Source of the DNA: Mobula hypostoma
Lineage: Eukaryota
Direction: 5' to 3'
Length of the DNA: 64,000 nt
Assembly (NCBI RefSeq): GCF_963921235.1
Contig: NC_086108.1
Span: forward strand, 33,048,001-33,112,000
The stretch's first letter is position 1, and every line of letters begins with the position of its first letter. Both the position numbers and the translations under genes were made by a program. Under the pieces are notes generated by a model, which was given only the letters and a program-made list of their open reading frames with translations, did not search any database and was not told where the DNA came from. This document shows, in pieces, positions 1 to 64,000 of the stretch.

Positions 1-460
1 AAGAGTCTTCAGGTGATTGCCAGGATGGGTACGAGCTACTCTGATTATGCTACATTATTGCTGAGCATTTCCACACTCTGACCTCTCTCCAGCAGTCAAT
101 CTGTTCTTTGTTGATCATTTACTTGAACTGAGGGATGCGGAAGGAAGAGAATTGAATGAACTGTCTGCAAAGTGGAGGCTGGGGATTTGTAAAATATGAG
201 ACTATTTTGTTGCACCATCTGCTTCGATTCCAAAGATGGAATTGTGACAATATGCTGATGTTGGCACCATAGAGCAACTTATTCCATTTGACAATGGACT
301 ATCGTGGGATTAGATTTACCCTGCTCCCTCTGTCAACTGTCCACACTTTACTGATCAGGACAATGGTAACAAGAAGGATTAACCTGACATTATGGACTTC
401 TTAACCCAGGGCTATATCAACAGGGTTCCATTGATATTTTAACAGAACTACCTCAGAGTT

Positions 461-708
461 ATAAACAGAGGAGATTCTGCAAATGTTGGGAATCCAGAGC
501 AACACACACAAAAGGCTGGATGAACTCAGCAGGTCACCTATGTAAATAAGTAAACAGTCGATGTTTCAGGACAAGACCCTTCAGAAGGACAGGAAAGGAA
601 GGGGGAAGTTGCCAGAACAAGAAGGTGGGGGAGGGGAAGGAAGACAAGCTAGAATGTGACAGGTGAAGCCAGGTGGGTGGGGGAAGGGGGTGAAGTAAGA
701 AGCTGGGA
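461..708 (-). mobile_element. Penelope-like element terminal fragment with decayed hammerhead motif
   Basis: GATTCTGCAAATGTTGGGAATCCAGAGCAACACACACAAAAGGCTGGATGAACTCAGCAGG...GTCGATGTTTCAGGACAAGACCCTTCAG; the same block recurs at ~8985, ~42910, ~48760 and ~63177. Confidence 0.6.
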
Positions 709-1043
709 CTACAATCCCTGTGCAACGAGGTATAGGTATGTATCTCAAGAAATCATAATGTGAAGGGGAATCACAGAGGAACACCAAAGATGCACCAACA
801 GACTTTACAAACACATTGTCCAGGAATGGTGCGCCTTCCCCAAACATTAATAGTTGGCATAACAGGCATTGCAATGATATCTACCTTCATGAACAGGCTC
901 CAAGAAACATCAGAGCTGGCAGTGAGAATCAGAATCAGGTTTTATATCACTGCCATATGTGATGAAATGTGTTGCCTTTGTGGCAGCAGTACAAAGCAAT
1001 ACAGTACATAATAGAAGAGAAAAAAAACATGAATTACAGTAAG

Positions 1044-3606
1044 ACCATAAGGCATAAGAGCAGAATTAGGCCATTTGGCCCATCAAGTCTGCTCTGTCAT
1101 TCAATCATGACTGATCCTTTTTATTTCCCTCCTCAGCCCCACTCCCCGACCTTCTCCTTGTAACCTTTGATGCTGTTCCCAATCAAGAACCTATCAAACT
1201 CTGCTTTAAATACACCCAACAACCTGGCCTCCACAGCTGCCTGTGGTAACATATTCCACAAATTCACCACCCTCTGCCAAAAAAAATTCTCCGCATCTCT
1301 GACTTAAATGGACGCTCCTCTATCCTGAGGCTGTGCCCTCTTGTCCTATCACATCCTTTCCACATCTATTCTGTCTCGGCCTTCCAACATTCTAAAGGTT
1401 TTGATGAGATCCCCCTCATCCTTCTAAATTACAGCAAGTACAGACCCAGAGCCATTAATCGTTCCTCGTATGATAATTCTTTCATTCCCGGAATCATTCT
1501 TGTGAACCTCCTCTGAACCCTCTCCAATACCAGCACATCTTTTCTTACATGACGAGACCAAAACTGTTCACAATACTTAAGGTGAAGCCTCACCAGTGCT
1601 TTATAAAGCCTCAGCATCACATCCTGCTCTTGCATTCTAGACCTCCTGAAATGAAAACTAACAGTGCATTTGCCTTCCTTACCACTGACACAACCTGCAA
1701 GTTAACCTTTAGGGTGTTCTGCACAAGAACTCCCAAGTCCTTTTGCATCTCTGATTTTTGGATTTTTTCCCCATTTAGAAAATAGTTTGCACATTTATTT
1801 CTTCTACCAAAGTGCAAGACCATGCATTTTCCAATATAGTATTTCATTTACCACTTTTTTGCCCATTCTCCTTATCTGTCTAAGTCCTTCTACAGCCTTC
1901 CTTTTTCCTTAATGCTACCTGTCCCTCCACCAATCTTTGTATCATCTGCAAACTTGGCAACAAAGTCATCTATTCCATCATCTAAATAATTGATATACAG
2001 CATAAAAAGAAGCGATCCCAATACAGACCCCTGCGGAGCACCACTAGTCACTGGCAGCCAACCAGAAAAGGATGCTTTTATTCCCACTCGCTGCCTCTTC
2101 CCAATCAGCCAATGCCCATAGGTTTCCTGTAATACCATGGGCTCTTAACTTGGTAAGCAGCCTCATGTATGGCACCTTGTCAAAGGCCTTCTGAAAATCC
2201 GAATATGACAGTGATTGCATCCCTTTTATCTATCCTACTTGTAATCTCCTCAAAAAATTCCAAAGGTTCGTCAGGCAAGATTTTCCCTTAAGGAAACCAT
2301 GTTGATTTTGTCCTATCTTGTCCAGTGTCACCAAGTATTCCATAATCTCGTCCTTAACAATTGACTCTAACATCTTCCCAACCGCTGAGGTCAGGCTAAC
2401 TGGACTATAGTTTCCTTTCTGCTGCCTTCCTCCTTTCTTAAAGAGTGAAATAACATTTGCAATTTTCCAGTCCTCCGGAACCATGCCAGAGTCCAATGGT
2501 TCTTAAAAGATCATTACTAATGCCTCCGCAATCTCTACTGCTAACTCCTTCAGAACACTAGGGTGTAGTTCATCTGGTCTGGGTGACTTGTGTACCTTTA
2601 GATCTTTCAGCTTTTTCAGCACCTTCTCCCTTGTAATAGTAACTGCACTCTTCTCTTCCCTCACTCGCTTCAACACCTGGCACACTGCTAGTGTCTTCCA
2701 CAGAGAAGATAGATGCAAAATACTAATTTAGTTCATCTACTATCTCCTTGTCCCCCATTATTATTCCTCCGGCCTCATTTTCTAGCTGCCCTATATCTTC
2801 TCTCATCTCTCTTTTATTTCTTATAAACTTGAAAAAAGCTTTTACTACCCACTTTAAAATTGTTTGATAACTTACTTTCGTATTTCATCTTTTCTCTCCT
2901 AATGATTCTTTTAGTTGCTTTCTGTTGGTTTTTAAAAGCTTCTCAATTCTCTATCTCTAGAAGAAGAAGAAGAAAGCCCTTAACTCCGAGTGGAGTCATC
3001 GGGTCGCTGTCATGACAACGTTTTTTAGCAGGCTTTCTTATTTTTAATGAGGCCGAGTTGCTAGCTCGACGTTCAACCCAGTACAGATAGAAAGCGTGCA
3101 AGGGAGCTGGCTGGATTCGAACTCGGGAGCCTTCGCTCCGAAGTCCGGCACTGATGCCACTACGCCACCAGCCGGCTCTCTATCTCTATCTTCCCACTAA
3201 TTTTTGCTTTGTTGTATGCCCTCTCTATGTCATACTTCACTTTCTCCCTGTCAAATATCAAGTTGAACTCAATCATATTGTGAACACTGCCTCCTAAGGG
3301 TTTCTTTACCTTAAGCTCCTTAATTGCCTCCAGTTCATTACATAACAGCAATCCAGTAAAGCTGATCCCCCAGTAGACTAATGACAAACTGCACTAAAAT
3401 GCCATCTCTTAGGCATTCACGTAAAAGTGCAACAAGGTCATCCACCTTATTTCTTATTCTCTATGCACTGAGATATAACACTTTGAGTACTGCACTTGCT
3501 ACTCTTTTTCTAATGCACTGATTCTCACCCTGCCGGCTGCAATTTTGTCCTATCATCTGTCTGCCCTTCCTGACAGTCTGACTGCATGCTATCTTTGATT
3601 TTCACT
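1044..3606 (-). mobile_element. CR1 LINE, 5'-truncated, decayed ORF2 (reverse transcriptase)
   Basis: Minus-strand ORF pieces VPEDWKIANV..FKKG, GFLKGKSCLTNL, SGAPQGSVLG, KFADDTKIGG, LERVQRRFTRMIPG; CR1-type 3' end at 1044; 6-bp TSD AGTAAG (1038-1043 / 3607-3612). Confidence 0.92.
2959..3176 (-). mobile_element. tRNA-derived SINE inserted in CR1
   Basis: Minus strand: A box TGGCGTAGTGG, B box GAGTTCGAATCC, (TTC)n tail; perfect 11-bp TSD TCTCTATCTCT (2948-2958 / 3177-3187). Confidence 0.9.
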
Positions 3607-4986
3607 AGTAAGTTTATAAAAAAAATAGTTAAATTAAATAACTAGTGCAAAAATAAAAATAAAGTAAGTGGTGAGGTAGTGTTCATGTCCATTCAGAAAT
3701 CGGATGGCAGAGGGGAAGAAGCTATTCCTGAATTATTGATTGTTTGCCTTCAGGCTCCTGTACCTCCTTCCTGATGGTAGTAATGAGAACAAGGCATGTC
3801 CTGGGTGATGGGGGTCCTTAATGATGGATGCTGCCTTTTGAGGGATCGCTCTGTGAAGATGTCCTGGATACTACGGACTATCAGATATGTCCATGCATTC
3901 CTTGAGGCATGTCATGTGCCTTCTGGATGTGACTGTGTGTGATGTTACAAATAGGATGAGGGATATCTTAATTTGATCTTACAGTGGTTCACTAGTCACG
4001 AGTACAGTAGCACGGTGTTATATTATGGTCAGGTATTCAGAGGGCTAGATCTGACAATATGCTGAAATCCTACCATGGGAACTGATAATTTAAAGTCAGT
4101 TAACAATTCTGGAAGGCTGGTACGAGCAAATGTGTTAATTAAATTACTACAAAAACTCATATGAATCAGTAATGGCCTGCAGGAGAGGATATCTGGCATT
4201 TTTGCCTTGCCTGATTCTAGACCAAGAAGTTGGCCTAGTTTAGGGGAAATTTGGGATGAACAGAGAATTTTTGACTGAGTCACTGGTGGCCTAATTCCAC
4301 CTATGCTGGCAGAGATGTGGATGGCAGAAGTAAGCCTGCCGTTCTTCTTGACTATCCACCTTCTGAGGAGTCTAATTGTGTTTAGATCTGACACCACATA
4401 AATGGCTGCTCTTAAGCTGTTTCTGGACAGTGGTTGACTGATGTTTCGTCAACTCATTCAAATGCATGTACCACAATAATAACCATTCAAGTATGGGGAT
4501 AGCTCTGACATTGTTAATCACCATTCAAGTATGGGGGTGGCTCGGACATTGTTACGCATCATTGACAGTAGAATACCCTTTAAGATTCAAGGCAGACTGA
4601 GGGAACCAATCACTGGTATGGCTTGTTTGGCAAAATAATATGTGAATGATAATGATGTCTTGTCCTTAAATTTGTATTCTTGTTTTTCCCCAGGTTACTC
4701 TTGCTATCAGGGTCACACACCCTTTCCCCACTTTCTCTCAAATTTATGGCCATTTTGTTTCAAAAACATTTCAGTTTTATTTTGTTAATTCGGGTTTTGT
4801 TAAAGTGCTCCTGTAAAGTCATTCATGGGATAACATTCTGAATTCTCACTCACTATCTGGCAATAGAGTCTTATCCTGTTTTTTTTTTCTGGTGGTTCTG
4901 CTCTGGGTAGGTGAGAAGGTGAAGAAAGATGGTATCAGAAACAAAAAGTGAAAGTTGCTGCAGCTTCAAGGGAGAGTAAATCCCAT

Positions 4987-5778
4987 GGTCACGTGGTGTG
5001 AGCAGAATTATCTGCAGCTTAACGTGAAAAAGACTAAGGAGCTGGTGGTAGACCTGAGGAGAGCTAAGGTACCGGTGACCCCCTGTTTCCATCCAGGGGG
5101 TCAGTGTGGACATGGTGGAGGATTACAAATACCTGGGGATACGAATTGACAATAAACTGGACTGGTCAAAGAACACTGAGGCTGTCTACAAGAAGGGTCA
5201 GAGCCGTCTCTATTTCCTGAGGAGACTGAGGTCCTTTAACATCTGTCAGACGATGCTGAGGATGTTCTATGAGTCTGTGGTGGCCAGTGCTATCATGTTT
5301 GCTGTTGTGGGCTGGGGCAGCAGGCTGAGGGTGGCAGACACCAACAGAATCAACAAACTCATTCGTAAGGCCAGTGATGTTGTGGGGATGGAACTGGACT
5401 CTCTCACGGTGGTGTCTGAAAAGAGGATGCTGTCTAAGTTGCATGCCATCTTGGTCAATGTCTCCCATCCACTACATAATGTACTGGGTGGGGACAGGGA
5501 TACATTTAGCCAGAGACTCATTCCACCGAGATGCAGCACTGAGCATCATAGGAAGTCATTCCTGCCTGTGGCCATCAAACTTTACAACCCCTCCCTTGGA
5601 GGTTCAGACATCCTGAGCCAATAGGCTGGTCCTGCACTTATTTCATAATTCACTGGCATAATTTACATCTTACTATTTAACTATTTATGGTTCTATTACT
5701 ATTTACTATTTATGGAGCGACTGTAATGAAAACCAATTTCCCCCGGGATCAATAAAGTATGACTATGACTATGACTAT
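4987..5778 (+). mobile_element. Rex1/Babar-type LINE 3' fragment (RT C-terminus)
   Basis: WCEQNYLQLNVKKTKELVVD and ORF 5106-5624 (YKYLGIRIDNKLDW...RLYFLRRLRSF); AATAAA followed by a (GACTAT)n tail. Confidence 0.88.
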
Positions 5779-6261
5779 ATGAAATGGTAAGTGATTTGCA
5801 GGTTGTACCTTCCTACCAGACTGCACAGAGCACAAAGGAACACAGTCTGGCAATTCTCTGAGCAGCAATATACAACGAAGCATCACTTCTGCAGCGAGGC
5901 TGTCACAGAAGTGTTTTATTTCCCACAGCAAATTCAGTGGCCAACAGCTATAATGTTGCCTGCGGTAGTCAAGGTCATCACGTGCCTGAGCCACTTTGTC
6001 TCTGACTCCTACTAGGCTTCCAGAGGGAATATCAGTAACAGCCGACAGTCTGCACTCCATGCTTGCGAGGAGCAGGTGACTGACGCCAAACATTTTCCGC
6101 ATACCTCCCAGTTACGCAGGGCTTTGGCACAGAGGTCTGCTCTAGTATAAAATTAAAATCAAACCCAAACTCAACCCAATCTTGGCCAATTGAAGCCCAG
6201 TTTGAGCCTGAGTACTTACAATGATTTTCATTCCTGACAAGATTTGAAACCAATATACAGT

Positions 6262-7375
6262 AAACATCATTGCAAAGAAAGCACAACAGTGCCTCCACTT
6301 CCTTGGGACTGTGGAGATCTGGCATGTCATCAAAAACCTTGGAAAACTTCTATTGATGTCTGTTGGAAATTGTGCTGACTGGCTGCATTACCTCCTAGTA
6401 TGGGAACACCGATGACTTTCAGTGAAAAATCTTACAAAAGGTGGTAGATATGGCCAAATATATCACAGGTCATTGTCGTCATCGCAGCTACCCCTCGAGG
6501 TCGAGGACGATGGTCTTCATTCTGAAGAAGTGGTCCACAGAGTGAAGATGCCCGTGCATGTATTTGTTTAACGTGTACTTGATGTTGCACTCCAAGAAGC
6601 ACACGATACTTCACAAGTCAACCAACTGATTCCAATGGCATGGAAACCACAACAATTGGAGCTGATGGATTTGTTGCAGCCTTCATCCGCCTTCACAGCC
6701 GTTGAGTTCGAAGTAACTTCGTCCACTTGTTCCACTGTTGAGGTCTTGGTTGGATTGTTCTTTGTCAGGGACCTCACCCTCGACCTTACCGCCATGGGTG
6801 ACCCTACCAGAAGCATAGATCCAGACGGCATCGATCTCGGGATCACAGGTCCACACTAGCTTCTCCACCACGACAAGGTGACAATCCACGGAGAAGAGCA
6901 CAGGTAAAACCCTCCCAACCACCGAGCACATCTACATGAAATGTTGCCGTAGAAAAGCAGAGATCAGTAGATAAGCACCAAAGATCCTCACCACCCAGGT
7001 CGTGCACCTTTCTTGCTGCTGCCATCAGGTAGAAGGTACAAGAGCCTTAGTTCTTGCACCATCAGGTTCAAGAGCAGTTACTGTCCCTCAGCCATCAGGC
7101 TCTTGAACAAAAGGGAATACACTACACTCATTCTTCTTCTGGTTTTCCCACAACCAATGATCTCACATTAAGGACTCTTTACCTTATTATTTCATGCTTG
7201 TTATTTATTGCTATTTATTATATTTGCATTTGCACAGTTGGTTGTGCATTGATCCTGTTTACAGTTACTGTTCTATAGATTTGCTAAGTGTGCTCGCAAA
7301 AAAAGAATCCCAGGGTTGTATGTGGTGACATGCATGTACTCTGACAACAAATTTTGCTTTGAACTTTGCACTTTG
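6262..7375 (+). mobile_element. Rex1/Babar-like LINE 3' fragment interrupted at 6470
   Basis: KKAQQCLHFL...FY...LTGCIT...KVVD...PS.RRYKSL-type peptide relics; (ACTTTG)-like tail at 7352-7375. Confidence 0.75.
6471..6898 (-). mobile_element. Non-autonomous bipartite RTE derivative (5' UTR joined to 3' tail)
   Basis: 7-bp TSD CACAGGT (6464-6470 / 6899-6905); the 5' part aligns with the RTE 5' UTR at 31817-31985; the 3' end resembles the RTE tail at 41455-41500; no ORF. Confidence 0.8.
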
Positions 7376-7549
7376 TACACCTGGGCCCTGTTCTAACTGG
7401 CCTGTGCCATCCTACAACCTGCCTTGTCCGCATCTGTCTTCACAGATTACTTGGGCTCTACTCCTTTTATGTGCAGATACCAGACCCTTCCTTCTTAAGG
7501 CAATTTTCCTATTACTCTTGAGCATTGATGAAGAGACTGATGAGAAGGA

Positions 7550-8960
7550 GAGAAGGCCTGTCCCCTTTGGCTCAATTGATCCTTGCGAATCGTGTGACAA
7601 AAGTACACATAGACTAAGATATTGACTGTCCTGTGCTATCACCAGTGGGATCATCAGTTGATCTGCCACCTGTCTTCAGGAGAGAGAGATAAGTAAGACA
7701 ATGGAGCAGCATTCGGAAATGTTAATGAGGAGATGAGCGAGTTTAACGGAAGGAGACACCGGTCTGAGTATTGTCAAGACCGGCTGCTTTGAACCCTGAA
7801 CTGTTTGAAGTCTGAGGGACAGGCGAGACCCCAACAGGGGGGATAAAAAGGGACAGGTTCGCTAAGGCAACAGACACCACACACGACACCACGAGGTAAT
7901 GAGACCCTGGAAGCGGTGCGCCCCCACAAGTCGGTGGGAGTTTTGGAGGTCTGATTGCAGGACCAGCCATAGGCGCACAGGGTGGAAAGATACGGTCGGC
8001 GGGAACCTGGTGTGTGTCCGCCCTTGCCTGGATGCCGGGTTCACCGCTGAAGAACGATCGGGTCTGGAACGGAGGGGTCACAGTCGGTGACCTCAGAAGA
8101 CATTACAAAGGGCTCGCCCAAAAGCTAACTGCAAGGAATATCGAAGGTCTGTTTGGAATCCGATTTGCATATTCATTCGTTCTCTCTCTCTCTCCAACGG
8201 CACGACGGCGATTACTGCGAACTGAACTAAACTGAACTCTGTCACTTGTGATTGATCATCTTACCCCTAGACCGCGATAGAGCTTGATTGACCCTATTAT
8301 CCTAGTTCTGTGTACGTGTGTGTTTATTCATTGCTAACCTGTTGCATTTATATCCTTACTATTAGAGTACTGTGTTGCTTATTTCTTTAATAAAACTTTC
8401 TTAGTTCCAGTAATCCAGACTCCAACTGAGTGGTCCATTTCTGCTGGTTTGGCAACCAGTTACGGGGTACGTAACAATCGAAATTCCCACCTAATCTAAT
8501 CCCATTTAGCCATGTTTGGTCCAAATTCCTGAAAACCTTTCCTATCCCTATACATGTCCATGTACCTTTTAAATGCTGTTAATTTACTTGCCATAACCAC
8601 TTTCTCTGCAGCTCAGTTCATGTACTGACTACTCTATGGATGGAAAATTTGCCCCTCAGGTTCCTATTACATCTCTCCCATTTTACCTCAAACTTATGCC
8701 CTCTAGTTCTTGATTCCATTATGCCAGGAAGAGGGCAGTGCACACTGACCATATCTAGGTCTCTCAAGATTTTATATCAGATCACCCTTCATTCTGCTAT
8801 GCTCCAATGGGAAAGTCCCAACCTGCTCAAACTCTCCATATAACTTAGTCCCTCAAGTTCCTTGTAAACCTCCTCTGCATTGTCTCCGTATTAACAGCAT
8901 CTTGCCTATAGCAGGGTGACCAAAACTGAACAGAATTTTCCAAATGGGGCCTCACCAATG
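7550..8960 (-). mobile_element. Old CR1 3' fragment split by solo LTR A1
   Basis: AGGCC...TTTGGCTCAA-type 3' stem at 7555-7590 and CR1-like sequence 8485-8960 similar to the other CR1 copies in the window. Confidence 0.6.
7593..8476 (+). mobile_element. Solo LTR, family A, copy 1
   Basis: TGTGAC...GTACGTAACA termini, 4-bp TSD ATCG (7589-7592 / 8477-8480), AATAAA near the 3' end; homologous to 11765-12724 and 13687-14608. Confidence 0.93.
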
Positions 8961-9679
8961 TACATCCCAACAACACAATGAGACACAAGAAACCACAGAT
9001 GCCAGAATAGGGAGCAGCAAACAAGATCCTGAATGGACTCAGGCAGCATCTGTGGAGGGAAATTGACCTGATTTTTCAGGTTTCAACCTTTCACCTGGAC
9101 TGACCTGCTGTGTTCCCCTAGCATCTTGGGCGTGGCCTGAGGCACGTTGAGCTGGTAGTGCTGACTGTAGCAATCTTCAGAGTTAACTTAGCATTGCACC
9201 CAGTGTCTGACCACAGGGCTCTGATCCCACTCTGCACCTGCTCTATATCTTGGATCTCAGGATGTATTCTTTCCACCATGATCTGCCCCACTAGACCCTA
9301 GACCCACTCTCTGCCTCCTTTATATCCTGCACCTGCTTCCTCACAATTCCGTGTTATGCCTTCCCTATTCTAGGCCCCTTACACTTTGTAGTGGAACTTT
9401 ATGACCCTGCACCCTGCACCAGCAGTGTCCCATTCCAATCCCTCCCCCATACTTGCCCCACACCACACCTTCCTTTCTCAGTTAACCTGCCCCACTGCTG
9501 CTACACTCTACGGGAGTAAATGGTTCAGAGGGGAAGGTTTTTTTCTCACAGATGCATTTGGAGTTTGGGTCACACTGTTTGGCAGAGTAGTGGAGGCAAA
9601 GATTCTTCTGATATTTAGAAGAACTCTTGACTTGCAGGACATTCTAGGATACAGACCAAGTGCAGGTGAGTGGTGTTAG

Positions 9680-10200
9680 TCAGATTTGTTTGTCACATGT
9701 ACATCGGAACATACAGTGAAAGTGCATCAGTTACATCACCACACATTCAGGTGCCAACACAGCATGCCCACAGTGTTTAGGAGAACAACACAAGCAGCAT
9801 CAAACACAACAACGACAAAAGCAAAACAAGACCACAGCAAAACAAACCCGTTTCCCACTCCCCCATACACAGATAGGGCTCTAACCCCAGGATCGGCTGC
9901 CTCCAGGCCTCCAGTTCTTGGCTTTGGACTCTCAGACATTGGGCCTCCAACTTTAGACTTCACCGATCCTGAGTTTGACCTTTGATCCTCGACCCTAGGA
10001 CTCACTGACTATAGATTTGACCCCCAGGCCACAACTTCCCACTTGCATGGACTTCCAACCAGGCGACCAAGGTCTTCACAGATCCTTCAGGCTATTACCT
10101 CCAGACTCGTTGACTGTGTATGGACACCTAGGCCTTGACAGCCAGACTCACATGGACCTCTGACCCCATTGGCATGCAGGGATCACCAACTCCTAACACC
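9680..10200 (-). mobile_element. LINE/SINE-like fragment with internal short degenerate repeats; preceded by a short + strand CR1 3' piece (~9525-9675)
   Basis: TTTGTCACATGTACATCGGAACATACAGTGAAA LINE-tail-like motif; repeated GACCTCCAG/GACTC words. Confidence 0.4.
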
Positions 10201-11353
10201 TATTTCTTTCCAGATGTTTGGGAATTCTCCTTCTTGATATAGCAGCAACCATTCATAAGAAGCAGGAGCGACATAGAATAGTTTCACCTTTCACGCAGAA
10301 GACTGTGCACAATATGGATTGCCATTTCAGTTGCCAGGAACAATGGCGGCTCCTGAAAATAAGTAAAATGGAGTATTTAGGGGATGCATTGTCATAAATT
10401 GCTTTGTGTATTTATATATTCAGACACACACAACTCATACACTCATGTGCACACTCTTAGAAGTATTACAATTTCTTCACTTTTATGCACTAGCTTATTA
10501 AGTAACCAGTGTCCTATATTCTCCTAGTTCTTGGCTGTCCCAGCAATCAAGAAAAATGCCAATTCTGAAGGATGGACCAAGGATATTCTTTACAACGTAC
10601 TTCTAATGCTGATAATGCATAACACTAAACCCTGAGAGAACAAAAGGCTGCTTTGCATTCACACAATAACCGATCATTTCAATAAAAATAGCCGCTGCAT
10701 AAAGAATATAACTTTTTTTTCTTACAGACTGCTTGCAGCAATGACTGAGTGGATTTAATTTTAATAAAAATCAGCCTGTACCATGATAAGACTGATGCTT
10801 TGATCTGAGGCTGTCATTTTGAAGCAGTGTTCACAGAGATTAGTTGGTCACTAAATCACAGCTTGAAACTCTCAGACTATTTTTCTGTGGTGCCCCATGC
10901 ATCCATTTGCACTGTCCAGCTCCCCTCTTTTGGCATCTAACACAGTTTTTGTTGCCAGTACTACTCCTCACACCCAACGTTATTAATTCACGTCTTTCCT
11001 CTGCTGGAAAGAGGCTGATATCCCTCAACATAACAACCAGTTGATCAGGTCTGATGTGTACAGTACCCTATCCTCACACTTCAGAAAACTTCAAATAGAT
11101 AATGTTGAAAGACCAAACGGAGTTCCTCACAGGTTACTTCTGATCACCTTTGCAGGGAAATCAGCTCCCATTCCTGCACAGATGACAGCCAAACTTCAGT
11201 ACTTATCTACACAACAAGCATCTCAACATACTCAAGGATGAAGGCAGTTTATTTCAGCTGAAGTCTTCTGCATTGGCTTATTCTTTCAATATATCTTGAC
11301 CTAATTATAAACAAGTTAGAAACAGAAAGGAATCCATGAAGTAACTATAACTG

Positions 11354-11764
11354 AGTACTGTGCTGAAGTCTTAGGTACCCGAATTTTTATTATATGGTTT
11401 CAGATGGCATGGCCTCCACTGAGCGCTGAGCTCAATGTCATCAGAGCTGTCTGGGATTACCTGGAGGGACAGAAGCAAGCGAGACAGCCAAAGTCTGCAG
11501 AAGAACTGTGACAACTTCTACAAGATGCTTGGAACAACTCATCAGCAGATTTTCTGATAAAACTGCTTGACAGTGTACCTAAGAGAATTGATGCAGTTTT
11601 AAAGGGTGGTCACATCAAAGATTGATTAGAATTCATTTTTTTACTGTTTACTGTTCTTTATAGTTTTTTATATTTAGCAACTTTTCATTTCATTACAGTA
11701 TTTTGAAGTATCTTCACTTTACAGAATTTTTTTTACATGTACCTATGACTTTTGCACAGTACTG
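11354..11764 (+). mobile_element. Internally deleted Tc1-like element
   Basis: TIRs AGTACTGTGCTGAAGTCTTAGG / CCTATGACTTTTGCACAGTACTG; internal transposase C-terminus MAWPPLSAELNVIRAVWDYL...PKRIDAVLKGGH. The terminal TA is displaced to 12729 by solo LTR A2. Confidence 0.85.
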
Positions 11765-12724
11765 TGTGACAAGAATACACATAAATTAAGATGTTTGCTG
11801 GCCTGGGCTAGCAACAGTGACATGAGCAGTTGGTCTGCCACCTGTCCTCGGGGGGTGGGGGGGGGGAGAGATAAGGAACAATGAAGCAGCATTTGGAGAT
11901 GTTAATGAAGGAGCCATCAGTCTGTGTATTGTCAAGATCAGCTCCCCCTTTGAACCCTGAACTGTTTGAAGTGATGGACAGGCGATCTGGAGATGTGTAA
12001 TGAAGGGACGGGAGAGAGAGCTGTCTAGAGAGGCTCCCCCTTTGAACCCTGAACTATTTAAAGTGATGGACAGGCAATACCCCAGCAGGGGGATAAAAGG
12101 GGACAGGTTTGCTAAGGCAGGACACACACGACACCCGAAGTAACGAGACCCTGGAAGCGGTGCGCCTCTCACAAGTCGGTGGGAGGTATTGGGCCATAAA
12201 CGCCCAGGGTGGAAAGGTACGATCAGCGGGAACCCGGTGTGTGTCCGCCCTCGCTTGGGTGCCGGGTTCACGGCAGAGGATCGACTGCATCTGGAGGAGG
12301 GGTCACAGTCGGTGACCTCAGGTGACATCACAAAGGACCCGCCCGAAAGCTGCCTGTGAGCAATATCGCCGGTCTGTGAGTGGAAGCCGTTTCTGAATGA
12401 TCAGTCGTTCTCGATCTCTCTCTCCCTCCCCCCACGTTGTCCATTGCCATGGCAATGATTACTGTGAACTGAACTAAATTGGACTGAACTTTGTGTCACT
12501 TTGGAATTGGTCATTTACCCCTAGACAACGATAGAGCTTGATTGATGGTGTTATCTTAATTCTGTGCACATGTGTGTTTATCATTGCTGAACTGTTGCAT
12601 TTATTATCCTTTCGATTACTGTGTTGCTTGTTTCTTTAATAAAACTTCCTTAGTTCTAGTAATCCAGACCAACTGAGTGATCCATTTCTGCTGGTATGGC
12701 AACCCAGTTACGGGGTACGTAACA
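11765..12724 (+). mobile_element. Solo LTR, family A, copy 2 (diverged subfamily, internal ~95-bp duplication)
   Basis: TG...CA termini, TSD ACTG (11761-11764 / 12725-12728). Confidence 0.93.
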
Positions 12725-13686
12725 ACTGTATGTGATGATATATAATTCAGCTTATGGATAATAGTACTCTGAGTGTGTGCGTCTGAGTATATATCTATGT
12801 GTGACTGTGTCTGTGTGTTTGTGTGTATATCTGTGGATGCACGTGTTTGTATTCATACGTGTCCGTTTGTGTGTAGGCATCTATGAGAGTTTTTGTATGT
12901 ATGTATGCGTGCAAGTGTGTGTGTGTGTGCAAAGTGTGCATAAGTGTATGTTTGCATGTATGTGTGTGGTGTTACGTAACCAGCAACAATGAATATCAAT
13001 CGAGACAGGTTATATAAAAACAACAAAACATTTATTAAACACGGATAAACAATAAAAAGACAAACGAAAACCTTAATCGGAAGTTAACCGCTATGCAGCC
13101 ATTCAACAAATCGTCACTCGGCACTGGTTCTTAAAGCGTTAAATGCGAAAACAGTTCTTAAAGCGGTAAAGTCAAATACAGTTCTTAAAATGGTAAATTC
13201 GAAAATCCAACAGATTTATACGTTCAATTGAGAGAGACTTCTCTGGAGAAGGATTTCTTCGTAGACACGACTTTCCTGTTGGTTCTGTCCAAAGGATTCA
13301 TGATGCAGGAAATAAATGACTTAAAACAACTGACCTTAATTTCTTCTAGAGGGCAAATCCCACATGAACTTCCTTGTTCTTTTGGCAAGAGTTATCTTCG
13401 ATGCAGGTTGCTACTTCTTCAACGAAGACTCAATAAGGTTGATCCTTTATTAAACTGCCGAACATTCCCAACATATTTTAATCCTTCATATCCTATACTT
13501 CGATAAAGTCTTCACTCTCCAATACTGCTGGAAAAAGGTACATCAACACATCTAGCAACAATTGCTGGTCCAGCATTATTGTACCTTGCAACAGAATGTG
13601 ATATTCCATTTTAAAAATAAAACTACGTCATAAAATAAATACATAACAGAAGCGGAGACACACTAACGTCCTAGCTGGAAAACTAA

Positions 13687-14608
13687 TGTGACGAAAGAGG
13701 GTTACAAAAAGTACACATAGACTAAGATGTTAACTGTCCTGTGCTGGCACCAGTGGGATCAGCAGTTGATCTGTCACCTGTCTTCCGGAGAAAGAGAGAT
13801 AAGGAAGACAATGGAGCAGCATTTGGAAACGTTAATGAAGAGGTGAGAGAGTTTAACGGAAGGAGACACCGGTCTGAGAACTGTCAAGATCGGCTCCTTT
13901 TTGAACCCTGAACTGTTTGAAGTGATGGACAGGCGATACCCCAGCAGGGGGATAAAAAGGGACAGGTTTGCTAAGGCATGACACACAGGACACCACGAGG
14001 TAACGAGACCCTGGAAGCGGTGCGCCTCCCACAAGTTGGTGGGAGTTTTTGGATGGCTGGTCACGGGACATAACCATAGACGCACAGGGTGGAAAGGTAC
14101 GATCGGCGGGAACCTGGTGTGTGTCCGCCCTTGCCTGGGTGCCAGGTTCACTGCAGAGGAACGATCGTATCTGAAACGGAGGGGTCACAGTCGGTGACCA
14201 CAGAAGACATTACAAAGGGCTCGCCCGAAAGCTGACTGTGAGGAATATCGAAAGTCTGTTTGGAATCCGATTTGAATATTCATTCGCTCTCTCTCTCTCT
14301 CTCTCTCTCTCTCCCACGGCACAGCAGTGATTACTGTGAACTGAACTGAACTCAATTGAACTGAACTTTGCGTCACTTTGAAACTGGTCATTTACCTCTA
14401 GACGACGATAGAGCTTGATTGATCCTATTATCCTAGTTCTGTGTACATGTGTGTTTATCATTGCTGAACTGTTGTATTTATTATCCTTTTGATTAGAGTA
14501 CTGTGTTGCTTATTTCTTTAATAAAACTTTCTTAGTTCCAGTAAGCCAGACTCCAACTGAGTGATCCATTTCTGCTGGTTTGGCAACCCAGTTACGGGGT
14601 ACGTAACA
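13687..14608 (+). mobile_element. Solo LTR, family A, copy 3, nested in the 3' LTR of Gmr1-like element 1
   Basis: TSD CTAA (13683-13686 / 14609-14612); the uninterrupted site is visible in the sister LTR at ~19911-19930. Confidence 0.93.
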
Positions 14609-15082
14609 CTAAAAACTAAAAACTAACTGATCTGAGGTCTTCCCTTATATACCTGTGGTTCACATGTCATCACATGACTTCACATTGGCGGGAAAATTAC
14701 ATCAGGTGACCTCCAAAAGACCATTACATCATTCTCACAAAAAAAAGATCTCCTGAGGTATGCAACACATCCCTACAAAAAAAATTTTGGTCTTTTAAAG
14801 AACAAAATTTTAACAATTAACAATTTACATAAAAAAATACAGAGGTATAAAATTTACAACATACACAATATATACAGTCTTATCTTTCAGCACTTTACAA
14901 ACTAATATACAGTAGGAGTGCTACAAATGTTAAAATACCACTCCAAAAAAAATTTTTCGTTTGTACATTTAACATCTAGATAGACAATCAGCGATCACAT
15001 TATCTTTACCCTTAATATGAGTGATCAAAATATTATACTCCTGTAACATTAAACTGTGTTACTAAATTGGAGTTTAATTTCT

Positions 15083-18000
15083 TTAACCCTTTTCCTTAAA
15101 AGTCACAGTGGCATGACCAAATTCACTTTTAGCTAAGTTAATATTTAAGTTGGCTTTTGAAAGTCTCTCAAATAATTTCTCCACCGCAGTAATATGTGCT
15201 TTCCACGCACTATTTCCTGTAACTAAATAATCAATATAGGCATCTGTATCTTTTAATCCCTGAATCACGCTATTAATCATCCTCTGAAAAGTACCTGGTG
15301 CATTCTTCATCCCAAATGGAAGAACATTATATTCATATAACCCAGGTGAGGTTACAAATGCTGAAATCTCTCTACCTCTATCTGTCAATGGAACACACCA
15401 ATAACCTTTTAATAAATCAATCTTTGTAAGGAATTTGGCTTGTCCAACTTTATCCACACAATCATCTACCCTAGGGACTGGATATGCATCATTTTTTGTC
15501 ACAGCATTCACCTTCCTGTAATCTGTACAAAACCTAATACTATTGTCTGGCTTAGGCACCATAACACATGGTGAACTCCAATTCGAATTATAATGTCTAA
15601 TAATATCATTCTCTAACATATACTTAATTTCTTGTTCAGCAAGTTCACATTTTTCACTGTTCATTCGATACGGATGTTGTTTTATGGGTTTTGCATCTCC
15701 AACGTCTACATCATGCGTAGCCACGGTGGTTCTTCTAGGAACGTCTGGAAATAAATCCCTATATTTAAAAATTAACTGTTTCATCAGCTCTCTCTGCTCT
15801 GGCTGTAAATGAGCTAATTTTTCATCAATATTTTCCAGAAGTTTTGAATTTCGTAACCTGGCTGAAATAATGTTGGGTTTAAAATGAGTTTCAGATGAAT
15901 CATCCATTAAGTTTTTCTCAAGATCAGACTCATCAATGATCATAACAGTCATAGCAGCAGCTTCTCTCTCATAATACGGTTTTATCATATTTATATGACA
16001 CAGCTGTGTTGTCTTTCTTCGATCTGGGGTTTTTATCACGTAATCTACATCATTTACCTTAGATTTAATCTCATAAGGACCATGAAGTTTAGCTTGTAAT
16101 GGGTTCGTTTGAACCGGGAAAAGAACCAGCACTTTATCTCCAGGCTTAAATGACCTCATCCTAGCTTCCTTATCATACCAACTCTTCATCTTCTCTTGAG
16201 CCAATTTTAAATTTCCTTTGCCAAACTACAAGTTTTATATAATCTTTCTTTAAATTTTAAAACATAATCTAGCAAATTAGTGTGTACCTCTTTATTAATC
16301 CACTGTTCCTTCAACAAAGCTAAAGGTCCTCGAACTCTATGCCCAAACACAAGTTCAAAAGGACTAAAACCTAATGATTCCTGTACTGCCTCCCTTACTG
16401 CAAAAAGTAGTAAATGTATACCTTCATCCCAGTCCTTTTCATTTTCCACACAATATGTCCTAATCATAGTTTTTAATGTAGAATGAAATCTCTCCAAAGC
16501 TCCTTGCGATTCTGGATGATAGGCTGATGAAATAATCTGTTATGCTCCCAGCTTATAAACTATTTGCTGAAACAATCCAGACATAAAGTTACTAACTTGA
16601 TCCGATTATATTTCCTTAGGCAACCCAGAATAAGTAAAAAATTTTATGAGAGCCTTTGTCACAGTTTTGGCTGTTATATTCCTAAGAGGTATTTCCTCTG
16701 GAAACCTAGATGCTGTGCACCTAATGGTTAACAAATATTGATGTCCAGTTTTAGTCTTTGGCAAAGGACCTACACAGTCTACAATGATTTTTGAGAACGG
16801 CTCACCAAATACTGGAATTGGTTGCAGTGGGTCCACTGGAGTAACCTGATTAGGTTTACCCACAATTTGACACTTATGACACATTCTACATAATGTCGCC
16901 ACATCTTTTCTTAAACTAGGCCAATAAAAATATTTAGAAACCTTGTTCATAGTTTTCTTTACACCAAAATGACCACCCAAAGGAATACTATCAGGCATAG
17001 TTAAAATCTCATTTCGATAAATTTTAGGACCTACGACCTGATGATTAACTTCCCATTCCTCACTAGCAGGAATTTTAGGCGATCTCCACTTCCTCATTAA
17101 TACTCCCTTTTCAAAATAATATCCCACTGATACTTTTTCTATTTCACTATCTGGAAGAGCTTGTTCTTTTAATTTAAATATCTCAGGATCTCTGCCCTGC
17201 TCCGCTATCATCTCCTTCCAAGATGAAGACAATTTTTCCTGGTCAGACTTACCACCGAAATCCTGATCAAATAATGTAGGTAAGAAAGTTTCTGGTACAT
17301 TCTCAAAATTCGAATCTTGATTTGAGCAGTCATGGGTAACAACCTCATCCTGTACATCAGTCTTTTTAGCCATAGCTCTTGTTACAACACAGGAAGAATC
17401 TGTGTCAGAATCCCTCTGTGGTTCCTCAGAATTAGGATTTATTGTCAATTGCACTTCAGGAAAAACTTGCCACCTGCTAAGTCATTCCCTAACAAAAGAA
17501 AAACATCATTCACAGGTAAACTGGATTGTAGTCCTACTTTAACAACCCCTGTAACTAATCCTGACTTTAAATTTACTCGATGTAAATGTACTGGCATAAG
17601 GACACTCCCAACTCCGCTTATATAATTTACCTCAGCGGTCAGACTCATCACTAAACTTTAGCACACTGTCTAATATTAGTGATTGAGAAGCTCCAGTATC
17701 TCTAAGTATTCTTATTGGTACTGAATTGGATCCTTCTTTCAAGGATACAAATCCTTCTGTTATAAAAATTTTCATATCCTGTCTTAATATTGTATCATTT
17801 CTTAATGCATGCATTACTAAATGACAATAAAAGAAGACCGCGTGTCTTCCTAATCTAAGCTAAAACTTGGTCAGACTCTTAACACATCTTCATTAATATT
17901 TTCTGAACCCTGTGAATTTACAGGTGTTTCAATATGTTGCACACAAGCATCTGGGACAGCTTCTTTCTCTTTCTTTTTCAATCAAAAGCAATTAGCTACT

Positions 18001-19094
18001 ACATGTCCAGGTTTCTTACAATAATTACAAATAATACCAAAATGTCTTTCCTTCACATGTCTCCCTTCATCCTTACTTTTCTCACTAACTTCAGATTTAA
18101 TTTATGGTTTACTTTGACTCTCTGTGCTATTTTTCCTTTTAAAAGTTCTACCTGGAGAAAATATATTCATATGAAATAAAGCATACTCATCAGCTAATTT
18201 AGCAATCTCCTGCAATGTAGCAGTGTCCCTTTCATTTAAGTATGCTCTCACTTCAACAGGAATGCTTCTTTTAAATTCCTCCAGTAAAATCAACTCTTTT
18301 AATTTATTATACTCCCCATTCACATTTTTAGAGGAAACTCATCTCTCAAAACACACAGATTTCTCATGGGCAAATTCCACGTAAGTTTTTTTCTACAGAT
18401 TTCTTCAAGTTTCTGAATCTTTCTCAACACGCTTCCGGAACCAACTCATATGCCTTTAATATTTGCTGTTTAACAATATCATAATCCAGTGCTTGCTCAG
18501 CATTTAAAGCTGTATAAACTTGTTGTGCCTTGCCTTTAATTACACTTTGTAACATCACTAGCCATTGCTCTTTCGGCCACTTTAAACTCAGAGCAATAGT
18601 TTCGAAATGCTGGAAATATTTTTCCACTTCAGCTTCATTAAATGGAGGAGCCAAAATAACCTCACGACTAGCAATAAACTGTTTCTTAGAACCAGAAGAC
18701 TGATTTCTCATCCTTGATTTCTCCATCTCTAACTCAAATTTCCTCTGATGTTCAGTTTCTCTTTCTTCATATTCCCTTTTTTATTAGCCTCTGTTTTGGC
18801 TATTTCCGCTTTAAATCTTTCAAACTTTATCTGTTCAAGATGTAACTGCATTTCCAGATTACTCATTGGAAACCTATCTAACACCTCATCATCAAAAGTT
18901 TTCAAACTGATATAATGCTCAGCGATTTTTCTTTGTATTAAAGCCTTAGTGGTATTCTTTGTAATTCCCTTAATATCCAACCTCCTAGCAATTTCCAATA
19001 CCTCAAGTTTTCTCGCATTCGCTAAAGACACCGGGTCAGGCGTGTCCATAAACTCTTCAACATTCATTGCTGCCAAATACCACTCACACACCAA
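15083..19094 (-). pseudogene. gag-pol pseudogene of Gmr1-like element 1 (gag/SCAN-like, PR, IN, RT; RNase H deleted)
   Basis: Broken ORFs 18729-19094, 18424-18726, 18102-18323, 17632-17814, 16606-17454, 16207-16497, 15083-16204; the RT YIDD motif reads YIDY. Confidence 0.9.
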
Positions 19095-20077
19095 TCAAAC
19101 TAAAAAAAATTGGGTGTTTTCCTGTTCCAAATCAGAATGGCAATTACCAGCACTTATACTCAAAATCAGAAAATATCCCGGACAAGCCCCCACAAATTAT
19201 GTTATGTAACCGGCAACAATGAATATCAATCCAGACAGGTTATATAAAAACAACCAAACATTTATTAAACAAGGATAAATAATTAAAAAAACAAATGAAA
19301 ACCTTAACTGGAAGTTAATCGCTATGCAGCCATTCAACGAATCGCCACTCGGCACTGGTTCTTAAAGCGTTAAATGCGTAAACAGTTCTTAAAGCGGTAA
19401 AGTCAAATACAGTTCTTAAAATGGTAAATACGAAAATCGAACAGATTTATACGTTCAATTGGGAGAGAATTCCCTGGAGAAGGATTTCTTTATAGATACG
19501 ACCTTCCTGTTGGTTCTGTCCAAAGGATTCACGATGCAGGAAATAAGCTGCTTAAAACAACTGACCTTAATTTCTTCTAGAGAGCAAATCCCGTATGAAC
19601 TTCCTAGCTCTTTTGGCGAGAGTTATCTGCGATGCAGGTTGGTACTTCTTCAACGAAGACTCAATAAGGTCAATCCTTTATTAAACTGCCGAACATTCCC
19701 AACTTATTTTAATCCTTCATATCCTGTACTTCGATAAAGTCTTCACTCTCTAATACTGCTGGAAAAAGGTACATCAACACATCTAGCAACAATTGCTGGT
19801 CCAGCATTATTGTACCTTGCAACAGAATGTAATACTCCATTTTAAAAATGAAACTGCGTCATAAAATAAATACGCAACAGAAACGGAGACGCACTAACGT
19901 TCCAGCTGGAAAACTAAAAACTAAAAACTAACTGCGTCATCTGAGGTCTTCCCTTATATACCCGTGGTGCATATGTCATCACATGACCTCAAATTGACAG
20001 GAAAATTACATCAGGTGACCTCCATTACATCATTCTCACAAAAAAAAACAAGATCTCCTTGAGGTATGTAACAGTGG

Positions 20078-20266
20078 TATGTGCATGCATTCTTGTGTGT
20101 GTGTGTGTGTGTGTGTGTGTGTCTGAGTATATATATATATATGTGTGACTGTGTCTGTGTGTTTGTGCGTATATCTGTGGGTGAGTGTGTTTGTACTCAT
20201 ACGTGCCCGTTTGCGTGTGGGCATCTATGAGTGTTTTTGTATGTGTATATGTGTGTATATGTGTGT

Positions 20267-20306
<40 letters not shown>

Positions 20307-20376
20307 ATGCGCAAAGTGTTCATATGTGTGTGTTTGTTTGTATGTGTGTGGTATATGTGTGGTATGTGCGTGCATT

Positions 20377-20462
<86 letters not shown>

Positions 20463-20480
20463 TGCGTGTATCTGTGCACG
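20078..20480. repeat. Complex (TG)n microsatellite, continuing at 12770-12969 on the other side of the Gmr1 insertion
   Basis: Long perfect TG runs (e.g. ~20379-20454) mixed with degenerate TG/TA units. Confidence 0.95.
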
Positions 20481-20988
20481 CACATCAATGTGGCGTGGGT
20501 GCAGAGAGTCAGCCTCCTACACATTGCCAGACATTTTTGCACCGGTGTATTGGTGATCTTCTCACTTCAGCCTGTGAACCTGGCAGGCAGCAATATGAAG
20601 GAGAGAGCCACGTGAGGAAATCTTTCCGTGGTTTTACACAGCCTATGCAAAAGTGTTTCCTCTTTTGTGTGCTAACAGCATAGCAATAAGGCATCAGTCT
20701 AAAGTTCCAGCAGAACCCAGAGGAGGTTTTGTCCCACAGACATTGCTGTGAGGCATTCACAAAGAAAACGTCCAGTTGCGGGCAAAGCCCCATTGTCTTG
20801 AAGGTATCTTGGGGCAGAATTAAATCCTGGAAATAAGATGGACTGCGAATTCGCTGGGTAAAGTTTTGTACAAATTTGTAATCAAACCAATGTCTACATT
20901 CTTTTAGATATACCTGGGGAGATGCTGAAGCTTCGATTGGCCAGAGTTTCCGGGATTGCAGTGGAGATGCTTCAGTCTCATTGTATAA

Positions 20989-23320
20989 CAATGGTTCCCA
21001 AAGTAGGTGATATGACCTCCCCCCCACCACCACCACCCCCAGGGGTGATAAAGATAAAGGGGATGGTGACAGGTTGCTTGGTAACTGAGGGATTACAGGC
21101 TTAATTTAAGAAATGAATTGCTTATTTTAAGCATTTGATCTTTAGTGCCTCATAATTGATTAAAATAGTCACGTAATCACCCTGTCACTTGCTCACATAT
21201 CGTTCTCTTAGACTTTGCTTGAAGCGGATCATAGTTGTTGAAAAACAATGTGACATTTCTGTATTGGCATATCATGAGAAATCTGGACTGAAGAAATCAC
21301 GTTATTTCTGGGCCTGGCCCATGCATTAATGCCATTCACTACTGTAGTACAATATTAACTAATATAATTCACGTGCTCTAATCATGCAGTGATACAATTC
21401 CTGTTTTTCAAGTGAGACAAAGAAACAGCCTAAGCTCCTTGAACATTTGATGAGAATATATTCTGATAAAGAAAACAAGAACTTGGTTTATTTTCAGACA
21501 CTTTGTGAAAATTATCAGAAACGGAAAACACTTCAAGACATATTTGCCAGCACTTCACAACAAGAAAAGCGATAGTTTGTGTGCTTCATACAACATTCAT
21601 TACTCATTGCTAAATCTGGAAAACTCCATACAATCAGACAAGAACTGATTCTGCCAGCAGTAATGAAGGTTCTGAGTGCAATTTTCTGTAATTCACCAGA
21701 ACAAATAATTAAAGTGTTTCCACTCGGAGACAACTATGTTCAAAGATGAATAGATGAAATGTTTGAGAATGTGGAAGACACATTGCGCGACATAGAGCAC
21801 TTAGGACAACAGAATCTGCTCTGCAGTTGGATGTGTTAACTTTGCCAGGCAATGAATCTTTGCTTCCTGATTATGTTTGCTTCATAAAAGATGAAGACTT
21901 GCTTCAAGAGTTATTATTTGGAAGGGAACTAGACACAGATATGAATAGGGAGTTAGTACTTCAGGTTGTTGAAAAAGTTTTTAAAGAGAAGAATATTTCG
22001 CTCACCAATATTCTTGCTTGTGCAACAGATGGGGCACTATCAATGACAGGATGCCACCATGGAGTTATTACTTTCTTGAGAAAAGCTGTACCTAAAGTTT
22101 TTACCACCGTGTAATTCACAGACAACATCTTGTCACAAGAAACCTTAGGGATCGGCTGCATACATCATTAAATACTGTTATCACAGTGGTAAATAAAATC
22201 AAGTTCCAACTATAAAATAGTTCTTAACTATTTCGAGTTCTTTGTTTGAGAAAGATGAAGTTTAAGCACTTGCTGTTGCACAGAGAAGTCAGATGCCTCT
22301 CAAAAGGAAACTGCCTGAGACACTTTCATACACTTTTGAAACTGCAATAAAATTCCTTGAGAACTCGAAAGCTTCACTCAGTAAATGAATTCAAGAATAT
22401 TAGACATAATATTGATTATTTGTCAGAATTATTCACTATGTTTAATGAAATCAATCTTCAATTTCAGGGAAAGTGTATGAATCTTATCAATGTCAATTCG
22501 GTCATCTCTACACTTCTGACTGAGTTAACCCTATTTATGTGAAACATTAGTTGTCATGACCTTTTCCAATTTCCGAGCCTCTGATATGTCTTTAAGCACC
22601 TCACCACCTGGGTGTGCTGCATAAAGGCATGTCAAAGAGATTTCAGGATCTCTCTTGATCCAAATTCCAGATTGGGTAATAAATCCATTCCTGAACACTT
22701 GTAACGAGGAACTAACAGGAAGGATGGAGGAAGAAATGATATCACTACAACGTGACTTTGAGCTGGTTCAAAAAATCATATCAAGACTTTTGGTTGTAGA
22801 ATGAAATCTCTGAATGCTAACCTGAACTATGGAAAAATATTCTTTCTTGCCTTTCCAACATCATTGTTAGCGGAGCAATTTTCAATGCAGTCACCCATTT
22901 TCTTTCAAAGCAACAGAACAGATTGCAACTTACTGAACGTGGGGATCTGAGACTCCTTGTGAGTGACTCTCAGCCTGATATTGAGACACTGATATCACTG
23001 CACCAAGCCCATCCATCTCATTGAAAGGTGAAAAGGCAATGAAATAGTGAATAGTTGGACTACTAATGTGCACTCTAAAATAGTTGAAAATTGGTTTTAC
23101 TGTAATAAAATTAAGAAATAATTTTATTTGTAGCTTTAAATAAATTTAATTAATTTTTACAATTATTTGTCAGTGCTTTGAATTTGCAGATCCAATTTCC
23201 TTTCGCTGTGCATTGTAAATCAAAACAATTAATAGTTTTTATGTAATGGCTGGAAAGGGAGAGGGGGTTGCTAGGGATTTGCCCTGGGAGACAGTAACCC
23301 AAAAAATTTTGGAACTACTG
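20989..23320 (+). mobile_element. Old hAT (Charlie/Buster-like) DNA transposon with decayed transposase
   Basis: TIRs CAATGGTTCCCAAA / TTTTGGAACTACTG; relic motifs LIAKSGKLHTI..ELILPAV, LQLD..TLPGNESLL, ACATDGALSMTG, VIHRQHL, LLLH.EVR.LSKG; TSD only partly preserved. Confidence 0.85.
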
Positions 23321-23639
23321 CTATAAAGCATTAACACAAAATAGAAGATCGCTGCTACAAGTGTTAGGACAGTTGGAATACAACACCCAGTGCGTCTCCA
23401 GTCATGGGAATTGGGCTAACCACTGCACTACAGCCTGAAGCCTGACCAGTCCAGAGGGCGTTGGAAGTGCTGAAAATATTGGGACACTGAATGTGTTGAG
23501 AAGAGGGCGCATATATAAGAAAAAATTTACAAAATGCTTTGCTTCCACTGCTTTCAACTTTAGTGAGTGTGGTGGAGACTGCTATGGTGGAATGGGATTT
23601 CTGAGACATGCCAGATGATGTGAGAATCATGAAATCATA

Positions 23640-24000
23640 ATGATTAGAATCAGGCACTTCAGCCCAGTATGCCAACATGGACCATCAAGTTACCATCTAT
23701 ATTTTTCCCCTTTAGTAGCACATGGTTCACAGCTTTCCACATCTTAGTGGTTAAGTATTCCATCAAAATTGTCTCTTAAACTTTTATGAGACTCTTTGGC
23801 TCCACCATTTCCTCAGGTAGTGTGCTCCAGATTTCAACTACACTCCAGATGAAAATATACCTCCTCAGATCCCCTGCAAACTCTTACCTTTTATGGTAAA
23901 CTTATCAAACCCTCCGGTTTTAGACATATCTGCTATGGGAAAAAGTTTCCTGGTATCTACCCTGTCTATATTCCACATCAGGTCACCCCCACCCTTACCC
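23640..24000 (-). mobile_element. Old CR1 3' fragment
   Basis: AGGCACTTCAGCCCA-type 3' stem and CTCCTCAGATCCCC...TCTACCCTGTCTAT similarity to other CR1 copies. Confidence 0.5.
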
Positions 24001-25270
24001 TCCTTCCATCCCAGAATAACCAGCCTCCTCTATAACAAGAAAGACCCAGCTCACTTAGTCACTGTTAGACAGAGAGTCGATCGCCAAGACACTGACGAAG
24101 AAAAACCAAGCTTACCTGGTTACTGTTATAGACAGAAAGCTAAACACCAGGGCACTGATCAAGGCTGTTATATGTTTTAATATTCAAATTGACAGGCCTT
24201 AACTGCAATACTTTTTCTCAGAGCTTTGTTGAGAAAATTAGTCATTGCTTAAACATGCTTACAAAACAAGGAATAACCCTTGTTTGAATACATAGGAAAT
24301 AGAATGAGTGGTAGACCACAAGGTCCCTCATGCCTGCTCTGCCACTCAGTAAGATACCAGCTGACCTGTTTGGCCTTGGTTTCCCTTTCCTGTTTCCATA
24401 ACTCCAGACTTGTAGACACAATGAGGCAAGGAGGAAAAATTGCCTCTAAAAATTTTAATTCCACAGTACTTCATGGTCAATGACTTACTTTTGAAAACCA
24501 GTTGCTGGTGTAGATTTTGACTATTTTGCTAGTTCAAACACAGGGAAGATCATGTCAGCTTGATCTACATCACACTGAAATCAATAGAAGTAAAAATGGA
24601 GCGGACTATAAAATAAAACTGCCTCACTTTCATCTGTGTTTTATTGTCACCCAAAATCAAGACAACTTCAAAGATTTTGCTCAAGTTTGCAGAATACCCT
24701 CGCTGAATTTCAACGGGGGCTCCTCTGACCTTCTACTAATGTCATGTGTTGCAGTTACGAGAAACCAGACAAATTTTTACTTTTAAAGTGGACTAAAATG
24801 AAATATTCTCTAAAAATCTTTTTGCTGTGAAAAGTGACATTGTGCTTCAGGATCTCACTGTGTGGAGAAAGATCAGAAGCTCTTCCAGATTGTTCTGCCC
24901 CAGTGGTCTTGAAACAAAGGCGATCTTGCCTTTCTAATTATTGGCATAATTGAGTATGGTTATAGAGCTCCCTGCCGACTGCTCCCCAGGGTGTCAGAGA
25001 AAAGTGTCCACAGGTATATTGTGCTTATACCCAATAGAAATATGTTGCATTCAGGAGTTAATGTATGGGAACTTCCTCACTAACTGTACTTCAAAGGCAG
25101 TGAAGCAGACTGCATGAGAAATTCAGCAAGAATCTAACAAATCCTTTTGGAAAAGTAATATTCTATAAAGCAAATGTTTCTATAGGTGGTCAGTGTAACT
25201 GTGTCTATGCGTGTGTATACATTTTTGCATATGTGCATGGGTATGTATGCTTTGGAGCATGTATGCATGT

Positions 25271-28200
25271 TGTTACGTAATCGCATCAATGAATATATAA
25301 TTGAGTCAAGTTTTATAAACAAACAAACATTTATTAAACTCTGCTCAACAATAGCAGAAAAAAATATTCAAACAACTAACTTAACCGGAATTAACTGCTA
25401 TACGGCAACTCTGGAACTGTTCTTAAAGTGGTAAATTCGAACACAGTTCTTAAAGTGGTAAATTCGAAAGTCCAAGTGATTTATACGGTCAATAAGGAGA
25501 GACTTCCCTGGAACCTTAAAATAGAAAATAAAACTCCGTTTTAAAACAAAACTGCGTCAGGAGACAAATGCGCAGCATAATGGAGTAACTGACGAACTAA
25601 AAAAAAAACTGTGTAACAACAGGGGTTTCCTGTTATATACCTGTTGAGAACAGGTCATCATGTGCCCTCACACTGGCGGGAAAATTACATCATATGACGT
25701 CCACAAGACCATTACATCATGTTCACAAGACACTCAATTACATTATGGTCATAAGACAGTCACAATATACCAATGAGGTATGTAACACCTCCCTCCAAAA
25801 AAGGAAAATTTTGGTCTTTTATGAGCAAAATTTTAATAACTGTTTACACAAAAAAAACAAATGTATAAAATCTATAACATACACAACATACACAGTATTA
25901 TCTTACAGCACCTTGCAAACTAATATACAGTAGGACGTGTTACAAATGTTAAAATACCTCTCCATAAAAAATTTTACATTGTACATTTAACATCTAGATA
26001 GACAGTCAGCAATCACATTATCTTTACCTTTAATATAAGTTATCAAAATATTATACTCCTGTAACATCAAACTCTAAGTCAGTAACCTCCTATTTTTGTT
26101 TTTCATCTTACTCAAAAACACTAACGGATTATGGTCACTGTAAACTACGAGTGGTTTCTGAGTAGTACCAATATACACATCAAGATGTTGTAAAGCCAAA
26201 ACAAGAGATAATAATTCCTTTTCTATGGTTGAATAACTTCTTTGATGCAAATTAAATTTCTTAGAAAAGTAAGCTACTGGATGATCAACCTCATCACCCT
26301 CATCCCTTTGGAGTAACACTGCTCCTGCGGCTTCATCACTAGCATCTACAGCTAATGAAAATGGTTTTTCAAAGTCAGGTGACCTGAGCACAGGTTGATG
26401 ACATAGCATAGTTTTCACTTTATCAAATGCCTCCTGACAAGTCACTGTCCAAACAAACTTTTCACTTTTCTTCAAGAGATTGGTTAATGGAAGGGCAATG
26501 TCAGCAAAATTCTTACAAAATTTATGGTAATATCCTACCATTCCTAAGAATCTTCTTAGAGTCTTTTTACCATTTGGAGTGGGTACCCCTAAGATTGCCT
26601 GAACAGGAGCTAACTTACCTTGCCCCACAACATAACCAAGGTAAGTCACTGTGGCATGACCAAATTCACTTTTAGCTAAGTTAATAGTTAAGTTAGCTTT
26701 TGAAAGCCTTTCAAATAGTTTTTCCACGGCAGTAATATGTGCTTCCCAAGTGTCATTTCCTGTAACTAAATCAGACAATATAGGCATCTATATCTTTTAA
26801 CCGATGAAACACAGAATTAATCATCCGCTGGAAAGTACCTGGTGCATTCTTCATCCCAAATGGAAGAACATTATATCCATATAACCCAGATGGGGTTACA
26901 AATGCAGAAATCTCTCTACCTCTATCCGTCAACAGAACACACCAATATTCTCTTAACAAATCAAAATCTTTGTAAGGAACTTTGCTTTTTCAACTTTGTC
27001 CACACAATCATCCACTCCAGGGATAGGATACACATCAGTTTTTGTCACAGCATTCACCTTCCTGTAATCAGTACAAAACCGAATACTACTAACTGGCTTA
27101 GGCACCATAACACAAGAAAAACTCCAATTTGAATTAGAAGGTCTAATAATATTATTCTCTAACATATACTTAATTTCTTGTTCAGCAAGTTCACATTTTT
27201 CCCTGTTCATCTGATATGGATGTTGCTTTATGGGTTTGACATCTCTAACATCTACATCATGTGAAGCTACTGTGGTTCTTTTAGGAACATCTGGAAATAA
27301 ATCCCGAGATTTAAAAATCAGTTGCTTCATCTGCTGCCTCTGCTCTGGCTGTAAATGAACTAATTTCTCATTAATATTTTCCAGAATTGTTGAGTTTGGT
27401 AACCTGGCAGAAATAATGTTGTGTTTAAAATGAGTTTCAGATGAATCATCCACTAAGTTCCTAGTGTGATCAGACTCATTATTATTAACCACAACAGTCA
27501 TAGCAGCGGACTGTTTCTCATAATAGGCTTTTATCATATTTATATGACAAAGCAATGTTGGCCTTCTTCGATCTGGTACTTTTATCACATAATCTACATC
27601 ATTAACTTTAGATATAACTTCATAAGGACCATGAAATTTAGCTTGTAATGGGTTCATTTGCACCGGGAAAAGAACCAACACCTTATCTCTGGGCTTAAAT
27701 GACCTCATTCTAGCTTCCTTACCATACCAAGTTTTCATTTTCTCCTGAGCCAATTTTAAATTTTCCTTGGCTAAGCTACAAGCTTTATGTAATCTTTCTT
27801 TAAATTTTAAAACATAATCCAGCAAATTAGTGTGTACCTCTTTATTAATCCATTGTTCTTTTAACAAGGCCAAAGGTCAATAGCTCTATGCCCAGATGGA
27901 CTAAAACCTAGGGATTTCTGCACTGACTCCCATACTGCAAAAAGAAGTAAATGTACGCCCTCATTCTAGTCATTTTCATTTTTCACACAATACGTCCTAA
28001 TCATAGTTTTAAGGGTAGAATGGAACCTCTCCACAGCTCCTTGCGATTCTGGGTGGTATGCAGACGAGGTAATCTGTTTTGCTCCCAGTTTATAAACTAT
28101 CTGCTGAAACAATCCAGACATAAAATTACTGCCTTGATCAGATTGAATCTCCTTAAGTAATCCAAAATAAGTAAAGTATTTTATGAGAGTCTTTATTACA

Positions 28201-31200
28201 GTTTTAGCTGTTATATTCCTGAGTGGTATGACCTCTGGAAACCTAAACACTGTGCACATGATGGTCAGCGAATATTGATGACCAGCTTTAGTTTTTGGCA
28301 ATGGGCCTACACAATCCATAATAATTTTGGAAAATGGTTCATCAAATGCGGGAATAGGTTGCAGTAGGGCCACTGGAGTAACTTGATTAGGTTTACCTAC
28401 AATTTGGCAAGTATGACACATTCTGCAAAATGTCGCCACATCATTTCTTAAACTAGGCCAATAAAAATGTTTAAAAGTCTTGTTCATAGTTATCTTTACA
28501 CCTTGATGGCCACCCAAGGGCATACTATGAGCCATAGTTAAAATCTCATTCAGATTAACTTTAGGAACTACTACCTGGTGATTAACTTCCCATTCTTCAC
28601 TGGCTGGAATTGTAAGTGATCTCCACTTCCTTATTAATACTCCCTTCTCAAAATAATATCCTACTGGCATCTTCTCAGTTTCACTGTCTGGAAGAGCTTG
28701 TTCCTTTAATTTGATAATCTCAGGGTCTCGACTCTGCTCTGCTATCATCTCCTTCTGAGATAAAGACAAATCTTCATGGTCAGACTTACTACAACAATTT
28801 TGATCAAACAATGAAGGTAAGAAAGTTTCCGACACATTCTCAAAATTCGAAATCCGAGTTGAACAGTCATGGGTAACAACCTCATCCTGCACTTCAAGCT
28901 TTTTAGCCACAGCTCGGGTTAGAATACAGGAGGAATCCCTGTTATAATCCACCTTTGGTTCATCAGAAAAGGGCTTAATTGTCAAATGTCCTTCAGGAAA
29001 ATCTTGTCCATCTGCTAAGTCATTCCCTAACAATAGAGAAACATCATTCACTGGCAAACTGGGGTGTAGTCCTACTTTCACAAGTCCTGTAACTAACCCT
29101 GACCTTAAATTTACTCTGTGCAAATGGACAGGCATAAGGGCACTTCAACAGTTCACCTCACTAATGTCAGACTCATCACTAAGCATTAGAATACTGTCTG
29201 ATATAAGTGATATAGATGCTCCAGTATCCCTAAGGATTTTTATTGGCAGCAGAGTGGATCCATCTTTCAAGGATACAAATCCTTCAGTTATAAAATGATC
29301 ATATCCCCTCTTAACTTGGTCAGACTCTTCATTTGTATTTATTGAACCTTGTGGATTTACAGGTGTTTCAATATGCTGCACACAAGCATCTGGGACTGCT
29401 TTCTTCTCCTTCTTCTTCAATCAGAAACAGTTAGCTATTACGTGACCAGGTTTCTTACAATAATTACAAATAGGACCAAAATGTCTTTCCTTCACATGTT
29501 TCCCTTCATCCTTACCTTTCTCACTAACTTCTGACTTAATTTCTGGTTTACCTTGACTCTCTGTGCTATCTTTCCTTTTAAAAGTTCAACCCTGAGGAAA
29601 TCTACTCTTATGGATTAAAGCATACTCATCAGCTAATCTAGCAGACTCCTGCAATGTAGCAGTGTCCCTCTCCTTTAAATATGTCCTTACTTCAGTAAGG
29701 ATGCGCCTTTTAAATTTCTCCAATAAAATCAAATCTTTCAATTTATTATGCTCCCCATTCACATTTTGAGAGGAAACCCATCTCTCAAAACGCACAGATT
29801 TATCGTAGGCAAATTCCACGTAAGTTTTTTCCATGGATTTCTTCAAATTTCTGAATCTTTCTCTATAAGCTTCTGGAATCAGTTCATGCGTTTTCAATAT
29901 ATGCTGCTTCACAATATCATAATCAAATGCTTGCTCAGCAGTTAAAGCAGTATAAACTTGTTGTGCCTTACCTCTAATTACACTTTGCAACATCACTGGC
30001 CATTTATCTTTTGGCCACCCTGAAATCCAAGCACAAGTCCAAAATGCTGGAAATATCTCTCTACTTCTGCCTCATTAAATGGAGGAGCTAATATAATTTC
30101 TCGACTAGCAACGAACTGTTTCCTAGAACCAGAGGATTGATTCTCGGACTTTAATTCCTCCATCTTTAGCTCAAAATCCCTCTTTTTATTAGCTTCTCTT
30201 TCTTCGAAGTCCCTCTGTTTACTTGCAGCTTCTAATCGACATCGTTCTAAGTCAGCTTCCAATTGTTTCTGTTTTAACTCAGCTTCTACTCTAAGCTTTT
30301 CCAATGCTACCTGTTCCAGGTGTAACTGGATCGCTGCTTTACCTACAGAGAACCTATCTAACTCCACTTCATCAAAATCACCCAAATTTATATAGTGTTC
30401 CGTGATTTTCCTCTGAATTACTGACTTTGTTGTAGCCTTCAAAATACCTTGAAGGTCTAACTTTCTAGCAATCTCGAATACATCACCCTTTTTTGCCTTC
30501 ACTAAAACCTCTGGGTCAGGCGATGCCATAAACTCGTCAATATTCATTGCTGCCGAATACCACCCACAGACCAATCAAACAAAAGAATCGGTTATTTCCC
30601 TTTTCCAAATCAGACTGAAAATTAAACAAGCACTTAAGCTCAAAATTGGAACAATTCAGGACAAGCTCCCAATTTTTCTGTTATGTAATCAGCAACAATG
30701 AATATATAATTGAGTGAAGTTTTATAAACAAACAAACATTTATTAAACTCTGCTCAACAATAGTGGAAAAAAATACTCAAACGACTAACTTAACCAGAAG
30801 TTAACTGCTATACGGCAACTCCGGAACAGTTCTTAAAGCGGCAAATTTGAACACAGTTCTTAAAGTGGTAAATTCAAAAGTCCAAGTGATTTACACAGTC
30901 AATATGGAGAGACTTCTCTGGAAACGGATTTCTTTGAAGACGTGACGTTACTGCTGATTCTCCAAAGGATTCACGATGAAGAAAGTAAAACGGCTTAAAA
31001 GAACTGACTTTTTCCTGGCGAGTGAACACTGCACAAACTTCCCTGCTCTTGCAGGAGTTATCTCAGATGCATGTCACTATTTCTGAACGACGACTCAATA
31101 AGGTTGATCCTTTATAAAACCGCCGAACGACTCCAACTTTATTCACTTCTTTCTTCACTCTCCAATCCTGGACTGTAAGGGAAAAATTATAGAGGCAACA

Positions 31201-31520
31201 CACAAAACTGGCAGCGATTGGTGAAACTGCCAGCACCAATCTTTGCACCTTAAAATAGAAAGTAAAACTCCGTTTTAAAACGAAACTGTGTCTTGAGACA
31301 AATGCGCAGCATAACGGAGTAACTGACGAACTAAAAAAAAACTGCGTAACAACAGGGGTTTCCTGTTATATACCTGTTGAGAACAGGTCATCATGTGACC
31401 TCACACTGGTGGGAAAATTACATCATGTGGCCTCCACAAGACCATTACATCATGCTCACAAGACACTCAATTACATCATGGTCATAAGGCAGTCACAAGA
31501 TACCCACGAGGTATGTAACA
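25271..31520 (-). mobile_element. Full-length decayed Gmr1-like Ty3/gypsy LTR retrotransposon, element 2
   Basis: LTRs 30679-31520 (5') and 25271-25787 (3', internally deleted); TSD ATGT; degenerate tRNA-Pro PBS TGGGAGCTTGTCC; PPT GGAGGGAGG next to the 3' LTR; domain order gag-PR-IN-RT-RNaseH. Confidence 0.95.
25990..30574 (-). pseudogene. gag-pol pseudogene of Gmr1-like element 2
   Basis: ORF pieces 29993-30574 and 29586-29996 (gag), 29145-29420 (LRDTGAS), 27966-29135 (H..H..C..C, DCVGPLP, SDQGSNF, ERFHSTLK), 26953-27873 (RT), 26074-26787 (VDASD, EKELL, SDHNPL RNase H). Confidence 0.92.
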
Positions 31521-34500
31521 ATGTGTATGCATATCTTGGGTGCATGTGGACACATTACTGCAGATGTGATGCATGTACATGCTTTAAATACGTGTACATA
31601 TTTGCTCATGTGTATGTGTGTGCACACATAGACATTGTTTCTGTGTGCATACATACAAATGTTTAAAATAATTTATATGTGTGTATGTGTACATGTTTTC
31701 TGCATGTGTAAATTACTCTGTATGTGTGTATGTTCATGCATGCATATGTTTTGTGTGCATGCATTCGCTGCCAATATGTGTGAGCATGTGCATGCTTGTG
31801 TATATACAGTATATACTCTCTGGGGGACTACCACCTTCTCTTGGGGATAGGCTTGTGTCATCCTGAGAACCCAAGGGTGATGCCGCCTGGAGCTTAGCTC
31901 CTGGTAGGCGGTAAGGTCAAGGGGGAGGATCCAGACGAAGTGTGGTCTAACCAAGACCTCAATGGGGGAGCAGGCGGAAGATGGTGGGAAAGTAAAGGCT
32001 CCGGAATCTCAGAAACATGAGGACCACCACAACGGCTGCAAAGGCAGACAAAGGGTGCAGCAGAAAAGGGCACCCAGTTGTCTTGGCCTCCATGCCATTG
32101 GATTCTGGCTCTTTCTCTGTCAAGGACTGTGTGGTGGCTGCTTGTGTTTCAGAATCCCCATGTTAAAAGACCTCGCACACAGGCATTTCTCCTGGTTTGG
32201 TAATCCGATTGACCACTTGGACAAAGCCCTGTGGCGATGAGGAAGTGGTGATAGGAGCAGGACAGTGAAGTCTGGGAGCTCCCAGCCACAACCTGGCACA
32301 CAGGCGGTGGGTGTTAGATACAGTTGTCTTGCTCTTGAACTGAGGCAGACAGGGCTTTTCAGCAGCTGTACCGTGACTGAGCAGCCCTATTCAGGACCTG
32401 CTCTGCTCACCCCACATGGGGAAGGGGCTAGAAAAGGTGCCCTAAGAACAGCCTGCCTCCAGAGTCCTGACTGTATTACCACATCCAGTGCAAACTGCAG
32501 TCTGAAACAAAAGCATATGAATTTTCGAGCCTGGAACATATGGACACTTATGGACAGTGAAACCAGTGATTGTCCTGAAAGACGTACTGCCATCATGTCA
32601 AGAGAGCTGAGAAGGTTCCAAATTCACCTTGCCACCCTCTCTGAAATGTGATTGGTTGAGGAAGGACAATTGAAGGAGGAGAAGGGTGGATGCACCTTTT
32701 TCTTGAAGGGAAATCAGCAGATGAATCGAGAATCCACGGAGCTGGATTCGCCATAAAGAACGGGATCATCAGTCAGCTCTCCGAGTTGCCACTTAGCATC
32801 AATGAACCCCTCATGACCATGCACCGTAAACTCACTAACACACAAATGGCTACAGCTGTGAGTGCCTATGCTCCAACCCTCGGCTCACCAGACGCTGTAA
32901 AGGAGACCTTCGACAATGACTGAGACTGCATACTATCAGATATTCCCTAGGAAGATAAGGTCACTCTTCTTGGAGACTTCAATGCTAGAGTTGGCAGGGA
33001 TAGTGACTCCTGAAAAAGCACAATTGGGAAGGAAGGTGTTGGCAAGATCAACACAATGGAGTGTTTTTACTCTCCAAGTGTGCTGAACGTGCCCTGACCA
33101 TCACAAACACCCTGTTCTGCCGGAGAAGTAGGGTGAAGACTTTGTGGATGCATCCCCATTGAAAGACTTGCATCTTATAGATTATGTCATTGTTCAGAGG
33201 AGGGTCACAGAGATGTGAAGAATACAAGAGCCATGACCAGTGCTGATGATGACAAGACAGACCATCGGCTTATTCGCTCACAATTGACCATCAAAATCAT
33301 GCGGAAGAGTCTTACTGCAAAAGAAGCTCATCTGGACCAGGTTCAACATCGAGAGCCTAAAAGACACGCCGCTGCCCTTTCTGAAAGACTCCCAAGGACA
33401 CTGAAGCACACTGGACCACACTGAATACCACCATCCTTGATACTTGTGAAAACATCATTGGATACAAGACCAGGAAAAACGAAGATTGGTTTGTTGAAAA
33501 TAACAATGAAATAGAAGAGCTAAGCAACAACAAAATGAATGTTTTCTGTGCCTGATAGAAGGACATCTACTGCGAGGCAAAGAGAAAAGCCCACTCCAAA
33601 GCTAAGGCCGTAGTCCAGCGTAGCATAAGGCAAATAAAGAATCAGTGATGGACTGAGAGGGACTTAGAAATACAGCATCTTGTTGACTCTGGTGATATCA
33701 GGGATGTTTTATTGCCTCCAAGGCAGAGTATGGCCCAAACATCATGGCCTAAACCTTCTTCACTCCAAAGATGGACAAAGGCTGCTAAAGGACAATGTTG
33801 CCATCAATTCTCAATGGAAAGAACACTTTTAGGAGCTACCTAATCGTAACACCACTGTTGACATTGAAGCCTTCAACCAGCTCCCCCATGAAGGAGGACA
33901 TGTAAGCTTCTTAGTATCAAGGAGGTGCAGACAGCTTGCAAGAAGTTGAGGAACAACAAGGCCACTGGGCCTGTTAGAATTCCAGCAGAAATCCTCGAGG
34001 AAGGTGTCCCAGAAGTTTTAAATCATGTCCATGACCTGCCTGTCAAGATCTGGGACTAGGAGAAGATTCCATCTGCACTTAGGGATGCCCTGATTGTCAC
34101 ACTCTTCAAAAAGGGTGACAAAGCTGACTGCAGGAATTATAGAGGCATCTCCCTCCTTTTTACAACTGGAAAGGTACTTGCTCGAATTTGATGTGACCAG
34201 CTTTCACCTCTGACAGAAGCTCTCCTGCCTGAGTCTCAGCGTGGCTTCCATCCAGCCAGAGGAACATCTGACATGATTTTTACAGCATGTCAATTGCAGG
34301 TGAAAACCCAAGAACAAAATCTCTCACTTTATATGGCTTTAGAGACCTGACAAAAGCAGTTGACTCTGTAAATCATCCTGCCCTTTAGCAGGTACTGTCC
34401 AAAATTGGATGCCTGGAGACATACCTTAAGACCCTGCCGCTCTTACACAATGATTGAGTGTAACAGTCATCAGAAACAGCAGCTTTGAAATAGCACCTTT

Positions 34501-35278
34501 TAAGGTTGAGACTGGGGTCAAACAAGGGTGCAGGATAGTCCCAACTCTGTTTGCCATTTTCATTGCAACCATTCTTCACCTCACAGTCCAAGACCTTGAC
34601 AAGGGGTCCAGATACTCTATAGGTCAGACGGGGGGGCTCTTTGCCTTTAACAGGTTCAAGGAAAAGAGCAAGGTGTCATGGAGCTCCAATATGCAGATAA
34701 CAACACCATCTTGCTCACTCTGAAGAGAATCCGCAGTGCATAATGGATGCTTTTGCCAGAGCGTATAAGCTCCAGGGATTTGAACTAAACATCAAGAAAA
34801 CCCAAGTCCTGCACCCACCTCCAACCAAGCTCCTAAACCTCCAACCATGCAATTGACAACATCCCTTTGGAGAATGCTGATCATTTTCTATATTTTGACA
34901 GCCTTCTTTCTTCAAGAGCCAACTTTTTTAAAAATTTTTTATTTTTATTGAAGGAATGACACAATACAGAATATATAATGGATTACATTTTTCTCCATTT
35001 TGCTTTAGTATCGTACCCCCAAAACAAACCTCCCCCCCACCCGCCCTCCCCGAACATATCATGGCAGCTAATATATCTACAACACAACAATTCACAAATA
35101 CAAGTACGGACATTTCACAACCGTACCCCCACACTACTTCAATACGACAGCTCATACACATCTGCAACATGTCAGATGATCCAAAATACACTCATATTTA
35201 CAATTCATCAACCACCCTGTGAGGTAAATTATAAGTGTGTTAAATGGGAGGCAACTTCCTAAGTACAATCAAATGCCC

Positions 35279-38200
35279 TCAACTAGTAGGTAATTCCTTA
35301 AGACTCCCAAAATATGTTAAGAAAGGTCCCCATTTCGAATAGAACTTTTTCACAGACCCCGTCAAAGTGAATTTAATCTTTTCTAATTTCAGAAAAAACA
35401 TTACATCTTCTAACCAAGCAGCAGCAGTTGGGGGAGTGGCAGATTTCCAAACCAGCAAAATTCTCCTACGGGCCAATAGCGATGTAAATGCAATGATATC
35501 CGACTGGCTTGCATTTAAACCCAAATCATCATCTGCCACACCAAATACAGCTATAAGCGGGCAAGGTTTCAGTGTCACCCCCAAAACCTCACTGATAATT
35601 TTAAAAACCAGTGCCCGATAGTCATCAAGCCGAGGGCATGACCAAAATGCATGCATTAAACCAGCCGGAGAGAAGGAACACCTGTCACAGCCAGCGTCTG
35701 TCCCAGGGTATATGTCTACCAGTCTGGCTTTACTTAAATGTACCCTGTGTAAAACTTTGAATTGTATGAGCCCCAGTCTAGCACATGATGATGAGAAATG
35801 AACCCTATTCAATACTTTTGCCCAATATTCTTCTGCAAGGTCCATACTGAGGTCGTCCTCCCACCTACTCTTAGTTTTGTTTAGATCTTGAACTCCCAAA
35901 GACATCAGCTGAGAGTATAGTTCAGAAATCAGCCCCTTATTGTTAAAGCTAAGAGTGAATTTTTCCCATAACATAGCAGGTGGTAGAACAGGAAAAGAGG
36001 GAAATTTTTCCTTGACAAAGTGGCGATTCTGCAGGTATTTAAAAAAATGATTATGCAGAAGGCCATACTTACCGCGCAGGTTATCAAAACTATCAAATGT
36101 GTTATCAGTATACAAATCCTTAATGCGCATAAGACCATTCAAACCCCATTGTCTAAAAGCTGAATCGAATGTGGAGGGAGGAAATAAATGGTTTTTATGA
36201 ATGGGGCCCAAAACTGAAGCTGATATGAACTTATAGTGGCAGCGAAATTGATTAAAAATTTTGAGGGTAGAGAGCACGACCGGGTTAGATGTGAATTGAG
36301 AGGATTTCAATGGTAAGGAAGAATACACCAAAGCTGGGAGAGACGAGGAGTGGCAAGATCGTGACTCAAGCAGGCACCAGATTATATCTGGCCGGTGAAG
36401 CCAAAATAATACTTTTTGAATGTTCGATGCCCGGTAATAATGAATAAAGCTGGGAAGACCCATTCCACCTATGTCACGACCTCTTTGGAGAGTGTGCTTA
36501 TTAACCCTTGGGACCTTATTTTCCCAAGTAAAGGAGGTTATAGCTTGATCAACTGATTTAAAAAATAACTTAGATAAGAAAACTGGCAAACACTGAAACA
36601 AATAGAGAAATCTAGGAAGTATAGTCATTTTCACTGACTGAATTCTCCCAGCTATAGTAAGGGGTAAACTGCGCCATCTCTCGAAATCAGCCTTCATTTG
36701 GCTAACCTGAGGCCTGTAGTTAGCTTCAAACAGAAATGTAAAAGAGCGAGTAATATGTATTCCTAGGTATACAAAACCATCTTGAGATAAAGGAAAGGGC
36801 AAGGATTCCTGTCGGATCTGTAGGGCCAAGTTATTAATGGGAAAGCATTTGCTTTTTTGAAAGTTCAGTTTATAGCCAGAGAAGGCTCCAAATTGACCTA
36901 ATAATGACACAATAGCAGGACTACTACCTATAGGGTCGCTAACATAAAGTAAGAGGTCATCAGCATATAAGGAAACAGGGTGTTCCATGTCCCCTCTTCT
37001 AACACCTTGAAATAATGTAGTTGACTTAATTGCAATAGAAAGAGGCTCAATTGCAATTGCAAAAAGAAGAGGGGACAGTGGGCAGCCTTGGGGAGTGCCA
37101 CGTGTTAATGGGAAATAGCCAGATCGAAAATAATTTGTCTGTATACACGCTAAAGGCAAGTGGTATAATAGCTTAAACCAAGCTATAAATATTCTGCCAA
37201 ATCCAAATTTCTCCAAAACACTAAACAAGTATACCCATTCCACTCTATCAAATGCCTTCTCCGCATCCAAGGCGATAACAACCTCTGGACTTGGAGAATC
37301 ACTCGGTGAATAAACCACATCAGCCAGTCGACGGATATTAAAAAAAGAATAGCGATTTTTAATAAAACCTGTTTGATCATCTGAAATTATCTTGGGAAGG
37401 GGATGTTCTAAACGACATGCCAAAATTTTCACATCTACATTCAAAAGTGAAATGGGGCGATATGATCCACATTGAGTTGGGTCCTTGTCCTTTTTAAGAA
37501 GTAGTGAAATAGCTGCCTGTGAAAGAGAAGGGGGTAAGGAGCCGTTCTCCAAAGATTCCTGAAACACTTCTAGAAGGACCGGTGTGAGTTTATCCTTAAA
37601 TTTATTATAAAATTCTATTGGATAACGATCAGGACCTCGGGACTTACCACTCTGCATAGCCATAATGGCATTATTAATCTCTTCCTGCCCAAGAGCCCAA
37701 TCTAGGTTCTCCACTTCCTCTGGTTCAAGAGTTGGTATTTCCAAATTATCTAAAAAACGTTCCATATTTGTTTTATCTGAGGGGAACTCTGAGGCATACA
37801 GAGAGGAATAAACAGTTGCAAAGATGTTATTAATCTCTTTTGGATTGTTTGTCAAGTTCTGGTGCATGTCTCTTACCTGGGGAATAAGTCGTGATGCAGC
37901 TTGACATTTCAACTGATGAGCCATAAGCCAGCTCGCCTTGTCACCATATTCATAATAGAGGCCACGTGTCTTAAGAATTAATTGTTCTGATAGGTTTGTA
38001 GATAGAAGATTAAACTTCGCTTGCAAATCAACCCGGCTTTTATATAATTCCGCAGTGGGTGCCTCAGAGTATTTTCTATCCAGGTCCCAAATAGATTTCA
38101 ATAACACTTGCATTTCCTTCCTACTCTCTTTATTGGCATGTGAAGTATAAGATATTATTTGACCCCTCAAGTAAGTTTTTAAAGTTTCCCAAAGTAAAGA

Positions 38201-39070
38201 GTACGATACCGACTCAGTTTTGTTAGTCTCGAAGAATGTGTCAATGTTAACTGATATATAACTACAAAATTTCTCATTAGAAAGCAAAAGGGGGTTAAGT
38301 CTCCACAGAGGCCGTTCTCTAACGTTTAAAGGAAAACATAGGTCCAGTTTCACGGGCGAGTGATCGGGTATAACTATAGCAGTGTATTCAATTTGTCTAA
38401 TCATAGGTATCAAGGAATTATCTATAAAGAAACAGTCTAGCCTGGAATAGGGGTGGTGAACATGAGAGAAGAAAGAGAATTGCCTAACTGATGGATTCAA
38501 AAATCTCCAAGGATCCATATAACCATTTTGTTGCATAAACATCGAGAAGGCCTTTGCCATACCAGAAAATGTTCCTCTAGGGCAAGACCTATCAAGCAGT
38601 GGGTCAATAGCACAGTTCAAATCTCTGGAAAAGATTAGTTTATGTGTATTCAGGTTAGGTATTAATGACAAAACCTTATTTGCAAATTGGACATCATCCC
38701 AATTAGGAGCATAAACATTTACCAAAATAACAGGTATCTGAAAGAGAGAGCCAGAGACTATAATAAAGCGACCATTAGGGTCACTGATTACATCAGATGG
38801 TGTGAACTGCATTCTTTTGGTGATTAATATTGCCACCCCCCTGGACCTACTATTAAATCCGGAATGAAAAACCTGACTAATCCATGCTTTACGAAGTCTA
38901 TAATGGTCCTCCACTCTTAAATGTGTCTCTTGTAGAAACAGTATATCTGCTTTTAATTGTTTCAGATGAGAGAAAACTTTAGCTCTTTTAACCGGACCAT
39001 TGAGCCCCTTTACATTCCACGAAATAAACCTCACAGGGTGGCCTCCATCAGCAGCACTCACGTTAACCAT
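35279..39070 (-). CDS. L1 ORF2p: APE endonuclease + reverse transcriptase + C-terminal CCHC
   Basis: Uninterrupted frame, 1263 aa from the ATG at 39070 (the ORF track starts at 39169): SWNVKGLN, LQETHL, PDHSPV, YRPISLLN, LDAEKAFDRV, QGCPLSP, YADD, CDRC...HAFWSC. Confidence 0.93.
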   Translation of the reverse strand: MVNVSAADGGHPVRFISWNVKGLNGPVKRAKVFSHLKQLKADILFLQETHLRVEDHYRLRKAWISQVFHSGFNSRSRGVAILITKRMQFTPSDVISDPNGRFIIVSGSLFQIPVILVNVYAPNWDDVQFANKVLSLIPNLNTHKLIFSRDLNCAIDPLLDRSCPRGTFSGMAKAFSMFMQQNGYMDPWRFLNPSVRQFSFFSHVHHPYSRLDCFFIDNSLIPMIRQIEYTAIVIPDHSPVKLDLCFPLNVRERPLWRLNPLLLSNEKFCSYISVNIDTFFETNKTESVSYSLLWETLKTYLRGQIISYTSHANKESRKEMQVLLKSIWDLDRKYSEAPTAELYKSRVDLQAKFNLLSTNLSEQLILKTRGLYYEYGDKASWLMAHQLKCQAASRLIPQVRDMHQNLTNNPKEINNIFATVYSSLYASEFPSDKTNMERFLDNLEIPTLEPEEVENLDWALGQEEINNAIMAMQSGKSRGPDRYPIEFYNKFKDKLTPVLLEVFQESLENGSLPPSLSQAAISLLLKKDKDPTQCGSYRPISLLNVDVKILACRLEHPLPKIISDDQTGFIKNRYSFFNIRRLADVVYSPSDSPSPEVVIALDAEKAFDRVEWVYLFSVLEKFGFGRIFIAWFKLLYHLPLACIQTNYFRSGYFPLTRGTPQGCPLSPLLFAIAIEPLSIAIKSTTLFQGVRRGDMEHPVSLYADDLLLYVSDPIGSSPAIVSLLGQFGAFSGYKLNFQKSKCFPINNLALQIRQESLPFPLSQDGFVYLGIHITRSFTFLFEANYRPQVSQMKADFERWRSLPLTIAGRIQSVKMTILPRFLYLFQCLPVFLSKLFFKSVDQAITSFTWENKVPRVNKHTLQRGRDIGGMGLPSFIHYYRASNIQKVLFWLHRPDIIWCLLESRSCHSSSLPALVYSSLPLKSSQFTSNPVVLSTLKIFNQFRCHYKFISASVLGPIHKNHLFPPSTFDSAFRQWGLNGLMRIKDLYTDNTFDSFDNLRGKYGLLHNHFFKYLQNRHFVKEKFPSFPVLPPAMLWEKFTLSFNNKGLISELYSQLMSLGVQDLNKTKSRWEDDLSMDLAEEYWAKVLNRVHFSSSCARLGLIQFKVLHRVHLSKARLVDIYPGTDAGCDRCSFSPAGLMHAFWSCPRLDDYRALVFKIISEVLGVTLKPCPLIAVFGVADDDLGLNASQSDIIAFTSLLARRRILLVWKSATPPTAAAWLEDVMFFLKLEKIKFTLTGSVKKFYSKWGPFLTYFGSLKELPTS

Positions 39071-39657
39071 ATCAAAAGACACACAGGGCCTACAATCCAA
39101 AACAGTGCGAGGGTATAAGTTGCACACAATAACGCACAATGAAAAGAAAGTCTGATCAATCCGTAACACACAAAAGAATAAACTGCCATGGCAATCCCCC
39201 AGAACAGTCCCCCCACCCCTTTACACAAAAAAACCTAGATCTACCTCCCCAATTGAGGATGATCGCAGGCAGTACCCAACAAAAAACTACCAAGGTGTTC
39301 CCCATACAACCCAACTTTCAATCTAATCCAGGGTGGCTCCCCTCCTTAAAATTTATCCTATCACTTATACTACCTTTAATATAACATATAGGCCAAAGAT
39401 GACACAGGTTAAGCTGAGCATTAAAAACAAAAAAAAACCACACTGGGCAACTTAAACACCCGAGATATAAATCCCAAATATTTACATTTTGCTGGTTGAA
39501 AGTTTTTGTTAATCAGTTTCGGCAGCATAGCAGTTCGACCCGATCGCGTTCCACAAATTAAACTGGACAAAATGAACAAAGAAGTGGATTGTGAAAATTA
39601 ACAGTTTGCTTCGGCATGAGACCCTTTCCATGCTGCATGAATAAGCTTAAAAAAAAG

Positions 39658-40558
39658 TCATTGCTCTTCTCGTTCTTCTTCTCCCCAGCGCGAATGGTGA
39701 AACTCTTTGGCCGCCTCTGGTGTATGGAAATAATGCTTTTTACCGTCATGCATGACCCAGAGCTGGGCAGGATACAAGAGGCCAAACCTGACCCCTTTCC
39801 CGTAAAGCAGGGATTTCACCTCCTTGAAAGCTGCTCGTTTTTTACCCAGCTCCGCACTAAAATCTTCATAAAAAAACACGCGGTGTCCGCGGAAATACAG
39901 CTCCTGCTTCCGTCTGTTGATGATGCATTGCTTATCTTGAAAGGAGTGAAAGCAAACCAGGAACATTCTTGGTCTCGTTTGCTTGGATCCAGAGACACCG
40001 GATGGTTTACATCCGACTCGGTGAGCACGCGAAAGTACGAGAGGACTTGGGAAAAAATCTGTCCCCAGCACTTCGTCAAAAAACTCGGTCATAAATTTAA
40101 CAGGGTCCGAACCTTCCAAATTTTCAGGAATGCCGACCATTCTCAAATTGCATCTCCGCGACCGATTTTCGAGGTCATCTAGCTTTCCCTTCAGAAATGC
40201 GTTTTCGCTCTGCAGTGGCGGCTTCGACGCTCACCAGTCGGTCACTGTAATCATTCAGGCCATCTTCAACCCCACGAATGCGTTTGTCATGTGACTCGTA
40301 AGCAGACATAATTTGTTTCATGGTAGCATTCACTGGTGATAAAGCATCTTCAAGTTCTCTTTTTAGGGCAGAATGCACCGCTTGCGTCATGTCAGTAATA
40401 AGTACTAAACGAAGCCTCACCAAGTCATTGGGTAGCGCAGGTCCGGGTCCAGCTCCAGCAGCGTGTAACGGCGCCATTACTGTAACATCCGCCCTCTTGC
40501 TCGCGGCTTCGCTATCTTTTTCCCCAGTTTTACTTCGAAGGTGCATTCTACTTGCCAT
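39658..40558 (-). pseudogene. L1 ORF1p (coiled coil + RRM + CTD), frameshifted near 40190
   Basis: Two ORF halves, 40175-40558 and 39658-40146, with RMVGIPE, RAHRV, RPR, FYEDFS, LLYPAQL motifs. Confidence 0.9.
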
Positions 40559-42098
40559 TTCAATGTCCAGCTATGTCCCGCGTTGTTCACAATGGTAAAT
40601 ATTCAGTTATCTCGAGCATACGGCAAAGATAAACAGGTAGATTTTCAATAAAAATTGGGAGCCACACTCACACGCACCAACTCACTCCATACTCGACCCC
40701 GGAAGTCTCAAGAGCGAACTTTGACCTTGAAATAAATTGCAGAATACGCTGTGCGAGTGGAGCTTTTGCCAGGCTGAGAAAGAGGGTTTTTGAAGATTGG
40801 GATATCAAGACCAACACTGAGCTTCTGGTCTATAAAGCTTTAGTCCTTCCCTCTTTGCTATATGGAGCAGAGTTATGGACAACCTACAGCAGGCACATAA
40901 AATCCCTAGAAACTTACTATCAAAGATGCCTTCGAGAGATTCTGAGAGTTAACTGGAAGAACAAGCGTACTAACTCCAGCATCCTGGAGGAAGCCAACAT
41001 TAACTCTGTAGCCACAATCGTGACTCAACACCAATTGCGATGGGTTGGCCACATCATCCGTATGCCGGACATCCACCCCCCTATCAACTTTTGCTCAGTC
41101 AACTCAAGGATGAAAAATGCTCTCCTGGAAGGCAGAAAAAGCGGTTCAAAGACAATATCAAGACCCACCTGAGGAAGAGCCACATCAGCCTGAATGGATG
41201 CGAGAAACTAGCGCAGGATGGGGAAAGCTGGAGAAGAACTGTCTATGAGGAGACTGCACAGCTCGAAGAACACCTCCACCCTCCCACTTGGACTAAGCGG
41301 CTTCAACGTAAGGAGAGGCTGGAAAGGCCCAACCAGCTACATCCACCACCACCTCAATGACCTACACCTGCCAACACTGCAACAGACTTGTGGATCACGG
41401 ATCGGCCTCTTCAGTCATCTCAAGACCTACAAGTGAACAGATCAACCACCAGGAGAAGAATCATACTCGACGACCAGTGATCGCTGACAATGATGAAGAT
41501 GTACGTACAGGTTTCTGTCAGTGTGCGTGCATATCCAGTCATGTAAGCATATTTTTATGACTGTCTTCATAAATTATCCCTTAAATTATACCTTCTAAAA
41601 TCTACTATTTCACATATCAAAACAATTGCAAAACGTAAGTGGATGTCATAAGCACAAGTGACGGGAAATAACTACACATCTCACCAACCTCACCAATCTT
41701 AGTAAACAAAATGAGCTTTTTTAACGACGTTGTACTCAGCAGAGACATCACAGATTCAGTGTCATTTCACACCCCTGTGGAGTCTCACGATTTCAGGATG
41801 TTGCTTGGCTTACATCCGTTTACAAGATCTATCAGAAAATACATTTATAGCAATGTTTTTTCAGTAAATTTGTCTAAGCTCTTTCATTTTGTTTTGATTG
41901 CAAACTTAAATCAAATCCACAGAGTAGACACAGCGAAACGAAGGGATCTGGCTGACCAGTTCTTCCTTAACAAACATTTTAAAGGAATGAGCAGGAAAAG
42001 GCCACTGGTACAGTGTATTCAGACTGCCTCAGATATTTGAAAACATCAGGGCAAAACACTTCATTGCCCAACCCCCTTCTACTGCAGAAAGACATATA

Positions 42099-42556
42099 CA
42101 GTACCTTGTGAAAGTCTTATACACAAATATATGGCCGGGGTGTCTAAGGCTTTTGCACAGTACGGTATTTGTCATCGTGGAATAGAAAGCGAGTTTGTAA
42201 ATCTCAGGGAAGCAAAGGATGCTGGGAAGTGGCACAGGTGCAGACATACACAGCCCTGAGACACCAGGCAAGGTCATTTGATTTCAAGCAATTGGTTTAT
42301 TGATCCTTAGAGAACGTCTCTCTGGTGCTTCCCATTCCTTCCCCTTCTCCCAACCATGATTCCCCTCTCCTTGCCCCCTTCCCACTCTCAGTCCACAACA
42401 GAGACCCACATCAGAATCATCACTCACATACGTCATGAAATTTGAATTTTTTTTTACAGCAGTACAGTGCAAAACATAAAGTTACTACAGTACTGTGCAA
42501 AGATCTTTGGCTCCCTAGTTATATATATATGTGCTTAAGACTTTTGCACAGTACTG
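42099..42556. mobile_element. Tc1-type composite MITE: two ~70-bp palindromic TIR cassettes flanking captured sequence
   Basis: Cassettes 42099-42165 and 42488-42556 are each CAGTACTGTGCAAAAGTC...GACTTTTGCACAGTACTG-like and TA-flanked; same TIR as 11354-11764. Confidence 0.8.
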
Positions 42557-42907
42557 TAGTTTTCTGGGAGAGGAAAAAACAGACAAAAACAATCAAACCC
42601 AGTAGCATCTACAGCAATAACTTCTACTCTTGGTCTTCATATAGCAAATGTTTCAAGGCAGCATCACCATCAAATATGAAGTTGATACTAAGATCCATAT
42701 TCAGCTATTGAGGCATTTAGTCTGAGTTATTGTAGGACAGAATAGTTTATTGCCACATGCACCCAAGTGCAATGAAAGTCCTCGCTTGCACAAAGTTTAC
42801 AGAATAAAAAGTACGTGTGGTAAAAAATACAACAATAAATACAGCGTCAAGTGTGAAACAACAGAATGGTGTGAAGACTGTAGTCATCACAACATGGCAG
42901 AGTTGAA

Positions 42908-43072
42908 AACACGAGAAATTCTGCCGATGCTGGAAATCCAAAGCAACACACACAGAATGCTGGAGGAACTCATCAGATCAGACAGCATCTATGGAAGTTA
43001 ATAAACAGTTTTAGGGTGAGACCCTTCTTCAGGGCTGGAAAGGAAAGGGGGAAGATGCCAGAATAAAAAGGC
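42908..43072 (-). mobile_element. Penelope-like terminal fragment
   Basis: Homologous to 461-708. Confidence 0.6.
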
Positions 43073-44195
43073 AGAATCGAGATACAGTTTGAGGGTGAAT
43101 ACCTAGGTCTGGAACAGGATCTCTAATACGGACAATTACATAGGAGCAACTGGTGGCCTCAGGAACTGATCAGTGGATGAGTAGTGGCAGATGTTTAAAC
43201 AGCTGGTCCATAATGCTCAATAGATAGAGGAGAAGTGATTAAAGATAATATATCAAAGGAGGAAAGAGAGGAGGCAAAGGGCTTTTGGTAGAGAATTCCT
43301 GAGCATGGAGTCTTGACAGTTTAAGGCATGGCCAACAATGGTGGTGGGATTAAAACTGGAGATGTGTAAAAAGCCAGAGTTGAAGAAGTGCATGGGTCTT
43401 AGCGAGAGAGAACTTTACAGAGACCCTAGCACAGGGATGGCCAACCTATGGTGCATGCGTCAAAAGTGGCGCATTGGATGACTAGAAGTGGCACATTGTA
43501 CCCCAGTGATAATAATGAAAAAGTAAGCCTACTCATGCAAAAAGTATTAACCAAAATCCAATTTGTAGAAAAAAAATCTGTAACAGGAATTCAAGTAGCT
43601 TAGAGCTAGAAATGGGTTTTACTGAGAATAAATCTAAAACTTAGCAATTATCTTTAGCGATTTTATTATTTCGTGCGCATCTTTTGGTGAATGTTATCTT
43701 CTTTCACATTAATCTCTTTTCAATTTTAAAAAATGTTCAATGAGTCAAACTAGGAAAGAAGGACTTTTGTTCTGCAGTCGTTCCATAACTGTTCAATACA
43801 AGTTTGATACCTGTTTGATCCTGAGGCGCCAGGCATCTGCACCAGCGGAGCGTCGCAGGTTTTTGCTGGTCAGTTTACAAATGACGCTCGTGTGCTACAG
43901 AGCTAGCCTTTGTTCGTCCTTTGTGAACATTTGCAGTTATGTACTTTTTTGAAAATTAAGTCTTGTTTTTACATTCAGTTACCCATCACAGTGCAAAAGA
44001 AAAGCAGAAAGTGATAGTAAGCGTGAATTCAATGAACAGTGGGAAAATGAGATCTTATTTATAGCGGGTCCGTTAGGAAAACTGTTGTGCATTGTTCGTG
44101 AAAACACTTCCTCACATAATAGAAGACATGATCTTAATAGACACTATAAAACACAACATCAGACTGAAATAGAAGGAAAACTGAAGCTAGTGCTC

Positions 44196-45955
44196 TGTCA
44201 TGGTCCGGTACGTGAAGTCCGCATTCCGGTTCACGGTCCGGTCCGTGGACTCAGAACTCCGGGTCTTTCAGCTGTCCCTTGATTGGGTTAATCATAGGCA
44301 CCTGATTCCCATCTTGGGGCTTGGAATATAAGTAACTTTGGTGTTGAGTGTGGGCTGCTGGTTTGTCTTGTCAGTCCCCCTTAGAGCATCCTGCTGATGG
44401 AAGGCTAGTGAAACCATTTGTGATCTCTAGGCCTGGCTGGAGGACCACTGCTTCATGGAGCCTTGTTGCCATTCATTGGAGTAGTCTTTGCAGTATGGAT
44501 TTGGCTGTTTCCCAGGGCAGCTGAATGGCTGCCAGCCATTCTGAGCTAGGTACGGATCCAGCTGTTTCTGTAGCCAGCTGAGGTTGCTGGCCGAACTGAG
44601 ACTTGGAGCTACCCCAGAGCTGAGATGGAACTGTCTGTTGTTCTTTGGTATTTGTCTCTTCTTGTTCTCGCCTCTGTGGGGTAAGCCAGGCTGTTTTGCC
44701 GTTGCCCTGCAGGGGGATCTGCCTTGTCTAGTCCTTACCTCTGTTAGGTAAATCCAGCTGTTCTGCCGTTACCTGATGGAGAGACCTGTCCCACCTTGGT
44801 GTGGAGATGAAGCTGAGTCCTGGCTTGTCTTAGGATAAGTCCTGGCTCTATGTTTATGTTCTGTCCTGTCTCATGTTAGTGTCATATTAAAGATGAGTCC
44901 CGGCTTGTCGAAGGATAAGTCCCGGCTCTATGTTGATGTTCGATTCCCAATCTGTCTCTGAGCTCCAAGAACCCAAGCCTCGAGGATCCCGCAGCCAAGC
45001 TCCAAGAACCCAGGCCTCGAGGATCCCGCAGCCAAGCTCCAAGAACCCAAGCCTCGAGGATCCCGCAGCCAAGCTCCAAGAACCCAAGCCTCGAGGATCC
45101 CCAGCCAAACTCCAAGAACCCAAGCCTCGAGGATCCCGCAGCCAAGCTCCAAGAACCCAAGCCTCGAGGATCCGCAGCCAAACTCCAAGAACCCAAGCCT
45201 CGAGGATCCCGCAGCCAAGCTCCAAGAACCCAAGCCTCGAGGATCCCGCAGCCAAGCTCCAAGAACCCAAGCCTCGAGGATCCCGCAGCCAAGCTCCAAG
45301 AACCCAAGCCTCAAGGATCCGCAGCCAAGCTCCAAGAACCCAAGCCTCGAGGATCCCGCAGCCAAGCTCCAAGAACCCAAGCCTCGAGGATCCGCAGCCA
45401 AGCTCCAAGAACCCAAGCCTCGAGGATCCCGCAGCCAAGCTCCAAGAACCCAAGCCTCGAGGATCCGCAGCCAAGCTCCAAGAACCCAAGCCTCGAGGAT
45501 CCCGCAGCCAAGCTCCAAGAACCCAAGCCTCGAGGATCCGCAGCCAAGCTCCAAGAACCCAAGCCTCGAGGATCCCGCAGCCAAGCTCCAAGAACCCAAG
45601 CCTCGAGGATCCGCAGCCAAGCTCCAAGAACCCAAGCCTCGAGGATCCCGCAGCCAAGCTCAAGACCCAAGACCCCAGCCTGCAGCCATGTCATGTCCTT
45701 GCCTTGTTCTGGGGTCCGAGCCCAAGGCAAGACCCAGGTTTTGGGTCCTTGTCCAGTCTCGGGCTTGGAGTGCTAGCCTTGCCTCCTAGTCCATGGTTTC
45801 TAGTCCTGGTCCCGCTTTCCCTAGCCCAAGTCAGCGTTCTTGTCCCTGCTCCTTGCCTGTATCCTGTCACGTCCCTGCTGTAGTCAAGTCCTGTTCCTTG
45901 TACTTCAGCGTCTGTGTCTCGCATTTGGGTCCGCTACCAGCACCCCATTGTGACA
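44196..45955 (+). mobile_element. Solo LTR, family B (Gypsy-like), carrying a minisatellite
   Basis: TGTCA...TGACA termini; 5-bp TSD TGCTC / TGCTT; interrupts the hAT reading frame; 3' motif GCATTTGGGTCC similar to 56735-56769. Confidence 0.85.
44961..45661. repeat. Minisatellite, 19 units of 36/37 bp (GCAGCCAAGCTCCAAGAACCCAAGCCTCGAGGATCC[C])
   Basis: 19 GGATCC sites counted at 36-37 bp spacing; units near-identical with no spacers. Confidence 0.97.
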
Positions 45956-46608
45956 TGCTTGGGTTTGAGTTACGGAAAGAATATATGATTAAGAAAAAGG
46001 AAGAAATCAAAAGAAGACAATATATTTGATAAAAAGAAGTTGAGAAAGTTTGGCAATGACAGAAGCATCCTATGAAATTGCTTTAGCGTTGGCCAGAAAA
46101 TGGAAGTCTTTCTCTGATGGAAAAGAAATCGTTAAGCCTCGTCTCCAAATATTTGCAGGATGTCTTGGTGATAACATTATCGAAAGGAAAGTAGATGAAA
46201 TTGCTCTGTCAAAGCAAACAGTTATGAGACGTACCGAAGAACTCTGTCATGATGTATCTGAGCAACTGAAAGGCCTTGTCCATGCTTGTAAATTCTTTTC
46301 TTTAGCTTTGGACGAATCCGCTAACATATGTGACGTAGCCCAGTTAAGCATTTTTATAAGAGGAATTGATGATAATTTTAGCGTCTTTGAAGAACTTAGT
46401 GATCTTGAGTCGCTTCATGGAAAAACAAGAGGATCAGACAATATTTGACAAAGTAAGATCATGCCTAGAAAATCTACAACTAGATTCTAGTAAACTCATC
46501 GGTGTTTGTACTGACGGAGCACCATCAATGATAGGTAAAACTGCTGGGGCTACAACTTTGCTTGAGGACTTTTTAGGTCATCCTCTACTAAAATATCACT
46601 ACATTATG

Positions 46609-46843
46609 GTGGCGCAGTGAGATCAGCGCTGGACTCCGGAGTGAAGGTTCCCGAGTTCGAATTCAGGTCAGGCCACCCCCGAGCTTGCTTTCCATCCGTG
46701 CCGGCTTGAGTGTCAAGCTAGCCACTTGGCCTTGTAAAAAATACAAGGGTCGAGTCAGGAACATTCATAACATGACCCGGTTAATCCTGAAACCACGTGC
46801 CAGACAAGAATGGCTGAATGTCTGGTATGACATGCCAGAAAAA
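46609..46843 (+). mobile_element. tRNA-derived SINE inserted in the hAT transposase H.IMHQE motif
   Basis: A box TGGCGCAGTGA, B box GAGTTCGAATTC; first ~135 nt similar to the SINE at 2959-3176; flanks rejoin as CAC TAC ATT ATG CAC CAA GAA. Confidence 0.85.
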
Positions 46844-48759
46844 ATGCACCAAGAATCACTGTGTGAAAAAAAATTTAAATTTGCAGCATGTTATGTTACT
46901 GGTTGTGAAATGCGTGAATAAAATTAGAGCAAGAGGATTAAACGGATGAGAATTCAGAGATTATTGTGAAATGTTAGATTTGGAATATGGCGATCTCGTC
47001 TTTCATTGTGAGGTGAGCTGGCTTTCTAGGGGACAGGTTCTGAGTAGATTTTGGAAGCTGAAAAATATTGTTCATAAATTTCTAGAAGAGAAAAATGAGC
47101 TGCCTGAGGAAAGAGCTCTTATGTGATAACAACTGGCTATTTGATTTAGCATTTTTAGTTGATGTTACCAGCCATCTCAATAATCTAAATTTGAAATTCC
47201 AGGGCAAGAACAAATTGTTTCCTAGCTTAGTAAATGATATCAATGCATTCAAGATGAAGTTAAAACTGTTCACCTCTCAGTTAGAAAATGAGGATTTGAG
47301 CCAGTTTCTGCACTTAAAAGAGCAGAGTGAATGTGTTGAAGATAATGGTAATTTTACAAAATTTATTGAACAAGTCAGGTTATTGCAAGAGTCATTTGAA
47401 AGTCATTTTCATGATTTTGCTAAAGAAGAAGACTGCATATGCATTTATAAACTCATTTTCACTTAGTGAACAAAAAATCATGACGATGCCTAGTAACATA
47501 CAAATGGAACTTATTGACTTGAAAACAAATTCATTATTGAACATGGAATTTGATGAGCTTCCCTCAGTCCCAAATACTTCTGACATGATTAATTTCTGGC
47601 GATCATTACCCTGTGAACATTTTCCAGAACTAAGAAAATTTGCCCAGAGTTATATCCGTCATTTCAGAACAACATACAGATGTGAACAAGCATCTTCAGC
47701 TGTGAAATTGATTAAAAACAAAATGAGGTCGCGATTGACTGATTCAAATTTGAAGAATTCTCTGCTGCTCTCAGTAACTAATTTAACTCCAAACATTAAA
47801 AGCTTGGCAAAATCAAAACAGACTCAATAGTCTCATTAAGATAAGTAATGTTTATCTTGTTTTTATATTAAATCAATATACCATGTAAAAATGCTAAATA
47901 TGTCTATATTAACATATTTTTACAAGAGTTTAATGGGAGTACAAGAGTTGTATGCTGCATCTGAACTCATGCATGAAAAAATTGACGCATGGAATGTAAA
48001 AGGTTGGCCACCCCTGCCCTGGCAAGTGAAGATCTTTAAAAACATAGAAGAGAGTTTTTATAATCAGTATGTGGCTTAACTAGGGATTGGTGTGGGATGA
48101 CGTGTGCAGGTTAGGGCATGGGCAGCAGAGGGTTATGGATAGTCTCAAGTTTCCAACACATAGGACTATGGAGGCCCAATCATGAATAGCCATGCTTGGT
48201 GCCTCGATGGGGGCTTCTCCAGTAGATGATCTGAGGATGAGTTGCAATTGGGCAGTAGGACTGAGGTGGAACTGGCAGCATTAACTGTGGCATGAATATG
48301 GAATCCATTTTGGGATTGGATATGGTATTAAGGTTATGAATGTTTTGGTTTAGGTTTAACTAGCTACTGGGAATATCGATGGCGCTGATGAAGGGAATCT
48401 GCGACAGGCCAGCGGATAGTGACTCTTACCTATTTGAAGGAAATTTCAGCTCTCCCACTTAGAACAATCTGGCAATTCAATGGTAACAGAATGCTGGAGA
48501 ATGGTGATGGTAAACTCACCCTGAATATTACTGCCATACATACCAAGAATGGTATTGATTTTTAGTGCTGTTACTGGGATGAGAAATAGGGAGATCTAAA
48601 GAACAGAAACTTGGTAAACACTAAGAGAGGCTATGAGTAGTGACCCTCTGAAAGTGACTGGATAGATGGAATTGTAACCAGGAGAGTGCAGCTGGAGGAC
48701 AAGGGAAAGAATCTGAAAGGATACAGATCATTTGGGAAGAGCAAGGAGGGAAATCCAAG

Positions 48760-48912
48760 CGATTCTGCAGATGCTGGAAATCCAGAGCAACACAAAATGC
48801 TGGAGGAACTCACCAGGTCAGAAGGCATCTATGGAGGTGAGTAAGTAGTCGATGTTTCAGGCTGAGACCCTTCATCATCACTGGAAAAGCAGGGGGAAGA
48901 AGCCAGAATTAA
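48760..48912 (-). mobile_element. Penelope-like terminal fragment
   Basis: Homologous to 461-708; best-preserved hammerhead-like core at 48846-48880. Confidence 0.6.
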
Positions 48913-49255
48913 CAATTCCCTTTGAACAGTTACCTGTGTCAACATCGCACAGAAAGTATTGCTTCAAAACTGTGGCTTGTTTGGAGACCAGATTGGGGGA
49001 AACAAGAGTTTCCAGGTGAGACCCGTGTGAATTTGGGAGGCACCAAGATGTTTGAGGAAGAGTGATTAAGAATGGGATAATAATGAGCAAGGTTGAAGGG
49101 TCAGCAGTTGTTTCTGCTTTGAGGAAGCTGCATATCAGTGCATTTGAAGGAAGACTTCAATCATTGAAAAGTGAGATATAATGTTATCAGGTAACATGAG
49201 GGTGTAGGTTGTAATGTTGAGTGGTCAGTGGGAATAGGGTTGAGGGAGCAATAAA

Positions 49256-49655
49256 TCCATAGGAGCAGAATTAGGCCATCTGGCCCATCAAGTCTGCTCC
49301 GCCATTCCATCATGGCTGATCCTTTTTCTCTATCTCCTCTTCAACCCCAGTTCTCAGCCTTCTCCTTGTAACCTTTGATGCTATGTCCAATCAAGAACCT
49401 ATCAATCTCTGCCTTAGAGCACCCAATGACCTGGCCTCCACAGCTGCATGTGGCAACAAATTCCACAAATTCCCTCTGGCTAAAGAAATTTCTCTGCATC
49501 TCTGTTTTGAAAGGATGCTCCTCTATCCTGAGGCTGTGCCCTCTTTTCCTAGACTCTCCCACCATGGGAAACATCTTTTCCACATCTACTCTGTCTAGGC
49601 CTTTCAACATTTGAGAGGTTTCAATGAGATCCCCCTTCATCCTTCTGAATTGCAG
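49256..49655 (-). mobile_element. CR1 3' fragment
   Basis: RRMKGDLIET..MLKGLDRVD peptide; closely similar to 1044-1440. Confidence 0.88.
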
Positions 49656-50400
49656 CGAAATCAAAGTGACTAAGCAGTGAGTATGAGAGAGGCTGAGAGA
49701 CAAGTAAGAGAAAGATGTAAATTTGGAACCAAGCTTTGGGGAAATGTTAGTTTTGGTCTGATTGATATGGGGGAGGAAGGAAAATAGCCTAGACCAGGTG
49801 GTCTCAAGAAATCTATGAGCTCCCCATTGCTGTATTGGGAATGTGGATAGAGGAAACAGTTTGCTGTGGGGGAAAGATACAGCAAATTACCCCTGAAGTG
49901 CAGGATGGTTACAGAAGAGTAAACTGCTTTGCAAGTAAGACCAAAACCCAGTGGTAGACTGTGTCATCCAGCCAGACCTAAAGAGGATTGGTTACTCCAG
50001 CTGGTACAGGCCTGAAGTGCTGTAGGCAAGCTGTATGATACCCTGATTCTGTATTATCAGGAGGAGTGGGTAAGGAATGTAGGCACATGGCGAAAAAAGC
50101 AGACTGGAGGGCTGCAGTCCAGAGTGGCAGATAGTACGTACATACTAATACGTTCACAGAGAAAGAATTTTATAGGCTTGATTTATGGAAATCAGTTAGA
50201 TTTACAATCCTGGGAACACATGGGTGTGGGGGGGTGGTGAAGAAACAAGAATGAAGTGCAAAGGTAAAGCAGGAGATCTTGGGGTGAGATAAAGCTGATC
50301 TGAGCTATATGGCACATCAACAACCTGCATTGAATATCGGAGATGTAAATATGAGTTTAGACGTAATTATTTGGAAGAAGCCTTAGTAACAACTGGTAGA

Positions 50401-50433
50401 GCTTCTTGGCCTTTTGATTGAGATCAAGTGTAG
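50401..50433 (+). pseudogene. U2 snRNA 5' fragment (about nt 4-36)
   Basis: GCTTCTTGGCCTTTTGATTGAGATCAAGTGTAG matches the recalled U2 sequence GCTTCTCGGCCTTTTGGCTAAGATCAAGTGTAG at 29/33 nt. Confidence 0.75.
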
Positions 50434-50927
50434 CGTAGCAGTAATAGATGCTGCCTCACAATTGCTGAGATCTTCAATCAAGACTGTGCTACCAGTGAGG
50501 GGTTTGCATGCCATCTCTGTAGCTACATTTTCTCTTCAGGCGCCCTGGTCAGTGGGTGAAACTGCATGTTGCCCCTAAGGTGCAGGAAAACAGTGGAATC
50601 AGTGGGGTGAGGATGAGAATGAAGGGAGAGTAAAATGGGAGCAGTGTAGGATTGATGTTATTGGCTGTGTGATGATGGACATGGAACTGGTATTAGAGTT
50701 GGTTTATCATTGCCACATGTACCAAAATAAAGTGAACAGCTTCCCACTGCTGTTCTGTAAGGGGCTTGTATGCTCTTCCCGTTTCCTCCAGGTGCTCCAG
50801 TTTCCTCCCACAGTCCAAAGACATACCAGCTGGTCATTGTAAATTGTCCCATGATTAGGCTAGGGTTAATTTGGGGGTTGTTTAGGCTGAAAGTCCTATG
50901 CTGTATCTCAATAAATATAAATATAAA
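50434..50927 (+). mobile_element. V-SINE-like fragments (old copy ~50434-50680, younger partial copy ~50742-50927)
   Basis: GCTGCCTCACA head relic; V-domain-like TTTCCTCCAGGTGCTCCAGTTTCCTCCCACAGTCCAAAGAC; GCTGTATCTC followed by an A/T-rich tail. Confidence 0.65.
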
Positions 50928-51706
50928 GAATTTGCCTTGTGTACTGTGCATAAAGATCAAATCATGACACTCTACATTGAGAAAGGTCAAAGTAACACAA
51001 TAACAATGCAGAATAAAGCAAAACAGCTACAGAGAAAGTGCAGTGGAGATAAACAAAGTGAAAGATCATAATGAAGTGATTGTGAGGTCAAAGGTCTGTT
51101 TTTCTTTGATAGCAGAGGAAAGAATAGACGAATGCACTGATTGAATGTAATAAAATAGGATAAGAGTGACACATGACTGTAAAAGAGGGCTGGAGCAGTT
51201 TGTCTATTGGCTTATTTCTGTGCTGTAAGTTCCTTCATTAATAATAGATATACACAAACAGAACATGAGCATTATTTCGCCCCAGGAGTTTATAATTCAT
51301 ACCTGACAAATCATCAGCCACCCAGCCTCCTAATACCCTTCCTCAGGTGCTGCCATAAAGCTTTGTTATTACCTACTGAATTTAATTTACAAGCAGCGCT
51401 CCTCGCTGATTCAATATGCAGATGGTGTCTGTGACATGCTGCTACTGGGAAGCAGATTTGCAGATCTGGTGAGTGGGATCGAACACACTGATTTGCGAGT
51501 AAACACGTTAACTATTTATTTACAAGACAAACGGTGACACACCCAGCCAAACGTCTAAGTCAAACGAGTACTTTTCTAAGCCCCCTCAGTTACAAGACCT
51601 CGACTCTAAACATTTAATGACCCTTCAAACTAAACTCGGTTACTGAATCTTATCTAATTGGAGAGCCTGAAGTGGCAGGACAAAACAGACACTAAACATA
51701 CACACA

Positions 51707-52566
51707 TAGAAACATAGAAAACAAAACAGCACAATACAGGCCCTTCGGCCCACAAAGTTGTCCCTACCTTAGAAATTACTAGGCTTACCTATAGCCCTCT
51801 ATTTTTCTAAGCTCCATGTACCTATCCAAAAGTCTCTTAAAAGACCCTATCATATCTGTCTCCACCTCCATTGCCGGCAGCCCATTCCACGCACTCACCA
51901 CTCTCTGCATAAAAAAACTTACCCCTGGCATCTCCTCTGTACCTACTCCCCAGCACCTTAAATCTGTGCCCTCTTGTGGCAACCATTACAGCCCTGGGAA
52001 AAAGCCTCTGACTATCCACACGATCAATGCCTCTTGTCATCTTATACACCTCTATCAGGCCACTTCTCATCCTCCGTCGCTCCAAGGAGAAAAGGCCAAG
52101 TTCACTCAACCTATTCTCATAAGGCATGCTCCCTAATCCAGGCAGCATCCTTGTAAATCTCCTCTACACCCTTTCTATGGTTTCCACATCTTTCCTATAG
52201 GGAGGCGACCAGAACTGAGCACAGTACTCCAAGTGGGGTCTGACCAGGGTCCTATATAGCTGCAACATTACCTCTCAGCTCCTAAATTCAATTCCACGAT
52301 TGATGAAGGCCAATGCACTGTACACCTTCTTAACCACAGAGTCAACCTGCGCAGCTGCTTTGAGCATCCTATGGACTCGGACCCCAAGATTCCTCTGATC
52401 CTCCACACTGCCAAGAGTCTTCCCATTAATACTATATTCTGCCATCATATTTCACCTACCAAAATCAACCATTTCACACTTATCTGGGTTGAACTCCATC
52501 TGCCACTTCTCAGCCCAGTTTTGCACCCTATCGATGTCCCGTAGTAAACCCTGACAGCCGTCCACA
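51707..52566 (-). mobile_element. CR1 3' fragment inserted in the ERV 3' LTR
   Basis: (TTTCTATG)n tail, YENRLSELGLFSLERRRMR peptide, TSD ACACA (51702-51706 / 52567-52571). Confidence 0.92.
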
Positions 52567-52879
52567 ACACAGGCAAATAGTTAACTAGAATGTTGCATGG
52601 GCCATCTGTGCAACAGCATATCCCCCCCCCCTTTACCATTTCTGTTGCACCCTTGTCTACCTGGTCCATGGCAACCCAAAAGGAAGAAGAGACCATGTGA
52701 TCACCGTGTGCTAGATTTAAACAGCACCGCACTGTGATGCCATCATCTGAACGGAAGGTTGTGGGAGGGGCTGCAACGTCCTTACTCAGGCCAGTCTCGA
52801 CCTCCCATGGGGGAGTCACTTTGATGAGTAAGTAAGTTAGGATACTTACTATTACATCCAGCCCCTTGAAAGTCACAAT

Positions 52880-53801
52880 GCCGTGATATTTAACCTACAG
52901 ACTAGTATAACCCTCATGGACGCCCCACCATACAAGTAGTACCCAGAATTACCAGCTCACCAGTTATTACCCAGTGTGTTACAGCAGTCCACCAGCCTCC
53001 CAAATGCCTCCAATACCAACCGAATCCCCTCACCCGGGGTATAGTAGACTTTATGGAACTGACCCCTGACTTTCCTGGTCTTATTTACTGACTGCTGGCT
53101 GTGATCAGCCAGGTGAGTAATGGTCCAGATGCACTAGGGATGTAGGTGAAGCATTCCTGACTAATCGCAGCACAGGTTCCACCTTTCTCCATCAGCAGGT
53201 AGTCTAAGGCCATCCAATTCTGTAAGACAACCATTCGAAGAGCCATAATTTCAGTTGACAGTCACGTCCGTGCATCCTCCATTTGCTTGAGCACTGCTGC
53301 CTTCTCATTGGCCAGTGCATCCATGCGTATGAGTTCCCGGGACAGCCTGGCTGTACCATACAAGCGAAAGGCTATCATCCAGAACCTTTCTGCCTCAGTG
53401 ATAGGCCTCTTATTGTGCTGACCCTCATAGGCAGGGTGCTCATTCAGGCTATTAATGTATAAATGTACGGTACCATGTACCCCGAATAGCAGCAGCTGTA
53501 AGCCCAACTGCATCATATCAAATACATACCGTTTAGTGATCGGGAGTGCCACCTTCACAACAACATTCGGTGCAGACACAGTGGTCCCAGGATAGAGCTC
53601 TCTCTTACACTCACTGTGCCCCACTGACTGGTTGGAGCTGTGCTCATCGTACTACCTGCACCAACCCTCCTTCCCCTATCATGTGGCAGAGTGCTAACTC
53701 TCTGAGTCGGGACCCAGGATTAGACAAATCATACATAGGGAAGTGCCAGCCCTTAAAACACTTGCTGTACCGGAGGTTTACAAGTATTTTAATGCCATTC
53801 C
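52880..53801 (-). pseudogene. env: Retroviral env pseudogene, gamma-type (SU C-terminus + TM)
   Basis: WAY..CCYSGYMVPYI; furin-like HNKR; fusion-peptide-like FWMIAFRLYGTARL; ISD LQNWMALDYLLMEKGGTC; CAAISQECF (decayed CX6CC); Trp-rich GWYWRHLGGWW then hydrophobic WVITGELVILG; in-frame stop at 53262-53264 and frameshifts. Confidence 0.9.
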
Positions 53802-55523
53802 TGTCGTGTTTTCAATATTTCAGTAATATTTGGTAATATTGTAAATGTATTGTTTGATTCCTTGTTTGTTTACATAATTCATTATGGGTGATATTTAAGA
53901 AGTATGTGAATGGCGTACGTCATTATGTCACTGGGTCATAAGTGAGCGCTCCTCTAAAGTAAAACAAAATAGACATAGTCTCCCATGTTTTTCTTTTGAT
54001 TAATTTCTGAAGTTACAAAAAATAGCAGTGGTGATGAGGTAGTTTAAAAATGAACCTGAGACCATCACCTACCTGTTGAAATGCAGCAAGACATTTAAGT
54101 TCAAAAAAAGTGCAGCACAGTTTTTTTCTTTGAAATGGGAGATAGAGACATTTGAGACATAAAAAAAATGCACAGCACATATTTCCTTGCACAGGGAGAA
54201 ATATGGCCAAGTTAAAAAAGGCAGAAAGTGGATAATAAATTTTGAAAAGCAAACAGAAATGGCAGGCTAAATCAGAAAGGTCTGATTATACAACAGCCAT
54301 CTGGATTATGTATACTGAATAAATTGAGCAGTATTTTGAAGCAAGTGAATTAGCCTATGAAAAGTGAGTGTCAGTGTTACTGAGTGCAATACATGGAAAA
54401 GATTATAGTTCCCTTAGCAGATTAACCACTCCAACTATACCAGCCTAAATGAGCTTTGCTGATATCGTGAACATAATACAGAAACATTTAGAACCAAAAC
54501 CATTGTTGATTACAGAGCACTTTAGGTTTCACAAGTGGAATAGAAGGAAACGGAGCCCATTTCAGCTTACGTGTCTGAAGTGAGGAAATTGTCTGAGTAT
54601 TGTCATTTCAGTGACAGCTTAAAATGCACTGAGAGATCATTTAGTTTGTGGAACCTTACAAGAAAGCATTCAAATCCAGCTTCTAACTGAATCACTTACA
54701 TTTAAAAGAGCAGTTGAAATCACCACATCAATGGAAACAGCAGCCAGCGATGCAATTGAGTTGCACTCAGGAATGCAAGTGAGCCTGAAGAAGATTGCAA
54801 CATCTAAGCAAAAACCTGCCTGTCTGAACAAACTGTGTTACTGTTGTAACTGGAGCTCATATACACCAGACCAATGCAGGTTTAAAGGCAAAACTTTCAG
54901 AAAATGCAACCAAGCAGGACACATAAAAAGAGCATGTCGGGCAGACAAAAATAAATGGATTGAACAGGGAAGAGAAAAAGATAGACAGTCAAGTTGCAGT
55001 TTCAAAAAGAGCACCAATCTGCATGCTGTTGATGACAAATCTGATAATAATGAGAATGATACAGCTCTGCGTGGACTTCAGTTTTACTATGCGAAAACTG
55101 ACAAGAGACAAGCAATATAGCTTACACCATAAGTGAATGGCAAATTAATTAAAATGGAATTGGACACTGCCTCAACTGTTTGTCTTCCAACAAAATGCAT
55201 TTGAATGGTATTTCAGATACTGAACTGAAGCCTGCAGATATCCAACTAAGAACTTATACTGGAGAAAAGATAACTCCTGTGGTATTGGTATTTGTAACAG
55301 TGAAATACAACAACCAACAACCAACATACATTGGGTGAAAACAGAAGGAACAGCATTGTGGGGACATAAGTGGCTGAGAGAACTACAGCTTGACTGGAGA
55401 TCCATTTACCATCTGCAGTGTTCAAGGATGACATTGGAAAATTCAAACATATTAATGGTAAAATAGTGTTAAATGAAAAGCCCATCTCGTTCCTTTACCA
55501 TCCGTGACGGAGTGGCCAGTGAG

Positions 55524-56313
55524 CAATTTTCCCTGTAATTTGTAATGACCTGTGTGTGCAAAAATCTTGTTCCGTGCACTTTTTTGTCCAGTGACTACAA
55601 GATGTGCACACTGAATTTTATATATAGAGCTATTCACTTTGACAGCTAACAAAACATTGTCTATAAGAACTTTGATCTTCACTGGGCTTGGTCATTTTCG
55701 CTCTTGTTCATCTGCACTCTCACAGAATATATGTAGCAGGCCTGCTACATAATAAAGATTCTCTTGCCGGAGTTTTTGCACACTGTCCACATATGATTTG
55801 CTTGCTGAATGATGCTTTAAAAAGTCAAGTTTCTAAATATCACTCCACTTCTTCCCACTTGCAAATTCTCCAGCAACTTTTGCATCACAACAATACATGC
55901 AGCTAACACCAGTTTCTATATTGTACATAAATATTTTTCATAGCTGCATGCTCCTGACCTCATGAGCTTTCAGTGTAGCAGATCTACTGTTTCATTAAGC
56001 CATGAACTAGCAGATCTTTTGTGCTTCACACCCTTAGCGTCTTTGGAATTCAATATGGTAAATCAATAATTTCTCCAATAAAAACAGTATAAGCAAGCCA
56101 TTTCTAAAATCTGCAGACAAATCATTGCAACTCCACGTTGTCAACACCGTCCCACATCAGAAACCGGAAAAGGAAATGTGATTGTGTATGAATGTGAAAT
56201 ATACTTAACATGCCAATGAGGTAGAGGGTGACAACCTTTTGTGTAAAATTTAAATTCCTTTCAGCGCTAGTAACAATAGATGTGTGTGCGTGCAAACCTT
56301 AGTGGGAATATTG
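55524..56313 (-). mobile_element. Non-autonomous hAT (Tip100-like) element
   Basis: TIRs CAATTTTCCCTGTAA / TTAGTGGGAATATTG; 8-bp TSD CCAGTGAG / CCTGTGAG; minus-strand zinc-finger relic CMYCCDAKVAGEFASGKKW..KLDFLKHH. Confidence 0.8.
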
Positions 56314-56474
56314 CCTGTGAGTTAGATCACATGGAGGCTGAAGAAATTATTTCCAAGTTTAAGTGGAGCCCCATGTGCAATGCCAGTGGTCCCAGCAGCC
56401 ACAAAGAATGGGTCTGTCAGGATCTGTAGTGATTTTAAGTTTATCATTAACCCAGTAGACCAATACCATCTGTA

Positions 56475-58005
56475 AAAATAGTGGCCTCACTTTTCATTGG
56501 CTAATTCATTTGCTTCAAAATACTGCTCAGGTTGCCAGTTTGTTGGTTTAGTCTCGTGTGATACCTCGTTCTCTTGTCCGCTTAGAACCGTTAGTTTTAA
56601 GTTTAGTTCTAAGTTCTGCTCTAGTTTCAAGATAGTCCCTGTAGATCCCGTCTCCTTGCCAAGATTCCTCTGGTTTGCTGTTCTACGTTCACATCTACGC
56701 CAGCATCCCCAACTCAGTCGACATGATGGTGTCCTGCACTTGGGTTCACCTCAGTCGCCCCATGAAACATTTATTCAGTATACATGATCCAGTTTTCTGT
56801 TGTAAAATCAGACCTTTCTGATTTAGCCTGCCATTTCTGATTGCTTTTTAAAATTTATTATCAATTTTCTGCCTTTTTTAACATTAGTATATTTCTCCAC
56901 ATGCGAAGAAACACGTGTTGTGCTTTTTTAAAAATCTCAAACATCTGTATTTTCCCTTTCAAAGAAAAAAATGTGCAGCACTTTTTTAAAACTCGAATGA
57001 CTTGCTGCATTTCAACAGTTAGGTGTTGCACTCAGGTTTATTTCAGAACTACCTCATCGCCACTGCTATTTTTTGTAACTTCAGAAATTAATCAAAAGAA
57101 AAACATGGGAGACTATGTCTATTTTGTTTTACTTTAGTGGAGCGCTCACTTATGACCCAGTGACATAATGACGTACGCCATTCACATACTTCTTACATAT
57201 CACCCATAATGAATTATGTAAACAAACAAGGAATCAAACAAAACATTTACAATATTATTCAGTGTTACTGAAATATTGATTAAATGACAGGAATGACCTT
57301 AAATACTGAAGTCTCAGTAACCCCCAGTGGAAAAAGTGTTTTAAGGGCTGGCACTTCCCTACGTATGATTTGTCTAATCCTGGATCCCGACTCAGAGAGT
57401 TAGCACTCTGCCACATGATAGGGGAAGGAGGGTTGGTGCAGGTAGTACGATGAGCACAGCTCCAACCAGTCAGTGGGGCACAGTGAGTGTAAGAGAGAGC
57501 TCTATCCTGGGACCACTGTGTCTGCACCGAATGTTGTTGTGAAGGTGGCACTCCCGATCACTAAACGGTATGTATTTGATATGATGCAGTTGGGCTTACA
57601 GCTGCTATTCGGGGTACATGGTACCATACATTTATATATTAACAGCCTGAATGAGCACCCTGCCTATGAGGGTCAGCACAATAAGAGGCCTATCACTGAG
57701 GCAGAAAGGTTCTGGATGATAGCCTTTCGCTTGTATGGTACAGCCAGGCTGTCCCGGGAACTCATACGCATGGATGCACTGGCCAATGAGAAGGCAGCAG
57801 TGCTCAAGCAAATGGAGGATGCACGGACGTGACTGTCAACTGAAATTATGGCTCTTCGAATGGTTGTCTTACAGAATTGGATGACCTTAGACTACCTGCT
57901 GATGGAGAAAGGTGGAACCTGTGCTGCGATTAGTCAGGAATGCTTCACCTACATCCCCGATGAGACTGGACCATTACTCACCTGGCTGATCCTATCCAGC
58001 AGTCC
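56475..58005. repeat. Right arm of the inverted duplication of ~53090-54375 (interrupted by an LTR-like fragment at 56531-56769)
   Basis: Reverse complement of env TM/SU, Gypsy LTR, PBS and gag start; ORFs 57473-57832(+) and 53262-53624(-) are nearly identical. Confidence 0.95.
57335..58005 (+). pseudogene. env: Second (inverted) env copy, truncated before the membrane anchor
   Basis: HNKR, LQNWMTLDYLLMEKGGTCAAISQECFTYIP; shares the TGA stop (57830-57832) with the first copy. Confidence 0.9.
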
Positions 58006-58194
58006 ATTTTAGAATTTGTCCATTACTATGAGAGGTTTCTTCCAAAACTGGCTACCCTGCTCTACCCTTTGAACTCATTACTACAGATTGCGAAGAAATG
58101 GCAATGGACAAAGCAGTGTGAGGTGGCTTTCCGAAAGGCAAAGGAAATGGTGAGGATTAAATCAAACACCCATCCAATACAGCTTTAACAAACA

Positions 58195-58855
58195 CAAAGG
58201 TTCAAAGGTTCAAGGGTTCGTTCATTATCAAACTGCACAACTCTGAAATTCTTCTTCTCTGGGTAGCCATGAAACCAAGAAAGAAAAGAAAGGGAGGACA
58301 ATCATCAACCCCCAAACCCCACTCCAGGCACAGAAAAATGAGAAAGATTGAGCAAAAAAACACAAAATATAAAAAACTATAAGTCTGAAAGTATCCAAGC
58401 CCACATCCGAAGTGCAGAAAACCTGAGTAACACTCTCAGGGCGCAATGGCAGGCTCTGCCCTCTCTATAGCAGAGTGATCAAAAGGCAGGCAGCCGGAGC
58501 TCACCCTTTGCACTTCCCTCAATGTTTCAATCTCCTTCATCGCTTTAATCACCGCACAATGGAAGCTTTAATCGGTGCAATTGAGTCAAACTGCCTTGTG
58601 GCCCATCCTGCAGCCTGCCCACTTTGAGATTCGCGCATAATGCCTCTGTCTCCTGGAATCCTCTTGCAGACTTGCAGAGCGCTGAGGCACCCAAATGATT
58701 ACCAAGCAGAAAATCACAGGCTTCAATGGTTCCAGAAATACTTCCAAGAAGAAAAACAAACATAAAGGACATAAAAGAATTGAAATACATGGTTTCATGA
58801 TCTATCCAGAAGATGTCGACCAAAGGAATGTTATACGCAGGCACCATCTTGACCT
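58195..58855 (-). mobile_element. Non-coding LINE-derived/SINE-like element
   Basis: Minus strand begins AAGATGGTGCC and ends in a (TGAACCT)n-type tail; no ORF or clear TSD. Confidence 0.5.
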
Positions 58856-58872
58856 CTCCTCAAGACAGATTT

Positions 58873-58914
<42 letters not shown>

Positions 58915-58979
58915 ATAAACTCACGCAAGCCACACCTTATGTAACATTTTTCCAAACTCAAGCCATTCATGGGGATGTG

Positions 58980-59356
58980 GGGGCAGGTAAGGGACAGGGC
59001 ACATGACCCACTCCCTCTTTGGCCTGGCTGTGTGCTTTCCCCATGATGGTACAATGCTGGTGTAGCACTTCCATCTCATTCTTGAGACTTGCTATCTCCT
59101 GCTTTCTCTGTGTGATCGTCACGTGCTGGTGCTTTACAATGACTGCCAGCAGTCAGAAAGCATCCCTGAGGCTCTCCTTCCTCTTGGGGAACCCTACCTT
59201 ATTAAGCACGAACAATATATGGTGTCTGATTTTCACCCTGCTGACATCCAACTTGTCTGACCAGTCTTCAGGCACCTTGTAGTCCGCCAGTAGGTTAGTG
59301 GGAGTCCCAAGTTCCGCACTATTGTCAGTCCACCCCTGGGTCTCAACGTTGATCAT
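58980..59356 (-). pseudogene. Putative ERV gag N-terminal stub
   Basis: Frame MINVETQGWTD...LRDAF*LLAVIV...QEIASLKNEMEVL starts ~75 nt downstream of the PBS; assigned by position only. Confidence 0.45.
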
Positions 59357-59428
59357 GCGGGGTGGTGGGGGGGGGGAAACTCTCTCTCTTATTCTTCTTT
59401 TAAAGACCCTCATCTTCTGTTCAATCAC

Positions 59429-59446
59429 CGAATCCTGCTGACGCCA
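59429..59446 (-). promoter_or_regulatory. ERV primer-binding site, tRNA-Ser-like
   Basis: TGGCGTCAGCAGGATTCG lies 2 nt inside the 5' LTR; equals the recalled Ser(AGA) PBS TGGCGTAGTCGGCAGGATTCG with a 3-nt deletion and one substitution. Confidence 0.6.
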
Positions 59447-59701
59447 AACGTTACAGGGAAGCAGATTCATGGATTTGGTGTATGGGATAGAAGACACTGA
59501 TCGTGAGTAAGCTCATTTATTTAGAGAACAAACAGTGAAACACCCAACCAAACATATAAGTCAAACAAGCATTTATTTAAGCCCCTTGGGTTACAAGATC
59601 ACAACACTAAACATTCAATGACCATTCAAGCTAAACTCGGTTACAGATTATTAACTAAACTGAGAGCCTGAAGTGGCAGGACCAAACAGACACTAAACAT
59701 A

Positions 59702-61325
59702 CAGTGGTATGCAAAAGTTTGGGCACCCCGGTCAAAATTTCTGTTATTGTGAATAGTTAAGTGAGTAGAAGATGAACTGATTTCCAAAAGTCATGAAGTT
59801 AAAGATGAAACATTCTTTTCAACATTTTAAGCAAGATTAGTGTATTATTTTTTGTTTTGTACAATTTTAGAGTGAAAAAAAAGAAAGGAGCACCATGCAA
59901 AAGTTTGGGCACCCCAAGAGATTTGAGCTCTCAGATAACTTTTACCAAGGTCTCAGACCTCAAATAGCTTGTTAGGGCTATGGCTTGTTCACTGTAATCG
60001 TTAGGAAAGGCCAGGTGATGCAAATTTCAAAGCTTTATAAATACCCTGACTCCTTAAACCTTGTCCCAACAATCAGCAGCCATGGGCTCCTCTAAACAGC
60101 TGCCTAGCACTCTGAAAATTAAAATAAATGATGCCCACAAAGCAGGAGAAGGCTATAAGAAGATAGTAAAGCATTTTCAGATAGCTGTTTTCTCAGTTCT
60201 TAATGTAATTAAGAAATGGCAGTTAATAGGAACAGTGGAGGTCAAGTTGAGGTCTGGAAAACCAAGAAAACTTTCTGAGAGAACTGCTCGTAGGATTGCC
60301 AGAAAGGCAAATCAAAACCCGCGTTTGATTGCAAAAGACCTTCAGGAAGATTTAGCAGATTCTGGAGTGGTGGTGCACTGTTCTGCTGTGCAGGGACACC
60401 TGCACAAATATGACCTTCATGGAAGAGTCATCAGAAGAAAACATTTCTTGCATCCTTACCACAAAATTCAGCATCAGAAGTTTGCAAAGGAACATTTAAA
60501 CAAGCCTGATGCATTTTGGAAACAAGTCCTGTGGACTGTTGGAAGTTAAATTAGAACTTTTTGGCTGCAATGAGCAAAGGTATATTTGGAGAAAAAAGGG
60601 TGCAGAATTTCATGAAAAGAACACCTCTCCAACTGTTAAGCACGACGGTGGATTGATCATGCTTTGGGCTTATGTTGCAGCTAGTGGCACGGGGAACATT
60701 TCACTGTTAGAGGGAAGAATGAATTCAATTAAATACCAGCAAATTCTGGAAGCAAGCATCACACTGTCTGTAAAAAAGCCAAAGATGAAAAGAGGATGGC
60801 TTCTACAACAGGATAATGATCCTAAACACACCTCAAAATCCACAATGGACTACCTCAAGAGGTGCAAGCTGAAGGTTTTGCCATGGCCCTCACAGTCCCT
60901 CGACCTAAACATCATCGAGAATCAGTGGATAGACCTCAAAAGAGCAGTATGTGCAAGACGGCCCAAGAATCTCACAGAACTGAAGCCTTTTGCAAGGAAG
61001 AATGGGTGAAAATCCCCCAAACGAGAATTGAAAGACTCTTAGCTGGCTACAGAAAGTGTTTACAAGCTGTGATACTTGCCAAAGGGGGGTGTTACTAAGT
61101 ACTGACCATGCAGGGTGCCCAAACTTCTGCTTCGGGCCCTTTTCCTTTTTTGTTATTTTGAAACTGTAAAAGATGGAAATAAAAAAGTAATCTTGCTTAA
61201 AATATTAAAGAAATGTGTCATCTTTAACTTTATGCCTTTTGGAAATCAGATTATTTTTTACTCACTTCGCTATTCACAGTAACAGAAATTTTGACCAGGG
61301 GTGCCCAAACTTCTGCATGCCACTG
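59702..61325 (+). mobile_element. Full-length IR/DR-type Tc1 DNA transposon (1624 bp) inserted in the ERV 5' LTR
   Basis: TA TSD; ~210-bp imperfect inverted repeats beginning CAGTGGTATGCAAAAGTTTGGGCACCCC with inner direct repeats (59894-59915, 61113-61130). Confidence 0.96.
60082..61105 (+). pseudogene. Tc1 DD34E transposase, frameshifted
   Basis: GEGYKKI, RSGKPRKLS, QQDNDPKH, WPSQSLDLNIIEN, AKGG motifs; frameshifts near 60540, 60980 and 61090. Confidence 0.92.
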
Positions 61326-62197
61326 TACACACAGTGGCAAGTACTGAACTAGAGTGAGCACATGGGCGTTCTGTGCTGCAGCATACCCCACATGGTCTAC
61401 CATTTCTTTGGCACCACCGTCTACCCGGCACCAAAAGGGAGACTGAATGATTACGGCATGAGCCGTGATGTCATCAGCTAAGCAGACGATAGTGGGAGGG
61501 GCTGCAATGCTCCTTGCATGGGCCAGTCCTCACCTCCCATGGGGGGACTGGCTTCGATGAGCAGGTGAGTTGAGACACTACTTCAACACATGCTAGGCAA
61601 TACGTGCTGTGTCTGCTCTGCCTATGAAGTTGAGCTCGCCCTCATTTGAAAAATGGCATGATTCACAACGTAACACTCCAGCTTAATCAAACCTCCAAAT
61701 TTCTGAAAGCCTACCCGGAATCCAATGATACTTCAAGGCACTTAGAATTGTTCAGATCGGTTTTGTTTAATAAATCATACCCTCAGGCTCCAGCAACAAA
61801 CCAATCAAACAAGAGTAAATTTGAAACATCATTCTTGACAGATTTTTATTTTAAATAAGAATCACTCCAGTTTTGCTCTTTAGTGATTTGCTTATGTCTG
61901 TGGTGGATTAGAATAATATTTTATATATAGAATGGGGACAGTGTATTGCAGAGTCATGACATAACGTTCTGAAAATATTGTTCATTGATTTGGAGGCAGC
62001 CTCAAAGACAAGAAAAGAAGGCGGGTGCTGGATTTTTCTACTACTTTGCAGTCAGAGATGGTGCAGCACTGATATTCCCTCAGGGGTGTCTCCAACTGAT
62101 TGCTCACTGATCCTTGCCAAAGAGTTGTAGGTTCATGTTATATGACTAAATCTGGCTCCTGTATTATATACAGATCTTGAACAGAATTTGCTTAATT

Positions 62198-63176
62198 CAG
62201 AGTCAGAATCAATATGAGGTTTAAGATCACTGGCATAATTTGTGAAATTTGTGGTTTTGCAGCAGCAGCACAGTTCAATACATAATATAAACTCTATAAG
62301 TTACAATAAGAAATATATACGTAAAAATTAAATTAAGTAAGTGATGCAAAAAGAAAGGAGATAAAAATATTGAGGTAGTGTACATGATTAGTCAGGGTGT
62401 GAAAGGTTATAGGGAGATGGCTTGATGAAATGGCGAAACAGTCTTAAAGGGCCAAATAGCCTAATTCTGCTCCTTTTATCTAATCGTTCATTGTCCATTC
62501 AGAAATCTGGTGGTGGAGGGATAGAAGCAGTTCCTAAAACGCCGTGTGTGTCCTCACACTTCTGTACCTCCTATCTGATGGTAGCAATGAGAAAAGGGCA
62601 TGTTCTGGGTGATGGGGGTCTTTAATGATGGACGCTGCCTTTTTGAAGAATCGGGTTGGAGATGTCCTCGATGTTGAGGAGGATGCCCTTGATGGAGCAG
62701 GCAGAAGTTGCAACTTTCTGCAGCTTTTTCCAAATCCTGCGCAGTGGCCCCCCCCCATACCAGAGTGATACAACCAGTTAGAATGCTCCCCACAGTATAT
62801 CTGTAGAAGATTGCTGGAGTGACTTGTAAGTGCATTGATATGTTGGGCCTAGGATAGATCTTCAGGGATGTTGACCCCCATGAACTTGAAACTGCTCGCC
62901 CTTTCCACTGTAGATTCTGCAATGAGGACTGGTGTGTGTTCCGTCGACTTCCCCTTCCAGAAGTCCACAATCAATTCCTTGGTCTTACTGACATTGAACG
63001 CAAGGTTGTTGTTGTAAAACCGTCTCTCTTCTGTACACTCCCTTATCACCATTTGAAATTGTGCCAACAATAGTTGAGTCTTGGCAAATTTATAGATGGT
63101 GTTTGAATTGTGCCGAGTCACACAATAGTGTGTGTAGAGAGAGTAGAGCAGTGGGCTAAATACGCTTCTTTGAGAT
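62198..63176 (-). mobile_element. Rex1/Babar-like LINE 3' fragment with a small CR1 tail inserted at ~62390-62480
   Basis: SPLLYSLYTH.C, KFA, NVSKTKELIVDF, FKFMGVNI, KAASIIKDPHHP peptides. Confidence 0.85.
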
Positions 63177-63488
63177 GCACACACAAAATACTAGAGGAAC
63201 TCAGCAGGCCAGGCAGCATCTATTGAAAAAAAGTACAAAGTTTTAGGCTGCAACCCTTTGGCAGGAGGTGTGCTGGGGTTGATTATCAGTGAGGAGAAGA
63301 AGTTATTACTGATTTGCGATGACTGTAATCTCCCAACTAAGAACTCAAGGATCCAGTTGCAGGAGGAGTTACAGAGGTCGAGTTTTTGGAGCTTGTTAAT
63401 TAGTACTGTGGATATGATGGTGTTAAATGTTGAGTTGTAATTAATAAATAGCAGCCTGGAATCAATCTGCAGTAGTGCTATTGTAGGT

Positions 63489-64000
63489 CAGGGATCCCCA
63501 ACCTTTTTTGCACCGCGGACCGGTTTAATATTGGCAATATTCTTGCGGACTGGCCGACCTGGGGGGTGTGGGGGTGTTGTGTTCAAGTAGGGTTAAACTC
63601 ACCTCAACATGTCTTTTACAGTTAGGGTTGCCAACTTTCTCACACCCAAATAAGGGACAAAAGTAGTAGTCGAATCCCTGGACACTTTACCCCCAGAAAG
63701 ACTACCATGACCATGAAGCGTTGCGCGGGTATCTGTGTGCGCATGCGTGGCGTGCGCATGGGAAGTACGCACGCGCGTACTTGCCGATTTCCCACAAAAA
63801 ATCGGTTTTGCCTTCATCTTCCTGACTATACTGTACATACATTGTTTCTACTTTATATAGGCTGTGTATTTATCATATCGTTCCTGCTTTTACTATATGT
63901 TAGTGTTATTTATTTTCGGCTTTATGTGCTATTTGGTATGATTTGTTAGGTTATTTTTTGGGTCTGCGAACGCTCAAAAATTTTTCCCATATAAATGAAA
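63489..64000. mobile_element. hAT-Charlie-like MITE, running off the window end
   Basis: TIR-like CAGGGATCCCCAACCTTTTTT; CpG-rich interior; partner TIR not in the window. Confidence 0.6.

What the first reader, a model, noticed from the sequence alone, without database searches (positions are those of the whole stretch)
53090..58005. Inverted env duplication inside a provirus with mosaic arm identity: candidate gene-converting palindrome and dsRNA hairpin locus
Seen: ~53090-54375 (env TM/SU, Gypsy LTR, PBS, gag start) is repeated in reverse orientation at ~56475-58005 around a ~2.1-kb spacer, replacing part of the Gypsy RT. Arm identity is patchy by eye. It is near-perfect over ~620 bp of env (57335-57957; a handful of substitutions, one 3-bp indel, a shared stop) and over ~195 bp of LTR (57060-57254). 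It is clearly diverged in adjacent tracts (57255-57334, 56860-57058, 57958-58005), and the right arm has since acquired its own insert (56531-56769). Inference: an old duplication re-homogenised by arm-to-arm gene conversion. A minus-strand transcript from the ERV 5' LTR to the 3' LTR would carry env in both senses and fold into a >1-kb stem, and the two Gypsy LTR copies face each other. The locus could therefore yield env- and Gypsy-directed small RNAs or ADAR substrates. Function is hypothetical.
Basis: partly seen in the sequence, partly recalled or inferred. Interest (0 to 1): 0.8.

Follow-up and report, generated by a model that had tools for sequence, protein, structure and literature searches.

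The report
Gene-converting palindrome in dead provirus
A broken ancient retrovirus in what is likely a ray genome holds an old flipped copy of part of its envelope gene, and the two copies have likely kept overwriting each other through ordinary DNA repair; nothing yet shows that the locus makes a silencing RNA.

Summary
The inverted repeat is real: arms 53090-54376 and 56479-58004 hold env SU/TM, a Gypsy LTR, PBS and gag start, inside a decayed provirus (51440-61588, 5-bp TSD); the right arm sits where about 158 codons of Gypsy RT are missing. Identity is mosaic beyond chance: two tracts differ by 1.0% and 1.9%, the rest by 17.8%, matching the LTR-LTR distance (18.4%); seven other repeat pairs in the window are uniform. 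Public contigs show both diverged arm versions in this organism and a relative (B, about 2.4% away), and the inner junction in a third (C, about 5% away), so the duplication is old. Four changes in the env tract are shared by both arms here while B and C read otherwise: concerted evolution after the split from B. Gene conversion is therefore well supported. It is a known process between nearby repeats. The hairpin/small-RNA role is untested: the tract drifts between species at the neutral rate, both proviral LTRs are split by insertions, and the related env copies seen are only 81-87% alike. Verdict: a well-documented new example of a known kind; function unshown.

The parts
51440..52856 (-). 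ERV 3' LTR (51440-51702 and about 52573-52856), split by a CR1-type LINE 3' fragment (51703-about 52572); 5-bp TSD copy at 51435-51439
   Evidence: LINE RT C-terminus read (CR1 label recalled)
52857..53089 (-). polypurine-tract-like site and unique env C-terminus (membrane anchor, tail), not duplicated
53090..53136 (-). left arm, diverged tract T0 (env TM); 6 of its 9 differences lie in 53129-53136
53137..53763 (-). left arm, homogenised tract H1: env SU end, cleavage site, TM ectodomain; broken by stops shared with the right arm
53764..53833 (.). left arm, diverged tract T1 spanning the env / Gypsy LTR junction (LTR start inferred at 53802)
   Evidence: ERV-paralogue contigs start at 57305-57310
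53834..54044 (+). left arm, homogenised tract H2: Gypsy LTR 3' part and PBS-like site (TGG at 54029)
54045..54376 (+). left arm, diverged tracts T2/T3: Gypsy leader and gag start
54377..56478 (+). spacer: Gypsy gag, protease, RT start (collinear with P0002 residues 12-502), with a 790-bp DNA-transposon-like insert at 55524-56313 (8-bp TSD, 7/8 match; 10-bp TIR)
56479..57046 (-). right arm, inverted gag start and leader (T3, T2), with the private 239-bp high-copy insert at 56530-56768
57047..57333 (-). right arm, inverted PBS and Gypsy LTR (H2) and junction tract T1
   Evidence: record 4
57334..58004 (+). right arm, inverted env copy (H1 57334-57957, T0 57958-58004); ends in a few bases that fit both env and RT
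58000..58153 (+). Gypsy RT resumes (P0002 residues 661-711), same strand as the spacer RT, then is truncated; no Gypsy integrase or 3' LTR
58931..59447 (-). PBS-like site and gag-like 5' remnant of the ERV (no homologue found, identity inferred from position); ERV pol absent
59449..61588 (-). ERV 5' LTR (59449-59701 and 61328-61588), split by a Tc1 transposon (59702-61327); 5-bp TSD copy at 61589-61593

Best explanation
This is a real, old inverted duplication of 1.29 kb (env end, Gypsy LTR, PBS, gag start) inside a dead provirus, likely made by a template switch during DNA repair or replication, whose central tracts have likely been re-homogenised more than once by arm-to-arm gene conversion without crossover, probably as a neutral by-product. 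Shown: the arms, the mosaic, the missing RT core, presence of the structure in related organisms, and lineage-specific changes shared by both arms. Inferred order: ERV integration; Gypsy insertion into env; duplication at about the same age (T tracts 17.8% versus LTRs 18.4%); split from C (about 5%); a conversion covering 57825; split from B (about 2.4%); a later conversion over H1 (arms now 1.0% apart). Inferred reason for the mosaic: tracts that stay near-identical keep pairing and converting, while stretches next to junctions and indels (outer junction, the gaps in T1, the 239-bp insert) escaped and now diverge freely. The spacer has no net inversion, since its RT pieces are collinear with the RT outside the right arm.
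For: Mosaic. Both diverged T2 versions exist as separate contigs in organism A (records 2 and 3: 40 and 0 differences; 42 expected for the left arm) and in B (records 12, 13, 21: 6, 37, 46 differences); a C contig bridges the inner junction with 106 and 43 letters (record 25). In A, H1 is one collapsed contig path carrying the left-arm letters (records 6, 7: 3+3 gap and 1 difference, exactly as predicts), depth 22.5-24.8 against 9.5-12.4 for arm-specific contigs. Of the 11 substitution rows shown in H1, 3 (57403, 57775, 57901) are sites where both A arms agree while B and C contigs read another letter; the 1-base length difference at 57555 behaves alike; at 57901 all 10 contigs of run X6, including both B arm types, differ from A. 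Parallel mutation would give 0.03-0.09 such sites (P of 3 or more at most 1e-4 at 1.2% per lineage; 0.007 in the harshest setting tried). At 57825 both arms of A and both arm-type contigs of B agree against all 3 C contigs, pointing to an earlier conversion. Conversion between neighbouring repeats within about 10 kb and its ending at indels or TE insertions are described (PMC8230782, PMC3924837; passages).
Against: Only 40 of 341 letter rows, 12 of 44 indel rows and 32 of 44,205 pieces were shown, and contigs pop bubbles, so arm phase in B and C is inferred, not read. H1 arm distance (6/624) is not by itself significantly below the A-B distance (6/248; Fisher p = 0.11). Run X1 may be the source sample. 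No listed piece bridges the outer junction (58004/58005) in any run, and both B contigs leave the window's sequence at 58004. T tracts were picked as the diverged ones, which inflates their age; LTR pairs can convert too. H2 could not be tested across species (high-copy region). Neutrality is the default, not a result.
Confidence: 0.85

Rival explanations
1. The locus is a selected hairpin or convergent-transcription source of small RNAs against the ERV env or the Gypsy LTR (Mu-killer-like); conversion keeps the stem paired because pairing is useful.
For: Any transcript across both arms is predicted to pair (about -2,140 kcal/mol either strand; 624 perfect 21-mers). The repeat has lasted about as long as the provirus and was converted at least twice. 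H2 covers a high-copy LTR family (summed depth above 10,000). Structure conserved over sequence was read as selection in nematode inverted repeats (PMC1803023, Discussion).
Against: H1 differs between A and B by at least 8/394 and between A and C by about 25/495, like the flanks: no sequence constraint. Env paralogue pieces listed are 81-87% alike, and at 57555-57596 no second contig is laid at 80% in any of the 4 runs (weak: holes prove nothing). The 5' LTR is split by a 1.6-kb Tc1 and the 3' LTR by a LINE piece. AATAAA hexamers lie between the env copies on both strands (3 minus, 5 plus; about chance level). C's left-type contig runs unbroken for 495 nt, which fits loss or non-conversion of its second arm. 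No host-gene domain among 150 of 163 long frames outside the provirus, so no known read-through source.
Confidence: 0.08
2. The duplication was made during reverse transcription of a chimeric ERV-Gypsy RNA, or was already in a parent locus, and arrived with the provirus; conversion followed as above.
For: T-tract divergence equals the LTR-LTR divergence (79/445 vs 47/255, Fisher p = 0.84), as expected if arms and LTRs started identical on the same day. ERV pol and the Gypsy 3' half are both missing, as in a non-autonomous chimera.
Against: Equal ages also follow from a quick series of genomic events; the U3-side LTR distance is higher (24.5%). No second locus with the env/Gypsy junction was seen among the listed pieces (not a full search).
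Confidence: 0.2
3. The duplication is young (about 1%) and the diverged tracts were overwritten from other family copies or hypermutated.
For: H1 and H2 cover two thirds of the aligned columns; T0 differences are tightly clustered (6 in 8 bp).
Against: Both T2 versions are in B and the inner junction and a right-type T2 piece are in C, about 5% away, so the duplication is older than the 1% arm distance. It would need separate overwriting events from ERV and Gypsy donors.
Confidence: 0.02
4. The near-identical tracts are an assembly or polishing artefact (one arm overwritten by the other), or the inverted arm is a chimeric-read artefact.
For: Contigs pop bubbles, so X1 cannot exclude hidden arm differences at single sites; the outer junction is not bridged by a listed piece.
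Against: An A contig with 0 differences bridges H2-T1-H1 (record 4; 46 and 81 letters each side); no second 80%-like H1 contig in A at 57555-57637; the assembly keeps 7 arm differences inside H1; the arm has a private insert; B also collapses over 57334-57727 from the same boundary; other organisms hold the structure.
Confidence: 0.04

Closest known systems
Non-allelic gene conversion between neighbouring repeats: Alus within about 10 kb, LTR pairs (PMC8230782, passages) and concerted evolution of duplicates (PMC3924837, passages)
   Same: Nearby copies, conversion tracts of hundreds of bases, shared derived changes, homogenisation stopping at indels and TE insertions.
   Different: Here the two copies are arms of one local inverted duplication of an ERV-Gypsy chimera, and escaped and converting tracts lie side by side within 1.3 kb (1% next to 17-27%).
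Sex-chromosome palindromes with arm-to-arm conversion, e.g. human Y P6 (PMC3723533, search listing and start of abstract), and nematode intergenic inverted repeats (PMC1803023, abstract and Discussion)
   Same: Inverted arms around a spacer; arm identity higher than expected from age; structure kept while sequence drifts between species; conversion without spacer inversion.
   Different: Arms are 1.3 kb, 93% identical overall, hold only broken mobile-element sequence and no functional gene; chromosome type unknown.
Maize Mu killer (PMC3440606, passages) and tomato inverted-repeat pararetrovirus loci, TSAs (PMC9868043, passages)
   Same: Partly deleted mobile element with an inverted duplication of about 1.3 kb that would fold back if transcribed.
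   Different: Those loci are defined by transcripts, siRNAs and silencing of close targets; none of this is shown here, the host is a vertebrate, and the env targets seen are only 81-87% alike.
Anamniote ERVs with gamma-type Env (bioRxiv 10.1101/2021.11.23.469661, passages)
   Same: Env TM with immunosuppressive-domain and cysteine-loop region; nearest named relatives are env-like proteins of Hypanus, Pristis and Carcharodon.
   Different: This copy is broken by stops, lacks pol and most of SU, and is interrupted by a Gypsy element; its GTE subtype was not determined.

Membership tests
Gene-converting inverted repeat (concerted evolution) | two inverted arms around a spacer | tested here: met
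Gene-converting inverted repeat (concerted evolution) | identity patchy beyond chance | tested here: met
   0 of 100,000 permutations; 7 control pairs uniform
Gene-converting inverted repeat (concerted evolution) | duplication older than the arm distance in the converted tract | tested here: met
   structure in organisms B (2.4%) and C (about 5%), H1 arms 1.0%
Gene-converting inverted repeat (concerted evolution) | lineage-specific changes shared by both arms | tested here: met
   57403, 57555, 57775, 57901; from unphased contigs, 40 of 341 rows seen
Gene-converting inverted repeat (concerted evolution) | same test in the LTR tract H2 | tested here: inconclusive
   high-copy paralogues swamp the orthologous contigs
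ERV with gamma-type Env | paired LTRs with TSD, PBS, PPT around env | tested here: met
   (PBS and PPT by motif and position; tRNA type recalled, not tested)
ERV with gamma-type Env | TM with ISD and CX6CC-type loop | tested here: inconclusive
   TLV_coat and gamma-type structure hits; the loop reads CX6C with the third cysteine absent in both arms, decay or CXnC subtype not separated
ERV with gamma-type Env | retroviral gag and pol | tested here: inconclusive
   pol absent; 5' ORF remnant found no homologue
Gypsy/Ty3 LTR retrotransposon (inner element) | gag-protease-RT order matching a Gypsy polyprotein | tested here: met
   P0002/P0003 collinear hits; integrase and 3' LTR lost
Mu-killer / hpRNA / TSA silencing locus | inverted duplication of a mobile element able to fold back | tested here: met
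   (prediction only)
Mu-killer / hpRNA / TSA silencing locus | transcript across both arms | not testable with these tools
   no raw RNA reads were on offer
Mu-killer / hpRNA / TSA silencing locus | small RNAs from the stem and silencing of a target in trans | not testable with these tools
   needs small-RNA libraries
Mu-killer / hpRNA / TSA silencing locus | near-identical active target elsewhere in the genome | tested here: inconclusive
   env paralogue pieces listed are 81-87% alike; table cut; Gypsy LTR family abundant but identity to H2 not resolved

The most novel reading that the evidence does not exclude
A vertebrate Mu killer: an ancient proviral palindrome kept paired by recurrent gene conversion because its fold-back or convergent transcripts feed germline small RNAs that silence a high-copy Gypsy family (through the LTR/PBS tract) or related ERVs (through env).
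Probability: 0.07. Interest if true: 0.75.

Novelty: new member of a known kind. Interest (0 to 1): 0.36.

Why it matters
As it stands it is a compact natural record of concerted evolution in junk DNA: a 1.3-kb palindrome in a cartilaginous fish that has converted at least twice while neighbouring tracts escaped, with a built-in clock (the LTR pair) and relatives at three distances. It warns that arm or LTR identity can understate the age of a repeat about eighteen-fold, and it could serve to measure tract length and escape in a slow-evolving vertebrate. If small RNAs were found, it would be a vertebrate counterpart of plant hairpin loci that silence mobile elements.

Tried and rejected
No whole genome was held, so no GENECONV run with genomic paralogues. 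Word-index protein searches found nothing for env (0 of 937 candidates) or the gag-like remnant (0 of 194); the Atlas gave only low scores for it. Rfam: 0 matches in 50000-64000. A weak tblastn hit of P0002 to the antisense of env SU (E 2e-4) was rejected because env homologues cover the same bases at E 1e-47. Alternative transposition by the spacer's DNA transposon as the origin was rejected: its ends (55524, 56313) are not the duplication breakpoints. Net inversion of the spacer was rejected: RT pieces inside and outside are collinear on the + strand. The lack of a second H1 contig in C and the unbridged outer junction are holes and prove nothing. All 5 arm differences in H1/H2 that could be polarised (57242, 57600, 57637, 57643; 57884 from 116 informative of 149 homologues) have the unusual state on the right arm; this hints at left-to-right conversion but 6 others are unpolarised. 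Earlier-findings look-ups near the locus, by words, by sequence and for 'env provirus' gave nothing relevant.
Full report
Observation. Left 53090-54376 pairs in reverse with right 56479-58004, with a 239-bp insert only in the right arm. Divergence by tract is 19.1% (T0), 1.0% (H1, 624 columns, six transitions and one 3-bp indel), 27.5% (T1), 1.9% (H2, 211 columns), 16.5% (T2) and 9.8% (T3). No permutation of 100,000 reached the observed longest perfect run (241) or the longest run with at most six mismatches (624). Seven other two-copy pairs in the window, including the ERV LTRs and Tc1 TIRs, were unremarkable under the same test (222-2624 of 3000), the arms were not (0 of 3000).

Anatomy. The host element is an LTR-bounded provirus on the minus strand, 51440-61588, with a 5-bp target-site duplication; each LTR is split by a later insertion, and the LTR halves differ by 18.4% (47/255) and 24.5% (63/257, gappy). 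Env homology reaches 53775, inside T1, so T1 straddles the env/Gypsy junction. The Gypsy element runs on the plus strand: gag, protease and RT start are collinear with polyprotein P0002 up to residue 502, resume at 661 after the right arm, and stop at 58153; the missing 158 residues include the YLDD motif. ERV pol, most of SU and the Gypsy 3' half are gone. The 5' gag-like remnant found no homologue. No host-gene domain was found in 150 of the 163 long frames outside the provirus (13 frames in a TG repeat or antisense to TE ORFs were left out).

Is it real? The answer showed 40 of 341 letter rows, 12 of 44 indel rows and 32 of 44,205 pieces. In A both versions of T2 exist as separate contigs (40 and 0 differences; 42 expected for the left arm), a contig with no difference bridges H2-T1-H1, and H1 is one collapsed path whose differences are exactly the left-arm letters (3 plus a 3-base gap, and 1) at about twice the depth of arm-specific contigs (depth is only a rough guide). 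No second 80%-like contig is laid at 57555-57637. A polishing artefact is thus unlikely. The outer junction is not bridged by any listed piece.

Age and conversion. B holds both T2 versions (6/248 and 37/206 differences), so A and B are about 2.4% apart. C bridges the inner junction (6/152) and holds a right-type T2 piece (9/156) and a left-type piece (about 25/495 after removing arm differences), about 5% away. The duplication therefore predates both splits, and its diverged tracts (79/445 = 17.8%) are as far apart as the LTRs (p = 0.84). Of 11 substitution rows shown within H1, three (57403, 57775, 57901) are sites where A's arms agree and B and C read another letter; one (57825) unites both arms of A and both arm types of B against C; four are seen only in C's contig; one is on B's side; two are A's own arm differences. 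One indel row (57555) also unites A's arms against B and C. At 57901 all ten contigs of X6, including both B arm types, differ from A. Parallel mutation would give 0.03-0.09 such sites at 1.2% per lineage (P at most 1e-4; 0.007 in the harshest setting). The count also fits a conversion part-way back to the A/B split, which predicts four or five shared changes (hand estimate). Against this: the raw H1 arm distance is not significantly below the A-B distance (p = 0.11), phase in B and C is inferred from unphased contigs, and H2 could not be tested.

Mechanism. Most likely a template switch copied 1.29 kb from the opposite strand into the Gypsy RT, soon after the Gypsy entered env (inferred; B's contigs suggest the outer junction may have been reshaped later). 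The arms, 2.1 kb apart at the inner ends, then exchanged sequence by non-crossover conversion: the spacer has no net inversion. Tracts that stayed near-identical kept converting; those beside junctions and indels escaped. This follows the standard picture in which conversion continues until substitutions, TE insertions or large indels break pairing (PMC3924837, passages) and acts between neighbouring repeats within about 10 kb (PMC8230782, passages). An origin during reverse transcription of a chimeric RNA would explain the equal ages of arms and LTRs and stays open.

Function. A transcript over both arms is predicted to pair strongly (about -2,140 kcal/mol; 624 perfect 21-mers), and the Gypsy LTR copies do face each other. 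Whether any such RNA exists could not be tested. Indirect points against selection: H1 drifts between species like its flanks; env paralogue pieces seen are 81-87% alike, poor small-RNA targets; both ERV LTRs are split; C may lack a matched second env arm. The Gypsy LTR tract has many family copies and is the better candidate for a silencing role.

Comparison. It works like sex-chromosome palindromes (PMC3723533, listing) and nematode inverted repeats (PMC1803023, abstract and Discussion), and meets the tested features of a gene-converting inverted repeat. It looks like Mu killer (PMC3440606, passages) and tomato pararetroviral inverted repeats (PMC9868043, passages) in layout only; their defining RNA features are untested, so it is not filed with them. 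Long inverted repeats as such are common (6.6 million in 424 genomes, PMC8728187, listing). Searches listed no report of a converting env palindrome inside a vertebrate provirus; the library lacks most subscription journals, and no supplements were read. Earlier notes on this genome (unchecked) describe conversion between tandem repeats, template-switch products of Gypsy elements and an edited TE hairpin in a 3' UTR; they are leads, not support.

Verdict. Observation confirmed; conversion supported (0.85); small-RNA function unshown (under 0.1). A new member of a known kind, interest 0.36.

Noticed in passing
window 51703-52572 and 59702-61327: Both LTRs of the provirus were hit by different elements (a CR1-type LINE piece, a Tc1 transposon) at the same LTR position, a short CA/TA run.
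   Followed up: partly
window 59702-61327: Tc1 element with about 210-bp TIRs (86% alike) and HTH and DDE domains in two frames.
   Followed up: partly
window 35279-40570, minus strand: L1/Tx1-like LINE with an open 1313-aa endonuclease-RT frame; its ORF1 is split over two frames. Looks young.
   Followed up: no
window 15086-20041 and 25137-31520, minus strand: Two related SCAN-gag Gypsy copies with integrase before RT (Gmr1-like order, name recalled), about 85% alike in pol and uniformly diverged.
   Followed up: partly
window 44961-45671: Young 37/73-bp minisatellite, 98% matches, open in several frames.
   Followed up: no
window 58004, runs X5/X6 records 15, 16: Both arm-type contigs of organism B leave the window's sequence at 58004 (372 and 319 further letters): the right arm may be longer in B, and A's outer junction a later deletion.
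   Followed up: partly
window 56930, run X9 record 27: Organism C's right-type contig leaves the window's sequence at 56930 (99 further letters), and its left-type contig is unbroken over 57205-57703: C may have lost or never converted the second env copy.
   Followed up: partly
window 57803-57957, runs X5/X6: B's two arm types stay separate over the distal env tract where A's are collapsed, so conversion history differs between species along H1.
   Followed up: partly
window 57600-57643 and 53129-53136: Arm differences come in tight clusters (4 events in 44 bp inside H1; 6 in 8 bp at the H1/T0 edge), possibly small unconverted islands or template-switch clusters.
   Followed up: no
window 5079-5621: ALKBH8_N Pfam hit; from recall this model also matches LINE RT C-termini, so probably not a host exon.
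   Followed up: no
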